A stretch of DNA of 64,000 nucleotides from Gemmatimonadota bacterium (GCA_038153405.1 JAYOYH010000002.1:123904-187903); one strand, 5' to 3'; shown: positions 1-64,000, numbered from the stretch's first letter. The notes: generated by a model not told the origin, from the letters alone. Made by a program: numbers and translations.

Positions 1-828
1 CGCGAGGAAATGGCCGTGCTCAACATGGTCAAGCAGGGCCTCTTCGGCGAGTTGATTCACTGCCAGTGTGGATACGAGCACGACCTGCGCTCCGAGATTA
101 CGCGCGGCGGAGAAAATCGCCACTATCGACTCAATAACTTCACCTACCGCAACGGCGACCTCTATCCCACGCACGGGCTGGGCCCCATCGCCAAAATGCT
201 CGACATCAACAAGGGCAATCGCTTTGTCTCTCTAGTCTCGATGAGTTCCAAAGCACGCGGCCTACATCAATACGCGACCGACCAACTCGGGCCCGACCAT
301 CCCCAATTCAACACAGTTTTTAACCAGGGCGATATCACAACTACGATGCTGAAGTGCGCCAACGGCGAGACGGTGTTGCTAACCCACGACTGCTCTCTGC
401 CGCGACCCTATTCGCGCGCCCAGCGCGTGCAGGGCACCAAAGGGCTGTGGATGGAGGACAAAAACGCGCTGCACTTTGACGGCGGCGGCGAGGACTGGGT
501 GCCGATGAGCGCCTTTTTCGACGAACACGAACACCCGGTGTGGAAAGACTTTATGGCCGGCGGCGTCAAGGGCGGACACGGCGGCATGGACTGGCTGGTC
601 CAGCGCGCCTTTATCGAATCCATTAAAGCGCGCCGGCAAACGCCCATCGACGTATACGATTCGGTGACCTGGATGGCCGTCACCGCACTGTCGGAAGACT
701 CTATTGCCTGCGGCAGTCAGCCACAGCCCTTTCCCGACTTCACCAACGGCAAGTGGATTCGCACCCGGCCCCAACCCGATCACTACTGGACACTAGACGG
801 CGTTTACAACCCACAGCCCACGACATGA
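1..828 (+). CDS. Gfo/Idh/MocA family oxidoreductase, GH109 alpha-N-acetylgalactosaminidase-like (5' truncated by window edge)
   Basis: The frame is open from the window edge. Motifs YPTHGLGP, HDCSLPRPYSR, GGHGGMD and FPDFTNGKW are typical of GH109/Gfo-Idh-MocA C-terminal halves. Confidence 0.8.
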   Translation, partial: REEMAVLNMVKQGLFGELIHCQCGYEHDLRSEITRGGENRHYRLNNFTYRNGDLYPTHGLGPIAKMLDINKGNRFVSLVSMSSKARGLHQYATDQLGPDHPQFNTVFNQGDITTTMLKCANGETVLLTHDCSLPRPYSRAQRVQGTKGLWMEDKNALHFDGGGEDWVPMSAFFDEHEHPVWKDFMAGGVKGGHGGMDWLVQRAFIESIKARRQTPIDVYDSVTWMAVTALSEDSIACGSQPQPFPDFTNGKWIRTRPQPDHYWTLDGVYNPQPTT

Positions 829-1041
829 CGGGAGCGCCCCGCAGCACTACGCCCAATGCTTGTAACACAGCGCCGTAAAGAGCGGCAAAAAGTCGCAATT
901 TAACATGTTGTTTTTATTACCATAAGACATCTACGCTGACGAGTATGACAACCCCAATTTTTCTCGTTGACTTTTGGTCGGCAGGCCTTCTAATTCAAAT
1001 AGAGGCGAACTTCTACACACCACGAATTAGGAGGATGTACC

Positions 1042-1311
1042 ATGCCCGCTGCCCAAAAGAGCAGGGTTAATTTCGTTCTTCACGCCCCCGGTGCGCGCGA
1101 AGTGTATCTCGCCGGCACTTTCAACGATTGGAATCCGCAGTCGCGGCCCCTGCGCTGCGATAAAAAAGGCAATTGGCGCACTTGGATGAATCTGCCCAAT
1201 GGGCAGCATGAGTACCGTTTCATCGTCAATGGCGACTGGCAGGAAGATCCGCAAGCCGACGAGCGCGCGGTAAATCCCTACGGAGCGTTTAACTCGGTAG
1301 TCCACGTTTAA
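1042..1311 (+). CDS. Small glycogen-binding (CBM48 / AMPK1_CBM-like, isoamylase early-set) domain protein
   Basis: Strong AGGAGG RBS. Motifs VYLAGTFNDW, G.HEYRFIVNG.W..DP and NPYG..NSV. Confidence 0.85.
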   Translation: MPAAQKSRVNFVLHAPGAREVYLAGTFNDWNPQSRPLRCDKKGNWRTWMNLPNGQHEYRFIVNGDWQEDPQADERAVNPYGAFNSVVHV

Positions 1312-1351
1312 GACGATGCTCCTCGCCTGGAGCCGCGCTCCAGGCGGGGGT

Positions 1352-1753
1352 TCAATCGAGCATCCACACCTGCACGTCGCCATTGCCGTCTTCCAACACC
1401 AGTTCCCTCCCCGCTAACCGCCAGCGCACCCGGCGTTCGCCTGCCGCACCAAAGTACGCACCGCGCAGCACCAGTTCCCCCTCCTCTACAGACCACGTGC
1501 CCGGGAAACTGCGCTGTCCGCTGCCTTCTAAAAACAGCGTCATAGCCAAGACGCCATCCGCTTCGAGTCGCATGTGGACGCGGACGGGTCCCAGCACTTC
1601 GTCCACTCCCTCTGTAACCCACACGCCCAACAGCTTTGCTTCTGGACTCTCCTCTACGACTGGCTCTACTCCTGTTTTTTCCCCGCACCCCCATAGGGCA
1701 GCGAGCAAAAAGAGCAATGTCCCCTGCCGGGCGCACGCGCGAGTAGCGCTCAC
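1352..1753 (-). CDS. Hypothetical lipoprotein (lipocalin-like beta protein)
   Basis: Hydrophobic stretch ending in a lipobox-like LWGC, followed by LLGVW and GTWSVEEGEL beta patterns. The start overlaps the stop of the upstream ORF (GTGA). Confidence 0.55.
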   Translation of the reverse strand: MSATRACARQGTLLFLLAALWGCGEKTGVEPVVEESPEAKLLGVWVTEGVDEVLGPVRVHMRLEADGVLAMTLFLEGSGQRSFPGTWSVEEGELVLRGAYFGAAGERRVRWRLAGRELVLEDGNGDVQVWMLD

Positions 1754-1974
1754 CCGTCTCCCCCCATACCCACGGCCTGAGCGCGCACTGCCGCGGCAAT
1801 GACCTCTTCACGGAGGTCGTCTGGGATGGCGTCAAATTCGATATTGAACGCATCGTCCGGCAGGACAGCGCGTTGGGCAATCCAGCCGTCGGCCTGCCGT
1901 TTCCAATGCAAAACGCCGGATCCCACACGCGAGTAAAAGGCGCCTTCGTCCCGGCCATCTCGATACAATTTCAT
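1750..1974 (-). CDS. Hypothetical protein (~74 aa)
   Basis: ATG at 1974 preceded by GGGAGAG. The stop overlaps the start of the next gene and the composition is protein-like. Confidence 0.55.
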   Translation of the reverse strand: MKLYRDGRDEGAFYSRVGSGVLHWKRQADGWIAQRAVLPDDAFNIEFDAIPDDLREEVIAAAVRAQAVGMGGDG

Positions 1975-2138
1975 GCGCTCTCCCAGGTTGTATACAGGCC
2001 AATTGATCCAGCGTATGACCGTCTCAAGATAGCCCAAAGCACGCGGGCAAACAACCGGGCTTCGGTTGCTTTATACCCCCCAGATCGTACTTTATGGACC
2101 GGCACGCAGCACCTGCCATATCTCTATTAGGAGTCGCT

Positions 2139-3806
2139 ATGTCCATCTCCACCACCCGGCACGCCGGCCCCCTAGACGGGGCCATGCAACAGGCCGTAGA
2201 CGACGTGCTACGGCGCGAAATCGTCGCGCGTATTGCCGCGCGCGACCACGCCGTATGGCGCCCCACCGCGGATGAAATCTCCAACCGCTTAGGCTGGCTA
2301 GACTGCCCCCACACCATGGTCGACAGCCTGGGCGAAATCCGCCGCGTGGTGCGGGAAACGCGCGCCGACGGCCTGCGCCATGCCCTGCTACTGGGCATGG
2401 GCGGATCGAGCCTTGCCCCAGAAGTATTCCGCCAAGTACTCGGCGTAGCCGATGGCTACCTCAATCTCGAAGTGCTCGACAGCACGCACCCAGAGTCCGT
2501 GTTGGCCAAAGCCAACGCCCTGGATCCCAGCCGCACGCTCTACATTCCAGCTACTAAATCGGGCGGCACGGTAGAGACGCTTTCGTTTCTCAAATTCTTT
2601 TACAGGCACGTCGCCAACGCGCTGGGCACGGCGCAGGCCGGACGGCATTTTATCGCTATAACTGACCCCGGCAGCGGCCTAGCCGATGCCGCACGCGCGC
2701 TGAACTTTCGCCATACCTTTCTCAACGATCCCCACATCGGCGGGCGCTATTCGGCGCTATCGCACTTTGGCCTTGTTCCTGCGGCAATGCTCGGCGTCGA
2801 CCTAGACGACCTGCTCGAACGCGCCCGCAGGGCGAGCGAACAGACCCAGCCAGCCGTCGAACTCGGCGCCTTTATGGGCGCGGGAGCCGCACAGGGACGC
2901 GATAAGCTGACGCTGATTGCCTCGCCGCCCCTCGCACCGGTCGGCACCTGGGTAGAGCAGCTCATAGCCGAGAGCACCGGCAAGGAAGGCAAGGGCATTG
3001 TACCTGTCGAAGGAGAACCGTTCCTCGAGCCATCGGCCTATGGCAGCGACCGGCTCTTTGTCTATTTGCGCTGCGACGATGCACTCGACGACCGCGCCGG
3101 CGCACTCGCGGCGGCAGGCCATCCTCTGCTGTGCTTGGAACTGGACGACTTAAACGACCTCGGAGCAGCATTCTACCAGTGGGAATTGGCCACGGCCATT
3201 GCCGGCCACCTCATGGATATTCACCCCTTTGACCAACCGGATGTCGAGGCCGCTAAGGTGCTGGCTCGAGATATGGTACAGGCCTACCAGCAGCGCGGCG
3301 CGCTGCCGAGCGAACCGCCGATAGCCGTGCATGGCTCGCTCAGCGCCTTTGGCAGTGAACCGGCCACATCGCCCGACCAAGCCCTGCGCGCGCTCTTGGC
3401 ACAGGGACAGCCCAATTGCTCCTATATTGCCCTGCAGGCCTATCTCAACCCGACGCCGGAAATAGGCCAACTCTTAGCTGCACTGCGCCGTACCCTGCAG
3501 ACGAGCCGGGGTCTGGCCACGACGCTGGGCTACGGCCCGCGCTTCCTGCACTCCACCGGCCAATTGCACAAAGGCGATGCCGGCCACGGCCTCTTCTTGC
3601 AGCTGACGGCTACGACGACCGTCGACGCCCCCATTCCCGATGCGGCCGACGGCGACGCTTCCGGCCTGAGCTTTGGCGTTTTAATCGCCGCTCAGGCCCA
3701 AGGAGATGCCAGCGCGCTACGCAAAGCCGGTCGCCGCGTCCTGCGCATCGACCTGGGCTGCGATGCGGCAGCAGGCCTGCGCGCGCTCACCTCTCAATTG
3801 AACTAA
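2139..3806 (+). CDS. pgi: Glucose-6-phosphate isomerase (Tal-Pgi-type PGI moiety without the transaldolase domain)
   Basis: [47 protein letters not shown] and [24 protein letters not shown] before ATG 2139. Adjacent to gnd. Confidence 0.85.
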
Positions 3807-3840
3807 ATGCGAACACCATCCTAACGAAAGCGAACGCAAC

Positions 3841-5298
3841 ATGAGCCAAGCAGATATCGGCCTTATTGGACTCGCCGTCATGGGCGAGAATTTAGTGCTC
3901 AACATGGCCAGCCACTCCATTCGCGTAGCCGTCTACAACCGCACGACCGCGCGCGTGGACGCCTTCTTAGCCGGGCGCGCCCAGGGTCAACCCATCGTCG
4001 GCGCCCACTCGCCCGAGGAACTGGTAGCGCTGCTTAAAAAACCGCGCCGCATTATGCTAATGGTTCAGGCCGGCGCCGCCGTAGACCGCGTCATCGAGCA
4101 ACTGCTGCCACTGCTCGATCCCGGCGACATCATCATCGACGGCGGCAACTCCAACTACCAAGACACCGTGCGCCGCACCAGAGAGCTAACGGAGAAGGGA
4201 TTTCTCTATATCGGCACAGGCGTTTCCGGCGGAGAGGAAGGCGCGCTCAAAGGCCCAAGTATTATGCCCGGCGGCAATCCCCAGGCCTGGCCCCATGTCA
4301 AAGACATCTTTCAGGCCATCGCCGCCCGAGTCGAAGACGGCAGTCCGTGCTGTGACTGGGTGGGCGACGACGGCGCCGGCCACTATGTAAAGATGATTCA
4401 CAACGGCATCGAGTACGGCGACATGCAGATGATTTGCGAAGCATATGATGTCATGCGCCAAGTGCTGGGCATGCAACCGGCGCAGATGGGCCAAGTCTTT
4501 GCCGAGTGGAATGGGGGCGAACTGGACAGCTACCTCATTGAAATAACCGCCGAGATACTAGCCAAGACCGACGACGAAAGCGGCAAGCCCATGATCGATC
4601 TCATACTCGATGCGGCCGGGCAAAAGGGCACGGGCAAGTGGACCGGCATTGATGCGCTACAGCTAGGTGCCGTAGCCACCGCGATTACCGAAGCCGTGTA
4701 TGCGCGCAGCCTGTCTGCGCTTAAAGAAGAGCGGGTCGCCGCCTCCGCGGTCTTAGAAGGACCGCCGGCTACGCCCTTCAACGGCGATCGCAGCGCCTTT
4801 ATAGAAGACGTGCGCCGCGCCCTATACGCATCGAAAATCTGTTCCTATGCACAGGGATTCCAGCTCCTGCGCATGGCCGCAGACGAATACGGTTGGCAGC
4901 TAAATTTTGGCAGCATCGCGTTGATGTGGCGGGGGGGATGCATTATCCGCGCCCAATTTCTCGGACGCATTAAAGAAGCCTTTGACGCCAATCCGCAGTT
5001 GGCCAACCTGCTGTTAGCGCCCTACTTCCAACAGGCCCTTGCCCAATCGCAGGCGTCGTGGCGCCGGGTCGTGGCCAAGGCAGTCGAATGCGGCGTGCCG
5101 GTGCCGGCCTTTAGCAGCGCCCTGGCTTATTTCGACGGCTACCGCTCGGCGCAGCTGCCCGCCAATTTGCTGCAGGCGCAGCGCGATTATTTTGGCGCCC
5201 ACACCTACGAGCGCGTAGACAGGCCGCGCGGTGAATTCTTTCACACCAACTGGACGGGCCGCGGCGGCGACACCGCTTCTACCGCCTATAATGCGTAA
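3841..5298 (+). CDS. gnd: 6-phosphogluconate dehydrogenase, NADP-dependent, decarboxylating
   Basis: [42 protein letters not shown] and [12 protein letters not shown]. Confidence 0.97.
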
Positions 5299-5330
5299 AG
5301 CCTAGCCTCCTGCAAGAGCGCGAGCGCAGA

Positions 5331-6746
5331 CTAAAGAGGCCAGTGCATGCCGCGCTGCCCCGACAGGCCCTTCGAGTCCAACGGCAGCATCGGCTCGGCC
5401 GGTAAGCCGGCCAACGCGCCGTCGACGACCCACGCACGGTCCTCGCCGCGCAGCTGCTCTGCCAGTAGCCCTTCCATATGGCGGCGACGATCGGCGTATT
5501 CGCTTTTTGCAGACAGGTCGACCAGTTCCTCTGGGTCTTCTTCTAGGTCAAATAGCTGCACCGCATTGCCCAGTGGGTAGTAAATTAGCTTAAAGCGGCC
5601 AGCGTGTAGCATGCGGGTAGCGCGCGCCCCTCGACCGACTTCGCCGTAGAGATAGTCCCGCCGCGCTCCCGACAGCATGCAGCGACCCTCCACGCTGTCG
5701 GGAACGGCCAAACCGGCCATGTTCAGCAGCGTCGGCATTACATCCTGCCAGCCGACGAGCCGATCGTCGACGCAGCCGCAACCGACGTCTTGGCCTTCCC
5801 TAGCCCCGACCAAAACCATCGGAACGCGAGCCGATTCTTCGTAGTAGAGTCTCTTTGCCCACAGTCCGTGCTTTCCCAGCATATCGCCGTGATCCGAAGT
5901 AAAGAGCACAATTGTGTCGTCTAGTATGCCCTGCTCGCGCAGGGTGCCGATAATCACCCGCAGTTGATGGTCGATATGAGTGCTCAAGGCATAGAACGCG
6001 CGCCGCGCCGCGCGCGTGGCGTAGTCGCTGAATAGCTCGCCCCCATGCCGGCGCGCGCGCAGCGCAAGGGGCACGCTCTCTGGGTCTTCTGCCCACTCCC
6101 CCACGCTTGGCGTAGGCACCGATAATTCGCGATACATATTCCAGTAGAAGTCGAGTGGAGCCAGCGGTGGATGCGGGTGGGTGTAAGAGGCATACCAAAG
6201 GGATGGACGCGTTGGGTCACGGCGCTGAATCGTGCGCACGACATTCCGCGTTATCCAGTTGGTCACATGCGTTTCTTCCGGCAGATGCCAGGTGCGATTG
6301 ACATACTCATTATTTCCCATGCCGTGCAGGAACTGCGCTCCGCCGTATCCCCGTTCGGCCAGATAGGCTTCGTAATCGTCAACTACGCCCCACTGCACGC
6401 GACCTTCCTCACACAGCAGCACGTCGTCAAACCCCAAGCGACGGCGCTGGGGCGAGGTGTGCAATTTGCCCACAGCATAGCTCTGGTAACCGGCTGCGCC
6501 AAACGCCTCTGCCAGCAGCATTGCAGGGAGCCTGTCGGGGATAGCGGTCGGGGCTCTGCCCGTCATCAGTGCTCTGCGCGCCGGCACGCAGAGCGGCGCT
6601 TCGCTATAGGCGCGCACATAGCGCCGCCCGCTGCGAGCCAGCGCGTCCAGAGTCGGTGTCTGCACGCACGGGTGGCCTTCGACACCGAGCATATGCCCCG
6701 GCCAGTGGTCAGTTGTAATGAGCAGAATATTAGGTTTTTGCTGCAC
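5331..6746 (-). CDS. Sulfatase (formylglycine-dependent, choline-sulfatase-like)
   Basis: PNILLITTD, the CxPxR signature (LCVPARRALMTG), GKLH, PHPP, FTSDHGD and LFDL..DP.E. Confidence 0.9.
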   Translation of the reverse strand: MQQKPNILLITTDHWPGHMLGVEGHPCVQTPTLDALARSGRRYVRAYSEAPLCVPARRALMTGRAPTAIPDRLPAMLLAEAFGAAGYQSYAVGKLHTSPQRRRLGFDDVLLCEEGRVQWGVVDDYEAYLAERGYGGAQFLHGMGNNEYVNRTWHLPEETHVTNWITRNVVRTIQRRDPTRPSLWYASYTHPHPPLAPLDFYWNMYRELSVPTPSVGEWAEDPESVPLALRARRHGGELFSDYATRAARRAFYALSTHIDHQLRVIIGTLREQGILDDTIVLFTSDHGDMLGKHGLWAKRLYYEESARVPMVLVGAREGQDVGCGCVDDRLVGWQDVMPTLLNMAGLAVPDSVEGRCMLSGARRDYLYGEVGRGARATRMLHAGRFKLIYYPLGNAVQLFDLEEDPEELVDLSAKSEYADRRRHMEGLLAEQLRGEDRAWVVDGALAGLPAEPMLPLDSKGLSGQRGMHWPL

Positions 6747-6752
6747 GTATCC

Positions 6753-7646
6753 TCAGACTTTCTTACCGGCTAGCTGCGCCCCTATCAATTCGATAAATGC
6801 GGCGGCGGCCGCCGAGCGCCTGCGATGGCGCCGCTCTATTGTTCCGACCTGCCCCGCGCGCAGGCCATCCACTTGCACGGCGCACAGCGAACCCCGCTCT
6901 GTCTCGACTTCCACCGCAATCCTTGGCACAATTGCAATACCCAAGCCAACTTCGACAAAGCGCTTGAGGACTTCAATGCTGCCCAACTCCATAGCAATCT
7001 GCGGATGCAGTTCGCGCTGGGCTAGGGCCGCGTCGAGCAACTGACGGCTCGTACTGCCGCGCTGCAGTACAAGCAGGGGATGCTTTATAAGCGCATCGAG
7101 GCGGACGCGCTTGCGCTTGCCCAACGGATGGTCTGGTCGACATACCAACACTTCTCTGCGCTGAAAGAGCACCTCTTCGCACACGTCGCGATGGCGCACG
7201 GGCAGCGTAACTAGCCCAATGTCGATTTCATCGGCCGCGACTAAGCTAGCGATCTCCAGCGACATGCGGTTGCGAATATCCAGTTCGACGCCCGGATGGC
7301 GCTGGCGGTACTCTTCAAGAACGCGGGGCAATATATAGGTGCAGTTGGTATCGCTCGTCCCAATGACCAAGCGCCCGCGCAAGGCATCGCGCAGGGCTGC
7401 TATTTCGCTGCGCGCATCGTCTAGGTGGGCAAAGATCTGTCGAACGTGGTCGTAGAGAACTTCGCCCGCCGCCGTCAGGCTAATTTCACGCCGTTTGCGA
7501 TCGAACAGCACTTCGCCCAGCTCTCCTTCGAGAGCTTTTATCTGCAGGCTAATAGCCGGCTGCGTTAGGAATAATTTATCGGCCGCACGCGTGAAACTCC
7601 GCTCTCGAGCGATCTCGTAAAAACCGCGAAGCTGATATAAATCCAT
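6753..7646 (-). CDS. LysR family transcriptional regulator (CysL/CbbR-like)
   Basis: N-terminal HTH SFTRAADKLFLTQPAISLQIKALE; 297 aa with a LysR substrate-binding domain. Confidence 0.93.
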   Translation of the reverse strand: MDLYQLRGFYEIARERSFTRAADKLFLTQPAISLQIKALEGELGEVLFDRKRREISLTAAGEVLYDHVRQIFAHLDDARSEIAALRDALRGRLVIGTSDTNCTYILPRVLEEYRQRHPGVELDIRNRMSLEIASLVAADEIDIGLVTLPVRHRDVCEEVLFQRREVLVCRPDHPLGKRKRVRLDALIKHPLLVLQRGSTSRQLLDAALAQRELHPQIAMELGSIEVLKRFVEVGLGIAIVPRIAVEVETERGSLCAVQVDGLRAGQVGTIERRHRRRSAAAAAFIELIGAQLAGKKV

Positions 7647-7797
7647 GGGGGGAATCCTCGTTTACGCGCGTTATGCACCAATCAACTATAGTGAAATTTA
7701 CTTATGACCAAAACCATCGACTCATGCCGGCTCCCCTCAAGCGTGCCCGCTGCGCAGCCAATTGCCTATATTTGCGAAGCATTTCAAAGGAGATTCT

Positions 7798-8181
7798 ATG
7801 CTCAACCTACTGCTCGTCGGCTGCGGAGGTTTTATCGGCTCTGTTTTGCGCTACCTGACCGGCCACCTAGTGCACGCGCTGCTGCGCCACGCGACGTTTC
7901 CCTATGGCACGCTGGCCGCCAACGTGCTGGGTTGCTTTTTTATTGGACTACTCGGCGGAATAGCAAGTCAGCACACCGAACTATCCTCAGCGACTCGACT
8001 CTTTTTATTTACCGGAGTCTTGGGGGGATTTACCACGTTTTCTACGTTCAGCTTTGATACATTTAGTATGCTACAAGCGGGTGGACCACAGGCAGTCCTG
8101 CTGGCAATAGTACACATTTTATCCCACCTTTTTCTGGGCTTATTGGCCGTCTACTTTGGCCATTATATATCGCATACATAG
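7798..8181 (+). CDS. crcB: Fluoride efflux channel Fluc/CrcB
   Basis: GGFIGSVLRY, FPYGTLAAN and TGVLGGFTTFSTF. AGGAG RBS before ATG 7798. Confidence 0.93.
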   Translation: MLNLLLVGCGGFIGSVLRYLTGHLVHALLRHATFPYGTLAANVLGCFFIGLLGGIASQHTELSSATRLFLFTGVLGGFTTFSTFSFDTFSMLQAGGPQAVLLAIVHILSHLFLGLLAVYFGHYISHT

Positions 8182-8341
8182 CTTATCAGTACTGATTTAC
8201 AACCACAATTCGAAAGATTATTTTTTGACTTATGTGCAAAATATACTTTTTATTTGGGAGCGCTTTTTTTCGGTAAAAGTGTACCTTCGCAATATACTGT
8301 ACTCCGCACAACACTCATTCGTTAGTAGAAAGGATCTCTTC

Positions 8342-8785
8342 GTGCCCAACATTGCTAACTTGTTAAAAGAGGAAATCGGCCGCTTAGCCCGCAAGGAAGT
8401 TCGCTCTGCCTGTGACCCTCTGCAGCAGCAGCTGCGCGAATTGCGCAAGGCCGTTCGCCAGCAGCGCGAGACCATTGAAGTGCTGCAGCAGCGCATTGAC
8501 CAATTGCAGGCACTTTCCACCTCGCCGACGGAAAAAATTCTCGAGGCGCCTTCTATTGATGACGACAAGCAAATACGCTTGTCGGGCAGCTCCATTAAGA
8601 AGCACCGCCAGCGTCTCGGCCTGTCACAGGGCGAACTGGGTCAATTGCTCAACGTCAGCACCAATACGATCGTGCGCTGGGAACAGGGCACCTCAAAGCC
8701 GCGCGCAGCCTACCGGACGGGCTTGGCTCAGTTGCGCACCATGGGCGTTCGCGAAGTGAAAAAATTGCTGGCGGCAATGGAGTAA
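8342..8785 (+). CDS. Coiled-coil plus XRE-type helix-turn-helix protein
   Basis: GTG start after AAGGA. N-terminus MPNIANLLKEEIGRLARKE, then a coiled coil, then the C-terminal HTH RQRLGLSQGELGQLLNVSTNTIVRWEQG. Confidence 0.85.
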   Translation: MPNIANLLKEEIGRLARKEVRSACDPLQQQLRELRKAVRQQRETIEVLQQRIDQLQALSTSPTEKILEAPSIDDDKQIRLSGSSIKKHRQRLGLSQGELGQLLNVSTNTIVRWEQGTSKPRAAYRTGLAQLRTMGVREVKKLLAAME

Positions 8786-8805
8786 CGCTTCGCTCATCCT
8801 ACGAC

Positions 8806-8839
8806 AAAAAAAACCGCCCGACAAAAGGGCGGTTTTTTT
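8806..8839. terminator. Bidirectional rho-independent terminator
   Basis: A8-CCGCCC-loop-GGGCGG-T7 between convergent genes. Confidence 0.9.
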
Positions 8840-9659
8840 ATTTCCACTCCTCTATGTACGCTGCCATGCACTTGGCCAATTCGACATTGTCGTGTTTTAG
8901 CGCACCCCGGCGTACAATCCCCGCTTTGCGCAGCAGCATTTGACGCGCCGCCGCGCGCTTTTCCAAGGCGAGTTGTGGCGCCTCCTGCAGCAGTTTATCC
9001 AGCGCGTATACGCGAAAGCGATCCATCGCATAATGCGCCTGAGATAGCTGGTCGGCGTGGCCGCCGTATTTCACAATCAGCTTTTCCGGCACGTAGCACA
9101 CCGACCACCGAGCGGCAATGCGCAGCCACAGTTCGTAATCCTCACAGGCGGGAAGCGTCTCGTCGAACAGGCCGACTTGCTCAAACACTTCGCGGTGAAT
9201 TGCAATGGACGAGGGCGACATCACGCACAGCGGCAACGCGCGCAAGAAAATATCTCCACCGTATTTCTGGTGGTGCTTATGCGGATTGACGCGCACGCCG
9301 TTGCGCATCCAAATCTCATCCGTATGGCATACAGGCAGGCCGCTTTCGGCGAGCGCACGGCGCTGCTTGAGCACCTTGTCGGCAAGCCATTCGTCGTCGG
9401 AGTCGAGAAAGGCCAACCACTCGCCGCGCGCCACTTCGATGCCGCGGTTGCGGGCCGCTGATACGCCGCTGTTCTGTGCGAGTTCAACCATGCGCACCGC
9501 GTCGCCAAATGCTTCTTTAACAACGCCTACCGTATCGTCTTCCGACGCGTCGTCGACGACAATCACCTCGCAGTCATCGACGCCCTGCGCCAGAACTGAG
9601 CGGATGGCGCGGCCAATCCACTGGGCGCGATTAAAGACGGGAATAATTACCGAGAACAC
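8838..9659 (-). CDS. Glycosyltransferase family 2
   Basis: SVIIPVFNR, VVDDAS, GVSAARN.G, AFLDSDD and EDYELWLR. GTG start at 9659 is more plausible than 9707. Confidence 0.9.
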   Translation of the reverse strand: MFSVIIPVFNRAQWIGRAIRSVLAQGVDDCEVIVVDDASEDDTVGVVKEAFGDAVRMVELAQNSGVSAARNRGIEVARGEWLAFLDSDDEWLADKVLKQRRALAESGLPVCHTDEIWMRNGVRVNPHKHHQKYGGDIFLRALPLCVMSPSSIAIHREVFEQVGLFDETLPACEDYELWLRIAARWSVCYVPEKLIVKYGGHADQLSQAHYAMDRFRVYALDKLLQEAPQLALEKRAAARQMLLRKAGIVRRGALKHDNVELAKCMAAYIEEWK

Positions 9660-9666
9660 GGCGATC

Positions 9667-11799
9667 TCACGGCGTCTTGCGCAGCGCTCTAGCGCGGACC
9701 AGCGCATCCGCGACGATCTCTTGGGTGATGAGTTCGGGCAAAACGATTGGCTCGTCTATATTCCCACCGGGGAATATGACGTATAGCGGCACACCGGAGC
9801 GTCCGAACGCACTCAATAGCTGCGTAATCTGCGGATTGCGCCGTGTCCAATCGGCCTTGATCAGGGCGACATTGTCGGCTTCAAAGCGCGAACGGACTTC
9901 ATCTCGCATCAGCACGGCGCGCTCGTTCACCTTGCAAGTCCAACACCACTCGGCGGTAAAATCGATAAAGACCGTTTGCCCAGCCCCCACCCGGCGTTCC
10001 ACTTCGGCGGGGGAAAAGTCGATCCACTCAAGTGATACCGCCGCCTGGGGCAGTGCACGAGTGGTATCTGCGCGCGTGAGCAGTGGATGTAAAAACGCGC
10101 CATATGCTACTAAAACAATGAGCAGCGCAATCGCCCACACCGTGCGCCGTCGGCGCGGGCTGTCTTCTAGACGCACCCACTGACCGACAATCCAGCAAGC
10201 CAGGGCAATGCCCAGTAGAAAGGCGCCGGTCCAGATGACGCCTTCAGGGCCCACTTGCTTGCCCAGCACCCATAGCAACCACAGCACGGTCGCCATAAGC
10301 GGAAAGCCCATAGCCTGCTTAAAGCGCTCCATCCACACACCGGGGCGCGGCAGAAAACGCGTCCAGGCAGGCACGGCAGCCAGAATGGCATAGGGCAGCG
10401 CCATACCAACGCCGCAGCCCAAGAAGATAGCGATGACCGTTCCGGCTGGCTGGGCAAAGGCAAACCCCACCGCAGTCCCTAGGAGTGGGGCCGTGCACGG
10501 CGTGGCCAGCACCGTGGCCAGCACGCCGTTAAAGAACGAAGCCGCGAGTCCTTCACCTTCGTCGAAACCGCTCGAACTGGCCGGCAGTGAAATGGCGTAG
10601 ACGCCAAACAGGCTCAGGCCCAGCGCAAAGATCAGCGCCGCCATGGCCGCGACAAAGGCGGGATACTGAAACTGGAAGCCCCAACCGATCTGCTCTCCCC
10701 CCCCTTTGAGCGCTATAACAAGGAGCGCCAACACCAAAAAAGACGCTACAATACCGGCAGAGAACGCCAGACCCAGCATACGCACGCGCCGCTGCTGCTG
10801 ACCGGCTTGACCGACGAGGGACAGCACCTTGAGCGAAATAACGGGCAGCACGCAGGGCATGAGGTTGAGAATGAGTCCTCCACCTAGCGCCATGAGTAGA
10901 TAGATCCACAGAGGAGCACTATTGCTGGGAGACGATGCGCTGAAACTGCGCTCGAGCAGGCTTTCTTCAGCGTCTTCAATAAATGAACTCAGATCGAGCG
11001 CCAAGCGGCCCGAGCGGCGCTGCTCTTCGCCCTCCAGCGCGTAGACTAACACGCCGTCGAGTGCCTCGATGGGCTCTTCGCCGTAGGGCTGAATAACTAG
11101 TTCGAGGCGACCTGCCGCAGGAGAGCGTGTGCGAAACGCGATGTCTTGGGCATCAAGCGGATAAAAATCGAGGCGGCCGGAGTCTAGCGACTCGGCGCTT
11201 TGCACATTCAGTTCAACCCGTCGTTCCGTTGCACTACCGCGCACCCGATAGCGCACTTCAACGGACGGCGAGAGCGCCGCTGGCACCTCGGCGGCATAGC
11301 GCTCGAACAGTGCGTCATGTACCGTCTGGCCGCGTCCGACCGGCAGATTCAGCTGGACGCGCGCACCGCCTGGAATGCACAACTCGCGGCAGACCAGCCA
11401 GGATACGTCCGCCGCTAAGCGCAGCGTATCGCCCAGCACGGCACCGCGCGGAGCCTGCACGGCGCTGATCAGCAGCACCTCATCGGCATAGCCGTAGACG
11501 ACGAGGTCCCCTTCCTCCGTATACTTTTGGGGCAGCGGCCACTGCAGTGGGCCGGCACTCCACCCCTCGGGCAGATCCCAATCTACCTGTGTCGGCATTC
11601 CGGCATCGCCGCTAAACGCCCAATAGGTGTGCCACCCCTCATCCATGCGCAGAGAAATGCCCAGTCGCAGGGCATCGCCAGGGAGCACGGCGCTCACGTC
11701 GGCCAGCAGACGTGCCTCTACTGGGTGATCGTTCTCTGCTCCAATCGCTTGCACACAGCAGAGCGCAGCGAGCAGGCCTATCACGCCCATGCGTATCAT
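9667..11799 (-). CDS. dsbD: Thiol:disulfide interchange protein DsbD (N-terminal Ig-like, transmembrane and thioredoxin domains)
   Basis: Signal peptide, GWHTYW, WLVCRELC, TM cysteines LMPCVLP and ATPCTAP, and C-terminal DFTAEWCWTC. Confidence 0.88.
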   Translation of the reverse strand: MIRMGVIGLLAALCCVQAIGAENDHPVEARLLADVSAVLPGDALRLGISLRMDEGWHTYWAFSGDAGMPTQVDWDLPEGWSAGPLQWPLPQKYTEEGDLVVYGYADEVLLISAVQAPRGAVLGDTLRLAADVSWLVCRELCIPGGARVQLNLPVGRGQTVHDALFERYAAEVPAALSPSVEVRYRVRGSATERRVELNVQSAESLDSGRLDFYPLDAQDIAFRTRSPAAGRLELVIQPYGEEPIEALDGVLVYALEGEEQRRSGRLALDLSSFIEDAEESLLERSFSASSPSNSAPLWIYLLMALGGGLILNLMPCVLPVISLKVLSLVGQAGQQQRRVRMLGLAFSAGIVASFLVLALLVIALKGGGEQIGWGFQFQYPAFVAAMAALIFALGLSLFGVYAISLPASSSGFDEGEGLAASFFNGVLATVLATPCTAPLLGTAVGFAFAQPAGTVIAIFLGCGVGMALPYAILAAVPAWTRFLPRPGVWMERFKQAMGFPLMATVLWLLWVLGKQVGPEGVIWTGAFLLGIALACWIVGQWVRLEDSPRRRRTVWAIALLIVLVAYGAFLHPLLTRADTTRALPQAAVSLEWIDFSPAEVERRVGAGQTVFIDFTAEWCWTCKVNERAVLMRDEVRSRFEADNVALIKADWTRRNPQITQLLSAFGRSGVPLYVIFPGGNIDEPIVLPELITQEIVADALVRARALRKTP

Positions 11800-11892
11800 G
11801 TCGAATGGAGTCGTTCTACGAACCGGCGCAATCGAAACACTGCAGCCAGCGTTTGCACGTCTACCTGTGCGGCGATGGCAGCGCGCGCCATA

Positions 11893-13014
11893 TTAGAGCA
11901 ACCGGTGCGCGGCCAGCACGCCTTCATCGAGTTCTATGCCCAAGCCCGGCGCTTCGGGAACGGCGATATAGCCATCCTGTAGGACTTCGGCTGGCCGCGT
12001 CAACTCCGCGCGCCACGGCACCTCGCCAAAGGCGTACTCCAATACGGTGAAGTTCGAAATCGTCGCCGCTAGGTGCACACCGGCCATGGTCGAAACGGGA
12101 CCGGCCGGGCTGTGCGGCGCCACCGGTATTTGCTTGGTCTCGGCCATTGCCGCAATGCGCCGGCACTCGGTAATGCCGCCGGCGTGCTTTACGTCGGGCA
12201 TTAACACGTGCACGGCGCCATGCTCGATATAGTCCCAAAACTGCTCGCGACCGAACATGGCTTCGCCGCCGGCCGTCGTATGTCCCGAGTGCAGCGTAAT
12301 ATGGCGCAGCGCCTCGATCTGTTCGCGCGGCACCGGTTCCTCGAACCAGTAGAGATTGAGAGGTAGGGTCTTGCGGGCGACCTTCATCGCCAAGGCCAGG
12401 TCAAAGCGCTGGTGACAATCGACGAGCAGTTCCACTTCATCGCCAATGGCCCGCCGCGTAAATTCGAGGCGCTCTACGCCCTTATCGGCATCGCGCTCTA
12501 CGCCCGCGCGGTCCATAGTGCGCCAGCGCACCTCGTCAAAAGGAGTGGCCTTGACGGCGCTAAACCCAGCATCAACGGCGCGCGCTGCCGCATCGGCAAA
12601 ACCCTGCGGACTGCGGTCGCGGGTGCCGCGATTTAGGTTGGCATAGACGCGTACGCGGTCGCGCCGCTTGCCGCCCAGCAGGCGCCACACCGGCACATCG
12701 AGGGCCTTGCCGGCGATATCCCACAGCGCCTGATCAATGGCGCTTATCGCCGTGGCGCCCACGCGACCGGCATCGCCAGAAAAAATGCCGCCGGAATGCA
12801 CCATGCGCTCCCACAGCACCTCTGGCTGGGTGGGATCGCAGCCAACCAGGCGCTGCCCCATCAGCTCCAGCGCCGCGAGGACCAGCGCGTCGTTGCCGCT
12901 CTGACTAGCTTCTCCAATGCCAGTTATACCGGCATCCGTATGCAAAAGCACGAAATGCCAGTTCCCGCGCGATGAGGCTTCGACGCCGTGCACGGTCAGC
13001 TGCGTAATCTTCAT
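11893..13014 (-). CDS. Mandelate racemase/muconate lactonizing enzyme family (galactonate dehydratase-like)
   Basis: SAIDQALWDIAGK, the metal ligands in VDCH, WFEEP and GGE, HAGGITE, and PGLGIELD. Confidence 0.88.
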   Translation of the reverse strand: MKITQLTVHGVEASSRGNWHFVLLHTDAGITGIGEASQSGNDALVLAALELMGQRLVGCDPTQPEVLWERMVHSGGIFSGDAGRVGATAISAIDQALWDIAGKALDVPVWRLLGGKRRDRVRVYANLNRGTRDRSPQGFADAAARAVDAGFSAVKATPFDEVRWRTMDRAGVERDADKGVERLEFTRRAIGDEVELLVDCHQRFDLALAMKVARKTLPLNLYWFEEPVPREQIEALRHITLHSGHTTAGGEAMFGREQFWDYIEHGAVHVLMPDVKHAGGITECRRIAAMAETKQIPVAPHSPAGPVSTMAGVHLAATISNFTVLEYAFGEVPWRAELTRPAEVLQDGYIAVPEAPGLGIELDEGVLAAHRLL

Positions 13015-14315
13015 TACTCCTCCATGTCAATCTGCGCACCTAAGGATATCATGTCGCGAAAAAATGCGGGGTAGGACTTATTGACGTTTTCGGCGTTGAG
13101 TATGGTCAAACCGCGCCGGCAGCGCATGCCGACAATAGTCAGCATCTGCGCCACGCGATGATCGTGATGCGTCTCCACGGCCACTCCGCCCTCGTAGCCA
13201 TCGGGATTGCCGCGCACGACGATCTCGCTCTCGCCTTCTTCGCAGTCGACCCCTAGACCGCGCAATTCGCGCACCGGCACGCTGATCCGATCGCATTCTT
13301 TGAGACGCAAATTGCCGATGCCGTAAAATCGACTCTCGCCCTCGGCCAGCGCTGCTGCCGCTACCATTGCCAGCACGGCATCGGTGGCGCGATCGCCGTC
13401 AAACTGCACTGCGCGCAGCGCTCCGCTGCCGCTAAAATGCACCGAACGGCCGTCGTGCTCGAGCGCACAGCCCATCTGACGCAGCAGCGGTACTACGGCG
13501 CGCTCGCCCTGACTATCGGCAAAGAGTCGGTCCAGCGTAAAGTCGCCACCGGCCACGGCACCGGCGGCCAACAGCGCGGCACTGGAGGGGTAATCGCCGT
13601 TGACCGAATACTCGCCGGCGCGATAGGCCTGACCACCGCCGATGTGAAAGTTGAGCAAATCTTCGCCCGCTTCGACGTCTATGCCGGCCTGGCGCATGAC
13701 TTCCAGCGTCGTGTGCACTAGCGGCTGGGATACCAAGCCATTGCGCACTTCGATCTCGACATCCTCGCCGATCAACGGTGCCATAAAGAGCAGCGCGCTG
13801 AGATACTGCGAGCTATTGGCACCGCTCACCCAAATGCGTCCACCGCGCAGCTGACGGCCGCGCAGCACGACGGGCAGTTTGCCGCCGCGCGACTCGCACT
13901 GCACCCCGAGCTGCTCGAGCGCCTGCAGCAGATCGCCGTGCGGCCGCGTGCCGAGGGAATCGGCATAATCGGTCTCAAAGCGTATTTCGTCCAGTTGGGC
14001 GCCAACGCCCATCAGCAGGCGCAGCACGGCGCCGGCATTGCCCGGATTGATCACGCCGGGATTGTGCGGCTTGCCGGCAAAGCCGCGCACGCGCGCATGG
14101 GGTCCCGCCGCGTCGATCGCATCTTCAATTTCCGCACCAAAGGCGCGCAGGCACCGCCGCATAGCCGCCGCATCGTCGCTTTCGGCGGGAAAGCGCACGA
14201 TGCTCTCGCCGTCGGCCAGCGCCGCCACCAGCAGGTAGCGGGTTGTATAGTTCTTTGATGAAGGTGGATTGAGTCGCCCGGACAGCTTGTGCGTCGGGCG
14301 CACCAGAGCTCGCAT
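13014..14315 (-). CDS. aroA: 3-phosphoshikimate 1-carboxyvinyltransferase (EPSP synthase)
   Basis: PSSKNYTTR, NPGNAGAV.R, SSQYLSAL, LRLKECDRI, DHRVA and KSYP.FF. Confidence 0.93.
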   Translation of the reverse strand: MRALVRPTHKLSGRLNPPSSKNYTTRYLLVAALADGESIVRFPAESDDAAAMRRCLRAFGAEIEDAIDAAGPHARVRGFAGKPHNPGVINPGNAGAVLRLLMGVGAQLDEIRFETDYADSLGTRPHGDLLQALEQLGVQCESRGGKLPVVLRGRQLRGGRIWVSGANSSQYLSALLFMAPLIGEDVEIEVRNGLVSQPLVHTTLEVMRQAGIDVEAGEDLLNFHIGGGQAYRAGEYSVNGDYPSSAALLAAGAVAGGDFTLDRLFADSQGERAVVPLLRQMGCALEHDGRSVHFSGSGALRAVQFDGDRATDAVLAMVAAAALAEGESRFYGIGNLRLKECDRISVPVRELRGLGVDCEEGESEIVVRGNPDGYEGGVAVETHHDHRVAQMLTIVGMRCRRGLTILNAENVNKSYPAFFRDMISLGAQIDMEE

Positions 14316-14380
14316 GGAATCTATCCTATGTAGATGGGTCTCACGTGGGAAAGTGACCAGAAAATAAACAACGGGCCGTC

Positions 14381-14409
14381 AAAAGGCTACCCGCATGGGA
14401 AGCCCTTTT
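14381..14409 (-). terminator. Possible weak terminator hairpin
   Basis: Imperfect inverted repeat AAAAGGCT...AGCCCTTTT directly after the methyltransferase stop. Confidence 0.4.
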
Positions 14410-15511
14410 AGCCGCGCCGCTCGAGCGTTATACAACGCGGCCGGTAGGTGCGCTGCACCATGCTGCGCTCGTCCAACAATTTCCACCGTGCACCGTTCTC
14501 CTGCAGGGCGCGGGTGAGAGCGGCGGCATCTTCCGAAATAAATACCGCTCGCCCACCTATCCTGCACAGGCGCGCTGCTTCGGCTAGGACCTGCGCATAC
14601 AAGAGCGCATTGGCCGAGCGTGTACCGTGTGCTCGGCCATAGGGCAGATCGGCAGTCACCGCGTCAAAAGCCGCATCGGGAAAGGGACATGCGCGCACGT
14701 CGGCCAGCACCAGGTGCCAATGCGATTCCACTTCAGCCGCCTGCACATTGACGCGGCTGGCTGCAATTGCGTGCGGCGAAGAGTCTATGCCCACCGCCGA
14801 GCGAACGCGCTGGCGCAGCAGGCGTTCAATCAGCAGCGTGCCGCCGCCGCACATGAGGTTGGCAAAGCTGTCCGTCCGCCGCGGTGTTGACAGCTCCACC
14901 ATGCTCGCTGCCAGTGCCGCATTGAGGCTTCCTCGATAGTCCACCTGCCGCCACGTGCGCGTGGCCAGCGGCCTATTCCCCACGCGGCACAGCACTTCCC
15001 AGCCCGCAACACCTGGGCGAAAGACCAACACGCCGTCGCCCTCTTCTGGATCAAACGGCATGTGCAGCGCATCTTCTAATGCCCTAGCAATACGGCGCAT
15101 GGTCGGCGATTCGGAACCGGCCGCGTCAAAGCGCAGACTGCCGGCTGGCTCGATGCCGCGCACGGCCTGCGCCTGCCGCACCAACTCGACTAGAGCAGCC
15201 AAGTGCTCCGGGCTCAGCAGCGTGCGCGGGCGCTGCACGGCAAAATCCCTGCGCACAAAGAGCGTTTGCACCGTGCGCAAGGCGAGCAAGGAGCTCGCAT
15301 CTCCCCCATAGCGAAAGTGTATTTCATCGCGGCGGCGGTGAGCCAGCAGCACGCATGCTCCACCCAACCGGCGAACAATTTCGCCGCGCGCAATATCCTC
15401 ACAGCCTTCTAGCGCGGCGGCAACCCATAGTGTCTGTGGACCGCGCAGCGCCGAGCGCACGGCCCCATGTGCCGGACCTTGGGCGCGCCGCTTAGAGCGT
15501 CTCGTACTCAT
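14408..15511 (-). CDS. Putative RNA methyltransferase (THUMP / UPF0020-like)
   Basis: RPLATR, GSLNAALAASM, NLMCGGGTLLIE (SAM-binding, DPMCGSGT-like) and DLPYG. Confidence 0.75.
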   Translation of the reverse strand: MSTRRSKRRAQGPAHGAVRSALRGPQTLWVAAALEGCEDIARGEIVRRLGGACVLLAHRRRDEIHFRYGGDASSLLALRTVQTLFVRRDFAVQRPRTLLSPEHLAALVELVRQAQAVRGIEPAGSLRFDAAGSESPTMRRIARALEDALHMPFDPEEGDGVLVFRPGVAGWEVLCRVGNRPLATRTWRQVDYRGSLNAALAASMVELSTPRRTDSFANLMCGGGTLLIERLLRQRVRSAVGIDSSPHAIAASRVNVQAAEVESHWHLVLADVRACPFPDAAFDAVTADLPYGRAHGTRSANALLYAQVLAEAARLCRIGGRAVFISEDAAALTRALQENGARWKLLDERSMVQRTYRPRCITLERRG

Positions 15512-15731
15512 CGCCCTGCAAACACTCGGCGTACGGTTCGTAACGCCCCCTGTATATCGTGCTCATGCGGCGCAAAGTAGGCCCTGTCGATCGCCCAATC
15601 AATACCCCCTTCGCGCGTCTGATACGCATAGTTTTTCCCAGCAAAATCATCGCTTAGCTCTTTTCCTGCACAGCCACATTTCGTTAGTTATGATCATTGA
15701 TTTATACGCCTTTTTTGCCTGGAATACGCCC

Positions 15732-17948
15732 ATGGACCTCTTTGACGCCAGCCTGGCTGCACGGCAAGAGCGCGATCAACCGCTGGCCGCCCGCCTGCGC
15801 CCGCGCACGCTCGACGAGTACGTGGGACAGGACCACATACTCGGCCCGGGCCGGCTGCTGCGCCGCGCCATCCAAGCAGACCAACTCTCCTCTCTCATCT
15901 TCTACGGACCGCCTGGAACCGGCAAGACGACGCTGGCTTCCGTCATTGCACACACCACGCGCTCGCACTTTATCTCAATCAACGCCGTACTGGCTGGGGT
16001 CGGCGAGATACGCAAAGCCATAGAAGAGGCACAGGAGCGCCGCAAACTACACGACCAACGCACCATCCTATTTATCGACGAAGTGCATCGATTTAACAAG
16101 GCGCAGCAGGATGCCCTGTTGCCCTGGGTGGAAAACGGCATCGTCATTCTCGTTGGCGCCACCACGGAAAATCCCTACTTCTCCGTCAACCGCCCCCTGC
16201 TGTCGCGCAGTCGCGTCTTCCAGCTCAAAGGGCTCGAGGCAAGCGATCTCAAGCGCATTGTCGAACACGCACTGTCCGCACCCAAGGGCTATGGACAGGC
16301 AAAGGTTGTCGTTGACGAACAGGCTCTACGTCACCTAGTAGATGTGGCCAACGGCGACGCCCGTGCGTTGCTCAACGCGCTCGAGCTAGCCGTCGAGACG
16401 ACGCCACCCGATAGCCAGGGCCGCATCATCGTCACGCTCGAAGTGGCCGAGGAGTCGATTCAGCAACGCGCGCTGCTCTACGACAAAGAGGGCGACTACC
16501 ACTTCGATACGATCAGCGCCTTTATCAAGTCGATGCGCGGTTCAGACCCCGATGCCACGCTCTACTGGCTCGCGCGCATGGTCTACGCCGGCGAAGACCC
16601 ACTCTTTATCCTACGCCGCATGCTCATTTTTGCCAGCGAAGACGTCGGTTTAGCCGACCCGCACGCCCTTCACATCGTGACCAATGCCGCCATCGCCTTT
16701 GACCGCGTCGGCCTACCCGAAGGCCGCTTCGCGCTCTCGCATGCTGCGCTCTATCTGGCAATCGCGCCCAAGAGCAATTCGACCATGGCCTTTTTCGATG
16801 CGCTGGCCGCAGTCGAAAAAGAGCACGAAGAAGACGTACCCAACCACTTAAAAGACGCCAGCCGAGACAGCGAGGGATTTGGCCACGGAGCCAACTACCT
16901 CTACCCGCACGCCTTTCGCGAACACTGGGTCGCCCAGCAATACCTGCCGGGCAGTCTGCAGGGCCGCGTGTTCTACCAACCGTCAGACAGTGGGCGCGAA
17001 AAGGCGCTGGCCGACCAAGTGCGGCGCCGGCGCGAACTGCAACTGGCTGCTATGCTGGAGAGTCATTCAACGCCCGAGATCCTTAGCTTTTCACCGCCTG
17101 ACAAGGTGCGCGACCAGTGGCTGCAGCGCGCCGCCGGCCAACACGGAGTGCAGTTGGAAACGCTGCGTATGCGCCTCATAGAATCCCTGCACATCGAGCG
17201 CCACCACCTCATTCTCGACCTCAACACCGGCACCGGCCTGCTGGCATGGGAAGCCCTGCGGCACGCCCCAGAAGGCGGCGTCTGGATGCAAACTCCCGAC
17301 AAGGCCTCGGCCGTGGCCCTGCACGAAATAGCCGCTCGCCTGCCCGAGTTGGAGCAACCCCGCGTTTTGCACGGCCCCCTCACCCAGTTGGACGAGCTGC
17401 TCGACGGAGAAGAAATGGACATGCGCTTTGACGGCATCTGCGGGCGCAACGCCCTTGGTGGACTCGCCGAAAAAGAGCGCATTGCAGCGCGCACTGTCCA
17501 ACGCCTGCTGCCGGGCGGACGCCTGGCGCTGAGCGAAGTACTATTGCGTCGCGCTCAGCGCCTGCACCGCCTGGTCCCCCTCGACGCGCTCGACGATTCG
17601 CTGCGCCGGCGCTTTGTCGAGGCCGAAGAGGCCATTTACGAAGACGTGCACAACCCGCACGTGGCGTGGGACGTCGACGATATACGCGCCCACTTTGCCG
17701 CGACCGAACTCACCTCCTTAGACGTGCGCTGTGAAGAGGTCTGTAGCCAACGTCACATCAGCCCCCAACAGCTGGCCCACTGGTTTGATCCCGGCGGCGA
17801 AAGGCGGCACACCTACACTCGACATCTCAGCAAGCACCTCGACGAGGACGAGATACGCGCCGTCCGCCACCTCTTCGAAAAGAAACTCGCCCACAAAACG
17901 CTACCCTGGTCTACCACGCAGGTCTACATAACGGGCCGTGCTCCCTAA
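15732..17948 (+). CDS. rarA: Replication-associated recombination AAA+ ATPase RarA/MgsA with C-terminal methyltransferase-like extension
   Basis: PLAARLRP, Walker A GPPGTGKTT, FIDEVHRFNKAQQD, SAFIKSMRGSDPDA and ASEDVGLAD. About 300 extra C-terminal residues include ILDLNTGTG. Confidence 0.9.
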   Translation: MDLFDASLAARQERDQPLAARLRPRTLDEYVGQDHILGPGRLLRRAIQADQLSSLIFYGPPGTGKTTLASVIAHTTRSHFISINAVLAGVGEIRKAIEEAQERRKLHDQRTILFIDEVHRFNKAQQDALLPWVENGIVILVGATTENPYFSVNRPLLSRSRVFQLKGLEASDLKRIVEHALSAPKGYGQAKVVVDEQALRHLVDVANGDARALLNALELAVETTPPDSQGRIIVTLEVAEESIQQRALLYDKEGDYHFDTISAFIKSMRGSDPDATLYWLARMVYAGEDPLFILRRMLIFASEDVGLADPHALHIVTNAAIAFDRVGLPEGRFALSHAALYLAIAPKSNSTMAFFDALAAVEKEHEEDVPNHLKDASRDSEGFGHGANYLYPHAFREHWVAQQYLPGSLQGRVFYQPSDSGREKALADQVRRRRELQLAAMLESHSTPEILSFSPPDKVRDQWLQRAAGQHGVQLETLRMRLIESLHIERHHLILDLNTGTGLLAWEALRHAPEGGVWMQTPDKASAVALHEIAARLPELEQPRVLHGPLTQLDELLDGEEMDMRFDGICGRNALGGLAEKERIAARTVQRLLPGGRLALSEVLLRRAQRLHRLVPLDALDDSLRRRFVEAEEAIYEDVHNPHVAWDVDDIRAHFAATELTSLDVRCEEVCSQRHISPQQLAHWFDPGGERRHTYTRHLSKHLDEDEIRAVRHLFEKKLAHKTLPWSTTQVYITGRAP

Positions 17949-17968
17949 CCCACAGCGCAATATAGTGG

Positions 17969-17997
17969 TTGATTTGAACTGTGCGACCGCTTAAATT
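17969..17997 (+). promoter_or_regulatory. Candidate sigma-70 promoter
   Basis: TTGATT-17 nt-TAAATT about 60 nt upstream of the HEAT-repeat gene. Confidence 0.5.
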
Positions 17998-18057
17998 ACG
18001 GGCCGATTCCGCAATGCAGCGCAGTACGCAGCGAACCCCAACCTGTAGAAAGTGGTT

Positions 18058-19293
18058 ATGCGCGCCTCAATTGCCGTTTTTTTCTTTTCAGTAGCCCTGT
18101 CGTTATCCGGCTGCAGCACCACGGAACAGCAAATTACCGACTACGTCGAACAAATGGCAGCCAATCCCGTCGACTCGCCGGCTTGGCGCGAAGCGGTGGA
18201 CGGACTGATTGCCATCGGACGACCCGCTGCGCGCCAACTCACCGCCCAGCTCAACCCAGATCACTATGTGGGCGAGCACTACCGCGAATTCCGCGAGGAG
18301 CAGGAAAAGCTGCGCACCGGCAGTGCGCGCGTGCTGGGGCGCATAAAGCCGCGCGGTGCGACCGGCCCCCTAAAAGACCGCATAACGACCGCCAATACCG
18401 ATACCGAGCGCATCGCCTGTATATGGGCTCTCGGCGAGATTGGTTTTGTGCAGGCCGGCGTTGATGCGCTCAAGGCGCAGCTATCGGATAGCAATTCGCT
18501 CATCCGTCTGCACGCGGCCATTGCCCTTCTCAAAATGGACGACGAGTCCGGCTACGAAGAAGTCTCCACGGCGCTCAGTGGCACGGACGACGCGCAGGTG
18601 CGCATCGCCCTCGACGGCCTGGCCGAAGCCAAGCACTTCGGGGTTCCCCTACTTGCGCGCACGGTGCGCGCAGATGGACCGCATCAGAGTGCCCTGCGCC
18701 AGACCATAGACCAAGTATCAGCCAGACTGGTTGAGCAGCTTGATCACGAGGACCCGGAGCTGCGGCGGCGCGGCGCCATCGCGCTGGGCCAGCTCGGCAA
18801 TGCGCAGCACGTCGACGTGCTGGTCGAACGACTCTCCGACCCCAGCAACCAGGTCCGCTTTAGCACGGCGGCCGCGCTGGCCGGCATGGATCAGGCCGCT
18901 GGCATCGACTTTCTCTTTAGCGCGATGCGCGATGCCGATCCCATCCTGCGCACTAATGCGGTCAAATTTCTCGCCGACGTGCAAAAAGAAACCGGTACCG
19001 TTGAGGCCCAACTGATCGATGCACTCTCCAATTCTGAAGCCCTCACGCGCGCTGGCGCGGCACAGGTCCTCGGCCAAGCGCGCGTAGTAGCCGCCGTTGA
19101 TGCGTTGTTAAATGCAACGATCGACGCAGATGCACAGGTGCGCGCCAACGCCGTTATCGCCTTAGGGCGTATTGGACGCGCCGAGAGTCGCTCTCCTATA
19201 GAAGCCCTGCTGAGCGACCCCGATGAAACCGTAGCCTACTACGCCGAATGGGCACTTCGCCAACTCGATGCGCAACAGGGAGGAGAGGGCTAA
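18058..19293 (+). CDS. HEAT/PBS-lyase repeat lipoprotein
   Basis: Lipobox LSGC and repeated L.D....VR..AA.ALG units. Confidence 0.85.
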   Translation: MRASIAVFFFSVALSLSGCSTTEQQITDYVEQMAANPVDSPAWREAVDGLIAIGRPAARQLTAQLNPDHYVGEHYREFREEQEKLRTGSARVLGRIKPRGATGPLKDRITTANTDTERIACIWALGEIGFVQAGVDALKAQLSDSNSLIRLHAAIALLKMDDESGYEEVSTALSGTDDAQVRIALDGLAEAKHFGVPLLARTVRADGPHQSALRQTIDQVSARLVEQLDHEDPELRRRGAIALGQLGNAQHVDVLVERLSDPSNQVRFSTAAALAGMDQAAGIDFLFSAMRDADPILRTNAVKFLADVQKETGTVEAQLIDALSNSEALTRAGAAQVLGQARVVAAVDALLNATIDADAQVRANAVIALGRIGRAESRSPIEALLSDPDETVAYYAEWALRQLDAQQGGEG

Positions 19294-19294
19294 T

Positions 19295-20209
19295 ATGGGA
19301 CACATCGTTAAAATAGCGCGCATAACCATCGTCTTTACCCTGCTCATCGGCCTGCGCGCAGAGGGGGCCGAAACGCCCGAGACCATCCTCATACGCCAGA
19401 CGCTGAGCGCCGATTTATCAGGTCATCGCCGCGGCGACCTAGACCTCACCCTATCGGCATACGACGAATATCTGGCCGCCTACGATGGCAACGGCAGCTC
19501 TGACCCACGCGGCTGGAGCATTCGCCACGAAAGCCGCGATGCCCTCAAGGCCAGCTTGGAGCAAGACCTGCAAGCCAACCGCTACGAAACGGAGCGCACC
19601 GTGCCGGCCATTCAGGTCCGTGGCAACGTCGCCACGGCTACGACAATCGATTCTGGGCGCGTGATCGACCGTCAAAATGGCACCGAGCGCACGGTGTACG
19701 AGAAGCGCCTGTGGACGCTCTTTAAACGCGAAGACCGCTGGCGCATCACCGCCTTTGTAGCCTCTTTGGGCGACTCTGCCGCGCCTGTACGGCCATCGGC
19801 CAACGACGAAGTCAGCGCCGTGCTCGCCCGCGAAGAAGAGGCGCGCGAAGCCGGCGACAGCGGCGATTTGCTATCGCTCTTTGCCGAAAACTTCAGCGGC
19901 TACGACGGCAAGGAATCGCTCAACCCAGCCGCGTGGAAAATCATCTTTAGCGGCACGGAAGAGTTTGAGAAGCACCTCGTGCGCCGCCTGCCGCACGTGG
20001 CGTACCAGGTGGATCGCCAGCTCCTTTCGACCCAGGTTGGTCCCCAGCAGCGCGAGGCCATCGCCGTAACGCGTGACAAGGTCCAGGTAACCCACGAGCG
20101 CGGCGAGTCGGAGCACGCGGTGGAACAGTATGTTATGTGGACGCTGAGCAAGCGAGACGGCGACTGGAAAATAACCAATATGCTCTATAACCTAGGCCCG
20201 TCCGAATGA
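19295..20209 (+). CDS. Secreted protein with two NTF2/SnoaL-like (DUF4440-like) domains
   Basis: Signal peptide. The two halves end in LWTLFKREDRWRIT and MWTLSKRDGDWKIT. GGAGGAG RBS. Confidence 0.7.
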   Translation: MGHIVKIARITIVFTLLIGLRAEGAETPETILIRQTLSADLSGHRRGDLDLTLSAYDEYLAAYDGNGSSDPRGWSIRHESRDALKASLEQDLQANRYETERTVPAIQVRGNVATATTIDSGRVIDRQNGTERTVYEKRLWTLFKREDRWRITAFVASLGDSAAPVRPSANDEVSAVLAREEEAREAGDSGDLLSLFAENFSGYDGKESLNPAAWKIIFSGTEEFEKHLVRRLPHVAYQVDRQLLSTQVGPQQREAIAVTRDKVQVTHERGESEHAVEQYVMWTLSKRDGDWKITNMLYNLGPSE

Positions 20210-20215
20210 GGCGCG

Positions 20216-21457
20216 ATGAGCAGCAAAGTAAACAACTACGAGAATACTAACCGCCTTTTTGACAAAGCGGCCGACCTCATCAATCTCGATGTGGAAACGC
20301 GCCTACTCCTCAAAACCCCCTTTCGAGAAATCCAAGTAGAAATTCCGCTGCGGCTCGACGACGGCAGCCTGAAGATATTTGTCGGCTACCGCGTGCAGCA
20401 CAACGCCGCGCGCGGCCCCATGAAGGGCGGCCTGCGCTTTCACCCCGAAGTTGACTTTGACGAAGTGCGCTCGCTCGCCTCGCTGATGACCTGGAAAACC
20501 TCCCTTGTCAACGTGCCCTTTGGCGGCGCCAAGGGAGGCATCAACTGCGACCCCAAAGAGCTAACTTCGCGCGAATTGGAGCGCATTACGCGTAAGTTCA
20601 CCTCGCGTTTAGGCTTTGCCTTTGGCATCCAACAAGACATACCGGCACCCGACGTAAATACCAATGCGCAGACTATGGCTTGGATCATGGACCAGTACAG
20701 CGCGCAGTACGGCTATACGCCGGGCATCGTTACCGGCAAGCCAATCGAGTTGGGCGGCTCGCCCGGCCGTGAAGCGGCCACCGGCCGAGGCGTCTCCATA
20801 ATCACGCAAGCAGCCGCAGCCGATGAGGGTATCGACATCAACGGTGCGCGCGTCGTCGTGCAGGGATTTGGCAACGTCGGCTCATATACGGCCCTCTTTC
20901 TGCACGAAGCTGGCGCTAAGATCATCGCCGTCGGCGACCACTCCGGCGCGATATACAACGGCGATGGCTTCGACGTGCCCGCCCTTTTCGAACACGCGCG
21001 CAGAGAGCGCACCATCGCCGGTTTCGCAGGTGAAGCGTTAGACAATGCAGCGCTTTTGGAAGAAGACTGCGACATACTCATCCCCGCCGCTCTAGGCGGT
21101 GTTATCACGCGCGACAACGCCAACGCTATTCGCGCGCGCATGGTCATCGAAGCGGCCAACTCACCGATCACCACCATCGGCGACGAGATTCTCGACGAGC
21201 GCAACATAACGGTCGTTCCAGACATTCTCGCCAACGCCGGCGGCGTTACCGTATCCTATTTTGAATGGGTGCAAAATGTTCAGGTGTTTAGCTGGGATGA
21301 GTCGCGCGTCAACGAGCAGTTGGAGAAGTATATGCTGCGCGCCTACCAGTCGGTGCGCGACATAATGAGGGAGCGCAAGGCGCGCATGCGCAATGCCGCC
21401 TTTAGTATTGCCATTGCGCGCGTGGCCCACGCCGAGCGCATTCGCGGCGATCTCTAA
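20216..21457 (+). CDS. gdhA: Glu/Leu/Phe/Val dehydrogenase (glutamate dehydrogenase)
   Basis: GYRVQHN.ARGPMKGGLRF, FGGAKGG, DIPAPDV, QGFGNVG and NAGGVTVSYFEWVQN. Confidence 0.92.
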   Translation: MSSKVNNYENTNRLFDKAADLINLDVETRLLLKTPFREIQVEIPLRLDDGSLKIFVGYRVQHNAARGPMKGGLRFHPEVDFDEVRSLASLMTWKTSLVNVPFGGAKGGINCDPKELTSRELERITRKFTSRLGFAFGIQQDIPAPDVNTNAQTMAWIMDQYSAQYGYTPGIVTGKPIELGGSPGREAATGRGVSIITQAAAADEGIDINGARVVVQGFGNVGSYTALFLHEAGAKIIAVGDHSGAIYNGDGFDVPALFEHARRERTIAGFAGEALDNAALLEEDCDILIPAALGGVITRDNANAIRARMVIEAANSPITTIGDEILDERNITVVPDILANAGGVTVSYFEWVQNVQVFSWDESRVNEQLEKYMLRAYQSVRDIMRERKARMRNAAFSIAIARVAHAERIRGDL

Positions 21458-21516
21458 GGCGGGCGGCGCGCTGCCAAACGCCGCCTAAGCGCACGCATCC
21501 ATGCACGGGAGGGCAC

Positions 21517-23388
21517 ATGGAGAAACTGGTTTGGCTTATCCTATTTACACTGGGCTATTGGAGCTACTGCATCTTCTGGGGCATAAAGGGCGCGCGCACG
21601 AGCAAAACGGCGAGCGACTACTTTATTGCCGGACGCAGCATCGGCCTGTGGGTATTCGTGCTGGCCGCCACGGCGACTTCTTTTAGCGGCTGGACCTTCG
21701 TAGGCCACCCCGGTACGATATACAGCGTTGGCCTACCGTACGCCTTCGCCTCGTTCTACGCCATCACCATTCCCTTCACCGGCGTTTTGTTTCTCAAGCG
21801 CCAGTGGCTCTTGGGCAAGCGTTTTGGCTATATAACGCCGGGCGAAATGTTTAGCGACTACTACCGCAGCGACGCCATGCGCCTGCTGACGGTCGTCGTG
21901 GCCATGGTGTTCAGCGTGCCCTACCTCGGCGTCCAGCTCAAAGCATCTGGCCTGCTGTTCAACCGCCTGCTGGCGGGCACCCCGATGGAGCACACCGTAT
22001 TCGCCTCCGTTGAAGGCGGCGCCATCATGCTCTCGGTCGTAGTCTTTATCTATGTTGCTTCCGGCGGCTTGCGCTCGGTCGCCTATGTCGACTGCGCTCA
22101 GTGCATCCTGCTGGCGCTCGGCATCGTCGCTCTCGGTTTGATTGCCCTCGACCTAGTGGGCGGCTGGCAGGCATTTAAGGACGGACTCGCCTCGCTGGCG
22201 CAGCAAAAACCCGACATGGTCGCCATACCAACCCGCCCCGAGTCGACGTCCTTCCTAGAGCGCGCCGGCACGCTCTTCTTCGACAGCGCAGGCGGGCCGT
22301 GGACGGGTTTGATGATTCTAACCTACATGTTCGCCCTGATGGGCATTCAGTCGGCACCGGCTTTTTCCATGTGGGCCTTTGCCAACCGCGACCCTGGCCC
22401 TTTCCGCTGGCAACAGGTGTTCGCCTCGTCGCTGGTCATCGGCGGCATCATGTTCTTTTTTACCGCTATCCAAGGTCTGGGGGGGCGCATTCTCGATATG
22501 GGCTTGCTGCCCAATACGACGCCGCTCAACCTACCGTCTTCCGACTATCTGGTCCCCTACCTCATCGACACGCTCTCCGCCCATTTTCCCTGGTTGCTCG
22601 GCCTCTTAGCCGTCTGTGCGCTGGCTGCCATGCAGTCTACCGGAGCCGCCTATATGTCCACGGCCAGCGGCATCATCACCCGCGACCTCTACCGCCATTT
22701 CTTTAACCGAGAGGCATCGCAGGAGGCACAAGTGCTCGTGGGGCGGGTTACCGTCGGGGTCGTCGTCAGCATGGCGCTGATAGTCGGATTGGCGTCGGGC
22801 GATCTGCTCGTTCTATTGGGCGGGCTGGCCGTTTCGTATGGCTTTCAGATGTGGCCCGCCCTGTTAGGTATCTGCTACATTCGGTTTTTCACTGGCAAGG
22901 GCGTGGCCTGGGGTCTGGCAGCAGGTCTGACCGCCGTCACTTTCACCTACATAACCGAGTTAGGCAGTTTGATTGGCATTGGTCGCTACCCACTAACGCT
23001 GCACAGCGCGGGATGGGGCATTCTGTTCAACTTGGTCGTCACCACGCTGGTCAGCGCCCTGACGCAGGGCGAAGAAAACGGGGCTACTCATCGCGGACGT
23101 TATCACGATTTCTTGCGCGAGCACACCGTTCTTCCCACGGAAAAGAAAAAGTGGAAAAGGCCCATCTGGCTGCTAACCATCGTCTGGTTCCTCTTTGCCA
23201 TCGGCCCCTTTGCCGTTCTCGGCAACGAAACCAATCCGACCAACTGGCCGCTGGGCATTCCCACCATATGGATCTGGCAAGTCATCTGGTGGCTCGTCGG
23301 CTGCCTCATGATGTATCTGCTGGCATTTAAGCTGGAGATGTCCACGGTTCCACCGCGTCAGGTCGAGCCCATCTCCCAAGACGATTAG
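21517..23388 (+). CDS. Sodium:solute symporter family protein
   Basis: DYFIAGR, ATSFSGWTFVG, GGLRSVAYVD and AAMQST; many TM segments. Confidence 0.9.
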   Translation: MEKLVWLILFTLGYWSYCIFWGIKGARTSKTASDYFIAGRSIGLWVFVLAATATSFSGWTFVGHPGTIYSVGLPYAFASFYAITIPFTGVLFLKRQWLLGKRFGYITPGEMFSDYYRSDAMRLLTVVVAMVFSVPYLGVQLKASGLLFNRLLAGTPMEHTVFASVEGGAIMLSVVVFIYVASGGLRSVAYVDCAQCILLALGIVALGLIALDLVGGWQAFKDGLASLAQQKPDMVAIPTRPESTSFLERAGTLFFDSAGGPWTGLMILTYMFALMGIQSAPAFSMWAFANRDPGPFRWQQVFASSLVIGGIMFFFTAIQGLGGRILDMGLLPNTTPLNLPSSDYLVPYLIDTLSAHFPWLLGLLAVCALAAMQSTGAAYMSTASGIITRDLYRHFFNREASQEAQVLVGRVTVGVVVSMALIVGLASGDLLVLLGGLAVSYGFQMWPALLGICYIRFFTGKGVAWGLAAGLTAVTFTYITELGSLIGIGRYPLTLHSAGWGILFNLVVTTLVSALTQGEENGATHRGRYHDFLREHTVLPTEKKKWKRPIWLLTIVWFLFAIGPFAVLGNETNPTNWPLGIPTIWIWQVIWWLVGCLMMYLLAFKLEMSTVPPRQVEPISQDD

Positions 23389-23406
23389 CGACTGCGGATC
23401 TGCACG

Positions 23407-25095
23407 GTGACAATGCCAGGTGTTCGCCTAATCCTTCCACCGGCGCTGACCGCGCTTGTCTGTGCTCTGCTGCCCGAGCGCGGCGGCGCGGACGGATGGA
23501 GCCTATTCCCACCTCTGCTGGCTATTGTCGTTGCCGTGGCATCAGGGCGCTTGGTATGGGGCCTGTGCCTAGCCCTCTTCTGCGGTGCTCTAATCGCCCA
23601 ACCCGTCGGCACGCCGCTCTACGCACTGCCCCTGCACGCATTGTACACAGCCGTTGTAGACTTCGTGTGGACTCCCCTGCGCGATTCTTTCCAACTCTAC
23701 ATACTCGGATTCACCGCTTCGCTCATCGGCATGGTGCGCGTCATCTCGCTGGCCGGCGGCACGCGCGGCATCGCCGAACTCCTCGTGCGCCGAGCGGCGG
23801 GCGCTCGCTCTACGCGCTTGGCAACGGCCCTGCTCGGAATGGCCATTTTCTTCGACGACTACGCCAACACCATTGTCGTTGGAACGACGATGCGACCGAT
23901 CACTGATCGCTTTCGCATCAGCCGCGAAAAACTGGCTTACCTAGTCGACTCGACGGCCGCGCCTGTCGCCGGCATCGCCATTATCAGCACCTGGATAGGC
24001 TTTGAAGTCGGCCTCTTTGAAGATGCGATGAACAGCTTGGGAACGAATATATCTGGCTATGAGCTCTTTTTTCGCGCCCTGCCCGCGCGCTTCTACTGTT
24101 TACTAACGCTATTCTTCGTCTTCGTATCGACCCTCATGCGGCGCGATTTCGGCCCCATGCTGAAGGCCGAGCGCCGCGCCCGGTTGCATAACCAACCGCT
24201 GGCACCGGGCGCCCAGCCCATGACCGGCGAAGAAAGTGCCGTCCCTGAACACCCCGATATAGAGGCGCATTGGTCGGTGGCCGCCCTGCCCGTCGGACTA
24301 GTCATCTTGGCCGTTCTCGCCGGCATGCACTGGGATGCGCGCAGTGCCGAAGCCGTAATCGCCGCGCGCGGCGAAGGCGCCCTTTTTAGCCGGAGCTATT
24401 GGACGGCCGTTTTTTCCAACGCCGATGGGGCAAAGGTCATGCTCTTATCCTCTCTGGCCGGATCGGTGCTGGCCTTTGTGCTGGCGCGCACGCGACGCAG
24501 CGCCGTCGATGGCAGCCGACCGCTCTCCTTCGCTGCGATTCTTCGCACATGGGCATCGGGCATAACGGGCTTTTACTATGCCCTGCTCATTCTCGTGCTG
24601 GCCTGGGCCATTAAAGAAATGTGCCAAGCCGTACACACCTCTGACTACTTGGTCGGTGCCCTGGAAAACGTGCTCAATCCGCACTTCCTGCCGCTCATCG
24701 TCTTTTCTCTGGCGGCAGCCGTAGCCTTCTCTATTGGCACCTCTTGGACTACGATGGCCATTTTGCTGCCGACGATGATTCCAGTTGCCTATCAACTGGG
24801 CGACCTAGCCCTGACCGTGCTCGTCGCGGCAGCCGTGCTCGACGGAGCCATATTCGGCGACCACTGTTCGCCGCTGAGCGATACGACTGTTCTTTCGAGT
24901 ATAGCTGCTTCCTGCGACCACATCGCCCATGTGCGCACGCAAGCGCCGTATGCCCTGACGACGATGGGCATCGCCGCTACCTTTGGCTATCTGGGCAGCA
25001 CGCTGTTCTATTCGACTGTTGTGGGATTGCTACTGAGTATGGCGGCCGTCGTTATTGCACTGGTCGTTTTCGGCCGCAATCCGGACAGTGCGTAG
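23407..25095 (+). CDS. Na+/H+ antiporter NhaC family protein (putative amino-acid transporter)
   Basis: IFFDDYAN, SREKLAYLVDSTAAP, GTSW and GAIFGDHCSPLSDTTVLSS. Confidence 0.9.
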   Translation: MTMPGVRLILPPALTALVCALLPERGGADGWSLFPPLLAIVVAVASGRLVWGLCLALFCGALIAQPVGTPLYALPLHALYTAVVDFVWTPLRDSFQLYILGFTASLIGMVRVISLAGGTRGIAELLVRRAAGARSTRLATALLGMAIFFDDYANTIVVGTTMRPITDRFRISREKLAYLVDSTAAPVAGIAIISTWIGFEVGLFEDAMNSLGTNISGYELFFRALPARFYCLLTLFFVFVSTLMRRDFGPMLKAERRARLHNQPLAPGAQPMTGEESAVPEHPDIEAHWSVAALPVGLVILAVLAGMHWDARSAEAVIAARGEGALFSRSYWTAVFSNADGAKVMLLSSLAGSVLAFVLARTRRSAVDGSRPLSFAAILRTWASGITGFYYALLILVLAWAIKEMCQAVHTSDYLVGALENVLNPHFLPLIVFSLAAAVAFSIGTSWTTMAILLPTMIPVAYQLGDLALTVLVAAAVLDGAIFGDHCSPLSDTTVLSSIAASCDHIAHVRTQAPYALTTMGIAATFGYLGSTLFYSTVVGLLLSMAAVVIALVVFGRNPDSA

Positions 25096-25228
25096 TGCTG
25101 CCCATACGCACACACCACATTCGATGTATCTCATTTTTGCTCTTCGCATTACATTCGAGTGGTCTTAAAAGCACAATGAGGTATGGGTTTTTCATTGACC
25201 AAAGCACACGGAGTTTAAATTCTCCATT

Positions 25229-26590
25229 ATGAATACTGACGCTATTGATTCAACGCGTATTGGGCGTATTAGAAGCTTAGTCCTCCGCGGACATACCCTC
25301 CTAGTTATGTCTACCTTGTTCCAGATCGTCTGGTTGCTGTTAATCTGGGCGACAAAGGCTACCAACCAGATCGATAAAATATATTTTTTACTGATGTACA
25401 CTGCCATCACAGGCGCAGCACTCTATTTCTTCCCTCAAACAGGTGCCGACAAAAAACTAATACCAATCAATTGGAGTGATAGAAGAAAGCTGTTCTATCT
25501 GAGTATAGCGGTTGCTCTTATAGGCATTGGATATTCTAAATTTCAAATCTTTCAAGCACTCGCGACTGAGTCTGGTCCCTTTAGTGCATCTTTGGTCGTT
25601 GCACGACAAGGCCTATCGAGTTTTTTCGATCAGTATACCGATTTGGGGCGTTGGCTTAGCGCGGCACCACCACTAGTGCCCATTATGAATGGCTTGGTCA
25701 TTCAATTTTTGGGCGAAAGCATATTTATATCTCGTCTTGTAAGTCTGGTTTTCGGAATTGGCACAATTTGGCTCGTGTACTATCTGGCAAGAGATCTCAG
25801 GAACTCGCAGACAGGCCTTCTTGCCGCTTTTGTATTTGCCTGTCAACCATATTTTTTACGCCTGTCAACAGCAATATCGAACGATATGCAAATCACTTTT
25901 TTTTCAACTCTAACTCTATTGGTAATCTTACGCCTTCGTCATGCGTCCTCCAATCGGCTTTCTATCTTCGGAGGAGTTGCCATGGCACTCGGCCTCCTAA
26001 GTAAATACAATATGCTATTGGTCTATCCCATTGCAGTGTTTATATACTGGCAAAACTACTCCTCTAAGCACTTTCGTCAGCAATTGCTCTTGCTACTTGC
26101 TATTGCAACTACTCTATTGAGCGGATGGATAGCATTCGCCTATAATTTGGGAATATTCGATTTGCAAAAGGAGACATTGGCAGGTTTTTCCAGCACGCAA
26201 GTACAAGAGGAGTGGGGAAAGTGGATGTTTTTGGAGTTCGTCTTCACACGCTTGCCATCGGCTCTTGGCGTGTACACAATTCCCACCGTTGTGATCGGTA
26301 TTTTTTTAATGGGAATTAGCTGGCAAACATCTACGAGTCGCCTCTTATCTATTTGGATTTGCTCTTTTTTTGTACCATTCTCATTAACCCTGCCCGATGC
26401 ACGCTATTGCCTTCCCGCTTTTCCCGTCATCGCTATTTTAGCTGCAGACGGTATGGAGCACATTACATCCAATCGCTGGAAAGTCATCGCATCTCTTGCA
26501 ATTAATTGTGCAGGTTCACTCTATCTCTTTATAGACTGGCAGCGGACACACCACCTCTTTATTGAAGAGTATCTCCCATACATGCCCTAA
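25229..26590 (+). CDS. GT-C membrane glycosyltransferase (ArnT/PMT family 39-like)
   Basis: Polytopic. PPL, SRLVSLVFG..T....Y.LA, LGLLSKY and RY.LP motifs. AT-rich. Confidence 0.75.
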   Translation: MNTDAIDSTRIGRIRSLVLRGHTLLVMSTLFQIVWLLLIWATKATNQIDKIYFLLMYTAITGAALYFFPQTGADKKLIPINWSDRRKLFYLSIAVALIGIGYSKFQIFQALATESGPFSASLVVARQGLSSFFDQYTDLGRWLSAAPPLVPIMNGLVIQFLGESIFISRLVSLVFGIGTIWLVYYLARDLRNSQTGLLAAFVFACQPYFLRLSTAISNDMQITFFSTLTLLVILRLRHASSNRLSIFGGVAMALGLLSKYNMLLVYPIAVFIYWQNYSSKHFRQQLLLLLAIATTLLSGWIAFAYNLGIFDLQKETLAGFSSTQVQEEWGKWMFLEFVFTRLPSALGVYTIPTVVIGIFLMGISWQTSTSRLLSIWICSFFVPFSLTLPDARYCLPAFPVIAILAADGMEHITSNRWKVIASLAINCAGSLYLFIDWQRTHHLFIEEYLPYMP

Positions 26591-26824
26591 GCTGGTAGTG
26601 GATACACTAAACAAGTTAAACCCGAATAGGCCCTTGCCAACGCAAATTCCCTAAAAGGGAAAAAATTTCCACCACTTACTTTAAAAAGTTATTCTCTTTT
26701 TGCTGGTTGGTTATTTGGGTACACTCAAGTCCAACAAAATAGCTGCGTACGACAAATAGAATCGTTGGTATAGCCTTTGCTGTTGTGTGAAAGGAATTTT
26801 TCCTCCAGACAGGAGAGGTTTGTT

Positions 26825-27640
26825 ATGCCAGCACGCATGGATCACAGTGCCCATTTACCGGGCATGCATCAAAATTTTAACGTGTATTTCGATAGCACTG
26901 GTGGTCAGATGGAGCAAACTACCTTGAATACGACACACGAAAAAAAAATTATAGTTGTAATGCCAGCATATAATGCAGCACGCACATTAAAAAAAACGTT
27001 TGATGACTTACCTCATGAAATTATTGATACGGTCATTTTAGTTGATGATGCAAGCCAAGACAGGACTGTAGAAATAGCCCATCAGCTAAACCTCAACGTC
27101 TTGGTCCACGATAGCAACCGCGGCTACGGAGCAAATCAAAAGACGTGTTATAAGGCAGCGCTCCAAGAAGGCGCGACGATCATAGCAATGGTGCATCCAG
27201 ACTACCAGTACGACCCCAAATTACTTCCTGAAATTGTTGAGCCCCTTATAAACGGGGAATCTGACGTAGTATTGGGCTCGCGAATGCTGAGCAGCAATGC
27301 TTATCACCAAGGAATGCCCTGGTGGAAATATGTGGGCAATAAACTGCTCACAGGCATAGAAAACCTAGTATTTGGGCTAAATTTATCCGAGTATCACACC
27401 GGCTACAGAGCGTATAGCAGCAACGTTCTTAACGCTATAGACTTTGATAAAAACTCTGACGGCTTCATATTTGACCAGGAAATCATCGCCCAAATAGTGC
27501 GGTGCAATTATCGAATTAGCGAGGTGCCTGTCCCCACCCGCTACTTCGCCGAGGCTTCTTCCATCAGCTTCTGGAACAGTGTGGTATATGGGCTAAAAAT
27601 ACTCTCTTTGCTGTGTCGGTATGTCATTATCAAGAAATAA
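26825..27640 (+). CDS. Glycosyltransferase family 2, polyprenol-phosphate glycosyltransferase (DPM1-like)
   Basis: VVMPAYNA, LVDDASQD, NRGYGANQK, HPDYQYDP, LGSR and EYHTGYRAYS. AGGAGAGG RBS before ATG 26825; a start at 26909 is also possible. Confidence 0.88.
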   Translation: MPARMDHSAHLPGMHQNFNVYFDSTGGQMEQTTLNTTHEKKIIVVMPAYNAARTLKKTFDDLPHEIIDTVILVDDASQDRTVEIAHQLNLNVLVHDSNRGYGANQKTCYKAALQEGATIIAMVHPDYQYDPKLLPEIVEPLINGESDVVLGSRMLSSNAYHQGMPWWKYVGNKLLTGIENLVFGLNLSEYHTGYRAYSSNVLNAIDFDKNSDGFIFDQEIIAQIVRCNYRISEVPVPTRYFAEASSISFWNSVVYGLKILSLLCRYVIIKK

Positions 27641-27653
27641 TGCCACGTATCAA

Positions 27654-28343
27654 TTAACTATTTTGCTGCGCCCTAAATCGTGCTTTTATAATCACCTGGT
27701 AAGCAAACATCGAAGGCCACATACGAGCGAAGATTTGGTATACTGCAGTCAATTGGTTGACTACATTCATTCTCGTGCTACTTGGCATTGCAGAGAAAAC
27801 CAGTTCAAATGGAATCGGTGTCGATAACCTATCGAAAACGCAAAAACCCGCTGTTGCAATTTCAGCGGCAAAGCTAGCTGGCGTAAATAAATGCACGTGG
27901 TCGCGATCGAGAATCCCTCTATCACGGTATTCAAAGCGCCCAATGAGTAGCAACATTCGATAGACAAAAAGAGTTATGTTGCCTGTAGATGCAATTAGTG
28001 TACCTCCGGGCTTGAGACAGTGAGCTATATCGTTTAACAGTCGCGCTCTACTTCTGATATGCTCTAAAACATCTGCTGCGATCACATAGTCAAATACATT
28101 TTCGCCAACTGGCGGCAACCCAGATTCCAAATCGTGTTGTATATACTTTTCCATATTCTGACTGAAAGAGCGATCGTCTTTTTCACCATCAACGCCAATA
28201 ACTTTGCAACCCTTTTCTGCTAATCGGCTGCTCAATAATCCCCTACCACATCCTACGTCCAACACCGATGCCCCGGCATCTATCGCATCGATAATCTGAT
28301 TGTGCGAACTAAATCGGTCGTGTTTAAAAGTGTAGGCTGACAT
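27654..28343 (-). CDS. Class I SAM-dependent methyltransferase
   Basis: VLDVGCGRG, ADVLEH, LKPGG and GILDRDHVHLFT. Confidence 0.88.
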   Translation of the reverse strand: MSAYTFKHDRFSSHNQIIDAIDAGASVLDVGCGRGLLSSRLAEKGCKVIGVDGEKDDRSFSQNMEKYIQHDLESGLPPVGENVFDYVIAADVLEHIRSRARLLNDIAHCLKPGGTLIASTGNITLFVYRMLLLIGRFEYRDRGILDRDHVHLFTPASFAAEIATAGFCVFDRLSTPIPFELVFSAMPSSTRMNVVNQLTAVYQIFARMWPSMFAYQVIIKARFRAQQNS

Positions 28344-28355
28344 ACTCTTTAACCC

Positions 28356-28847
28356 TTACCAGCTGGATGTGCTTCGATCAATCAACTCCTCGACGACCAT
28401 GTCGAGCGCCTTTTCGATCGCCGGATCGCGCCCTTCCGCATCGGACAGGGCCGCATCGTAGGTGCTCCACCCTTCCATCGGCGCAAATTCGACGAGCACC
28501 TCTTCGTCGAGCGTGCGCACCAGTTGTCCGCTTACGCGCAAGAGGAAACGATACTGTTCGGTTTGCTCGGCCGATGTGTAGGTAAACGGCTTGTCTTCCA
28601 CGCGTAGAACGACCAATTGCAGCAGCGCATCCGCGCTCTCTTCATCGACGATGCGCAAGCGACCGTCGCGCGTATACGCGTTGACAGCGCGCTCGCTGAG
28701 CGCTTCGGCAATATCGAACTCAGCCGTCTGGCTCTCGGCAACGGGCACGCCAATGCTGCGAATTCCACCGGCCAAACCACCCGACGTCGAATAATGGGCG
28801 CAGCCCACCGAAAGCACTATGAGCGCCGCCCATAGCCTATGGCCCAT
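28356..28847 (-). CDS. LptE family (LPS assembly) lipoprotein
   Basis: Lipobox SVGC followed by YS, IRSIGVP and ADALL, ending in a SW terminus as in Bacteroidota-type LptE. Confidence 0.65.
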   Translation of the reverse strand: MGHRLWAALIVLSVGCAHYSTSGGLAGGIRSIGVPVAESQTAEFDIAEALSERAVNAYTRDGRLRIVDEESADALLQLVVLRVEDKPFTYTSAEQTEQYRFLLRVSGQLVRTLDEEVLVEFAPMEGWSTYDAALSDAEGRDPAIEKALDMVVEELIDRSTSSW

Positions 28848-29283
28848 CTGCACGGGCTTCCTCTTCTTCCTCATCGCCATCGACCAGCGAACGGGCGCAG
28901 TCGCCAAGAGCGATGGGCCGCGCCTGCGGGCTTCCCAAGCGCTCGGTCGAACGCACGTCGAAGCGCTGCCAACCGCTGGTCCGCCCCACCGACTGCTCGG
29001 CCATCAGCGTGCTAAGCGGACGCGTATCTCCTACGACTACCGCCGCTTCGGCCGGCGCCCGCACCGTGCACATAGTATCCTGCACGTGCGTGACGATAAC
29101 GCGCGCTTTGACCACCTCCCAGCGTCCCAAGCTATCGCCGCTATCGGGATCGCGTATTTCAGCGTGTTCGGCAACGATCACAAAAGCCATTCCCTCGCGC
29201 ACTCCACGCGTTAGCCCGGCGTTGAGCACCAGGGTCGTATCATCGATAATCGCCGCGACCTTCGCCTCTATTACAGCCTGCAT
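28837..29283 (-). CDS. Hypothetical protein, FlgT C-terminal-like beta domain
   Basis: LVLNAG...GVREG..F.....EIRDPDSGDSLG pattern. GGAGGA RBS. Confidence 0.6.
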   Translation of the reverse strand: MQAVIEAKVAAIIDDTTLVLNAGLTRGVREGMAFVIVAEHAEIRDPDSGDSLGRWEVVKARVIVTHVQDTMCTVRAPAEAAVVVGDTRPLSTLMAEQSVGRTSGWQRFDVRSTERLGSPQARPIALGDCARSLVDGDEEEEEARADGP

Positions 29284-29298
29284 ATTCCACACTCCTCC

Positions 29299-29331
29299 AA
29301 AAAAAAACCGGCCCGCCCGCGGGCGAACCGG
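29299..29331 (-). terminator. Rho-independent terminator after the M23 gene
   Basis: Minus-strand hairpin CCGGTTCGCCC/GGGCGGGCCGG followed by T9. Confidence 0.8.
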
Positions 29332-29350
29332 CTACGCAGTTGCGCGCCTG

Positions 29351-30388
29351 CTACTCTTCTTCCCATCCTGCTACCTGGGCAACTTTAGCGTCGGCATCGC
29401 GCTGCACGTGATCGAGCAGGAAATCCTTGGGATCGACATACCCTTTGACCCCACCGCGCTGGCGGTCGATGTAGCGCACGGAGTAGTGGAGGTGCGGTCC
29501 CGTAGAGCGCCCCGTGTTGCCCATCAGCCCAATTTGCTGGTTGCGCTGGACCCGCTCTCCGACTTTGACAAACCGCTTTTGCAAATGTCCGTATTCGGTG
29601 CGGAACTTTCCCTGGCGAATATAGGACTCGCCGCTTTCATTGACTTCTTGCACGCTGTGCTCAACCACCACGACATTGCCCAGGCGCCGATCCATGTAGG
29701 CGTGCGTTACAATGCCATCACCCGTTGCATAGATCGGCGTGCCCTCGCGACCGGCAAAATCGATGCCGAGGTGACGCGCTTTACGCCCCGTGAAGGGGTC
29801 GATGCGATCGCCAAACCCCGACGATATCCACGCGCGATTCTTGGCCACGGGCCAGATGGTCGGGAAGTGGCGCAGATCGCCTTCGCTCTCGAGAAATTTA
29901 CTCTCGATTTGCGCAAAGCTCTCCTCCTGAAAACGCGCCATTTGCTTGAGGCGCATAATGCGGGCGGAAATCTCGCGCATGGCATTCTTCTTGTCTTCTG
30001 GCAGCGCCGCAATGTCTTCTTCCGGCAAGTCCTCGGAACCGCCGACGCCGCCGAGGCGTATATCCGCGGAGAGCGGTTCCATCATGTGGTAGTCGCGCAG
30101 GCGGTCGTCATCAGCCACTAGCTGCGACATGACGCCTTCGAGATCGTCCACTTCGCGCTGGGCAATATCGACGCGGCGCAGCAGGTCGCGGTTTTCCGCG
30201 CGCAGGGCGGCCAGCGCCTCCTCTTGATCGGTCTTTTGAAAGTAACCGGTGGAGAAGTAGGCAAATAGCGCGGCAAAGCAGAGCGCAAAACAGGAGGCGG
30301 CGTAGAGCCACTGTCGGGCAAAGCGAAATTCGCGCACCTGCCCATCGTTGCCGGGGATGTAAATAAACGTGAGACGCTTTTGCGGCAT
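29351..30388 (-). CDS. M23 family metallopeptidase (murein DD-endopeptidase)
   Basis: TM anchor and coiled coil, HLGID (HxxxD), YGHL and GNTGRSTGPHLHY. Confidence 0.92.
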   Translation of the reverse strand: MPQKRLTFIYIPGNDGQVREFRFARQWLYAASCFALCFAALFAYFSTGYFQKTDQEEALAALRAENRDLLRRVDIAQREVDDLEGVMSQLVADDDRLRDYHMMEPLSADIRLGGVGGSEDLPEEDIAALPEDKKNAMREISARIMRLKQMARFQEESFAQIESKFLESEGDLRHFPTIWPVAKNRAWISSGFGDRIDPFTGRKARHLGIDFAGREGTPIYATGDGIVTHAYMDRRLGNVVVVEHSVQEVNESGESYIRQGKFRTEYGHLQKRFVKVGERVQRNQQIGLMGNTGRSTGPHLHYSVRYIDRQRGGVKGYVDPKDFLLDHVQRDADAKVAQVAGWEEE

Positions 30389-30500
30389 AATGCCCCTTTG
30401 CTCTGCGTTGGATCCAATGCAGAATGGCCGCGCGCGATGGCGCACAAACCGGCCCGATTTTTGTATATCTATCGACGTTGCATTAACTTAAGAGAAGGTC

Positions 30501-30529
30501 AATCTACGGCACCACCAGGCGAAAGTCAA
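30501..30529 (-). promoter_or_regulatory. Candidate sigma-70 promoter for the M23 gene
   Basis: Minus strand TTGACT-17 nt-TAGATT. Confidence 0.55.
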
Positions 30530-30543
30530 CCAACCTCGAGCGC

Positions 30544-31326
30544 GTGAAAACTATGTTCCTCGCCATAGATATCGGCAATACCAACGTCGACCTCGGCCTT
30601 TTTTCAGACGAGGTGTTGGTCGCTCACAGCAAAGTGCCAACCCATCTTTCGGCCAGCTCGAACGGTCACCCTGCGCAGCTGCAGCACTTTGTCGAAGAAC
30701 ACGCCTCGTTGGCCGCCGTCCAATGCGCTCTAGTCGCCTCTGTCGTCAGCGATCTCGGTCCTCTCTTTGTCGAGCACTGCCGGCAAAAGGGCCTAACAGC
30801 CCAGCAGATCGACAGTCGTTGGGACCTGGGTCTGCACATCGACTACGATCACCCCGAACGCGTTGGCATCGACCGCCTGCTGGCCGCAGCGGCGGCCTTT
30901 GCAGAGACTCCAGATCAAACGGCCGTCGTCGTGGCCGATGCGGGCACCGCCATTACCGTTGATGTCGTGTCCGCCGACGGCACCTTTCTCGGCGGCGCTA
31001 TCGCCCCCGGATTGCGCATGATGCTCGGTGCCCTGCGCGCAGGGACCAGCCTGCTACCGCACATCGAACTTACTGAAAATGCCGTGCTGCCGGGGAAAAA
31101 CACCCCGGACGGCATGCGCGCGGGGGTCCTCTATGGCGCAGCGGAAATAGTCGATGGCCTGTGCCAACGCCTGCGCGCGACGCAACCTTCTAACACCAGC
31201 AGCGTGCTGACGGGTGGCGATGCAAATCAGCTCTTTGCCCTCACTCGTCACATCGAGCGCTGCGAAAGCGACCTCGTGCTGCGCGGCCTGCATTTAGCCT
31301 TCGCGCGCAGCAAGTTGACGCTATGA
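30544..31326 (+). CDS. coaX: Type III pantothenate kinase
   Basis: AIDIGNTN, GIDR, DAGTAIT, GGAIAPG and LTGGDA. Confidence 0.92.
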   Translation: MKTMFLAIDIGNTNVDLGLFSDEVLVAHSKVPTHLSASSNGHPAQLQHFVEEHASLAAVQCALVASVVSDLGPLFVEHCRQKGLTAQQIDSRWDLGLHIDYDHPERVGIDRLLAAAAAFAETPDQTAVVVADAGTAITVDVVSADGTFLGGAIAPGLRMMLGALRAGTSLLPHIELTENAVLPGKNTPDGMRAGVLYGAAEIVDGLCQRLRATQPSNTSSVLTGGDANQLFALTRHIERCESDLVLRGLHLAFARSKLTL

Positions 31327-31381
31327 TATATATTCAGTATTATCAGCCGTTTAACGGAGAGTAGACCGACTCATCGGTGCA

Positions 31382-33280
31382 ATGCAAAGGAGTCCCACAT
31401 TGAGCGCCTTCACCCGCTTTTCCACGATGTTGTTCGCCTGCATGGCCATCGCCTATCCCGCCCAGGCTGCACCCTCTATTGACCAACAGTATAAAGACAT
31501 CCTCTGGCCCATCGCCCAGCGCATCCACGAATACTACTTTGAAGAGATTTCCCCCGACACCTTAATGCAGGCAGCGGCGCGCGGCCTCTTTGCCGCCATG
31601 GACCCGGCTTCCGACTACGAAATCGATACGGACGCCATGGACGCATCGGCCCACCCACGCAAACTGTTGGCCAACCGTTTCACCACGCTAATGCAGGTGG
31701 CCAGAAGCCTCGACCAGCAGGCCTTCTACCAAACGCCGGCCGACACGCTGGTCCGCTTTGGCATCGCCGGCATGATGCAGATACTCGACCCGTACTCCGT
31801 CTTCCTCGAGAAGCGCAATCTCGACAATTTTAATATTCAGACGCAGGGAAAATACGGCGGTCTGGGCTTCCGCATTCAGGTCGTGCGTCCGGACAGCGCC
31901 ATCGCCGTGTGGAGCCTGCTGCACGAAAATACGCCGGCCGCACGCGCCGGCATCAAGTCGGGCGATCTCATCTTGGCCATAGACGGCGAGAGCACCAAAG
32001 AGATGTCGGCCGGCGACGCAGCCGATAAAATGCGCGGCGAGCCCAACACACCCGTCACCCTGACGCTGCGACGAGCCGGCGTAGAAGAGCCCTTTGACCT
32101 AGCGGTCGTGCGCGAAGAAGTCACAATGGGCAGCATCGCCGTCGATGCACTCTTTGCCGACTCGACGGGCTATGTAAAGCTCGATCGATTCCAGCGCAAC
32201 TGCAGCGTCGAACTGCGCGACGCACTGCTGTCGCTGCGCGAACGCGGCATGAAACGGATTATTTTTGACCTGCGCGGCAACGGCGGAGGCTATCTCGACG
32301 AAGCCGTCGAGATCGTCGATCTCTTTCTTCCAGAGGAACGTCTCATCGTCTTTACCGCTGGTCGCGCCTTCCAGGACACGACGAAGTACCTCACCTCGCA
32401 GCCTGCGCTCTTTGCCGACGAACCGCTCATCGTACTGGTCAATGGCCAATCGGCCTCGGCCTCCGAAATCGTCGCTGGCGCCATTCAGGATTGGGACCGT
32501 GGACTGGTGCTCGGTTCGACGACCGTCGGCAAGGGCTCGGTCCAGCAGGTCGTGCAAATCGACGATCACTCCGAGCTTAAACTGACGATGGCCGCTTGGC
32601 ACACGCCTTCGGGCCGCTCCATCGACAAGCGCATGCGCAAAGATTCGACGCTGGTCAACGATCCGGCCACGCCCTTTCACACCAAAATACTGGAGCGCGT
32701 TGTGCGCGGTGGCGGCGCCATCACTCCAGACGTGAGCGGAACCACGCGCAAGGGCAGCCGTCTCTGGTGGCAGCTCAACGGCTTTTCGAGCCTCAACAAC
32801 CAGTTTTTTTACTATGCGCGCCAATACCAGGTTACCCATCCTGAACTCACCCCCGAGTTTCGCGCCGACGACGAGACCTTTGCCGAGTTTCGCGCGTTTG
32901 CAGAGCAACGCGACTTCGAGTACGTCAGCGAAGCGGAGGCCCACGTCAACGAGTTGGAGGAAATGGCCCAGGGCGACGACTTCGAAGAGTTGGAGACGCC
33001 CATCGCCAAACTGATCGAAAAAATCGACCGCGTCGAGGAAAAACACTGGGAGGAAAACAGGGAGCTCATTCTCTGGCGGCTGACCTATGCCATCCTAGAA
33101 AAGGCCTACGGCGTGCGCCAAGCCGAGGACTACAACGCCACCGTAGATCCGCAGGTACTCGAAGCGCAACAGATTATAGCAACGCCCGTAGACTACGAGC
33201 ATTGGTTCCAAGTAGAAGAGATCGGCATCGGCAACGACGAACCCGTCGCTCAGGACGCCGAAGCACAGGACGTGCAATAG
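31382..33280 (+). CDS. S41 carboxyl-terminal protease (CtpA/Prc family)
   Basis: Signal peptide, PDZ domain (GGLG...PAARAGIKSGD), DLRGNGGG, SASASEIVAGA and GKGSVQ. Confidence 0.92.
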   Translation: MQRSPTLSAFTRFSTMLFACMAIAYPAQAAPSIDQQYKDILWPIAQRIHEYYFEEISPDTLMQAAARGLFAAMDPASDYEIDTDAMDASAHPRKLLANRFTTLMQVARSLDQQAFYQTPADTLVRFGIAGMMQILDPYSVFLEKRNLDNFNIQTQGKYGGLGFRIQVVRPDSAIAVWSLLHENTPAARAGIKSGDLILAIDGESTKEMSAGDAADKMRGEPNTPVTLTLRRAGVEEPFDLAVVREEVTMGSIAVDALFADSTGYVKLDRFQRNCSVELRDALLSLRERGMKRIIFDLRGNGGGYLDEAVEIVDLFLPEERLIVFTAGRAFQDTTKYLTSQPALFADEPLIVLVNGQSASASEIVAGAIQDWDRGLVLGSTTVGKGSVQQVVQIDDHSELKLTMAAWHTPSGRSIDKRMRKDSTLVNDPATPFHTKILERVVRGGGAITPDVSGTTRKGSRLWWQLNGFSSLNNQFFYYARQYQVTHPELTPEFRADDETFAEFRAFAEQRDFEYVSEAEAHVNELEEMAQGDDFEELETPIAKLIEKIDRVEEKHWEENRELILWRLTYAILEKAYGVRQAEDYNATVDPQVLEAQQIIATPVDYEHWFQVEEIGIGNDEPVAQDAEAQDVQ

Positions 33281-33286
33281 AACGCC

Positions 33287-34516
33287 GTGTCGCTCTTCCA
33301 GCGGCCCGCGCTGTGGCTGGGTATTGGCCTGGCACTACACCTCGTTTTCCTCGCCGCGCTCTTTGGCGACTGGCTGCGCCCGCTCTTTAACGACGCCTCG
33401 CATACGCGCCGCGGCTTTGACTTCGGCGTGTTTTACCTTGCCGGTCAGGCCCTTGTTCAACACCGCGACATCTACGCCGTAGAAGGCGGCTTTGGCTATC
33501 GCTACCTGCCAGTCTTTGCGCAGACCTTCGGCCGCCTCTACGCGCTCTTGGCCCCCCTGCCAGCTTACGTGCTGCACCTATGCATAGGCGAAGTGCTGCT
33601 AGCGGCCAATCTCTGGCTGACCTGGCGCCAGTGCAGCCAACCGCTGCTGCGCGCCCGCGCCGTCTGCATGTGGCTGGCCTTCTCTCCCTATTTTCTCGAA
33701 ATGTATATTGGCCAGGTTAGCTTCTGGGCCGCCTCTGCTCTGCACTGGCTGCTAGCGGCTCTGCGCGACAACAAACCCTATCGACAGGCCGCCATTTGGG
33801 CCACATCCATATTGATCAAGCCCAATATGCTCATTCTGCTGCCCGCCCTGCTGCGGCTGCGCTGCCTGCAGGCTGCCGGCCTCGCCCTCGCCGCCGCCGG
33901 CCTGGCCTCTCTACCCTATTTTCTTAGCCATCCCAATGCCTTGACCAGCTTTGTGCAGACCAATTTGCAGGCCGGGCACTTTAAAGGCGCCCTGACGCAC
34001 GCCGGCAACATCGGCCTATGGGGCAGTTTGGTGCGCATGGGGGCCCATTTCAGCAGCGCACCGCTAGGCGAATTGACCACGCTCGCCGATCTACCCCTGT
34101 GGGCAGCGCTGCCCGCCTATGCAGCGCCCGCGCTGGGCTCGCTGGCCGCGCTCTATGTATCGTGGCGCAGCCGATCGGAAGATCCGGTATTGCATTTGAG
34201 CCTCTGGATGATTACTTACTTTCTGGTATACAAGGACGTGTGGGAACACCACTATGTGTTCGTTCTCCCCATCATAATAGCGCTCTATACGCGCAGAGCA
34301 GACGCGCGCCTCATGTGCCTATACGCCGCACTTGCCCTGCCGACTCCCTTTGTTTTCTTCGACGTCCAGCCGGGTGTTTACGGGCCCATCGATCCAGAGC
34401 GCTCGTGGGATATGGCGACTTCGCTCATCTACCGCAGCGCCAAACTCGTCCCTACACTCCTGCTGTGGGGCTACGTCGCCCAACGCCTGCACAGCACTGA
34501 GTCAGAATGTAATTAA
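33287..34516 (+). CDS. GT-C membrane glycosyltransferase (family 87-like)
   Basis: DFGVFY.AG, Y.YLP, GQV, IKP and WEHHY; polytopic. Confidence 0.75.
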   Translation: MSLFQRPALWLGIGLALHLVFLAALFGDWLRPLFNDASHTRRGFDFGVFYLAGQALVQHRDIYAVEGGFGYRYLPVFAQTFGRLYALLAPLPAYVLHLCIGEVLLAANLWLTWRQCSQPLLRARAVCMWLAFSPYFLEMYIGQVSFWAASALHWLLAALRDNKPYRQAAIWATSILIKPNMLILLPALLRLRCLQAAGLALAAAGLASLPYFLSHPNALTSFVQTNLQAGHFKGALTHAGNIGLWGSLVRMGAHFSSAPLGELTTLADLPLWAALPAYAAPALGSLAALYVSWRSRSEDPVLHLSLWMITYFLVYKDVWEHHYVFVLPIIIALYTRRADARLMCLYAALALPTPFVFFDVQPGVYGPIDPERSWDMATSLIYRSAKLVPTLLLWGYVAQRLHSTESECN

Positions 34517-34681
34517 ACATTTGTTTTTAATTGTTTTAAATAAAGGTGAAAGCCGCGCCGATAGAAGACAAAATACAGGCACACACCTTGATATTACTGC
34601 CTATCTCGTTTATTATACTCTTCTTATACTCTCTTCCATTGCTGCGGGAACGCATTGAATACCGTCGCACGATAAGACTAC

Positions 34682-35611
34682 ATGGCAAATGCACTCCAGG
34701 GCCGTCGTCGCCTGCCCTCCTGGCTGAAGGCCAAGGCACCGGGGACACCCAACTACATCGACATCAAGAAGCTGGTAGCTGAAAAGCGCCTGCACACCGT
34801 TTGCGAGAGTGCCCACTGCCCCAATATCGGCGAGTGCTGGGGCCAGCGCACGGCCACGTTTATGATCCTCGGTGATATTTGCACGCGCAGCTGCGGTTTT
34901 TGCGCCATCAAAACCGGCAGACCGCAGTGGCTGGACGAGGGCGAACCCGAACGCGTCGCCGAGGCCGTGGCCTACCTCGATCTACGCCACGCCGTCATTA
35001 CCTCCGTCAATCGCGACGAATTGCCCGACGGCGGGGCGAGCGTTTTTGCTCGCACGCTCGAAGCACTGCATCGCCTCTGCCCGCAGACGACGGTCGAAGT
35101 GCTGATCCCCGACTTTCAGGGCAACTGGGACGCGTTGGAGACCGTTCTGCAGGCCGGTCCGGATATCCTCAACCACAATATCGAAACGGTGCCCCGGCTC
35201 TATTTTAAGATGCGGCCACAAGCCAAGTATGCACGCTCGCTAGAACTGCTCAATCGCGCGCGCACGGTCGGACCGGCCCCGACCAAATCGGGGATGATGC
35301 TGGGAGCCGGCGAGCGCGATGACGAGATCGCCCAAACCATTGACGATCTGGCCTCCGTCGGCTGCGCCATTTTGACCTTGGGCCAGTATCTGAGTCCCTC
35401 CGCTCAGCACGTACCTGTCGAGCGCTACGTCGAGCCCGACGAGTTCGACCGCTGGTACCACTACGCCATGCAGCGCGGATTCCGCCACGTAGAATCCGGA
35501 CCGCTCGTGCGTTCGTCCTATCACGCCGAAGCACAGGTCGATGAAGCGACGCGGCGCGCCGATGCACACGACCTACTGTCCGTAGCCCCCTTACCCATTG
35601 AGAAAGAGTAA
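34682..35611 (+). CDS. lipA: Lipoyl synthase
   Basis: CESAHCPNIGEC, CTRSCGFC, NHNIETV and RSSYHA. Confidence 0.97.
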   Translation: MANALQGRRRLPSWLKAKAPGTPNYIDIKKLVAEKRLHTVCESAHCPNIGECWGQRTATFMILGDICTRSCGFCAIKTGRPQWLDEGEPERVAEAVAYLDLRHAVITSVNRDELPDGGASVFARTLEALHRLCPQTTVEVLIPDFQGNWDALETVLQAGPDILNHNIETVPRLYFKMRPQAKYARSLELLNRARTVGPAPTKSGMMLGAGERDDEIAQTIDDLASVGCAILTLGQYLSPSAQHVPVERYVEPDEFDRWYHYAMQRGFRHVESGPLVRSSYHAEAQVDEATRRADAHDLLSVAPLPIEKE

Positions 35612-35619
35612 AGGCGCGA

Positions 35620-36624
35620 ATGAATCTGGAAAAAAAATCTCTATCCGGTTACCTGCAACGCAAAAAGCTCATCACGCGCGGCACGCCCATCCGCGTGCAG
35701 ACTCTGGGCGACGGCATGAAGAATCGCGTCTACTACGTTGCTGCTCCCAAGGAGGCATGGATCGTCAAGCAGGCCCACTCGCGCGTGCAGATCAAAGAGC
35801 GCTGGTGGGTCGATCGCAGGCGCATTTTCGCCGAAGACACCTGCATTGACATTCTGCGCCAATTTTTGCCGCCGGAAATTATTCCGCAGACCGTCTTAGT
35901 CGATCGCACGGACTTCGTATTGATAACTACACCACCGCCCGATAACGCCGTGCTGTGGGAGGACGATCTGGCCAGGGGGCGCATCGATCTGCAGATTGCT
36001 GTGCAGTGCGGCGAATTGCTGGCGACGGTGCACAACGAAACGGCCGAGCACCCCGAACTCAAGACGATGTTCAAAGACACCAAGGCCTTTGAGCAATTGC
36101 GCATCGAGCCGCATTACGAATACGTTACCAACGCCTTTCCCGACCTCAAGAAAGTCATCGACGCGCAGACCAAACGCCTCAAGAAAGAGACCCACTGCCT
36201 CGTATTGGGCGACCTGCGGCCGCGCAATGTATGGGTCAACTCCGGTCAGCTTTACCTAGTCGACTTCGCCACCGCGCACTTTGGTCACCCGGGCTTCGAC
36301 CTGGCGTTTTACGCGGCCGATATGTGCGTTAAGGCCATGCAAAATAGCCTGCAAAAAGCGGCCTACTTAGAGGCGATTAACGTATTTTGGAACGGCTATT
36401 TCAAGCTGGCTTCATACAAGGGGGTGAAAGAGATCGAAAAGCCCGCGGTGCGCGATTTGGGCTGCATGCTGCTGGCTGCCACCGACGGTCGACAGGCGAT
36501 CGAATTCGAAGACCCTCACGTCACCGGCCTCGCGCGCCGCATCGCCATGAGCCTGCTATTTACCGAGTTGGCGACGATCGAGGACATTACTGAGTTCATC
36601 AACCGAACGCTGATCGACGGGTAG
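35620..36624 (+). CDS. APH/methylthioribose-kinase-like phosphotransferase
   Basis: LGDG..N.V, IVKQA, FEQLRIEP, GDLRPRN, LVDF and G.PGFDL. Confidence 0.7.
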   Translation: MNLEKKSLSGYLQRKKLITRGTPIRVQTLGDGMKNRVYYVAAPKEAWIVKQAHSRVQIKERWWVDRRRIFAEDTCIDILRQFLPPEIIPQTVLVDRTDFVLITTPPPDNAVLWEDDLARGRIDLQIAVQCGELLATVHNETAEHPELKTMFKDTKAFEQLRIEPHYEYVTNAFPDLKKVIDAQTKRLKKETHCLVLGDLRPRNVWVNSGQLYLVDFATAHFGHPGFDLAFYAADMCVKAMQNSLQKAAYLEAINVFWNGYFKLASYKGVKEIEKPAVRDLGCMLLAATDGRQAIEFEDPHVTGLARRIAMSLLFTELATIEDITEFINRTLIDG

Positions 36625-36642
36625 TTCGAGCAAAGCGTTCAT

Positions 36643-36698
36643 CGTTAAAAGGGGAGCACCGATCCGCTGGTGATGCGGTCGGTGCTCCCCTTTTAACG
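36643..36698. terminator. Long perfect inverted repeat / bidirectional terminator
   Basis: 20-bp arms CGTTAAAAGGGGAGCACCGA and TCGGTGCTCCCCTTTTAACG between convergent genes. Confidence 0.8.
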
Positions 36699-36741
36699 AC
36701 ACCCCGCCAAAGCCATTACAAGCACGGGCATATATTCCGCG

Positions 36742-37497
36742 CTAACCGCTGGCGGCCGCAAACTGCGCGCGCAGGTCTTCGCTGCTGGACAGCACGTGCT
36801 CTACCATTGCCGTGCGCGCCGCTTGCGCATCGCCGGCGCGCAGCGCGTTGGCAATGCACTCGTGCTGCTGCAGCGACAGCCGCGCGCGATCGGGCGCACG
36901 GCCCTCCTCGGCCAGCGAGCGTTCGATCCACTCCTGCAAATAGCCGCGCGTGGCTTCGAGCAATCCGGCCAATAGGGCGTTTTGCGTCGCGCCGGCTACC
37001 GCCAAATGAAAGCGCATATCCGCCGCCAAAAACTGCGCGCTGTCTTCTAGGGCTGAGGCCATGTCTGCCAGAGCGCCCTCAATGCGGCCCATATCCTCTT
37101 CTCCCGCTCGCTGTGCAGCCCAAAAGGCCGTCTCCGACTCCAACATAAGGCGCGTTTCGATCAGGTCGCCGACCATCTTGCGGTTGAGCAACATTCCCCA
37201 CTGCAGCGCTTTTTGTATAAACTGCTGGTTATCGCTGACAAAAGTCCCCTCGCCCACGCGGCCATCGATCACCCCCATCGCGCCCAGCGAGCGCAGCGCC
37301 TCGCGCAGCGACGAGCGCCCCACGCCAAAGCGCTTGCACAATTCGCGTTCGGGCGGCAGGCGATCGCCCGGGCGCAGCACGTCGCGCTTGATCAGACCGA
37401 TGATCTGCGCAATGATCTCATCGCTCAGCGAAGTGCGGGCAATCGGGCGAACGCTATCGGCCACCGCGTCGGACGAATCGGCGCTATTCGCATTCAT
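36742..37497 (-). CDS. FadR/GntR family transcriptional regulator
   Basis: PGDRLPPERELC..FGVGRSSLREAL wHTH and an FCD domain (D.RFH..VA.A..N, H..I..A). Confidence 0.93.
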   Translation of the reverse strand: MNANSADSSDAVADSVRPIARTSLSDEIIAQIIGLIKRDVLRPGDRLPPERELCKRFGVGRSSLREALRSLGAMGVIDGRVGEGTFVSDNQQFIQKALQWGMLLNRKMVGDLIETRLMLESETAFWAAQRAGEEDMGRIEGALADMASALEDSAQFLAADMRFHLAVAGATQNALLAGLLEATRGYLQEWIERSLAEEGRAPDRARLSLQQHECIANALRAGDAQAARTAMVEHVLSSSEDLRAQFAAASG

Positions 37498-37566
37498 AAA
37501 AATCAAATAAACTATTGTTTATGTTATTTTTATATAAAATATTTTTCACTTGCCTTAGCATTCTAT

Positions 37567-37595
37567 TTGCAATTGGTCTGACCATCAGCTATCTT
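37567..37595 (+). promoter_or_regulatory. Candidate sigma-70 promoter of the corrinoid operon
   Basis: TTGCAA-17 nt-TATCTT with an AT-rich upstream tract. Confidence 0.6.
37574..37584. promoter_or_regulatory. FadR-subfamily operator palindrome
   Basis: TGGTCTGACCA matches the TGGTCNGACCA-type FadR/LldR/PdhR operators and lies between the FadR gene and the divergent operon. Confidence 0.75.
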
Positions 37596-37600
37596 GTGAA

Positions 37601-37630
37601 AGTATAGCGCAATTCGTCCTCTGTCGTCAA
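37601..37630 (-). promoter_or_regulatory. Candidate sigma-70 promoter of the FadR gene
   Basis: Minus strand TTGACG-18 nt-TATACT. Confidence 0.6.
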
Positions 37631-37640
37631 GGGAAATGCC

Positions 37641-38279
37641 ATGGCTCTAACCCGCGATATCGGCACTCGCATCGAGCTGGTGCCCATGGATTTGCACTGC
37701 AGCAATATAACGGTCGCCCTCTACCGCCAAGACGGCTTCGAGGCGCCGGCCTACCTCATCCACACGTATAGCCAGCATCCCGATGCCCGCCAGCGCATCG
37801 AAGCGCTGCGCCAAGCGATGCTGGCCTTAGGCCATATGGAAATGGTTGGCGATGAGCAGCTGCGCTTCCCCTGTGGACATGCCCACCAATTTGCCGTGCG
37901 CCGGCTCTTTTTGGATGCCTGCAAGCGCGATCCATCGCTCGACCTGCAGACGCAGCCCCTGCGCATATTTGACAAGAAGAGCGAGGGACACATCGCCGTA
38001 GATAGCCTTGGCCACGGTCAATACTGCGTGCGCGCCGAAGAGGACAGCGCCGGCGTCGAGCGCCGCACGGCGACCATTGCGCGCGGCTTGATTCGCCTCG
38101 GCGAAATGGAAGAGACCGCCGACGATGCCAACCGCCTGTACTTTGCCTGTGGCCATTCGCACGACGCACTCATTGCCCAACTGCTGGTGCGCGCGCCGAA
38201 CGTGCGCGCGGCGATGCGCGAAGTCGAGGAGATGGCCCTGCGCGGTCAGCTCGTGGCCCCCAGCGCCCAGACCAACTAG
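37641..38279 (+). CDS. Hypothetical protein with two internal FxCGHxH repeats
   Basis: First gene of the operon, with an AAGGGA RBS. The repeats are LG.ME...LRFPCGHAH and LG.ME...LYFACGHSH. Confidence 0.8.
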   Translation: MALTRDIGTRIELVPMDLHCSNITVALYRQDGFEAPAYLIHTYSQHPDARQRIEALRQAMLALGHMEMVGDEQLRFPCGHAHQFAVRRLFLDACKRDPSLDLQTQPLRIFDKKSEGHIAVDSLGHGQYCVRAEEDSAGVERRTATIARGLIRLGEMEETADDANRLYFACGHSHDALIAQLLVRAPNVRAAMREVEEMALRGQLVAPSAQTN

Positions 38280-38287
38280 GAGATAGC

Positions 38288-39325
38288 ATGGCACACGTTC
38301 CCTCTATGAACAGCAGAGAGCGCGTTCTGGCCGCTCTCAACCGCCAGCCCGTAGACCGCACGCCGCTGTGCAATCCAACCTCGGTGGCCACCGTCGAACT
38401 GATGGACTTAGTCGACGCCCCTTTCCCCGAAGCCAACCGCCAACCCGAGCTCATGGCGCGCCTGGCCGCCACCGGCTATACCGAACTAGGCTTCGATACC
38501 ATTATGCCGGTGTTCTCCATCATTCAGGAATCTTCGGCGCTGGGCTGTAAGATTCAGTGGGAGCAAAAGGACAACTGGCCTACGGTGCGGATGAATGAGC
38601 CGATCTGGCAAACGCCCGACGACATCAAGGTGCCGACCGACCTGTGCACTCACCCCGACACCCAATGCGTCACCGACGCGATTGGCATTCTGCGCAAAGA
38701 GTACGGCGACGAGGTTGCCGTCATCGGCAAGACCATGGGGCCATGGTCACTGGGCTACCACTGCTTTGGCGTCGAACCCTTTTTGCTGATGTCACTCGAC
38801 GATCCAGGCAAGACCAAGCTGTGCTTGGACCGCATGAAGGAAATCACCGTCGAATACGGCCTAGCGCAGATCGAGGCCGGCGCCGATGCCCTGACGCTGC
38901 CCGACCACGCCACCGGCGACCTGGTCAGCGGCGAATACTACGAGCGCTATTTGCGCGACCTCCACATCGAGATGGCCGAGCGGTTGCCAGTGCCCATCAT
39001 TCTGCACATCTGCGGTCGCACCGTCGACCGCATGGAGTACATCGCCCAAACTGGCATGGCCGCCTTCCACTTCGATTCGAAGAATACGCCAATGGAATCG
39101 ATGGATATCGTCCGAGAGCGCATCGCCCTGGTCGGCAATATCAACAACCCCGAAACGCTCTTTTCCAAAGGGCCCGACGTCGTGCGCGAAGAAGTCTACC
39201 GCAATTTGGAAGCGGGGGTGCAGCTCGTCGGACCGGAGTGCGCCATACCGCTACAGACTTCGATTGAGAACCTGAAAGAAATTTCCCGCGCCGTGCGCGA
39301 TTGGCACGCCGGCCTCGACCGCTAG
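38288..39325 (+). CDS. MtaA/CmuA family corrinoid methyltransferase (URO-D fold)
   Basis: ERVLAAL....VDR, GPWS, AQIEAGAD, Zn ligands LHICG and GPEC, and GNINN. Confidence 0.88.
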   Translation: MAHVPSMNSRERVLAALNRQPVDRTPLCNPTSVATVELMDLVDAPFPEANRQPELMARLAATGYTELGFDTIMPVFSIIQESSALGCKIQWEQKDNWPTVRMNEPIWQTPDDIKVPTDLCTHPDTQCVTDAIGILRKEYGDEVAVIGKTMGPWSLGYHCFGVEPFLLMSLDDPGKTKLCLDRMKEITVEYGLAQIEAGADALTLPDHATGDLVSGEYYERYLRDLHIEMAERLPVPIILHICGRTVDRMEYIAQTGMAAFHFDSKNTPMESMDIVRERIALVGNINNPETLFSKGPDVVREEVYRNLEAGVQLVGPECAIPLQTSIENLKEISRAVRDWHAGLDR

Positions 39326-39335
39326 GAGAGATAGA

Positions 39336-40079
39336 ATGGCTGAAATCGGCGATATTGCCAACGAATTTATCCGCGACGAAATTGACGAGTTCCTCGAGCG
39401 CGACGACGAGCGGAAACGCAATATAGAGCACTTCGCGCGCACTAGGCTGCTCATGCAGGATATTGCCGCCGCCCTCATCGACGGAGCACATGAAACGGTA
39501 GACGAACTGACGCAGCAGGCGCTAGGCGAAGGTATTGAAGCACTAGAAATTATGGACGATGGCCTCATTGCCGGCATGGGCATCGTCGGCATCAAGTTCC
39601 GCGAGAACTTTATCTTTGTTCCCGAAGTGCTGGCCTGCGCGCGCGCCATGAAGGCCGGCATGGCGCACATCGAACCCATTCTCTCCGACTCGGGCATCGA
39701 ACCCATCGGCACCGTCGTCATGGGCACGGTCAAAGGCGACCTGCACGATATCGGTAAAAACCTGTGCATCATGATGCTGCGCGGCGCGGGTTTCGTCGTG
39801 CACGACCTCGGCGTCGACACCTCGGAAGACGAATTTATCGCCGCCATTGAAGAGCACGGCGCTAAACTGCTGGGCATGTCTGCCCTGCTGACGACGACGA
39901 TGCCCAATATGGGCAAGACGATCGAGGCCTTTATCGACGAGGACCTGCGCGACGACATCAAAATCATGGTCGGCGGCGCCCCCGTCACGCCGGAGTTCGC
40001 TGAAGATATGGGCGCCGACGGCTACGGCAAAGACGCCCTGGCCTGCGTCGAGTTGGCCAAGCATCTGCTGAGCGAATAG
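39336..40079 (+). CDS. Cobalamin-binding corrinoid protein (cap plus B12-binding domains)
   Basis: GLIAGM..VG.KF, FVPEVL, GTVKGDLHDIGKNL (DxHxxG), SALLTTTM and VGGAPVT. Confidence 0.95.
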   Translation: MAEIGDIANEFIRDEIDEFLERDDERKRNIEHFARTRLLMQDIAAALIDGAHETVDELTQQALGEGIEALEIMDDGLIAGMGIVGIKFRENFIFVPEVLACARAMKAGMAHIEPILSDSGIEPIGTVVMGTVKGDLHDIGKNLCIMMLRGAGFVVHDLGVDTSEDEFIAAIEEHGAKLLGMSALLTTTMPNMGKTIEAFIDEDLRDDIKIMVGGAPVTPEFAEDMGADGYGKDALACVELAKHLLSE

Positions 40080-40096
40080 CTCACAGCAGTCGACTC

Positions 40097-41989
40097 ATGG
40101 CATCAATCGATCCCAACGACTATCAAAAACGTCTCGACAAACTGTCTTCTCTGCTGGGCGATATGGTCCGCCACGCCGACGAGCAGGCACAGAGTCGCTG
40201 TCCCTACAAGAATCGCCACGGCGAGTGCACCGCTCAGTTTGGCTGCCGCAACCAGCGCAAAAACACCCAGGCCGGCGGGCTGCTGCTGTGCGCAGGCGAT
40301 GATCAGTTAGACTACCGCAGCGCGTGGGAGGGAATCGAACGTCCGGCTCAGCGCCCAGGCCAAGACGGCAGGGGGCGCATTCTAAGCGGCGCGCGCTCCT
40401 GCGTCGCACAGAGTCGCCGCACGCTTTTTGACGCCGCCGACGTGCTGGACGTAGCCGTGCCGACGTCGTGCTATCGCACGGGCAGCTGCCACGAGTGCAT
40501 CATCGAGGTCAAACGCGGCATGGAGGCCCTCAACGAGCGCACGGGCGAAGAGCGCTTTCTGCGCGACGACTATCGCCTGGCCTGTCAGGCCGAAGTCATC
40601 GATGCCGACATCGACATTGAGTTCATACCTCTCAATCGAACCCCCCGCATACTGACCCTCTCTACGGGCCAGCCCGATGAAGTCGCGCCGCTAGTAGAGC
40701 GTCGCCATGACAAAGTCTACTTTGAAGAAGACTACATAGACGATTATCGCGGCCGCATGTTGGGTATCGCCGTTGATTTGGGCACGACCACTGTAGCTAT
40801 GGAGTTGCTCGACCTGGAAACGGGCCAGAGCGTGCAGGTCGCCTCGTTTGAAAATCCACAGCGCTTTGGCGGTAGCGACGTCATGAACCGCATATCCTAC
40901 GACGCGCAGCACCCGCGCGAGCTGCGCCAGGCCATCGTCAAGGCACTCAACCGCCAGATTGCCCGCTGGTGCGAACTGTACTCCATTCACCGACACTGCA
41001 TTTACGAAATTGTCATCGCCGGCAATTCGACCATGCGCGATATCCTCTTTCGCTTCGACGTGCAGGGCATTGGTCAGAGGCCCTACAAATCGCAGGTCGA
41101 GTTGGAATACCTCGACGGTCGGCGCACGCACACCGCCCTGAGCGAAAAGACGCGCCGCCTCGGCCTGCGCGCCCATCCCAAAGCGCGCGTCTACGGCCTG
41201 CCGCTCATCGCCAGCCATGTCGGGGCCGATGCGGCCGCCGATTTATGTGCGACCCGGCTCGACGCCTCGTCGGACGCCGCCCTGCTAATCGACGTGGGCA
41301 CCAATACCGAAGTCGTAGCCATACACAACGGGCGCATGGTTGCCGCCTCTTCTCCGGCCGGACCGGCCTTTGAAGGCGGCACCGTAACCTACGGCATGCC
41401 CGGATACGAAGGCGCCATTGAACGCCTGCGCTGGAACGGCGCGGCGTGGGAGTACAAGACCATCGGTGACCTCGCACCGCAGGGCATCTGTGGCTCGGGC
41501 CTGGTCGACCTACTCGCCGAACTCCGACGCCACGACCTCATGTCGCCCAAGGGAGCTTTTGCCCATCGCCAAAAAGAAATCGCCGTGGTGCCGGATAGAG
41601 GAATTACTTTTTCGCGCCTCGACGCCTCGAACTTGGCCCAGGCCAAAGCGGCCAACTACTGCGGCCAATACATCGTGCTGCGCGCGCTTGGCCTGGCTCC
41701 TGCCCAGGTAAAAAAGCTCTATTTGGCCGGCGGCTTTGCCCACTACGTCGATGCCCAAGCGGCCATCGATATCGGCTTTTTGGCTCCGGTGCCCATAGAG
41801 CACATAGAGAAAATTGGCAACGCCTCGCTGCAGGGCGCACGCGATGTGCTGCTATCAAAAAACAAGCGGCGCCAATTGGAAAAATTGGTCGGCCATATCG
41901 AGCACGTCGAGTTGGAAACAACGCCCGACTTCTTCGAGCTCTTCGTCGATGGTTGCCAGTTCAAGCCCATGCCATCCGTCCTGAGCTGA
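40097..41989 (+). CDS. ATP-dependent reductive activator of corrinoid proteins (RamA/RACo, ASKHA plus 2Fe-2S)
   Basis: 2Fe-2S motif C...GSCHEC...RLAC, DLGTTT, NPQ.FG.DV.NRI, GNSTM, DVGTNTE, AGPAFEG, GICGSG, LAGGF and GNASL.G. Confidence 0.92.
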   Translation: MASIDPNDYQKRLDKLSSLLGDMVRHADEQAQSRCPYKNRHGECTAQFGCRNQRKNTQAGGLLLCAGDDQLDYRSAWEGIERPAQRPGQDGRGRILSGARSCVAQSRRTLFDAADVLDVAVPTSCYRTGSCHECIIEVKRGMEALNERTGEERFLRDDYRLACQAEVIDADIDIEFIPLNRTPRILTLSTGQPDEVAPLVERRHDKVYFEEDYIDDYRGRMLGIAVDLGTTTVAMELLDLETGQSVQVASFENPQRFGGSDVMNRISYDAQHPRELRQAIVKALNRQIARWCELYSIHRHCIYEIVIAGNSTMRDILFRFDVQGIGQRPYKSQVELEYLDGRRTHTALSEKTRRLGLRAHPKARVYGLPLIASHVGADAAADLCATRLDASSDAALLIDVGTNTEVVAIHNGRMVAASSPAGPAFEGGTVTYGMPGYEGAIERLRWNGAAWEYKTIGDLAPQGICGSGLVDLLAELRRHDLMSPKGAFAHRQKEIAVVPDRGITFSRLDASNLAQAKAANYCGQYIVLRALGLAPAQVKKLYLAGGFAHYVDAQAAIDIGFLAPVPIEHIEKIGNASLQGARDVLLSKNKRRQLEKLVGHIEHVELETTPDFFELFVDGCQFKPMPSVLS

Positions 41990-41997
41990 GGCGCGCC

Positions 41998-43605
41998 GTG
42001 AGTAAGTCACACCCGCCCCGACGCTACTCGGGCGCCTGGCAGAAAGAGAGCCTGCGCGACCTGCTGACAGGTGACGCAGCGTTCGTCCATATCGTCGAGT
42101 TGGTCACTTCGCGCGGCGTCATGGCAGAGAAAGACGGACGGCGCGTCCTATCGCTGGCCCGCCGCCTGTGCGAGCACCCGGAAGTGCATGCCCTAAGCAT
42201 CACCGACAACCCCGGGGGCAATGCCATGATCAGCGCCGATACCCTCGGCACCGACCTACTCTCGCGCGGCCAGGAAGTCATCATCCATATCTCCTGCAAA
42301 GATTGGAATCGCAACGCCCTGCAGGGCCGGGCATGGCAACTGGCTAGCGAGGGTTTTGACAACGTCTTATGTCTGTCCGGCGACTACCCGACCAGCGGCT
42401 ATCAGGGGTTGGCCAGCGGGGTATTCGATATTGACTCCATCGGCCTACTGCAAATGTTTAGCGCGCTCAATGCCGGCCTGTCCGTTGCCGGCCGCAGCAA
42501 GGCGCGACGCTTGCAAAAAACCCATTTTCTGCTGGGTGCGGCAACCAATAACCACAAGCGCTACGAACGCGAGGTCATGCCGCAGTACTTCAAATTGGCC
42601 CAGAAGGTGAGCAACGGCGCCGACTTTATCATCAGTCAGATCGGCTACGACGCGCGCAAGCAGGACGAACTGCTCCGCTATATGCGCCTATACCGCATCG
42701 ACGTGCCGGTCATAGCCAATGTCTTTGTGCTCAGCGCCGGAGTAGCGCGCTATTTTCACGGCGGCCACATTCCCGGCGTAGAGGTTACCGATCGCCTGCT
42801 AGCCCTCTGCGAGCAACAGGCCCAATCGCCGGACAAGGGCAAAGCCTTTTTCCTCGAGTTGGCTGCTCAACAGTGCGCCATCGCGCGCGGTCTGGGCTAT
42901 CGAGGCGCTTACCTGGGCGGCCATCTGCAGTACGGCGACTACGAAAAAATTATCGCCATAGCGCAGAGCTATGCCCCCGACGACTGGCGCGATTTTGCGC
43001 GCCAGATCGACTTTTCCCATCCCGACGAGTTCTATTTTTTTGAGCGCGACCCATCGAGTGGCCTGAGCAGCGATGCGATTAACTCCACCTACCTAGCGTC
43101 CAAGGACAGCAAGGCGCGCAAGGGGTTGCAGCGCGAAGTCTCCAGCACCTATAAGCTCAGCCGCATCGCCCACGAATACCTGTTTGCACCGAATAGTCGC
43201 GGCTATAAGACTGGACAAAAGCTGGCTGCGGCCCTGGAGAACAGCCCCAACGCCCAGCGATTTCTGCACGCCGTAGAGCAGGCCACCAAAGTGCCCCTTT
43301 TCGACTGCCGCGACTGCGGCGACTGTTCACTACCCGACATCGCCTATTTATGCCCCGAATCGCAGTGCGTTAAAAACCAGCGCAACGGACCGTGCGGCGG
43401 AACGCGCCAGGGACTGTGTGAAGTGGGCGATAAGGAGTGCATATGGTCGCGCGCCTATGAGCGGTTGAAGGCATACGGGCAAGAGGAGTACATGCTCGAA
43501 CGCCCTGCCGTCATTAAAGACAGCGCGCTGCGCGGAACCAGCGCTTGGCTCAATACCTATGCCGGTCGCGATCACCGCGGGCGCAACGGGGAGGATACGC
43601 CGTGA
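41998..43605 (+). CDS. Methylenetetrahydrofolate reductase with fused C-terminal Cys-rich MTHFR_C (MetV-like) domain
   Basis: ITDN, H.SCKD.NR, LSGD and K...GADFIISQ. C-terminal CRDCGDC...CPESQC.KNQRNGPCGG...CEV...CIW. Confidence 0.88.
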   Translation: MSKSHPPRRYSGAWQKESLRDLLTGDAAFVHIVELVTSRGVMAEKDGRRVLSLARRLCEHPEVHALSITDNPGGNAMISADTLGTDLLSRGQEVIIHISCKDWNRNALQGRAWQLASEGFDNVLCLSGDYPTSGYQGLASGVFDIDSIGLLQMFSALNAGLSVAGRSKARRLQKTHFLLGAATNNHKRYEREVMPQYFKLAQKVSNGADFIISQIGYDARKQDELLRYMRLYRIDVPVIANVFVLSAGVARYFHGGHIPGVEVTDRLLALCEQQAQSPDKGKAFFLELAAQQCAIARGLGYRGAYLGGHLQYGDYEKIIAIAQSYAPDDWRDFARQIDFSHPDEFYFFERDPSSGLSSDAINSTYLASKDSKARKGLQREVSSTYKLSRIAHEYLFAPNSRGYKTGQKLAAALENSPNAQRFLHAVEQATKVPLFDCRDCGDCSLPDIAYLCPESQCVKNQRNGPCGGTRQGLCEVGDKECIWSRAYERLKAYGQEEYMLERPAVIKDSALRGTSAWLNTYAGRDHRGRNGEDTP

Positions 43606-44630
43606 ATATACCCGCTATCGGCAAGCCCTTTATCGTCATTGGAGAAAACGTCCACACCACCCGCGTGCTTTCGCGCAAGGGCAAGCTGATTGCCTCTGAC
43701 GCTGAGGGTCGAGAGGGCATCCGCTTTCGCGACATCCATAATAACCGGCGCTTTTTGCCCATCCCCGAAGATGTAAAAAGGACGCGGGACTACGAAGAGG
43801 GCCGCATTAAACACCTCAAAATCGCCGTGCGCGAAGCGATGTCGGGCAGCGCAGATGCGCTTGACTACATCGCCCGACAGGTGCAGCGCCAAGAACGGGC
43901 CGGTGCCGACTTTCTCGATCTCAACGTCGACGAGATATCTATCCGCGTCGAGGAACAGCAGGAAGCCATGCGCTGGCTAGTTGGTGCCGTGCACTCCATG
44001 AGTGCGCTTCCTCTCTCTATCGACTCGTCCAATAGCGATATTCTGCGCGCCGGCCTAGAGTCCTGTGCCGATCACGCGCGGCGGCCGCTGCTCAACTCGG
44101 CCTCGCTCGAGCGCCTCGACGGCCTCGACGTGGCGCGCGCGTTCCATGCGAAGGTCGTCATCACGGCAGCGGGCAAATCCGGTATGCCCAACGATGTCGA
44201 AGAGCGCATAACGTATGCCATGCGCATGGTCGAAGAGGCGAACGGACGCGGCATAGCGCTGTCCGACCTATTTATCGACCCGCTGATCTTTCCCATTTCC
44301 GTCGATGGCCGCTACGGTCAGCACGCCTTTGGCGCCATTGCCCAACTGCGCACGCAGCTAGGCGACGACGTGCATATAACCGGCGGCTTTTCCAACGTAT
44401 CTTTTGGCCTGCCGTGTCGACAGCTCATCAACGATGTCTTCCTGATGCTCGCCGTTGAAGCCGGTGCCGATAGCGCTATCCTCGACCCAACGAGCAGCCC
44501 ATTAACCGATATCTTTTCCATCGACCGCGATGCACCAGCTTACCGGCTGGCTGAAGACGTGCTGCTGGGCAAAGACGAATACTGCACCCGCTTTATCCGC
44601 GCCTATCGCAAGGGCGAATTGACGGCCTAA
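43602..44630 (+). CDS. Pterin-binding methyltetrahydrofolate:corrinoid methyltransferase (MetH folate module / MeTr-like)
   Basis: VIGENVH, GADFLDLN, PLSIDSS, LLNS, FIDP, GGFSNVSFGLP and AILDP. The GTG start overlaps the upstream stop (GTGA). Confidence 0.88.
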   Translation: MNIPAIGKPFIVIGENVHTTRVLSRKGKLIASDAEGREGIRFRDIHNNRRFLPIPEDVKRTRDYEEGRIKHLKIAVREAMSGSADALDYIARQVQRQERAGADFLDLNVDEISIRVEEQQEAMRWLVGAVHSMSALPLSIDSSNSDILRAGLESCADHARRPLLNSASLERLDGLDVARAFHAKVVITAAGKSGMPNDVEERITYAMRMVEEANGRGIALSDLFIDPLIFPISVDGRYGQHAFGAIAQLRTQLGDDVHITGGFSNVSFGLPCRQLINDVFLMLAVEAGADSAILDPTSSPLTDIFSIDRDAPAYRLAEDVLLGKDEYCTRFIRAYRKGELTA

Positions 44631-44704
44631 ACACGCCGCGCTAAACGGCCTGTTCGCCGCTGCTACGCTGGCTTTTTCCAACCCTTTACATAGATTATTT
44701 ACCT

Positions 44705-45706
44705 ATGAAACCATTTATCGAACGCATAGCCGAAGAACGTCCTCTGCTCTATGACGGCGGTTTTGGCTCGCAGCTTTTTGTCCGCGGCATCGAGCTGACC
44801 AACAGCACGTTGGCCAACGAATTGCATCCCGATACGGTCGTCGAGATCCATCGCACTTATATCGAGGCGGGGGCCGACGCCATTGGCACCAATACGTTTG
44901 TCGCTTCGGAGCTGCACTTGGAAATGGCCGGCAAAGACCCGTCGGCCGCAGGCCAACTGGCTACCCATGCAGCTCAACTGGCTCGGCGCGCCGTCGAGGA
45001 AAGCGGACGCGACACCTATGTAGGCGGCTCCATCGGCCCTTCTCCCGGCGCCATTGAATCGGACGCCGGCGACACCACCTTTGGCATTGCCGATGCCAAG
45101 GTGCGCGACGCTCATGCGCGCATTATCGACGCGCTGGTCGAAGGCGGCGTTGACTTCTTTGCCATTGAGACCCAGTTCTCTGCCAAAGAGGCTGCCTTAG
45201 CCTGCAATATTGCCCGCCAGGCGGGCCTGCCGATCGCCATTAACCTGACGCTCAAATACACTAAAGATCGCAAAACGGGGGTCGTCACCTACAAGACCGA
45301 CTGGGGCCATTCGCCAACCGATCTAATCGACCTGCTCGCTTCTGGAGAGTTTTCCAACGGAGACAACCTACTCGACCACGTGCACCTGCTCGGTCTTAAC
45401 TGCGGAGCGGAAACCCGCCGCAGCGAGCACACCGGCATGGCCTATGCCATCTGCGGCAGCGATCAAATAGGGCAGGCCCTGCAGGAGCGCGGTCTGTCCA
45501 AGCGCATTATGACCTATCCCAATGCCGGCATGCCGCAGCTCGACAGCGAACTCCGGACATCCTATTCGCAGACGCCGGAAGACATGGCGGCACATATCCC
45601 CAACCTGCTCGACAGCGGTGCCTATATCATCGGCGGTTGCTGCGGCACTACCCCCGACCACATCCGCGCCTTCCGCCAGGCCATCGACGAGCACGCGGCA
45701 GCGTAG
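44705..45706 (+). CDS. Homocysteine S-methyltransferase domain protein (stand-alone MetH N-module)
   Basis: DGGFGSQL, H..YIEAGAD...TNTF, GSIGP, IET, Zn ligands GLNC and GGCCGT, and YPNAG.P. Confidence 0.92.
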   Translation: MKPFIERIAEERPLLYDGGFGSQLFVRGIELTNSTLANELHPDTVVEIHRTYIEAGADAIGTNTFVASELHLEMAGKDPSAAGQLATHAAQLARRAVEESGRDTYVGGSIGPSPGAIESDAGDTTFGIADAKVRDAHARIIDALVEGGVDFFAIETQFSAKEAALACNIARQAGLPIAINLTLKYTKDRKTGVVTYKTDWGHSPTDLIDLLASGEFSNGDNLLDHVHLLGLNCGAETRRSEHTGMAYAICGSDQIGQALQERGLSKRIMTYPNAGMPQLDSELRTSYSQTPEDMAAHIPNLLDSGAYIIGGCCGTTPDHIRAFRQAIDEHAAA

Positions 45707-45709
45707 GCC

Positions 45710-45994
45710 ATGATCCACTATCAGGTGCTTTACTGGCGCGATATACCGGCTCAAATAAAAGTCTACGCCGGGCGCCGTCCCACTTCACACGCTCTAGCAC
45801 AGCGCTTTCAGGCGGCCATTGATCGCATCGCCATGCGCGAAGGCCTGACCGGCACCGAGGCCTATCTCGACCAGTGGCAGTGGTCGGAGAAACGCCCTTA
45901 CGAAGGCGATGCAGAAGAAGCGGCTGCTCTCCTTGTGGATCAGCTGGAACGCGAGGGCGATGCACAGCTAGCCGCACGCAGGGAAGCTCCATGA
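45710..45994 (+). CDS. Virulence_fact (PF13769-like) small protein
   Basis: YWRDIPAQ.K, L..RFQ.AID..AM and YL.QW, matching the family seen beside split MetH/MTHFR genes. Confidence 0.8.
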   Translation: MIHYQVLYWRDIPAQIKVYAGRRPTSHALAQRFQAAIDRIAMREGLTGTEAYLDQWQWSEKRPYEGDAEEAAALLVDQLEREGDAQLAARREAP

Positions 45995-47880
45995 GCACCT
46001 TTGAGAAACGCTACGACGTACTCGTGGTGGGCGGCGGTCACGCCGGCACTGAGGCCGCCTTGGCCGCGGCGCGCATGGGAGCAGAAACCCTGCTGCTGAC
46101 GATGAATCTCGATACCATTGGCCAGATGTCGTGCAACCCGGCCATCGGCGGTATCGGCAAGGGCCATATGGTCAAGGAAATCGACGCGCTCGGCGGACAA
46201 ATGGCCGTCAATATCGACCGCACGGGCATTCAGTTTCGCCGCTTAAATACCAGCCGCGGGCCGGCCGTGCGCGCCTCGCGCGCCCAGGCCGATAAAAAAG
46301 ACTACCAGTTTGAGCTGAAGTTTGCCTGCGAAATGCAGGCACACCTCGATCTGCGCCAGGGGCTGATGGAGTCACTGCATATCGCCGACGGACGCGTGCA
46401 GGGCGTCGGCGTCAAAGGCGGCATAACCTACTTAGCGCACAGCGTCATTCTCACCACCGGCACCTTTCTGCGCGGCAAGATCCACGTAGGCGACTTTTCC
46501 TACAGCGCCGGACGCGCCGGCGAGACGTCGGCCGAGAAAGCATCGGCAGGTTTGGTCGCCCTAGGCTTTGAAATTGGCCGCCTTAAAACGGGCACACCGC
46601 CGCGCGTCAACGGACGCACGCTGGATTTCGATGGCATGGAAATCCAACCCGGCGACGATCCACCGCGACCGTTTTCCTATGCGGTCGAGCGCATTCAGCA
46701 AGAGCAACTGCCTTGTTGGGTAACGTATACGAATGCCGACACCCATCGACTCATCGAAGACAACTTGAGTCGCTCGGCCATGTACAGCGGCCGCATTGAG
46801 GGCATCGGACCGCGCTACTGTCCTTCCATTGAAGACAAGGTCGTGCGCTTTGCCGACAAAGAGCGCCACCAGATTTTTGTCGAACCCGAGGGTCGCCGCA
46901 CCCTCGAATACTATATCAATGGCCTGTCGATGAGCCTGCCCGAAGAACTGCAGACGCGCATCGTGCGCTCGCTGCCCGGATTGGAACGGGCCGATATTAT
47001 GCGCCCGGCCTACGCCGTTGAATACGACTATGCCCCTCCGACCCAACTCTACCCTCATCTCGAGACCAAGCGGGTAGAAAACCTATTTTTCGCCGGACAA
47101 ATCAACGGCACGACCGGCTACGAGGAAGCCGGTGCACAGGGCTTAGTAGCCGGCATCAATGCCGTGCTCAAGGTGCGCGGCGAAGCGCCTTTCGTGCTCG
47201 GGCGCGCCGACGCCTACATCGGCGTGCTCATCGATGACCTAGTCACAAAGGGTACGCAAGAGCCCTATCGGATATTCACCTCGCGCGCCGAACACCGCCT
47301 GCTGCTGCGCGAGGATAATGCCGACTATCGCCTGATGGAATTGGGTCGCGCCTTTGGTCTGGTCGAAGATTCGATCTGGCAACGGTATCAAAACAAGCGC
47401 CGCGCCGTCGACGCCGAACTCGAGCGCCTGGTGGAGACGCGTCTGCGCCCTTCGGACAGCGTGAACGAAGTCTTTGCCGAAGCCGGCACCGCCCCGTTAA
47501 AAGAGGCCGCCTCGCTGATCGAAGTTCTGCGCCGGCCCGAGTTGAGCTATCGCCACATAGAACGCCTGTGTCCCCCCGATACCGCGCTTTCGGCCGATGC
47601 GGCCGAACACGTGGAAGCCGAGGTCAAGTACGACGGCTATATCAAGCGCCAGCACACCCAGGTCGACAAACTCAAGCGCCTCGAATCCATGCGCATTCCC
47701 GCCGATTTTGACTTTGCCGATCCCGCGCTCAATCTGTCTACCGAAGGCCGGCAAAAATTAGCTCATATTCGCCCACAAACCCTCGGACAAGCGTCGCGCG
47801 TATCGGGCGTTTCCCCAGCCGACGTCTCGTCGTTGATGGTGCTGCTGCACGCGCATACCGCGCGCACAGCGGCCCCCTAA
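45991..47880 (+). CDS. mnmG: tRNA uridine-5-carboxymethylaminomethyl(34) synthesis enzyme MnmG
   Basis: GGGHAG.EAA, MSCNPAIGG, RLKTGTPPR, GPRYCPSIEDK and AGQINGTTGYEEA. Confidence 0.97.
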   Translation: MSTFEKRYDVLVVGGGHAGTEAALAAARMGAETLLLTMNLDTIGQMSCNPAIGGIGKGHMVKEIDALGGQMAVNIDRTGIQFRRLNTSRGPAVRASRAQADKKDYQFELKFACEMQAHLDLRQGLMESLHIADGRVQGVGVKGGITYLAHSVILTTGTFLRGKIHVGDFSYSAGRAGETSAEKASAGLVALGFEIGRLKTGTPPRVNGRTLDFDGMEIQPGDDPPRPFSYAVERIQQEQLPCWVTYTNADTHRLIEDNLSRSAMYSGRIEGIGPRYCPSIEDKVVRFADKERHQIFVEPEGRRTLEYYINGLSMSLPEELQTRIVRSLPGLERADIMRPAYAVEYDYAPPTQLYPHLETKRVENLFFAGQINGTTGYEEAGAQGLVAGINAVLKVRGEAPFVLGRADAYIGVLIDDLVTKGTQEPYRIFTSRAEHRLLLREDNADYRLMELGRAFGLVEDSIWQRYQNKRRAVDAELERLVETRLRPSDSVNEVFAEAGTAPLKEAASLIEVLRRPELSYRHIERLCPPDTALSADAAEHVEAEVKYDGYIKRQHTQVDKLKRLESMRIPADFDFADPALNLSTEGRQKLAHIRPQTLGQASRVSGVSPADVSSLMVLLHAHTARTAAP

Positions 47881-47910
47881 CGGCCGTTTACCCAAGCACG
47901 GCTTCTCCCG

Positions 47911-50229
47911 TTAAAAGTGCAGCGTTACGCTCGCACCTACCTGGCGTGGATCTCCATAGCTAATATAGAGTTTGTCTTCATAGGTCGGCGGCTCTAAACC
48001 AAAGTAAAAGCCGCGCACGCCATAGCGCTCGTCCAACAGGTTGCTTGCCCACATAGTCACGACCCAGTTCGCCTGCTCCCAGCCCATGCTCGCATTGACG
48101 AGTTGGCGGGCATCGGCGCGCTGGTCATGACTGTCAGAAAAATAGAATCCGTCGACAAATGACCACGCGGCACGCGCAAAGAATCCGCCACTGTGTGCGT
48201 ATTCCCACCCGGCGCGCAGCCCCCACTCCGGCGCGTGTGCGGCGGCGCGTCCTCCTAATTGCTGGCGCTGACCACCTGCCACATCGAACCCATAGAGATC
48301 TACATACGTGTTCAAGTAGGCCAACGATGCAAATGCATTCAGGCTGGGTCGCAATCGATACTGACCCTCCACTTCGACTCCGCTGTTGCGCCCCGAAGCC
48401 GCATTGGCCGTAAAATAGAAGAAGCTGTTGGGGTCGCCGGGGGTTTGCTGGCTAGATAAGCTGACCTGCTGCCCATCGCGCAGGGCATGGAAGGCAATGA
48501 GTTCAACGCGGTAGCGCTCGTCCGAGAGGCGATAACCCGCCTCCAAGTTGAGCATGTATTCGGGATTGTAGGGCCGATTTTGCGCCGCCAGATAGGGGTG
48601 CTGGTTAATACCACCGGCGCGATAGCCGCGCGCCATGGCCACATAGGCCGTCGTACCCCGACGATCTTGCCAGTTGAGCGCCACTTTGCCGCCGGGCAGC
48701 CACTGCCCTACATCGTAGCGCACATCGTCTACTCCACCATTGGTCTGGCCGCTGTAGTCTATTGTGCTGTGCTCAAATCGCGCGTTGAGCATTAGCTGCC
48801 AAGCCGAACTCAGCGCCCGTTCCCACTGCCCATAGAAGGCGATATTGCCCATATCATAGCGCGCCTGTAAATCGCTGGCCGCGCCGCCGAATAAGTACCC
48901 CACGGCGTCGTCCTCTTCGCGCAGCGCGCGCGCATATAGGCCGAAGAGCGCACGGCCCCCTCTGAGCCGCACCTCCTGGCTTATACTCGTGCGCTGGCGC
49001 AGCGTGCGGTCGAAAAAGTCGTAGTGCCACCCCTCTACCTGCGGATCAAAGCCGTATGCCTCGCTCGCCCAAAAGGCATCGTTGCCCCAATCGCCATCGT
49101 AGCTGTAATCGAGATCGGTCTGTGCATAGGTGCTGATAGACAGTATATCTATACTCGCAGTGAGCGCCTTCTCTGCGCGCAGGGCCAGTGCCGTAGTCAC
49201 CTGGCGATCGTCGCCGGGACGATCGGAATAGGTCGTCAACTGCCGGTTATTGTCCGGCGCCCACATATCGTAGCCGTTGGCCCCATCGGCGCGAAACAGC
49301 GTAGCCTTGAGCAACAATCCGTTTGACGCCGCATAGCGCGCCTTTACGCGCAGCAGCCCCTCGCGGCGCCGATTGCTATCATCGACGCCCAAGTAGGCGT
49401 TGTCGCGAAAGCCGTTGGATGCGGCCAGTTGATAACCGGCGCGCAGCGCAAAGCGATCGCCGACGGGCGCGTTTATTACGCCTTCGGCCCGCAGGAGCCC
49501 GTCGCCGCCGAAGGCCTGACCCACCGTACCACCCGCCTTCGAAGAAGGATCGGCCGATTCTACATTAATCAAGCCCGCTAGCGCGTTGGCGCCAAAGGCG
49601 CTCGACTGCGGCCCCTTGAAAACCTCTATCTGCTGCAGATCAAAGAGCGCTCCAGTGCCCAGTCCGCTCATGTCGACGCCGTCCACGACAAAGCCGACGG
49701 AAAAATTCGGGGCTCCCTCGCCCGCATATTGACTGCGCTCGCCAATGCCGCGCACCTGAAAATAACGCGGACGCGCCGTGCCGCCGGCCCAGTGTAGGTT
49801 TGGGACCGCCGGCACGATGTCCTGCACGTGCTGCGCGCCGCTCCTGTGCACTTGCTCCCCGCCCACCACGCTCACGCCAGCCGCAACCTCGGTGCGCGAC
49901 TCGGCGCGCAGACCGCCAACGACCATAACCTCCCGGACTTGCAGCACATCGGCTACCAACGCAACGCGCACGAACTCGTCGTCTCCGCTCAGCACCCATA
50001 AAATTGGTTGGTAGCCAAAGCGCTCGAAGCGCAGCGTATCGCCGGCAGCGGACTGGGCGACAAAGCCGCCGTCAGCGCCACTTCTATACACCCACTCGCC
50101 CACCCCGACCTGCACCTCCTCTATCGGCATACCCGTCTCGGCATCAACCACTTGACCGCGCACCTCCGCCGCGTGGCATACGCCTACGGCAGCGACCCAC
50201 AGCCCGACAAAAACACTGAGCAACACCAT
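47911..50229 (-). CDS. TonB-dependent receptor, probably for thiamine or a precursor
   Basis: Signal peptide, carboxypeptidase-like N-domain, plug (VRGIG...VDGVD...EVFKGPQ...GG), beta-barrel and terminal F. Lies downstream of a TPP riboswitch. Confidence 0.9.
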   Translation of the reverse strand: MVLLSVFVGLWVAAVGVCHAAEVRGQVVDAETGMPIEEVQVGVGEWVYRSGADGGFVAQSAAGDTLRFERFGYQPILWVLSGDDEFVRVALVADVLQVREVMVVGGLRAESRTEVAAGVSVVGGEQVHRSGAQHVQDIVPAVPNLHWAGGTARPRYFQVRGIGERSQYAGEGAPNFSVGFVVDGVDMSGLGTGALFDLQQIEVFKGPQSSAFGANALAGLINVESADPSSKAGGTVGQAFGGDGLLRAEGVINAPVGDRFALRAGYQLAASNGFRDNAYLGVDDSNRRREGLLRVKARYAASNGLLLKATLFRADGANGYDMWAPDNNRQLTTYSDRPGDDRQVTTALALRAEKALTASIDILSISTYAQTDLDYSYDGDWGNDAFWASEAYGFDPQVEGWHYDFFDRTLRQRTSISQEVRLRGGRALFGLYARALREEDDAVGYLFGGAASDLQARYDMGNIAFYGQWERALSSAWQLMLNARFEHSTIDYSGQTNGGVDDVRYDVGQWLPGGKVALNWQDRRGTTAYVAMARGYRAGGINQHPYLAAQNRPYNPEYMLNLEAGYRLSDERYRVELIAFHALRDGQQVSLSSQQTPGDPNSFFYFTANAASGRNSGVEVEGQYRLRPSLNAFASLAYLNTYVDLYGFDVAGGQRQQLGGRAAAHAPEWGLRAGWEYAHSGGFFARAAWSFVDGFYFSDSHDQRADARQLVNASMGWEQANWVVTMWASNLLDERYGVRGFYFGLEPPTYEDKLYISYGDPRQVGASVTLHF

Positions 50230-50251
50230 ATACACTACTCCCAATCTGCAC

Positions 50252-50287
50252 AAAAAAACCGCTTCCCAGCACTAAGTGGGAAACGGT
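50252..50287 (-). terminator. Riboswitch-controlled intrinsic terminator
   Basis: Minus strand ACCGTTTCCCA-loop-TGGGAAGCGGT followed by a T run, between the aptamer and the RBS. Confidence 0.85.
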
Positions 50288-50310
50288 GAGCGACATGCGA
50301 CCAGCGCGCT

Positions 50311-50387
50311 CCGTTTCCCTACGCTGGCACGATCCAGTTCAGGTTCTAAGGGTTTTATCTCAGGCTCGCGCGAGCCACCCCCAACGG
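50311..50387 (-). ncRNA. TPP (thi-box) riboswitch
   Basis: Minus strand CCGTTGGGGGTG-GCTCGCGCGAGC-CTGAGATAAAACCCTTAGAACCTGAACTGGATCGTGCCAGCGTAGGGAAACGG contains the conserved GGGG.G, CTGAGA, ACCC, GAACCTGA and CCAGCGTAGGGAA elements. Confidence 0.95.
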
Positions 50388-50493
50388 ATACTACTATACA
50401 AAATATACGCACGCGCACGGCGCGCGACAATCTGCTATATTAAGTTCACGGCGGCGCACCAACCAACACATGCACTATCAGAGGAAAACCAAC

Positions 50494-50667
50494 GTGCAGC
50501 AAAAGACCCTATCGCGGACAGCTCAGGCGCAGATCCTGCGCAAGAAATACCACTATCGCAGCCTCGTGCTAAGCGGTCGCGCACCGCTGCCACGCGAAGG
50601 GGCCGTTCGCCTCGTCGGCCCCGACTGCGCCTACCATCTCTACCGCACGCACTCGGGCCAGCACTAG
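50494..50667 (+). CDS. Possible small hypothetical protein (57 aa)
   Basis: GAGGA RBS and GTG start. It fills the gap exactly up to the stop of the convergent gene. Confidence 0.45.
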   Translation: MQQKTLSRTAQAQILRKKYHYRSLVLSGRAPLPREGAVRLVGPDCAYHLYRTHSGQH

Positions 50668-50668
50668 A

Positions 50669-51760
50669 TCAATCTTTCCAGGTTTTGCCATCGCTGCTAA
50701 TGCCGTAGCGACTCATCTTGCCGTCCTTCTCCACGTCGACTATCTCTTCTAAGTGGGCCTCAAAAAAACGCTCGGTAGCGCTCATAACCGGGGGCCAGAG
50801 AAAGTGGTACAGCACTGGATTTTCCATGCCGAGTGAATCTACTTCGCTGGCGTAGTGACCGCGCTCGGCGCGAAAGCGCCGCTGTCTGTAGTAGATGCTG
50901 CGCAGCACGTCTAGCGCCTCTTCGCTGGCCGGTCGCACAAAGGGCTCCGACGCGGTTCCCACGGATTCGCCGGCAAAGAGCACGTAGCCCCATTTCTCGG
51001 GGAAGTGCATATTGACCAGTCCCTGTGGCGACCAGACCCAGTTGTCCTCGCTGCGGCCCTGCACTTTGGCGTACTGGCCGTCGATTACTTCGAGTTCCCA
51101 CTGCACGCGCGAAAAGTTAACGCGCCAGACCTGCCCTTCTAACCCGCCGCGACGGCGACTATTTGCCTGCTGCAAAACGCGCCAGGGAAACGCCATTTCC
51201 ACCGACCAACCCTGGTCCTCGTCGGTCGGATCGTTGATCGTACCCCAGACATGGACTGCCGTTTGCAACCCATCGATGTACCAGGCGTTAATATAGGGAC
51301 CGCCATCGCGATAGGGCTTGGCCAACAGCAAATCCCACTCTGTGCCGTGTGCGTTGATCTCGAATTCGTAGTAGAGGTGCGTATCGGCGTCTGGATCGAT
51401 AAATACTTCGAAGTCGTTGTCGCGGTAAATCACGGCATCGCGTTCGACCAGCGTTGCCCACACATGTGGCTCTTGCAAGTCGGCGGCAATATAGAAGTAT
51501 TCGTCGTCCCACAGCATTTTCGCCCGCGTTGCGAGATGAGGCCGCTCTTTTCGCTCGCCTTCGATATCGACAAAGGCCGCCGTCCACGCTGCCCGCTGCC
51601 AGGACGGCTCGTCCATCTTGCCGTCGATAAGCAGCGGCCCGAGCGCGCGCTGGGCCACGTAGTGCAGCGGTCGAATTTTTTCGACGTATTCAATATCAAA
51701 GGCGGGCTGCGCACCGAGGGCCGCAGCCTGCAGAATGACTATACTGAGTAAAAAGATCAT
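50669..51760 (-). CDS. Carbohydrate-binding family 9-like secreted protein
   Basis: Signal peptide, IDGKMDE.SW, AKMLWDD, DNDFEVFIDP, WSVEMAFPW, WRVNFSR and NWVWSP. Confidence 0.85.
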   Translation of the reverse strand: MIFLLSIVILQAAALGAQPAFDIEYVEKIRPLHYVAQRALGPLLIDGKMDEPSWQRAAWTAAFVDIEGERKERPHLATRAKMLWDDEYFYIAADLQEPHVWATLVERDAVIYRDNDFEVFIDPDADTHLYYEFEINAHGTEWDLLLAKPYRDGGPYINAWYIDGLQTAVHVWGTINDPTDEDQGWSVEMAFPWRVLQQANSRRRGGLEGQVWRVNFSRVQWELEVIDGQYAKVQGRSEDNWVWSPQGLVNMHFPEKWGYVLFAGESVGTASEPFVRPASEEALDVLRSIYYRQRRFRAERGHYASEVDSLGMENPVLYHFLWPPVMSATERFFEAHLEEIVDVEKDGKMSRYGISSDGKTWKD

Positions 51761-51938
51761 GGAAAACACCTCGTCTGAGTGAACGGAACGACGGCGCACC
51801 CCCCCCCGCTAATATAAGCAGGCCGTCTCCTCGCAACTATATTAACGGAGTAGCAGCAGCGAGCAGAAAAATGGGTTGACGCGGTGAACCGGCGCCTCTT
51901 CTTTTACCTATATATCAAGACCGGAAGGAATATACGGC

Positions 51939-52271
51939 ATGGACGGCTCGAACGACGTAGAGAAGTTAGAACTGTACAAGAGCGGGATGATGAAGTTTGC
52001 CGAAGGCGATTTTGGCGGCGCCCTCAACGTATTTGCCCGCGCACTCCAACTCGACCCCTGCTATGCCGACGTCTACCAGTCCATGGCGCACTGCCACGAA
52101 AAACTGGGCGACCTAGACGCTGCCTTGCGCTGCGCACAGCAGGCCGTAGAATATAACCCCGACGATTTTCTCGCCCATACCAGCTTGTCCATATTCTTCC
52201 AGCGCAAGGGCATGATTCCCGAAGCGGAACGCGAAAAAGCTCTGGCCGCACAGCTGCAGAGCAAACAATAA
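51939..52271 (+). CDS. Tetratricopeptide repeat protein
   Basis: ALQLDP..AD.Y, A....P.D..AH..L TPR pattern. GAAGGA RBS. Confidence 0.85.
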   Translation: MDGSNDVEKLELYKSGMMKFAEGDFGGALNVFARALQLDPCYADVYQSMAHCHEKLGDLDAALRCAQQAVEYNPDDFLAHTSLSIFFQRKGMIPEAEREKALAAQLQSKQ

Positions 52272-52283
52272 TCTACGCGCCCC

Positions 52284-53330
52284 GTGCACATCGGCCCGCA
52301 CCCCTTAACGCCGCTGCGCGACGACCTGCCCATTATGACGCTCGCTCCCATGGCTGGCGTGGGCAACTGGGTCTATCGACTTATTTGCGCCCGTCTAGGC
52401 GCTCGCGTTGTCGGCGTTGAATTTATCAACTGCCGCACCATTGATATTGCTTCGCCGCAAAGCGACCTTCTGCTCGACTTTTCCGATGCCCGCGTCTACG
52501 AAGAAACGGGCATCTCCCTTTTAGCAGCGCAGATCTACGGCAACGACATTGATCTCATAGCCGCTGGCGCGCGCGAATTTCAGCGGCGCGGTGCGCAGAT
52601 TGTCGATATCAACTTCGGCTGTTCCGTTCCGCAGATTGTCCGCCGCGGCAGCGGTGCAGCCTACCTGCGCGATCTAGATAAGCTTTACCGAGCGGTGCGC
52701 ACAACCGTAGAAGCGGTCGATGTACCGGTAACGGTAAAAACGCGCATTGGATGGGACGAAGACGACATCAACATCCTCGAAGTCGTTCGGCGCTGTGAGG
52801 ATGCCGGTGCACAGGCCGTGGCCATCCATGCACGCACCGTAGTACAGAAATACAAGGGCGATGCCAACTGGCAGTGGATTGCCCGCGCCAAGGATATGGC
52901 CAGCGTTCCCATCATCGGCAACGGCGACGTGTTCTCAGCAGCCGATGCACAGCGCATGCAGCGGGAAACGCAGTGCGACGCCGTGATGATCGGCCGCGCG
53001 GCCATGGCCAATCCGTGGATTTTCTCCGGGCGCGACGGCGCATCACTCGACGAACGCATTGACCTAGCTCGGCAACAGCTCGAATATATGGCCCAATACA
53101 AAGGCGAACGCGTCGGCGTAATGGAAACGCGCAAACACCTAGCGCTCTATTTCAAGCACTTGCCGCGCTCGAGCGCACTGCGCCAGCGCCTGCTCACCAC
53201 GGAGTCTTTGGCAGAGTTAGTCGATCTGCTGGGCGAATGGAAAGAGGGCATGCCATCAGCGCATGACCCGGATAATCTCACACTCTCCCCACGCGAGGCG
53301 TCCGCTCTCGCATGGGGCGGCAACGGCTAA
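52284..53330 (+). CDS. dusB: tRNA-dihydrouridine synthase (DusB-like)
   Basis: LAPMAG, DINFGC, VTVKTRIGW, HART, GNGDV and VMIGRAA..NPW. Confidence 0.88.
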   Translation: MHIGPHPLTPLRDDLPIMTLAPMAGVGNWVYRLICARLGARVVGVEFINCRTIDIASPQSDLLLDFSDARVYEETGISLLAAQIYGNDIDLIAAGAREFQRRGAQIVDINFGCSVPQIVRRGSGAAYLRDLDKLYRAVRTTVEAVDVPVTVKTRIGWDEDDINILEVVRRCEDAGAQAVAIHARTVVQKYKGDANWQWIARAKDMASVPIIGNGDVFSAADAQRMQRETQCDAVMIGRAAMANPWIFSGRDGASLDERIDLARQQLEYMAQYKGERVGVMETRKHLALYFKHLPRSSALRQRLLTTESLAELVDLLGEWKEGMPSAHDPDNLTLSPREASALAWGGNG

Positions 53331-53340
53331 GGCACCAACT

Positions 53341-53820
53341 ATGAAAATATTTGGGGGCATCTTTCTCTCGCTGCTGGCCCTTTGCGCGGCCTGCTCTGAG
53401 AAAACAGAAAAGGCATCTATTTCCATTCAGCTCTTCGAGGCGCAGCTAGCCGCCGACGCCAAAGGCGACTATTACGCGGGATGGGATACCGTCTCATTTG
53501 CGCTCTCCGGAGCACCCATCGTCTACGTCGTCGCCTCTGCACCCTTACTCACCGAGTGGAATATGGCCGCCGTTAAGACCAGCCAGCCCCAACAGGACGA
53601 TACGCACCTAGTCACCGCGCGCCTCAACGCCTACGCGGAGCGCAAAATGCGCTCGTTCTGCGATGTAGAAACCAATTTGAAACGACCGCTGGGGCTCAAA
53701 GTCGGCGAGCGCTGGGTCTCTTTCTTGCCGCTGCTCAGCCCAGTGAGCGACCGCATAACGCTGCGCGGCTTTACCGGCGCAGAAGTCGACCTACTCCAGC
53801 GCTATATGGACGAGCGCTAG
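53341..53820 (+). CDS. Hypothetical lipoprotein, SecDF P1-head-like
   Basis: Lipobox-like CAAC. The C-terminal pattern resembles the SecD periplasmic head subdomain. Confidence 0.55.
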   Translation: MKIFGGIFLSLLALCAACSEKTEKASISIQLFEAQLAADAKGDYYAGWDTVSFALSGAPIVYVVASAPLLTEWNMAAVKTSQPQQDDTHLVTARLNAYAERKMRSFCDVETNLKRPLGLKVGERWVSFLPLLSPVSDRITLRGFTGAEVDLLQRYMDER

Positions 53821-53839
53821 CGCTTCGTTCTCACGGGCC

Positions 53840-54919
53840 CTATAAGTCCATGGGCAAATCCAGCGGGCACTTCGTCAGCGCTTCGGGCCCGTCCGGCCCG
53901 ACGTAGATCATATTCTCCACGCGCGCGCCGCCTAGCCCGGGCACGTAGACTCCGGGCTCGCAGGATAGGGCATCGCCGACCTGCAGCACATCGGCTATCT
54001 CGCGCCCAATGCGCGGCGCATCGCCGCCCAAACCGAGGCCGTGACTGAGATGGTGCACGTAGTACGTTTCCCACCCCTGCTCGGCGAAGCAGGCGACGAC
54101 GCGCCGATAGATATCGGCGCCGTCGGCCCCCGGATACATCGCCTCGGCTCCCGTCCGATAGGCGCGCTGCACGGTTTCTAGCAGCGTGCGCTGCTCGGCC
54201 GTGCCCTCGCCGACGATGCCGGCGCGCGTCATATCGCCCAGATAGCCGCGCACGTGAATCGCCATATCGATAAAGATCATATCTCCTTGGCGAATGGTGC
54301 GGCGCGGATTTTCGGCGCTGTCTAGATAGAACGTGCCCTCGCCCACCGCCGGCGCCATATGGGCGTCCTCCGCGCCGGCTTTCAGCATGGCATATTCGCC
54401 CTCGGCAATTACGTCGAGACAGTTCAGGCCCGGCCGAATGGCGGCAAATGCAGCGGTCATCCCCAGATCCGCTATGCGTGCCGCCTCGCGCATACCCGCC
54501 AAATCGACCGCGTCTTTTGTTCGACGCAGCAGCGCGCCCACGTCTTCGACGAGGATTTCGGTTGCACCCAAGTGGCCCTGCAGCGAATCGGCGAGTCCCT
54601 GCTGGTCGACGACGATTCGTTTCCAACCCGCTCGTTGCAAATAGGACAGTAGCTGCGCCTCTGGCGGCGGATCGCCCAGCGCATTTTCCACCACCTCGCA
54701 GCTCGTTAGCAGATCTCGACAGGCATTGGATATCCACACACCGGGAAATACTACGGGGACTTCGCAGCCAAAAACAATGGCGCGACAGTTGGCACGCGAG
54801 ATCACCGAACTCGGCTCTGGATGGTTGAGAAAGTAGAGCTGATTGGGTCTGCTGCTCGTTATAAACACATCGGCAGCGCGCTCCTGCAGTGCCAGTGCGA
54901 GCCGTTCACTACGCGTCAT
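53840..54919 (-). CDS. M24 family (Xaa-Pro peptidase-like) metalloenzyme
   Basis: GDMIFID, GY.GDMTR, HGLGL, EPGVY.PG.GG.RVEN. Confidence 0.88.
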   Translation of the reverse strand: MTRSERLALALQERAADVFITSSRPNQLYFLNHPEPSSVISRANCRAIVFGCEVPVVFPGVWISNACRDLLTSCEVVENALGDPPPEAQLLSYLQRAGWKRIVVDQQGLADSLQGHLGATEILVEDVGALLRRTKDAVDLAGMREAARIADLGMTAAFAAIRPGLNCLDVIAEGEYAMLKAGAEDAHMAPAVGEGTFYLDSAENPRRTIRQGDMIFIDMAIHVRGYLGDMTRAGIVGEGTAEQRTLLETVQRAYRTGAEAMYPGADGADIYRRVVACFAEQGWETYYVHHLSHGLGLGGDAPRIGREIADVLQVGDALSCEPGVYVPGLGGARVENMIYVGPDGPEALTKCPLDLPMDL

Positions 54920-55029
54920 ATCTGTCTCCTTTACGCGACTTGCAACAATGCCGTTGCGCGCTATAGATTAAGCACTCCCGTGCACCGGCAACAGCCGCCT
55001 ACGAATTCAGCCAGGAGAAGCCTAGCCCG

Positions 55030-55758
55030 ATGATGACCGAATCCGAGCTCTACGAATTTGACCTCAATGGACTTATCGTCTACCGCAATCTGATTCCCCC
55101 CTCCGAAGTTGCGCGGATGAACGAGCTGATTGACAGCGAACAGGCCGGTGAATTTCCCCACAGTTTTCAGTTTCTCCACCTCGACCCCATCTTCATGAAC
55201 TTGATGGCCCATCCCAAGACGCTCGACGTCATGCGCACCATTATCGGCGATTGGATGCGCCTCGACCACACCTATGGCCTGCAAATGACCTGCGATTCTG
55301 AGGTCCGCGAAAACCTGCACGGCGGCCTGCGCGACGACCAGGGCGAGCACCAGTATCAATGGGCGTATAACAAAATGTGGAACGGACTGATCGTCGTCAT
55401 GTACGCCCTTGAAGACGTCGAACCGGGCGACGGCGGCTTTGTCGGCGTGTTGGGCAGCCACAAGGCCAGTATCAACACCTACAAACCGCCGCTCGATTCA
55501 CACCTAGTCTTCAACCCCTCGCTCAAGGCCGGCGATATGCTGATCTTTACCGAGGCGCTGGTGCACGGCACGTTGCGTTGGAAGAGCACCAATCGCCGTC
55601 GCTCCCTACTCTACAAGTATTCGCCGGGCTATTCTACTTGGGGCAAGGCCGAAGCCCTCGACCACTATCTCGACATGGCCCAAAACGACCTGCAGCGCGA
55701 CCTATTGCGCCCCCCCTACGTCGGCTCGCGCACGCCGCTTGAATTCCCCGAAGTATAG
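55030..55758 (+). CDS. Phytanoyl-CoA dioxygenase (PhyH) family protein
   Basis: YEFDLNG, LHGG, GDGGF...GSHK, AGD.LIF.E.L.HG and RRSL.YKY. Confidence 0.85.
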   Translation: MMTESELYEFDLNGLIVYRNLIPPSEVARMNELIDSEQAGEFPHSFQFLHLDPIFMNLMAHPKTLDVMRTIIGDWMRLDHTYGLQMTCDSEVRENLHGGLRDDQGEHQYQWAYNKMWNGLIVVMYALEDVEPGDGGFVGVLGSHKASINTYKPPLDSHLVFNPSLKAGDMLIFTEALVHGTLRWKSTNRRRSLLYKYSPGYSTWGKAEALDHYLDMAQNDLQRDLLRPPYVGSRTPLEFPEV

Positions 55759-55777
55759 CTAAGGAAAAACCTACTTC

Positions 55778-56677
55778 ATGACTGAAAAACTAGCCCGCGG
55801 CATCTGGCCCGCTCTGGCCACACCCTTCACCGATGATGGGTTGGCCCTCGCCTACGAGCGCGTCGCACCGCTCATTGGCCACCTGCTCGACCAGGGGGCC
55901 AATGGATTCTTTGTCACCGGCGGCACCGGCGAGGGATCCGCCATGCGCGTCGATGAGCGCAAGGCGATGACAGATGCCGCGCTAGCCGCCGTGTCCGGCG
56001 CCGTGCCCCTCATCTTTCAGGTCGGCGCCACGAGCACGGAAAACGCCGTGGAGCTGGCCCGCTACGCCGCAGCGGCCGGCGCCGATGCCGTGGCGTCTGT
56101 CGCCCCTCAAGATCACCCCAACGACCTCCAGGCGGCCGTGCAGCACTACGCGGCCATCGGCGCAGCAACGGACAAGCCGTTCTACGTATACTGGATTGCC
56201 CAGACGGCCGACCGCACGATAACGGCCGAGCAATATCTAGAGGCGATGGATACCGTGCCGAATTTCAGCGGCCTCAAGTTTACCGATTCCAACTTCTACT
56301 TTTTTCAGCGCCTGGTCGATCTGGCCGGCGACCGTCTCAATATGATTTCTGGACCGGATGAGATCTGTTTGGGCGGCATGGTCGCCGGTGCCGATGCGGC
56401 TATCGGCTCTACATACAATATTATGCCCAACCTATTCCTGCGCATGCGACAGCACTTTGAAGCGAGCGAAATGGGCCCGGCTATGCAACTGCAGGCGCGG
56501 GCCAATCGCGTGATATCGATTATGATGCGCTACGGCGTGATTGGCTCCATCAAAGCGCTGCTCGCCATGCGGGGCTTGCCCGTTGGCATTCCCCGTCCAC
56601 CCCATGCCGCTCTCGACGCGGCAGCGCAAACCGCGCTGAGCAGCGAACTGGACGCACTCGGGTTCTCCGTAGAATGA
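55778..56677 (+). CDS. DHDPS / N-acetylneuraminate lyase family aldolase
   Basis: ALATPF, GGTGE, Schiff-base lysine in GLKFT, and NanA-like AIGSTYN. Confidence 0.85.
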   Translation: MTEKLARGIWPALATPFTDDGLALAYERVAPLIGHLLDQGANGFFVTGGTGEGSAMRVDERKAMTDAALAAVSGAVPLIFQVGATSTENAVELARYAAAAGADAVASVAPQDHPNDLQAAVQHYAAIGAATDKPFYVYWIAQTADRTITAEQYLEAMDTVPNFSGLKFTDSNFYFFQRLVDLAGDRLNMISGPDEICLGGMVAGADAAIGSTYNIMPNLFLRMRQHFEASEMGPAMQLQARANRVISIMMRYGVIGSIKALLAMRGLPVGIPRPPHAALDAAAQTALSSELDALGFSVE

Positions 56678-56714
56678 ATAGATTAGCGCGACACGGCGGC
56701 ACCCCGGAGTCCCA

Positions 56715-57836
56715 TTGAGCGCATTTGCGCCCCGGTTCTGCACGCGCCTCTCGACGGGGGCCCGAGTGCGCGCACTTGTCTCGGTTGCGCTGGTCGCCCT
56801 CTCACTCAACCCGCTCTCGGCGCAATCGGATGGACAGCGCGTCGTGCGCACGCGCCAAGAAGTGCTCGAACTGATCGAACGCGCCGGGGCCAGCAAGCCC
56901 GACTGGTGGGACTCGGTGCCGCTGGAATATCCCGAAACGCTCGACCTCAGCTTTCCACACCCTCCTCCTAGCAAAGAGTGGGATCCACGCCTCAACGTCG
57001 GTCAGTTCATGTGGAGCATCATCAATGAGAATGAGAACCGCTTTAGGCAGGGCACCAAGTTTATGCACTTTGTCCTCAAGCGCAACGAGGGCGATCGGCA
57101 GGTCGTAAAGCGCTGCAGCGAGCAGTTGGCCCATTGCTACCACGACCTGCTGCAGGACTGGGCGCGCGCAGCCTATTGGAAGCGCAAGCTTGGGGCAAAA
57201 GACGTGGCGCTGGCCAACTGCTACTGGCAACTGGGGAATAAGGAGATGGCCGTTGGCATTCTCGAATGGATCAAAGTCGACTACTCTCGCTACGGCGGCG
57301 CCATCAAGCTGTGGGCCGATATGGGCGAACTGGAACGCGCCCTCGCACTGGCCGCCGCATCAACCGGCGTCAGAGACTGGGGCGCAGCCCACCGGGCTGC
57401 CGGCGATGCCTATAGGAAGTTTGCGCGCTACGAAGAGGCCGTCGACCACTACCAAAAGGTGCTGGCCGTCAAGTCGAAGAGCGACAACAATCTAATTCTC
57501 GCGCACAACCAAGTGCACGCACGCGTTGCTATTGAAAGCATCCAGCTCTACGAGACCTTCGACCTCAGCAAGGTGCAACCCGGAACCTATGAAGGCAGCG
57601 CACCGGCCTACAACGGCGACCTGCACGTCCGCGCCACCGTCGCGCAAGGGCGCATTGCCGATGTGCAGGTCATCCGCCACACCGAAAAGCAGTTTTACTC
57701 GTCGCTCAGCGACATGCCCGTCAAGGTTATCCGCGCTCAGGACTTTCGCAACGTGGATGCCACGACCGGTGCTACCGTGACGGCCGACGCGATTAAGAGC
57801 GCCGTGGCTAGAGCGCTGGCCCAGGGCAGGCCGTAG
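56715..57836 (+). CDS. Secreted TPR protein with C-terminal FMN-binding (flavinylation) domain
   Basis: Signal peptide, TPR helices, and GTYEG.A..YNG...V...V..G.I....V..H.E ending in VDATTGATVT. Confidence 0.85.
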   Translation: MSAFAPRFCTRLSTGARVRALVSVALVALSLNPLSAQSDGQRVVRTRQEVLELIERAGASKPDWWDSVPLEYPETLDLSFPHPPPSKEWDPRLNVGQFMWSIINENENRFRQGTKFMHFVLKRNEGDRQVVKRCSEQLAHCYHDLLQDWARAAYWKRKLGAKDVALANCYWQLGNKEMAVGILEWIKVDYSRYGGAIKLWADMGELERALALAAASTGVRDWGAAHRAAGDAYRKFARYEEAVDHYQKVLAVKSKSDNNLILAHNQVHARVAIESIQLYETFDLSKVQPGTYEGSAPAYNGDLHVRATVAQGRIADVQVIRHTEKQFYSSLSDMPVKVIRAQDFRNVDATTGATVTADAIKSAVARALAQGRP

Positions 57837-57845
57837 CGAATCCCT

Positions 57846-59663
57846 ATGCGTCTGAACCACTTTCTCGAGAGTGTCCACGCTTCCCGCCGCGCAGGCCTAC
57901 AGCGCCCCACGCTCTATCGCTGGGCGCGCAAATACCTGCCCTCCGCGCTATTCTCTCAGGCGCGAAAGCTCGGATTGGCGCGCAAGGCTCTCGCAGCACT
58001 CGGTCCCTCTTGGCAGCACGCCCCTCTGAGGCGCCTCATACAAACGGCCAGTTTTGCGCTGTTCTTTGCCCTATTTTTCTATACCTGCTGGCCCTATACC
58101 GCCACGCCGAGCGAAACGACGTCAGGCTGGCCTTCACACTACGCCGACGACTTAGTGAGTAAGGAGTGGGTCGAGGCCGAAAGTTTTTTGGCGCTCGATC
58201 CGCTGGTCGGCATTGCGACCAGCATCGCCGATCGAGAGTGGGTATGGGCCCTGACTTGGGCCGGTGCCATACTGGCCCTCTGTGCACTAATTCCGCGTGG
58301 CTTCTGCGGCTACCTGTGTCCATTAGGCACGCTAATCGACCTCTTTGATTGGGCCATTGGCAAGCGCATCGCGCGCTTTCGCAGCAGCGGCCGCGGCGGA
58401 TGGGTGCATCTGAAATACTACCTGCTGGCCGCAATCCTCGTGGCGGCGGCCGGGGGCGTGCTTATCGCCGGCTACGCCGCGGCCATTCCCGTACTTACGC
58501 GCGGCTTTGCCTTTGCGCTGGCGCCGCTTCAGCTAGGGCTGGCCCGTGGATGGTATCAGGTGCCCGACTTCAACGTCGGGCACCTAGTCTCAATCGCTCT
58601 CTTTTTTGGCGTGCTGGCGCTAGGCCTACTGCGGCCTCGCTTCTGGTGTCGCTACGTCTGCCCGACCGGGGCGCTCTTTTCCCTCGGCAACTTCTTTTTC
58701 CGCGTTAGCGAACGAAAAGTGGAGACGTCGTGTATCGACTGCGGCCTGTGCGTCGAAGCCTGTCCCTTTGACGCCATCAAAGAAGACTTTACTACGCGCA
58801 CGTTAGACTGCACACTGTGTCAAACCTGCGGCGGCAGCTGTCCGACCAAAGCCATTAAATTCGTCGAACGCTGGAACACCACGCACTTGAAAGCCGACGA
58901 CGACGAGCGCGAAGTGCCGCTGTCGCGCCGGGGCTTTCTCGCAGCTGCGTTCGGCGGTATTGTGACATCCATCGGCGTGGGGGCGCACGGAACCGATGGC
59001 CCCATCCCCGTCCGCCCTCCTATGAGCGTGCCTGAAGACGCCTTTCTCGATCTGTGTATACGCTGTGGCGCCTGCTTTAAGGCGTGTCCGAACTCCGTAC
59101 TGCAGGCTATGAGCTTTGAAGGCGGTCTGGATGCGCTGTGGACACCGAAAGTAGTGGCCAACTGGTCGGGCTGCGATCCAAGCTGCAATAACTGCGGGCA
59201 GGTCTGCCCAACGGGAGCCATTCGCGCGCTGCCCTTGGAAGAAAAGAAAGTGGCGCGTATGGGGTTGGCTGAAGTGGAGCCCCACTGCCTGCCCCTGGCG
59301 GGAAAAGAGCCGTGCCAACTGTGCGTCGACGAATGTGCGGCAGCCGGCTACGACGCCATCGAGTTTGAGTTGGTCCACCCACAGCTAGATGATCAAGGCA
59401 TGCCGATAGAGGGAACGGGCTTTGCGGCACCGGTCGTCGTAGCCGATCGCTGCGTGGGATGCGGCCTGTGCCAGAGTGCCTGCTACCGCATCAACACAAA
59501 AAGCCGAAGCGTGCTGCACGCATCGGCTATCGTCGTCTATGCTGGACCGGGCAAAGAGGACCGCATAGCAGAGGGCACCTATACGGAACTGCGCCGCCGG
59601 GAGGACGAGCAGCGCCGCACCCGACGACGCGAGGCATTGGACGAGTTAGGCGATTTTTACTAA
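57846..59663 (+). CDS. Membrane polyferredoxin (NapH/MauN-like fused to MauM/NapG-like ferredoxin)
   Basis: TM domain with FCGYLCP.G and FWCRYVCP.G, several CxxCxxCxxxCP motifs, internal SRRGFL, and RPP...E..F...CIRCG.C. Confidence 0.88.
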   Translation: MRLNHFLESVHASRRAGLQRPTLYRWARKYLPSALFSQARKLGLARKALAALGPSWQHAPLRRLIQTASFALFFALFFYTCWPYTATPSETTSGWPSHYADDLVSKEWVEAESFLALDPLVGIATSIADREWVWALTWAGAILALCALIPRGFCGYLCPLGTLIDLFDWAIGKRIARFRSSGRGGWVHLKYYLLAAILVAAAGGVLIAGYAAAIPVLTRGFAFALAPLQLGLARGWYQVPDFNVGHLVSIALFFGVLALGLLRPRFWCRYVCPTGALFSLGNFFFRVSERKVETSCIDCGLCVEACPFDAIKEDFTTRTLDCTLCQTCGGSCPTKAIKFVERWNTTHLKADDDEREVPLSRRGFLAAAFGGIVTSIGVGAHGTDGPIPVRPPMSVPEDAFLDLCIRCGACFKACPNSVLQAMSFEGGLDALWTPKVVANWSGCDPSCNNCGQVCPTGAIRALPLEEKKVARMGLAEVEPHCLPLAGKEPCQLCVDECAAAGYDAIEFELVHPQLDDQGMPIEGTGFAAPVVVADRCVGCGLCQSACYRINTKSRSVLHASAIVVYAGPGKEDRIAEGTYTELRRREDEQRRTRRREALDELGDFY

Positions 59664-59664
59664 G

Positions 59665-59718
59665 TCCACGGCGGTCGCCTGCCACCGTAACCATCCGGTG
59701 GTAAGCAACCGCCGTGGA
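59665..59718. repeat. Long GC-rich inverted repeat between convergent genes
   Basis: TCCACGGCGGTCGCCTGCCACCG ... CGGTGGTAAGCAACCGCCGTGGA (~23-bp arms), without a U tract. Confidence 0.7.
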
Positions 59719-59723
59719 GGCCC

Positions 59724-60548
59724 TCAATCGAAAAAGGCGTAGCTCAGCCCAACGGCAATAGCCTCTTTGACCTGCGTTTTTTCGCTGGCCGTTGCATCGT
59801 CTACAATCTGCACGTTGAGGTTGATGGTCACGTATTTCCCCGCCTTTATCGACACGATGTTGTCAAAGCTGATGGACGTTTCACCTAGCGCCTTCAGCGG
59901 CGCAAACACCTCCAGCTTGGAGCTCAAAAGCGTGGTCTCGTTTACGGACCACTCTATTTCGACGACCGATTCAAGACCGCCATCAAACTTGCTCTTCTCT
60001 ACTTTGGCCGTTCCCGCATCGTCGGAGAAACTGGTGTATTCGCGCGTAAAAATCTCGCGCATGGCCAACCCTGCACGCGTTTTCACTTCGGGAATAACCT
60101 GATATCCGAAGCCGGCACTCTGCGTGAGGTAGGCCGGGTCAAAGAATTGGGATATGCCAACCGCAACGGGGCCGCCATAGTTATAGCCGCGAGCGAACTG
60201 CGTCTTGAACGTAGCGCCGACATAGGGATTGACATAGGTGCCCACCTTGTAGGTCAGCGTCGTTCCCAGAGCGATTTTATCGTCCGTTTTGCGGATGTCT
60301 TGTTCTCCTAACTTACTCTGGCCAAATGCAAATTTATAGGTACTATTCCAGTCTATTTTATTGCGCACATAGGTAGAATTGCCGTTCATCGTCAGCGTCC
60401 AAGCCAGCGCATTTTCACCGCCTGGCGCCCAGTCTTTTAACGCGACCTGAGTCAGATTTACAGCGCCAGTCATCGCGTGCTTCCACGGCGTCTGCTCGGC
60501 CCCAAGCGTTCCACATAGCGCAAAAAACACCAGAATCACTCTCTTCAT
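59724..60548 (-). CDS. DUF3078-like outer-membrane beta-barrel protein
   Basis: Signal peptide, NLTQ....W..GGE, RKTDD.I, FKTQF..GY, FFDPAYL and terminal GLSYAF. Confidence 0.8.
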   Translation of the reverse strand: MKRVILVFFALCGTLGAEQTPWKHAMTGAVNLTQVALKDWAPGGENALAWTLTMNGNSTYVRNKIDWNSTYKFAFGQSKLGEQDIRKTDDKIALGTTLTYKVGTYVNPYVGATFKTQFARGYNYGGPVAVGISQFFDPAYLTQSAGFGYQVIPEVKTRAGLAMREIFTREYTSFSDDAGTAKVEKSKFDGGLESVVEIEWSVNETTLLSSKLEVFAPLKALGETSISFDNIVSIKAGKYVTINLNVQIVDDATASEKTQVKEAIAVGLSYAFFD

Positions 60549-60684
60549 CCTTGCCTCCCATTGGCATTTGATATGAATCATACCTACTCTTGTATCAGTA
60601 GAGTATACCTTTAATGCGCGCTTAGGAAATACGCGTCCACCGAGCGGTCTCGCTCAGACAGAGAACGCGATTGAGCACACGCAT

Positions 60685-61278
60685 ATGTCATCTCCTATCG
60701 ACGCCGACATCCTGCACATAACGGATTTTTTACCAGCAGAAGAACGTCTGTGCGCCTTTGGCCAACTGCGCGAAGATATCCCCTGGGAACAGCATGTCGT
60801 GCGGCTATTCGGCCGTTCTCATCCAGCTCCGCGCCTCTCTTCGTGGCACGGCGACACAGGTGCCGCCTACGCCTATTCCGGCCTGCGACTCGAGCCGCGC
60901 GCCTGGACACCGCTGCTAAACGACTTGCGTCAGCGCATTAGCCAACGCATCGACGCCCCCTTCAACTGCGCCCTGCTCAATTACTACCGCGACGGGAGCG
61001 ACAGCATGGGATGGCACAGCGACGACGAGCCCGAGTTGGGACGCAATCCCTGCATCGCCTCGCTCAGCCTAGGCGCGGCGCGCCGCTTCCTCCTGCGCCA
61101 CAAGAGACGGCGCGACGTAGCGACCTGCCAATACCTGCTTGGCGACGGCGACCTGTTTGTTATGCGCGGCACTACGCAGCACAATTGGAAACACCAAATT
61201 CCCAAAACACAGCGCCCCGTTGGAGAGCGCATCAATATCACATTTCGCTATATATCTTCTGAAGAGGATACGCGATGA
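60685..61278 (+). CDS. alkB: AlkB-family alpha-ketoglutarate-dependent dioxygenase (ALKBH2/3-like)
   Basis: PRL..W.G, FN..LLNYYRDG.DSMGWHSDDE, ASLSLGA.R.F, WKHQIPK and RINITFR. Confidence 0.9.
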   Translation: MSSPIDADILHITDFLPAEERLCAFGQLREDIPWEQHVVRLFGRSHPAPRLSSWHGDTGAAYAYSGLRLEPRAWTPLLNDLRQRISQRIDAPFNCALLNYYRDGSDSMGWHSDDEPELGRNPCIASLSLGAARRFLLRHKRRRDVATCQYLLGDGDLFVMRGTTQHNWKHQIPKTQRPVGERINITFRYISSEEDTR

Positions 61279-62237
61279 TTACGCGCTTGGCCGTTGTGGG
61301 CTGTGGACAGATCGCCGAAGCGCACTGCAAGGCCATTGCCGCCCTGGCACAGGCAGAGCTACACACTGCGGTCGATTCGGACCTAGACCGAGCACGCGAC
61401 ACGGCCCAGCGCCACGGCGCTCCGCACACCACCGCCGACTACGGCGACGTTTTGCAGGATGGCGATATCGATGCCGTCGTGCTCTGCCTGCCGCACGACC
61501 TGCACGCCCCCTTTGCCATCCGCGCAGCCGAGGCCGGCAAACACATTTTGGTAGAAAAACCCATGGCACTCCATGAGCACGAGGCGCAAGCGATGGTCGA
61601 TGCAGCGGAAGCGCGCGGCGTTCAGCTATCGATTGGCCAGTCGAGTCGCTGCATACCGTCCTATTGGAAAGCGCGAGAGATCATAGCCTCTGGGGCCATC
61701 GGTCGCGTCGTCAACGTCCTCCATCAGCGTTTGCACTATATAGAAGCGCTGTCGACCGACTGGCGCCGCGACCTCGACGCGTGCGGCGGTCTCTACCTGC
61801 CCATCTTTGGCAGCCACGACATCGATGCGATCTTGTGGATACTAGGCGCGCTGCCGCGCCGCATTTGGAGCAGTTTGCTCAGCTCAGGGCATCTATCTGC
61901 CGGCGACAGCGACGGCGTCGTGGGCATGGAGTTGGCCAGCGGCGCCATCGCCTCGCTGACTTTTGCCCTGCGCTGCAGGCATCAACGCCTTGAGACGCTC
62001 TTTGTCGGGGAAAGGGGCCATCTGCGCTTAGAGCGCAACGCCGTATGGCTCAACGGCGAAGCGGTGGAACTAGATACCAGCGAAGAAGCCTTCACTCGGC
62101 AGATGCGCCTCTTTGTCGAAGCGCTGCAGGCCGGCAGTGCCGTGCCGGCTTGCGGTCGAGAGGTGCTCGCCGTAGTGCGTGCCATAGAGCTAGCGCGGCG
62201 CGCACATACCAGCGGCCAAGCACAGTGCTTTAAATAA
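61275..62237 (+). CDS. Gfo/Idh/MocA family oxidoreductase
   Basis: VVGCGQIA..H, DIDAV, GKHILVEKPM and GG......HDID. Confidence 0.9.
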   Translation: MITRLAVVGCGQIAEAHCKAIAALAQAELHTAVDSDLDRARDTAQRHGAPHTTADYGDVLQDGDIDAVVLCLPHDLHAPFAIRAAEAGKHILVEKPMALHEHEAQAMVDAAEARGVQLSIGQSSRCIPSYWKAREIIASGAIGRVVNVLHQRLHYIEALSTDWRRDLDACGGLYLPIFGSHDIDAILWILGALPRRIWSSLLSSGHLSAGDSDGVVGMELASGAIASLTFALRCRHQRLETLFVGERGHLRLERNAVWLNGEAVELDTSEEAFTRQMRLFVEALQAGSAVPACGREVLAVVRAIELARRAHTSGQAQCFK

Positions 62238-62261
62238 TTTAACCCCATCCATGACGGAGCT

Positions 62262-63623
62262 ATGTCCGAAGAAACGATCAACATCCTCGTAGTTTCTCAG
62301 CGCCAGCAAATTGTTCAGCGCATGCAGAACCTCTTTGCCAGCAAGCATATCGCCATCTCCTGGGAAAGACGCATTGACCGCGTGTTGGATTTATTCGAAC
62401 GGGAAGCGTACGATGTATTGCTCATTACCGATGCCATCGTCCAAGGCGGCACGGTAGAGAGCATCGAAGTGCTGGAAATACTAGCCGACCAGTCTCCAGC
62501 TACAAACGTGCTCCTACTCGTCGACCCCGGCAATATCGAGATCGTGCGCACTGCCCTACAGGCAGGCACATACCAGTATATAAAGCAGCCGGTCGGCGAC
62601 CAAGAGCTGCGCATGATGGTGGAAACAGCAATCAGCCAGCGCCCGCGCTACGCGGATAACTTACTGCTAAAAACGCAGGCTTCCGGCGTAACGCAGGCCG
62701 AGTTAATCGGCGAATCCTCTGCTATGCAGGAAGTCTATCGCCAAATTCAGCAGGCAGCCTCAACCGATATACCGGTTCTCCTCCTCGGCGAGACCGGAAC
62801 GGGGAAAGATCTCGTCGCTCAAGCCATTCACCAACAGAGCGAGCGACGCCAGTCCACCTACATACCAATCAACGTTGCTGCGTTGCCCAGCGAACTGACG
62901 GCCAGCGAACTCTTTGGCCACGAAAAGGGCGCTTTCACCGGCGCCAGCGAGCAACGCCTGGGCATCTTTGAGCTGGCCCATCACGGCACGGTATTCCTAG
63001 ACGAAATTGGCAGCATTGACGAACGCACCCAAGTCAGCCTCCTGCGCCTAATCGAACAAAAGCGCTTTCACCGACTCGGCGGGCGCCGCCAGGTCAACAC
63101 CAACGTGCGCCTTATCGCCGCCACCAATGCCCACCTAGCTACGCTGGTTCAGTCCGGTGCATTTCGCGAAGACCTATTTTTTCGCTTAGACGTATTTCAC
63201 ATCGAACTTCCGCCGCTGCGCGAGCGCACGGGCGATATCCCCCTCCTACTGGATGCCTTCCTCAAACGCTTTAACGCGCTCTTCGATAAGGATATCCACA
63301 CCCTATCACCAGAGTGTCAGAGCGCCTTGGATTCCTACCCCTGGCCTGGCAATATCCGCGAACTGAAAAACGTCATACAACGCGCCGTGCTCATTTGCCC
63401 CGGTAAGACGCTGCGCGCAGAGCACCTTCCCGCGCGTTTCCAGTCCGCAGATAAAAAGCCTAGCGTCTCGTTTGAAATTGGGACTTCGCTTTCGACCATA
63501 GAGCGCGATATGATCGTCCACACCTTGCGGTTCACCCATAACAATCGCCTGCAGGCAGCCCGCCTTCTCGGCATTAGCCGGCGAACGCTATACAATAAAA
63601 TCGCGCGTTACAATCTCGAATAA
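62262..63623 (+). CDS. Sigma-54-dependent transcriptional activator (NtrC-like) with atypical receiver domain
   Basis: GETGTGK, SELFGHEKGAFTGA, FLDEI, FREDLFFRL, WPGNIREL and a Fis-type HTH. Confidence 0.93.
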   Translation: MSEETINILVVSQRQQIVQRMQNLFASKHIAISWERRIDRVLDLFEREAYDVLLITDAIVQGGTVESIEVLEILADQSPATNVLLLVDPGNIEIVRTALQAGTYQYIKQPVGDQELRMMVETAISQRPRYADNLLLKTQASGVTQAELIGESSAMQEVYRQIQQAASTDIPVLLLGETGTGKDLVAQAIHQQSERRQSTYIPINVAALPSELTASELFGHEKGAFTGASEQRLGIFELAHHGTVFLDEIGSIDERTQVSLLRLIEQKRFHRLGGRRQVNTNVRLIAATNAHLATLVQSGAFREDLFFRLDVFHIELPPLRERTGDIPLLLDAFLKRFNALFDKDIHTLSPECQSALDSYPWPGNIRELKNVIQRAVLICPGKTLRAEHLPARFQSADKKPSVSFEIGTSLSTIERDMIVHTLRFTHNNRLQAARLLGISRRTLYNKIARYNLE

Positions 63624-63865
63624 CATGCAATATGTATAAAATCCGCACGTTTCTTATTTGACTTAAATAAAATAATTACAATTATTTATGTGAATTATTT
63701 TGCACGCCTCCAGGCTCGACTGTGCAATATATGTACACCTCTCGCAGCACATCAGCCCCTATCAATGTAAATTTTTTGCACATCCGCAAAAAATGCAGTA
63801 GTCCGCTCAACATAGTGATCAAACTAAGTTTCTTATTTACAATAATTTAAAAAAGACAACCTCCT

Positions 63866-63882
63866 TGGGACCTGCTTTTGCT
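63866..63882 (+). promoter_or_regulatory. Candidate sigma-54 (-24/-12) promoter
   Basis: TGGGACCTGCTTTTGCT gives GG(63868-9)-N10-GC(63880-1) with TTGC, about 70 nt upstream of metK. The -24 flank is an imperfect match. Confidence 0.5.
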
Positions 63883-63949
63883 AAGGTAGGTTCTATTCCT
63901 ATTACACATCGTTTTCACAACCGCACAGTGGAAGGATACAGCTATTTCT

Positions 63950-64000
63950 ATGTCGCGTTATTTGTTCACATCGGAATCGGTTTCGGAAGGGCATCCGGAC
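63950..64000 (+). CDS. metK: S-adenosylmethionine synthetase, first 17 codons (truncated by window edge; absent from the ORF track)
   Basis: Translates to MSRYLFTSESVSEGHPD, the hallmark FTSESVxEGHPD start of MetK. GAAGGA lies upstream. Confidence 0.93.
   Translation, partial: MSRYLFTSESVSEGHPD

Follow-up and report, generated by a model that had tools for sequence, protein, structure and literature searches.

Corrinoid-dependent methyl transfer has been described in several systems to which the locus analysed here, part of a window of 64,000 nucleotides (the whole stretch of DNA analysed) from a Gemmatimonadota bacterium, can be compared. The MtgBCDE/MetF2/RamA hub found in Ruegeria pomeroyi and the MetH that Phaeobacter inhibens has in three parts (PMC12478193, PMC5764234) likewise belong to aerobic hosts, comprise separate corrinoid, pterin and homocysteine (Hcy) proteins with a RamA-type activase, a MetF with DUF5981 and a PF13769 protein, and share a tendency to replace MetH. 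Type 1 mlp clusters, proposed by Kountz and Balskus to serve methyl-S/Se metabolism or methionine salvage (PMC10418091), resemble the locus in their co-directional MtaA-like His-Cys-Cys protein, corrinoid protein and Ram/RACE. The soluble coenzyme M methyltransferases of methanogens (MtaA, 4AY7) have the same fold and zinc ligands as the enzyme found here; MtpA provides the family precedent for a thioether-specific MT1 (10.1101/548461); and the Cmu chloromethane pathway of pCMU01 (CmuA/CmuB/MetF/FolD/PurU) shares the MtaA/CmuA family, the aerobic host and, near some loci, folate oxidation genes.

The locus also departs from each of these systems. Unlike the Ruegeria and Phaeobacter hubs, it lacks an MttB-family MtgB (PF06253, 0 matches in the genome) and a detectable DUF1638 protein, its input is an MtaA-like enzyme of the UroD fold with a new partner (the CGH protein), a FadR operator is predicted, and in 21 of the 32 relatives that bear the cluster a full MetH is present alongside it. 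Unlike type 1 mlp clusters, it holds one Mlp where their definition needs at least two, carries a pterin methyltransferase within the cluster where the definition bars a THF methylase within 20 kb, and combines aerobic hosts with the CGH partner and an Hcy methyltransferase of its own; the supplementary files of PMC10418091 contain none of the terms Latescibacter, Poribacteria, Bryobacter, Gemmatimonad, Chloroflex and Acidobacter. The MtaA-like protein does not reach the equivalog cut-offs of MtaA and MtbA, with pocket residues R70 and Q94 changed to Met and Trp. CmuA fuses the enzyme and corrinoid domain that are separate genes here, and the 24.7 kb of pCMU01 examined contain neither an Hcy arm nor RACo, while the UroD-type O-demethylases OdmB, VdmB and MtvB have at least one of the two Cys ligands exchanged (PMC10418091) that are invariant here (C242 and C318). 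The chemistry of the hub is already known, unlike what feeds it here. No description of the cassette was found in the literature searched, which left out most subscription papers, and the part of PMC9999580 consulted holds nothing on it.

Operon organization and predicted FadR control

Table 1. Features of the locus, in coordinates of the window
Feature	Position	Strand	Basis
Methylthioribose-kinase-like APH protein, possible associate of operon	35620-36624	+	Weak PDB matches
FadR	36742-37497	-	Pfam GntR+FCD
Promoter-like TTGCAA / TATCTT, 17-nt spacer	37567-37572 / 37590-37595		By eye
Predicted FadR operator CAATTGGTCTGACCATCAG	37570-37588		Core TGGT-N3-ACCA at 37574-37584
Promoter-like site toward fadR, TTGACG-18-TATACT	37601-37630	-	Consensus match only
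CGH protein, 212 aa	37641-38279	+	No Pfam/NCBIfam match
MtaA/CmuA-family (UroD fold) corrinoid methyltransferase	38288-39325	+	TIGR01463, PRK06252, predicted structure
Corrinoid protein, stand-alone, DLHDIG motif, MtgC-like methyl carrier	39336-40079	+	Pfam B12-binding, B12-binding_2
RamA/RACo ATP-dependent corrinoid activase	40097-41989	+	Fer2, Raco_middle, RACo_C_ter
Methylene-THF reductase (MTHFR) fused to Cys-rich DUF5981 (MetV-like)	41998-43605	+	Pfam
Pterin-binding methyl-THF:corrinoid methyltransferase, MtgD/MeTr-like	43602-44630	+	Pfam, NCBIfam
Hcy S-methyltransferase, stand-alone, MtgE-like; LNCG + GGCCG zinc motifs	44705-45706	+	Pfam, NCBIfam
PF13769 'Virulence_fact' small protein	45710-45994	+	Pfam

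Gene calls and domain searches bore out all eight genes and the divergent FadR gene described in the initial annotation (Table 1), and the gene set agrees with its view that several methyltransferases are common to one corrinoid protein within the operon. Read off the sequence, the intergenic gaps from the CGH gene to the Virulence_fact gene measure 8, 10, 17, 8, -4, 74 and 3 nt, six of the seven falling below 20 nt as had been stated for most of them; because mnmG (45991-47880) overlaps the last gene by 4 nt, the run may extend past 45994. The reported absence of a SAM or B12 riboswitch held at Rfam gathering thresholds over the whole window, where the sole Rfam match was a TPP riboswitch (50299-50392). 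The 'Virulence_fact' label of PF13769 is historical, and homologues of this protein sit in alphaproteobacterial corrinoid clusters. The host is aerobic, as judged by a CoxA match over the cut-off. As for RNA, four runs contain 5-8% of words, and short contigs cover the operon and its flanks alike, with DNA carry-over possible.

From the sequence, FadR is predicted to act as repressor of the operon. A FadR-type palindrome, TGGTCTGACCA, lies between fadR and the CGH gene; a single match in the whole window is at chance level (28 of 100 shuffles contain one), and the site is meaningful because it is conserved among relatives. FadR is divergent from the CGH gene in 16 of 34 relative loci and absent from the other 18, and TGGT-N3-ACCA occurs upstream of CGH in 13 of the former and none of the latter, so that the FadR control proposed earlier gains support from a conserved operator that tracks the presence of FadR; the palindrome was not found within 250 nt in the 14 Poribacteria loci carrying FadR. 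The genome-wide motif search ranked this operator as the top site (score 28.6 vs 18.1 for the runner-up) and returned no second convincing FadR site in this genome. A shared regulon was considered and rejected, the second sites in nine relatives preceding unrelated genes with no site in common. The predicted operator falls inside the spacer of the TTGCAA/TATCTT pair, which has 8 of 12 consensus matches by eye and lies under the promoter scanner's threshold; consensus promoter matches numbered 2, vs 3.8 expected in shuffles. Together, a GntR+FCD regulator and a putative NyGTM-N0-1-KACNy palindrome in the intergenic region would make the locus a divergon of the FadR subfamily, whose effectors are frequently carboxylic acids (PMC4494728).

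A constant core with variable arms

The constant core of the cluster is the CGH protein, the MtaA-like enzyme, the corrinoid protein and RACo. Non-conservation of the CGH and MtaA-like genes with the cluster, named beforehand as refuting the initial annotation, was not seen: of the 154 loci whose sequence extends far enough to show it, 150 have the MtaA gene at most 2 kb downstream of CGH, duplicate loci included. The MtaA-like gene is the most conserved of the cluster, its identity staying at 78-97% among Latescibacterota, Poribacteria, Acidobacteriota, Verrucomicrobia and rare Proteobacteria; the variable genes are those of the MetH-like arms. Of the class genomes sampled, 107 of 115 carried the close orthologue, as did 30 of 251 Bryobacterales. 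We excluded MtaA paralogues (41-48% identity, and two at 68%) from the system, the two at 68% being counted within the 109 phylum genomes discussed below; in 14 of 14 paralogue loci, no CGH or corrinoid genes were found in the 7-19 kb examined. No transporter was found conserved with the cluster, and a search of viral contigs gave a single 13-residue match.

The MtaA-like protein is predicted to be the substrate-facing enzyme. It exceeds the cut-offs of TIGR01463 (243.7 vs 235.4 bits) and PRK06252 (256.3 vs 244) and falls under the equivalog cut-offs for MtaA (228.8 vs 400) and MtbA (200.4 vs 600), and its model matches Methanosarcina mazei MtaA (4AY7) with a TM of 0.91 at 29% identity. It compares with MtaA at E 7.5e-49 and with the CmuA catalytic domain at E 2e-4 (24% identity). 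The zinc motif His240/Cys242/Cys318 is invariant in 50 MtaA-like sequences. Among the MtaA active-site positions named in PMC13618148 (T28, Q29, R70, L75 and Q94), T28 is kept and the others map to S32, M73, I78 and W97, all invariant among the MtaA-like sequences, and by this mapping the pocket differs from that of coenzyme-M MtaA. The genome has only two URO-D matches, this gene and a HemE-like scorer on contig C42. Two homologues bear the automatic JGI label 'methylthiol:coenzyme M methyltransferase'.

The CGH protein belongs to an undescribed family (599 homologues, 279 clusters at 50%) that is a steady neighbour of the MtaA-like gene and has no match in Pfam, NCBIfam or Atlas and no similarity to a DUF1638 protein. 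It consists of two tandem alpha/beta repeats, and C78/H82 and C170/H174/D175 are invariant in close homologues; a catalytic metal site is doubtful, because the distant homologues P0371 and P0379 lack the CGxxH motif. The structure model (pLDDT 86.5) gave no Foldseek match at E<=0.001, which is no proof of a new fold, and its best VIA match, to urea carboxylase (Z 7.3 over 88 residues), lies within background. The protein may be an accessory subunit of the MtaA-like demethylase.

Around this core, the Hcy arm and the folate/MetF arm are interchangeable add-ons. The stand-alone Hcy methyltransferase occurs in 26 of 34 relative loci, the MTHFR with DUF5981 in 12 of 34, and the pterin-binding enzyme, 34% identical to a Paracoccus methylovorus enzyme from an Mtg-type cluster, in 19 of 41 genomes. 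Either arm is enough, since in one genus 11 genomes retain the Hcy arm and lack the pterin enzyme, and in five genomes (G174, G210, G230, G282 and G299) the cluster includes the pterin enzyme with no stand-alone Hcy methyltransferase; in G155, neither arm lies within the 10 kb examined. The corrinoid protein scores best with the NCBIfam model MtgC_2 (205 bits, below the cut-off of 370), and the RACo has an extra Cys-rich N-terminal domain of ~80 aa, for which many loci have a small gene of its own. This genome also encodes an Hcy-MT/MTHFR fusion.

The initial annotation had read the locus as a split methionine synthase with a demethylation input; the gene set is indeed present, but the weight was misplaced, given a full MetH in the genome and the constancy of the CGH-MtaA-corrinoid-RACo block. 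A check of the genome for MetH and DUF1638, proposed at the same time, returned a full MetH on contig C1 (1903 bits vs a cut-off of 1497, and above both NCBIfam cut-offs), while DUF1638 (PF07796) was not found in a genome that is 93% complete. A full MetH being already encoded, the operon does not represent the housekeeping methionine synthase. Of the 32 class genomes whose cluster contains CGH, 21 have a full MetH and 11 lack its reactivation domain (PF02965); the pterin enzyme persists in 10 of the 11 without MetH vs 5 of the 21 with it (11 of these 21 being one genus), which suggests that the folate arm there chiefly supplies methyl groups and counts against the demethylase proposed below. 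MetH is present in 16 of the 17 cluster genomes without the pterin enzyme. We regard it as extremely improbable that the operon is an ordinary split methionine synthase accompanied by passenger genes: its Hcy, pterin and corrinoid proteins with RamA equal the P. inhibens set (PMC5764234), and the hub probably makes methionine in the 11 relatives without the reactivation domain, but in this genome that reading is contradicted by the co-conservation of CGH and MtaA, and the full MetH, the greater conservation of MtaA than of the MetH-like arms and the DUF1638 not found also speak against it.

Methyl donor and direction of transfer

We propose, at about even confidence, that the operon encodes an inducible methyl-thioether demethylase built on the MtgCDE/MetF2/RamA hub. 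Its core likely strips a methyl group from an S-methylated small molecule and passes it to homocysteine or tetrahydrofolate (THF), the donor being most likely a methylthio carboxylate or a methylthio-sugar derivative; the demethylation direction, the inducibility and the oxidation through MTHFR we infer. In the MtaA superfamily, His-Cys-Cys ligands are tied to methyl transfer involving S/Se, and their replacement by carboxylates to O-demethylases (PMC10418091), so the ligands kept here indicate an S- (or Se-) methyl donor rather than an O-methyl one; they are no proof of a sulfur donor, because CmuA also bears an H-x-C...C motif. The proposed mechanism would comprise several steps: (i) an effector, the substrate or a derivative, would dislodge FadR from its operator, located in the promoter spacer; (ii) RACo, as known for its family, would reduce Co(II) to Co(I) with ATP; (iii) the His-Cys-Cys zinc would bind the sulfur of R-S-CH3 and the methyl group would move to Co(I), as for MtpA; and (iv) the Hcy methyltransferase would form methionine in a near-isoenergetic thiol-to-thiol transfer or, alternatively, the pterin enzyme would form methyl-THF, to be used by MetH or oxidised by MetF, FolD and PurU. 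In genomes that lack MetH, a split methionine synthase would also be made up by the corrinoid, pterin and Hcy proteins. Methyl transfer from a thioether to THF is uphill, and pterin-only loci would therefore need a pull. The transfer from thioether to cob(I)alamin is also unfavourable, by about +20 kJ/mol (10.1101/548461). The 18 relative loci devoid of FadR, the Poribacteria loci in which no palindrome was found within 250 nt, the search results showing neither a conserved transporter nor a shared second site, and G155 with neither arm in its 10 kb weigh against the proposal as well; PurU adjoining FadR in eight loci and Fhs following the cluster in L262 count in its favour.

The opposite direction, in which the MtaA-like enzyme would be an MT2 methylating a thiol, sulfide or selenol for detoxification or methylthio synthesis, with methyl groups from methyl-THF or methionine and without SAM, is unlikely. 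Methyl-THF-to-thiol transfer is downhill in every gene arrangement seen, with pterin-only loci methylating directly and Hcy-only loci through methionine regenerated by the MetH that nearly all of them retain; the closest solved relative is the MT2 MtaA, and the Fhs gene that comes after the cluster in L262 suits a supply role. Against it, PurU adjoins FadR in eight metagenome loci, which suits disposal of the methyl carbon as in the cmu cluster, FadR regulators mostly control catabolism, and in two Gammaproteobacteria (L078 and L108) the cluster lies inside a catabolic-looking sugar-acid run. There the core is co-directional with an MFS sugar transporter, SDRs, two enolase-superfamily dehydratases and an aldehyde dehydrogenase (in L108 also a FAH hydrolase). 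This context, together with 2-hydroxyacid dehydrogenases flanking 14 of 113 clustered loci, would also suit an O-demethylase of an O-methyl sugar or methylated sugar acid, which we nevertheless judge very unlikely: L078 and L108 form a single lineage (within their order, 2 of 201) and so count as one event, and superfamily O-demethylases replace one or both Cys ligands (PMC10418091), both invariant here. The O-methyl sugar donor suggested in the initial annotation is thus a poor fit to the His-Cys-Cys site.

Recycling of methyl-selenium as in type 1 mlp clusters, with methylselenol or dimethylselenide demethylated to selenide for selenoproteins, has a similarly slight chance of being correct. 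The His-Cys-Cys site allows it, ClMlp2 methylates selenide (PMC10418091), and this genome has SelD with an in-frame TGA; SelD also occurs in 108 of 109 phylum genomes with the orthologue vs 10 of 42 without and, among additional genomes that bear CGH, in 34 of 34. The phylum result is mostly one class vs the rest, however, no sel genes recur beside the cluster, G027, G220 and G254 have the orthologue with SelD not found, and in the control order Bryobacterales (that of G156) SelD shows no enrichment (28 of 30 with the orthologue vs 193 of 221 without). Since this control removes the signal, the selenium link was dropped as support. A Cmu-like system for a high-energy donor (a methyl halide or a sulfonium such as DMSP or S-methylmethionine), oxidised via methyl-THF, would make the THF arm downhill; the association of MetF and PurU mirrors cmu, the genome has FolD, PurU and Fhs, and MtgC-type corrinoid proteins are close to that of CmuA (PMC12478193). 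It is hardly probable, given the far weaker match to the CmuA catalytic domain than to MtaA and the failure to find the pterin enzyme in 17 of the 32 class relatives that carry the cluster.

Within the thioether demethylase that we prefer, a narrower proposal, distinctly unlikely as it stands, is that aerobic bacteria use cobalamin to dismantle the methylthio group of a sugar acid derived from MTA or 5-methylthioribose, the corrinoid passing the methyl group to homocysteine or folate and leaving a free thiol acid, with CGH as a new-fold subunit. The lead arises because methylthioribose-kinase-like and sugar-acid genes recur nearby: kinases whose best PDB matches are of methylthioribose-kinase type flank the cluster in three lineages, although these matches are weak (E 3e-8 to 5e-5, under the TIGR01767 cut-off), and the APH protein upstream of fadR, also under that cut-off, has as its only PDB matches 2OLC (methylthioribose kinase, E 4.6e-5) and 2PYW. 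MtnA is present in this genome, and acireductone dioxygenase was not found in four of five genomes; G157 has both that enzyme and the cluster, which counts against the proposal. A DHAP shunt was considered and rejected, as the class II aldolase of this genome is not beside mtnA.

To conclude, an MtaA-type zinc enzyme that is ~80% identical over at least five phyla, nearly fixed in a whole class of Latescibacterota and accompanied by the CGH protein speaks for a common methylated metabolite of which the turnover has escaped notice. The system consists of four soluble proteins, and FadR with its single predicted operator could serve as a biosensor of the effector. If the donor is S-methylated, the cluster would add a B12-dependent branch to the cycling of methyl-sulfur and the salvage of methionine by aerobic bacteria of sponges, oceans, lakes and soils; it would be a route, overlooked so far, by which many uncultured aerobic bacteria recycle methyl groups and sulfur.

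Operon layout and its predicted operator

The nine genes, eight co-directional and a divergent FadR gene, lie at the positions assigned in the initial annotation, as confirmed by gene calls and profile searches. Its description of a tight run without a SAM or B12 riboswitch also holds, since six of the seven gaps are shorter than 20 nt, the exception being 74 nt ahead of the Hcy methyltransferase gene, and an Rfam search of the window found neither a SAM nor a cobalamin riboswitch. The start of mnmG and the end of the last operon gene share 4 nt, and the mnmG sequence family recurs in 25 Latescibacterota loci. In many loci the Cys-rich N-terminal domain of RACo has a small ORF of its own; its Atlas leads, from Chloroflexota and Acidobacteriota, are all weak (<0.8). 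Downstream, the TonB-dependent receptor behind the TPP riboswitch probably serves thiamine uptake. The host appears to be an aerobic Ca. Latescibacterota, because the close records of CGH, the first protein of the operon, are mostly named Latescibacterota or Gemmatimonadota and cytochrome c oxidase subunit I scores above cut-off in the host genome.

Features of the window and of two other host contigs (C30, C77)
Feature	Position	Strand	Remark
Low-GC segment	window 24001-28000		GC 0.43-0.52 vs ~0.60 elsewhere
Stretch without called ORF	window 25092-28359		between these positions
lipA, then APH kinase gene	window 34682-36624	+	kinase methylthioribose-kinase-like; catalytic motif LGDLRPRN instead of HGDLH
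CGH	window 37641-38279		212 aa; no Pfam or NCBIfam match
MtaA-like enzyme	window 38288-39325		
RACo N-terminal domain	window 40097-40340	+	~80 residues; CPYKN...C...FGC...C; no Pfam family
mnmG	window 45991-47880	+	methylene-THF-using tRNA modification enzyme
TPP riboswitch ahead of TonB-dependent receptor	window 47911-50392	-	riboswitch 72.7 bits
Two short MetE-like (Meth_synt_2) genes	C30:32633-38167		3.5 kb apart
SelD	C77:1726-2649		in-frame TGA

Control by FadR, as initially proposed, gains support from a predicted operator, TGGTCTGACCA, situated 57-67 nt upstream of CGH in the spacer between the two elements of a weak sigma-70-like promoter, which was read by eye and falls under the scanner's threshold. 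The pattern TGGT-N3-ACCA agrees with the FadR-subfamily consensus (PMC4494728). Of the relative loci, 13 of the 16 with divergent FadR and 0 of the 18 without it have this pattern no more than 250 nt from CGH; across the full set of 191 loci whose upstream DNA is long enough, duplicates included, the counts are 75/112 with FadR versus 3/79 without. It was found within 250 nt of CGH in none of 14 Poribacteria loci with FadR. The regulon looks local, because the predicted operator is the top-scoring site of the host genome by a wide margin; second sites in relatives had no common target. We infer that FadR represses the operon and that the operon is inducible.

A conserved core around the MtaA-like enzyme

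Of 41 genomes from the host's class, 35 contain CGH. Of 34 relative loci, several of which stop at a contig edge, 31 contain MtaA and 31 the corrinoid gene, 30 contain RACo and 26 the Hcy methyltransferase; the counts are 16 for FadR, 16 for PF13769, 12 for MTHFR and 11 for the pterin enzyme. Scanning GTDB genomes gave 406 confirmed stretches, with record titles including Poribacteria, Bryobacterales, Vicinamibacterales, Ca. Moanabacter, and Gamma- and Betaproteobacteria; the best 80 of the 406 contain MtaA in 79, the corrinoid gene in 74 and RACo in 71. The initial annotation had tied its reading to conservation of CGH and the MtaA-like gene with the cluster, and MtaA follows CGH in 150 of 154 loci with 2.5 kb downstream (some genomes entered twice). 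Of the four that deviate, one is a Poribacteria locus and the others are three genomes from a single family, two of which have MtaA as the first gene of a corrinoid operon at another site.

Across 163 sequences, the MtaA orthologues share 78-97% identity with the window protein, with CGH (~50%) and RACo (~60%) far below. Of the 115 class genomes in the phylum sample, 107 have the orthologue, as do 30 of 251 genomes of the Bryobacterales and 2/201 and 1/401 genomes of two proteobacterial orders; such patchy occurrence at ~79% identity suggests horizontal transfer of the gene. Sister MtaA-like proteins (41-48% identity; L238-L249) occur by themselves, with neither CGH nor corrinoid genes beside them, and three family members (G013, G016, G080) have only this sister form; these are the ones in which SelD was not found. 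The CGH family itself is compact (599 proteins, 279 clusters at 50%); its confident model has two tandem alpha/beta repeats for which structure searches gave no clear match, and a distant branch, including one Dehalococcoidia protein, partly lacks the CGxxH motif.

The MtaA-like enzyme scores above the TIGR01463 cut-off and below the MtaA and MtbA equivalogs, and its model superimposes on Methanosarcina mazei MtaA with a TM of 0.91. His240, Cys242 and Cys318 are invariant in the orthologues; according to Kountz and Balskus (PMC10418091), His-Cys-Cys marks S/Se methyltransferases, whereas O-demethylases have one or both cysteines replaced. The pocket positions named for MtaA in PMC13618148 correspond, via a pairwise MtaA alignment offset by 9 positions, to T31, S32, M73, I78 and W97, all invariant here; if the R70 arginine binds the sulfonate, its loss argues against coenzyme M as substrate. 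In the same family, MtpA is described as a thioether-specific demethylase whose forward reaction is unfavourable by ~20 kJ/mol (10.1101/548461). CdmB, in contrast, is zinc-free (PMC13222342).

The methyl donor and the direction of transfer

Among the neighbours at 113 loci, mostly non-Latescibacterota, the recurring families are 2-hydroxyacid dehydrogenases (14), APH kinases (10), PurU (8) and Ldh_2 (6). The kinases of the window, L156 and L102 have methylthioribose-kinase-type best PDB matches, all weak; in loci without FadR (L013, L020, L090, L094) an APH kinase gene leads directly into CGH. In L078 and L108, whose genomes represent a single lineage, the core lies within a co-directional run of a sugar transporter, SDRs, two acid-sugar dehydratase homologues and an aldehyde dehydrogenase, joined in L108 by an FAH hydrolase. 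These neighbours suggest that the donor is a small carboxylate or sugar derivative bearing a methyl group and, taken together with the His-Cys-Cys zinc ligands, that it is a methylthio compound, though they do not identify it.

We give an even chance to the operon serving inducible demethylation of an S-methyl compound, whose methyl group would pass to the corrinoid protein and on to homocysteine or THF. The reverse, SAM-free methylation of a thiol, is unlikely by our estimate; transfer from methyl-THF to a thiol is energetically downhill, and this holds in every gene arrangement. Smaller shares go to the other donors. An O-methyl sugar would suit the sugar-acid neighbours, but the intact His-Cys-Cys ligands speak against it; for a halomethane or sulfonium donor, CmuA has a similar zinc-ligand motif, yet only 24% identity to the MtaA-like enzyme. 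For methyl-selenium, SelD is found in 108 of 109 phylum-sample genomes with the MtaA orthologue versus 10 of 42 without, and in 34/34 further CGH-bearing genomes, but this strong signal is gone in the control order, the Bryobacterales (28/30 with the orthologue versus 193/221 without). The host SelD probably contains selenocysteine, given its in-frame TGA, which is the same in most class relatives.

A plain split MetH likewise receives a smaller share. The operon carries both the homocysteine arm and the folate arm, as the term split methionine synthase implied, but it is not the housekeeping methionine synthase, since the host encodes a full-length MetH with the AdoMet reactivation domain (NF007024, 1903 vs cut-off 1497; TIGR02082, 1598 vs 1011 bits). 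The host also encodes an Hcy-methyltransferase/MTHFR fusion and two Meth_synt_2 proteins under every NCBIfam cut-off. The searches for DUF1638, suggested initially, and for MttB-family proteins gave no match in this 93% complete genome. The corrinoid is probably taken up rather than made, because six cobalamin synthesis proteins of CM4 gave a single weak CobM-like match by tblastn.

Variable arms and related systems

In the 32 class genomes whose cluster includes CGH, a stand-alone pterin enzyme is kept in 5 of 21 with MetH versus 10 of 11 without, counts in which kin are not independent and 11 of the 21 MetH genomes belong to one genus; losses outside that genus occur in G002, G003, G006, G014 and G024. 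This retention matches the pattern of MtgBCD, a hub that can replace MetH (PMC12478193). The opposite arrangement was seen in five of 51 genomes searched (G174, G210, G230, G282, G299), whose cluster includes the pterin enzyme and whose sole PF02574 match is a fused MetH. The MtaA-like enzyme is thus linked with the homocysteine arm in some lineages and with the folate arm in others, and the host operon carries both. In L252-L255 and L147 there is an additional Hcy methyltransferase gene, more distantly related, upstream of FadR, and one genome (G026) has 18 PF02574 (Hcy S-methyltransferase) matches.

The MtgCDE/MetF2/RamA hub (PMC12478193, PMC5764234) has the same working principle with a different input, and type 1 mlp clusters have like zinc chemistry; by the defining tests of each, the window operon falls outside both. 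Literature searches for the cassette turned up no paper that describes it.

To conclude, the window operon is a real system, and what its locus newly contributes is a methyl-transfer hub alongside a full MetH, an operator footprint, interchangeable arms, pocket substitutions and a negative selenium control.
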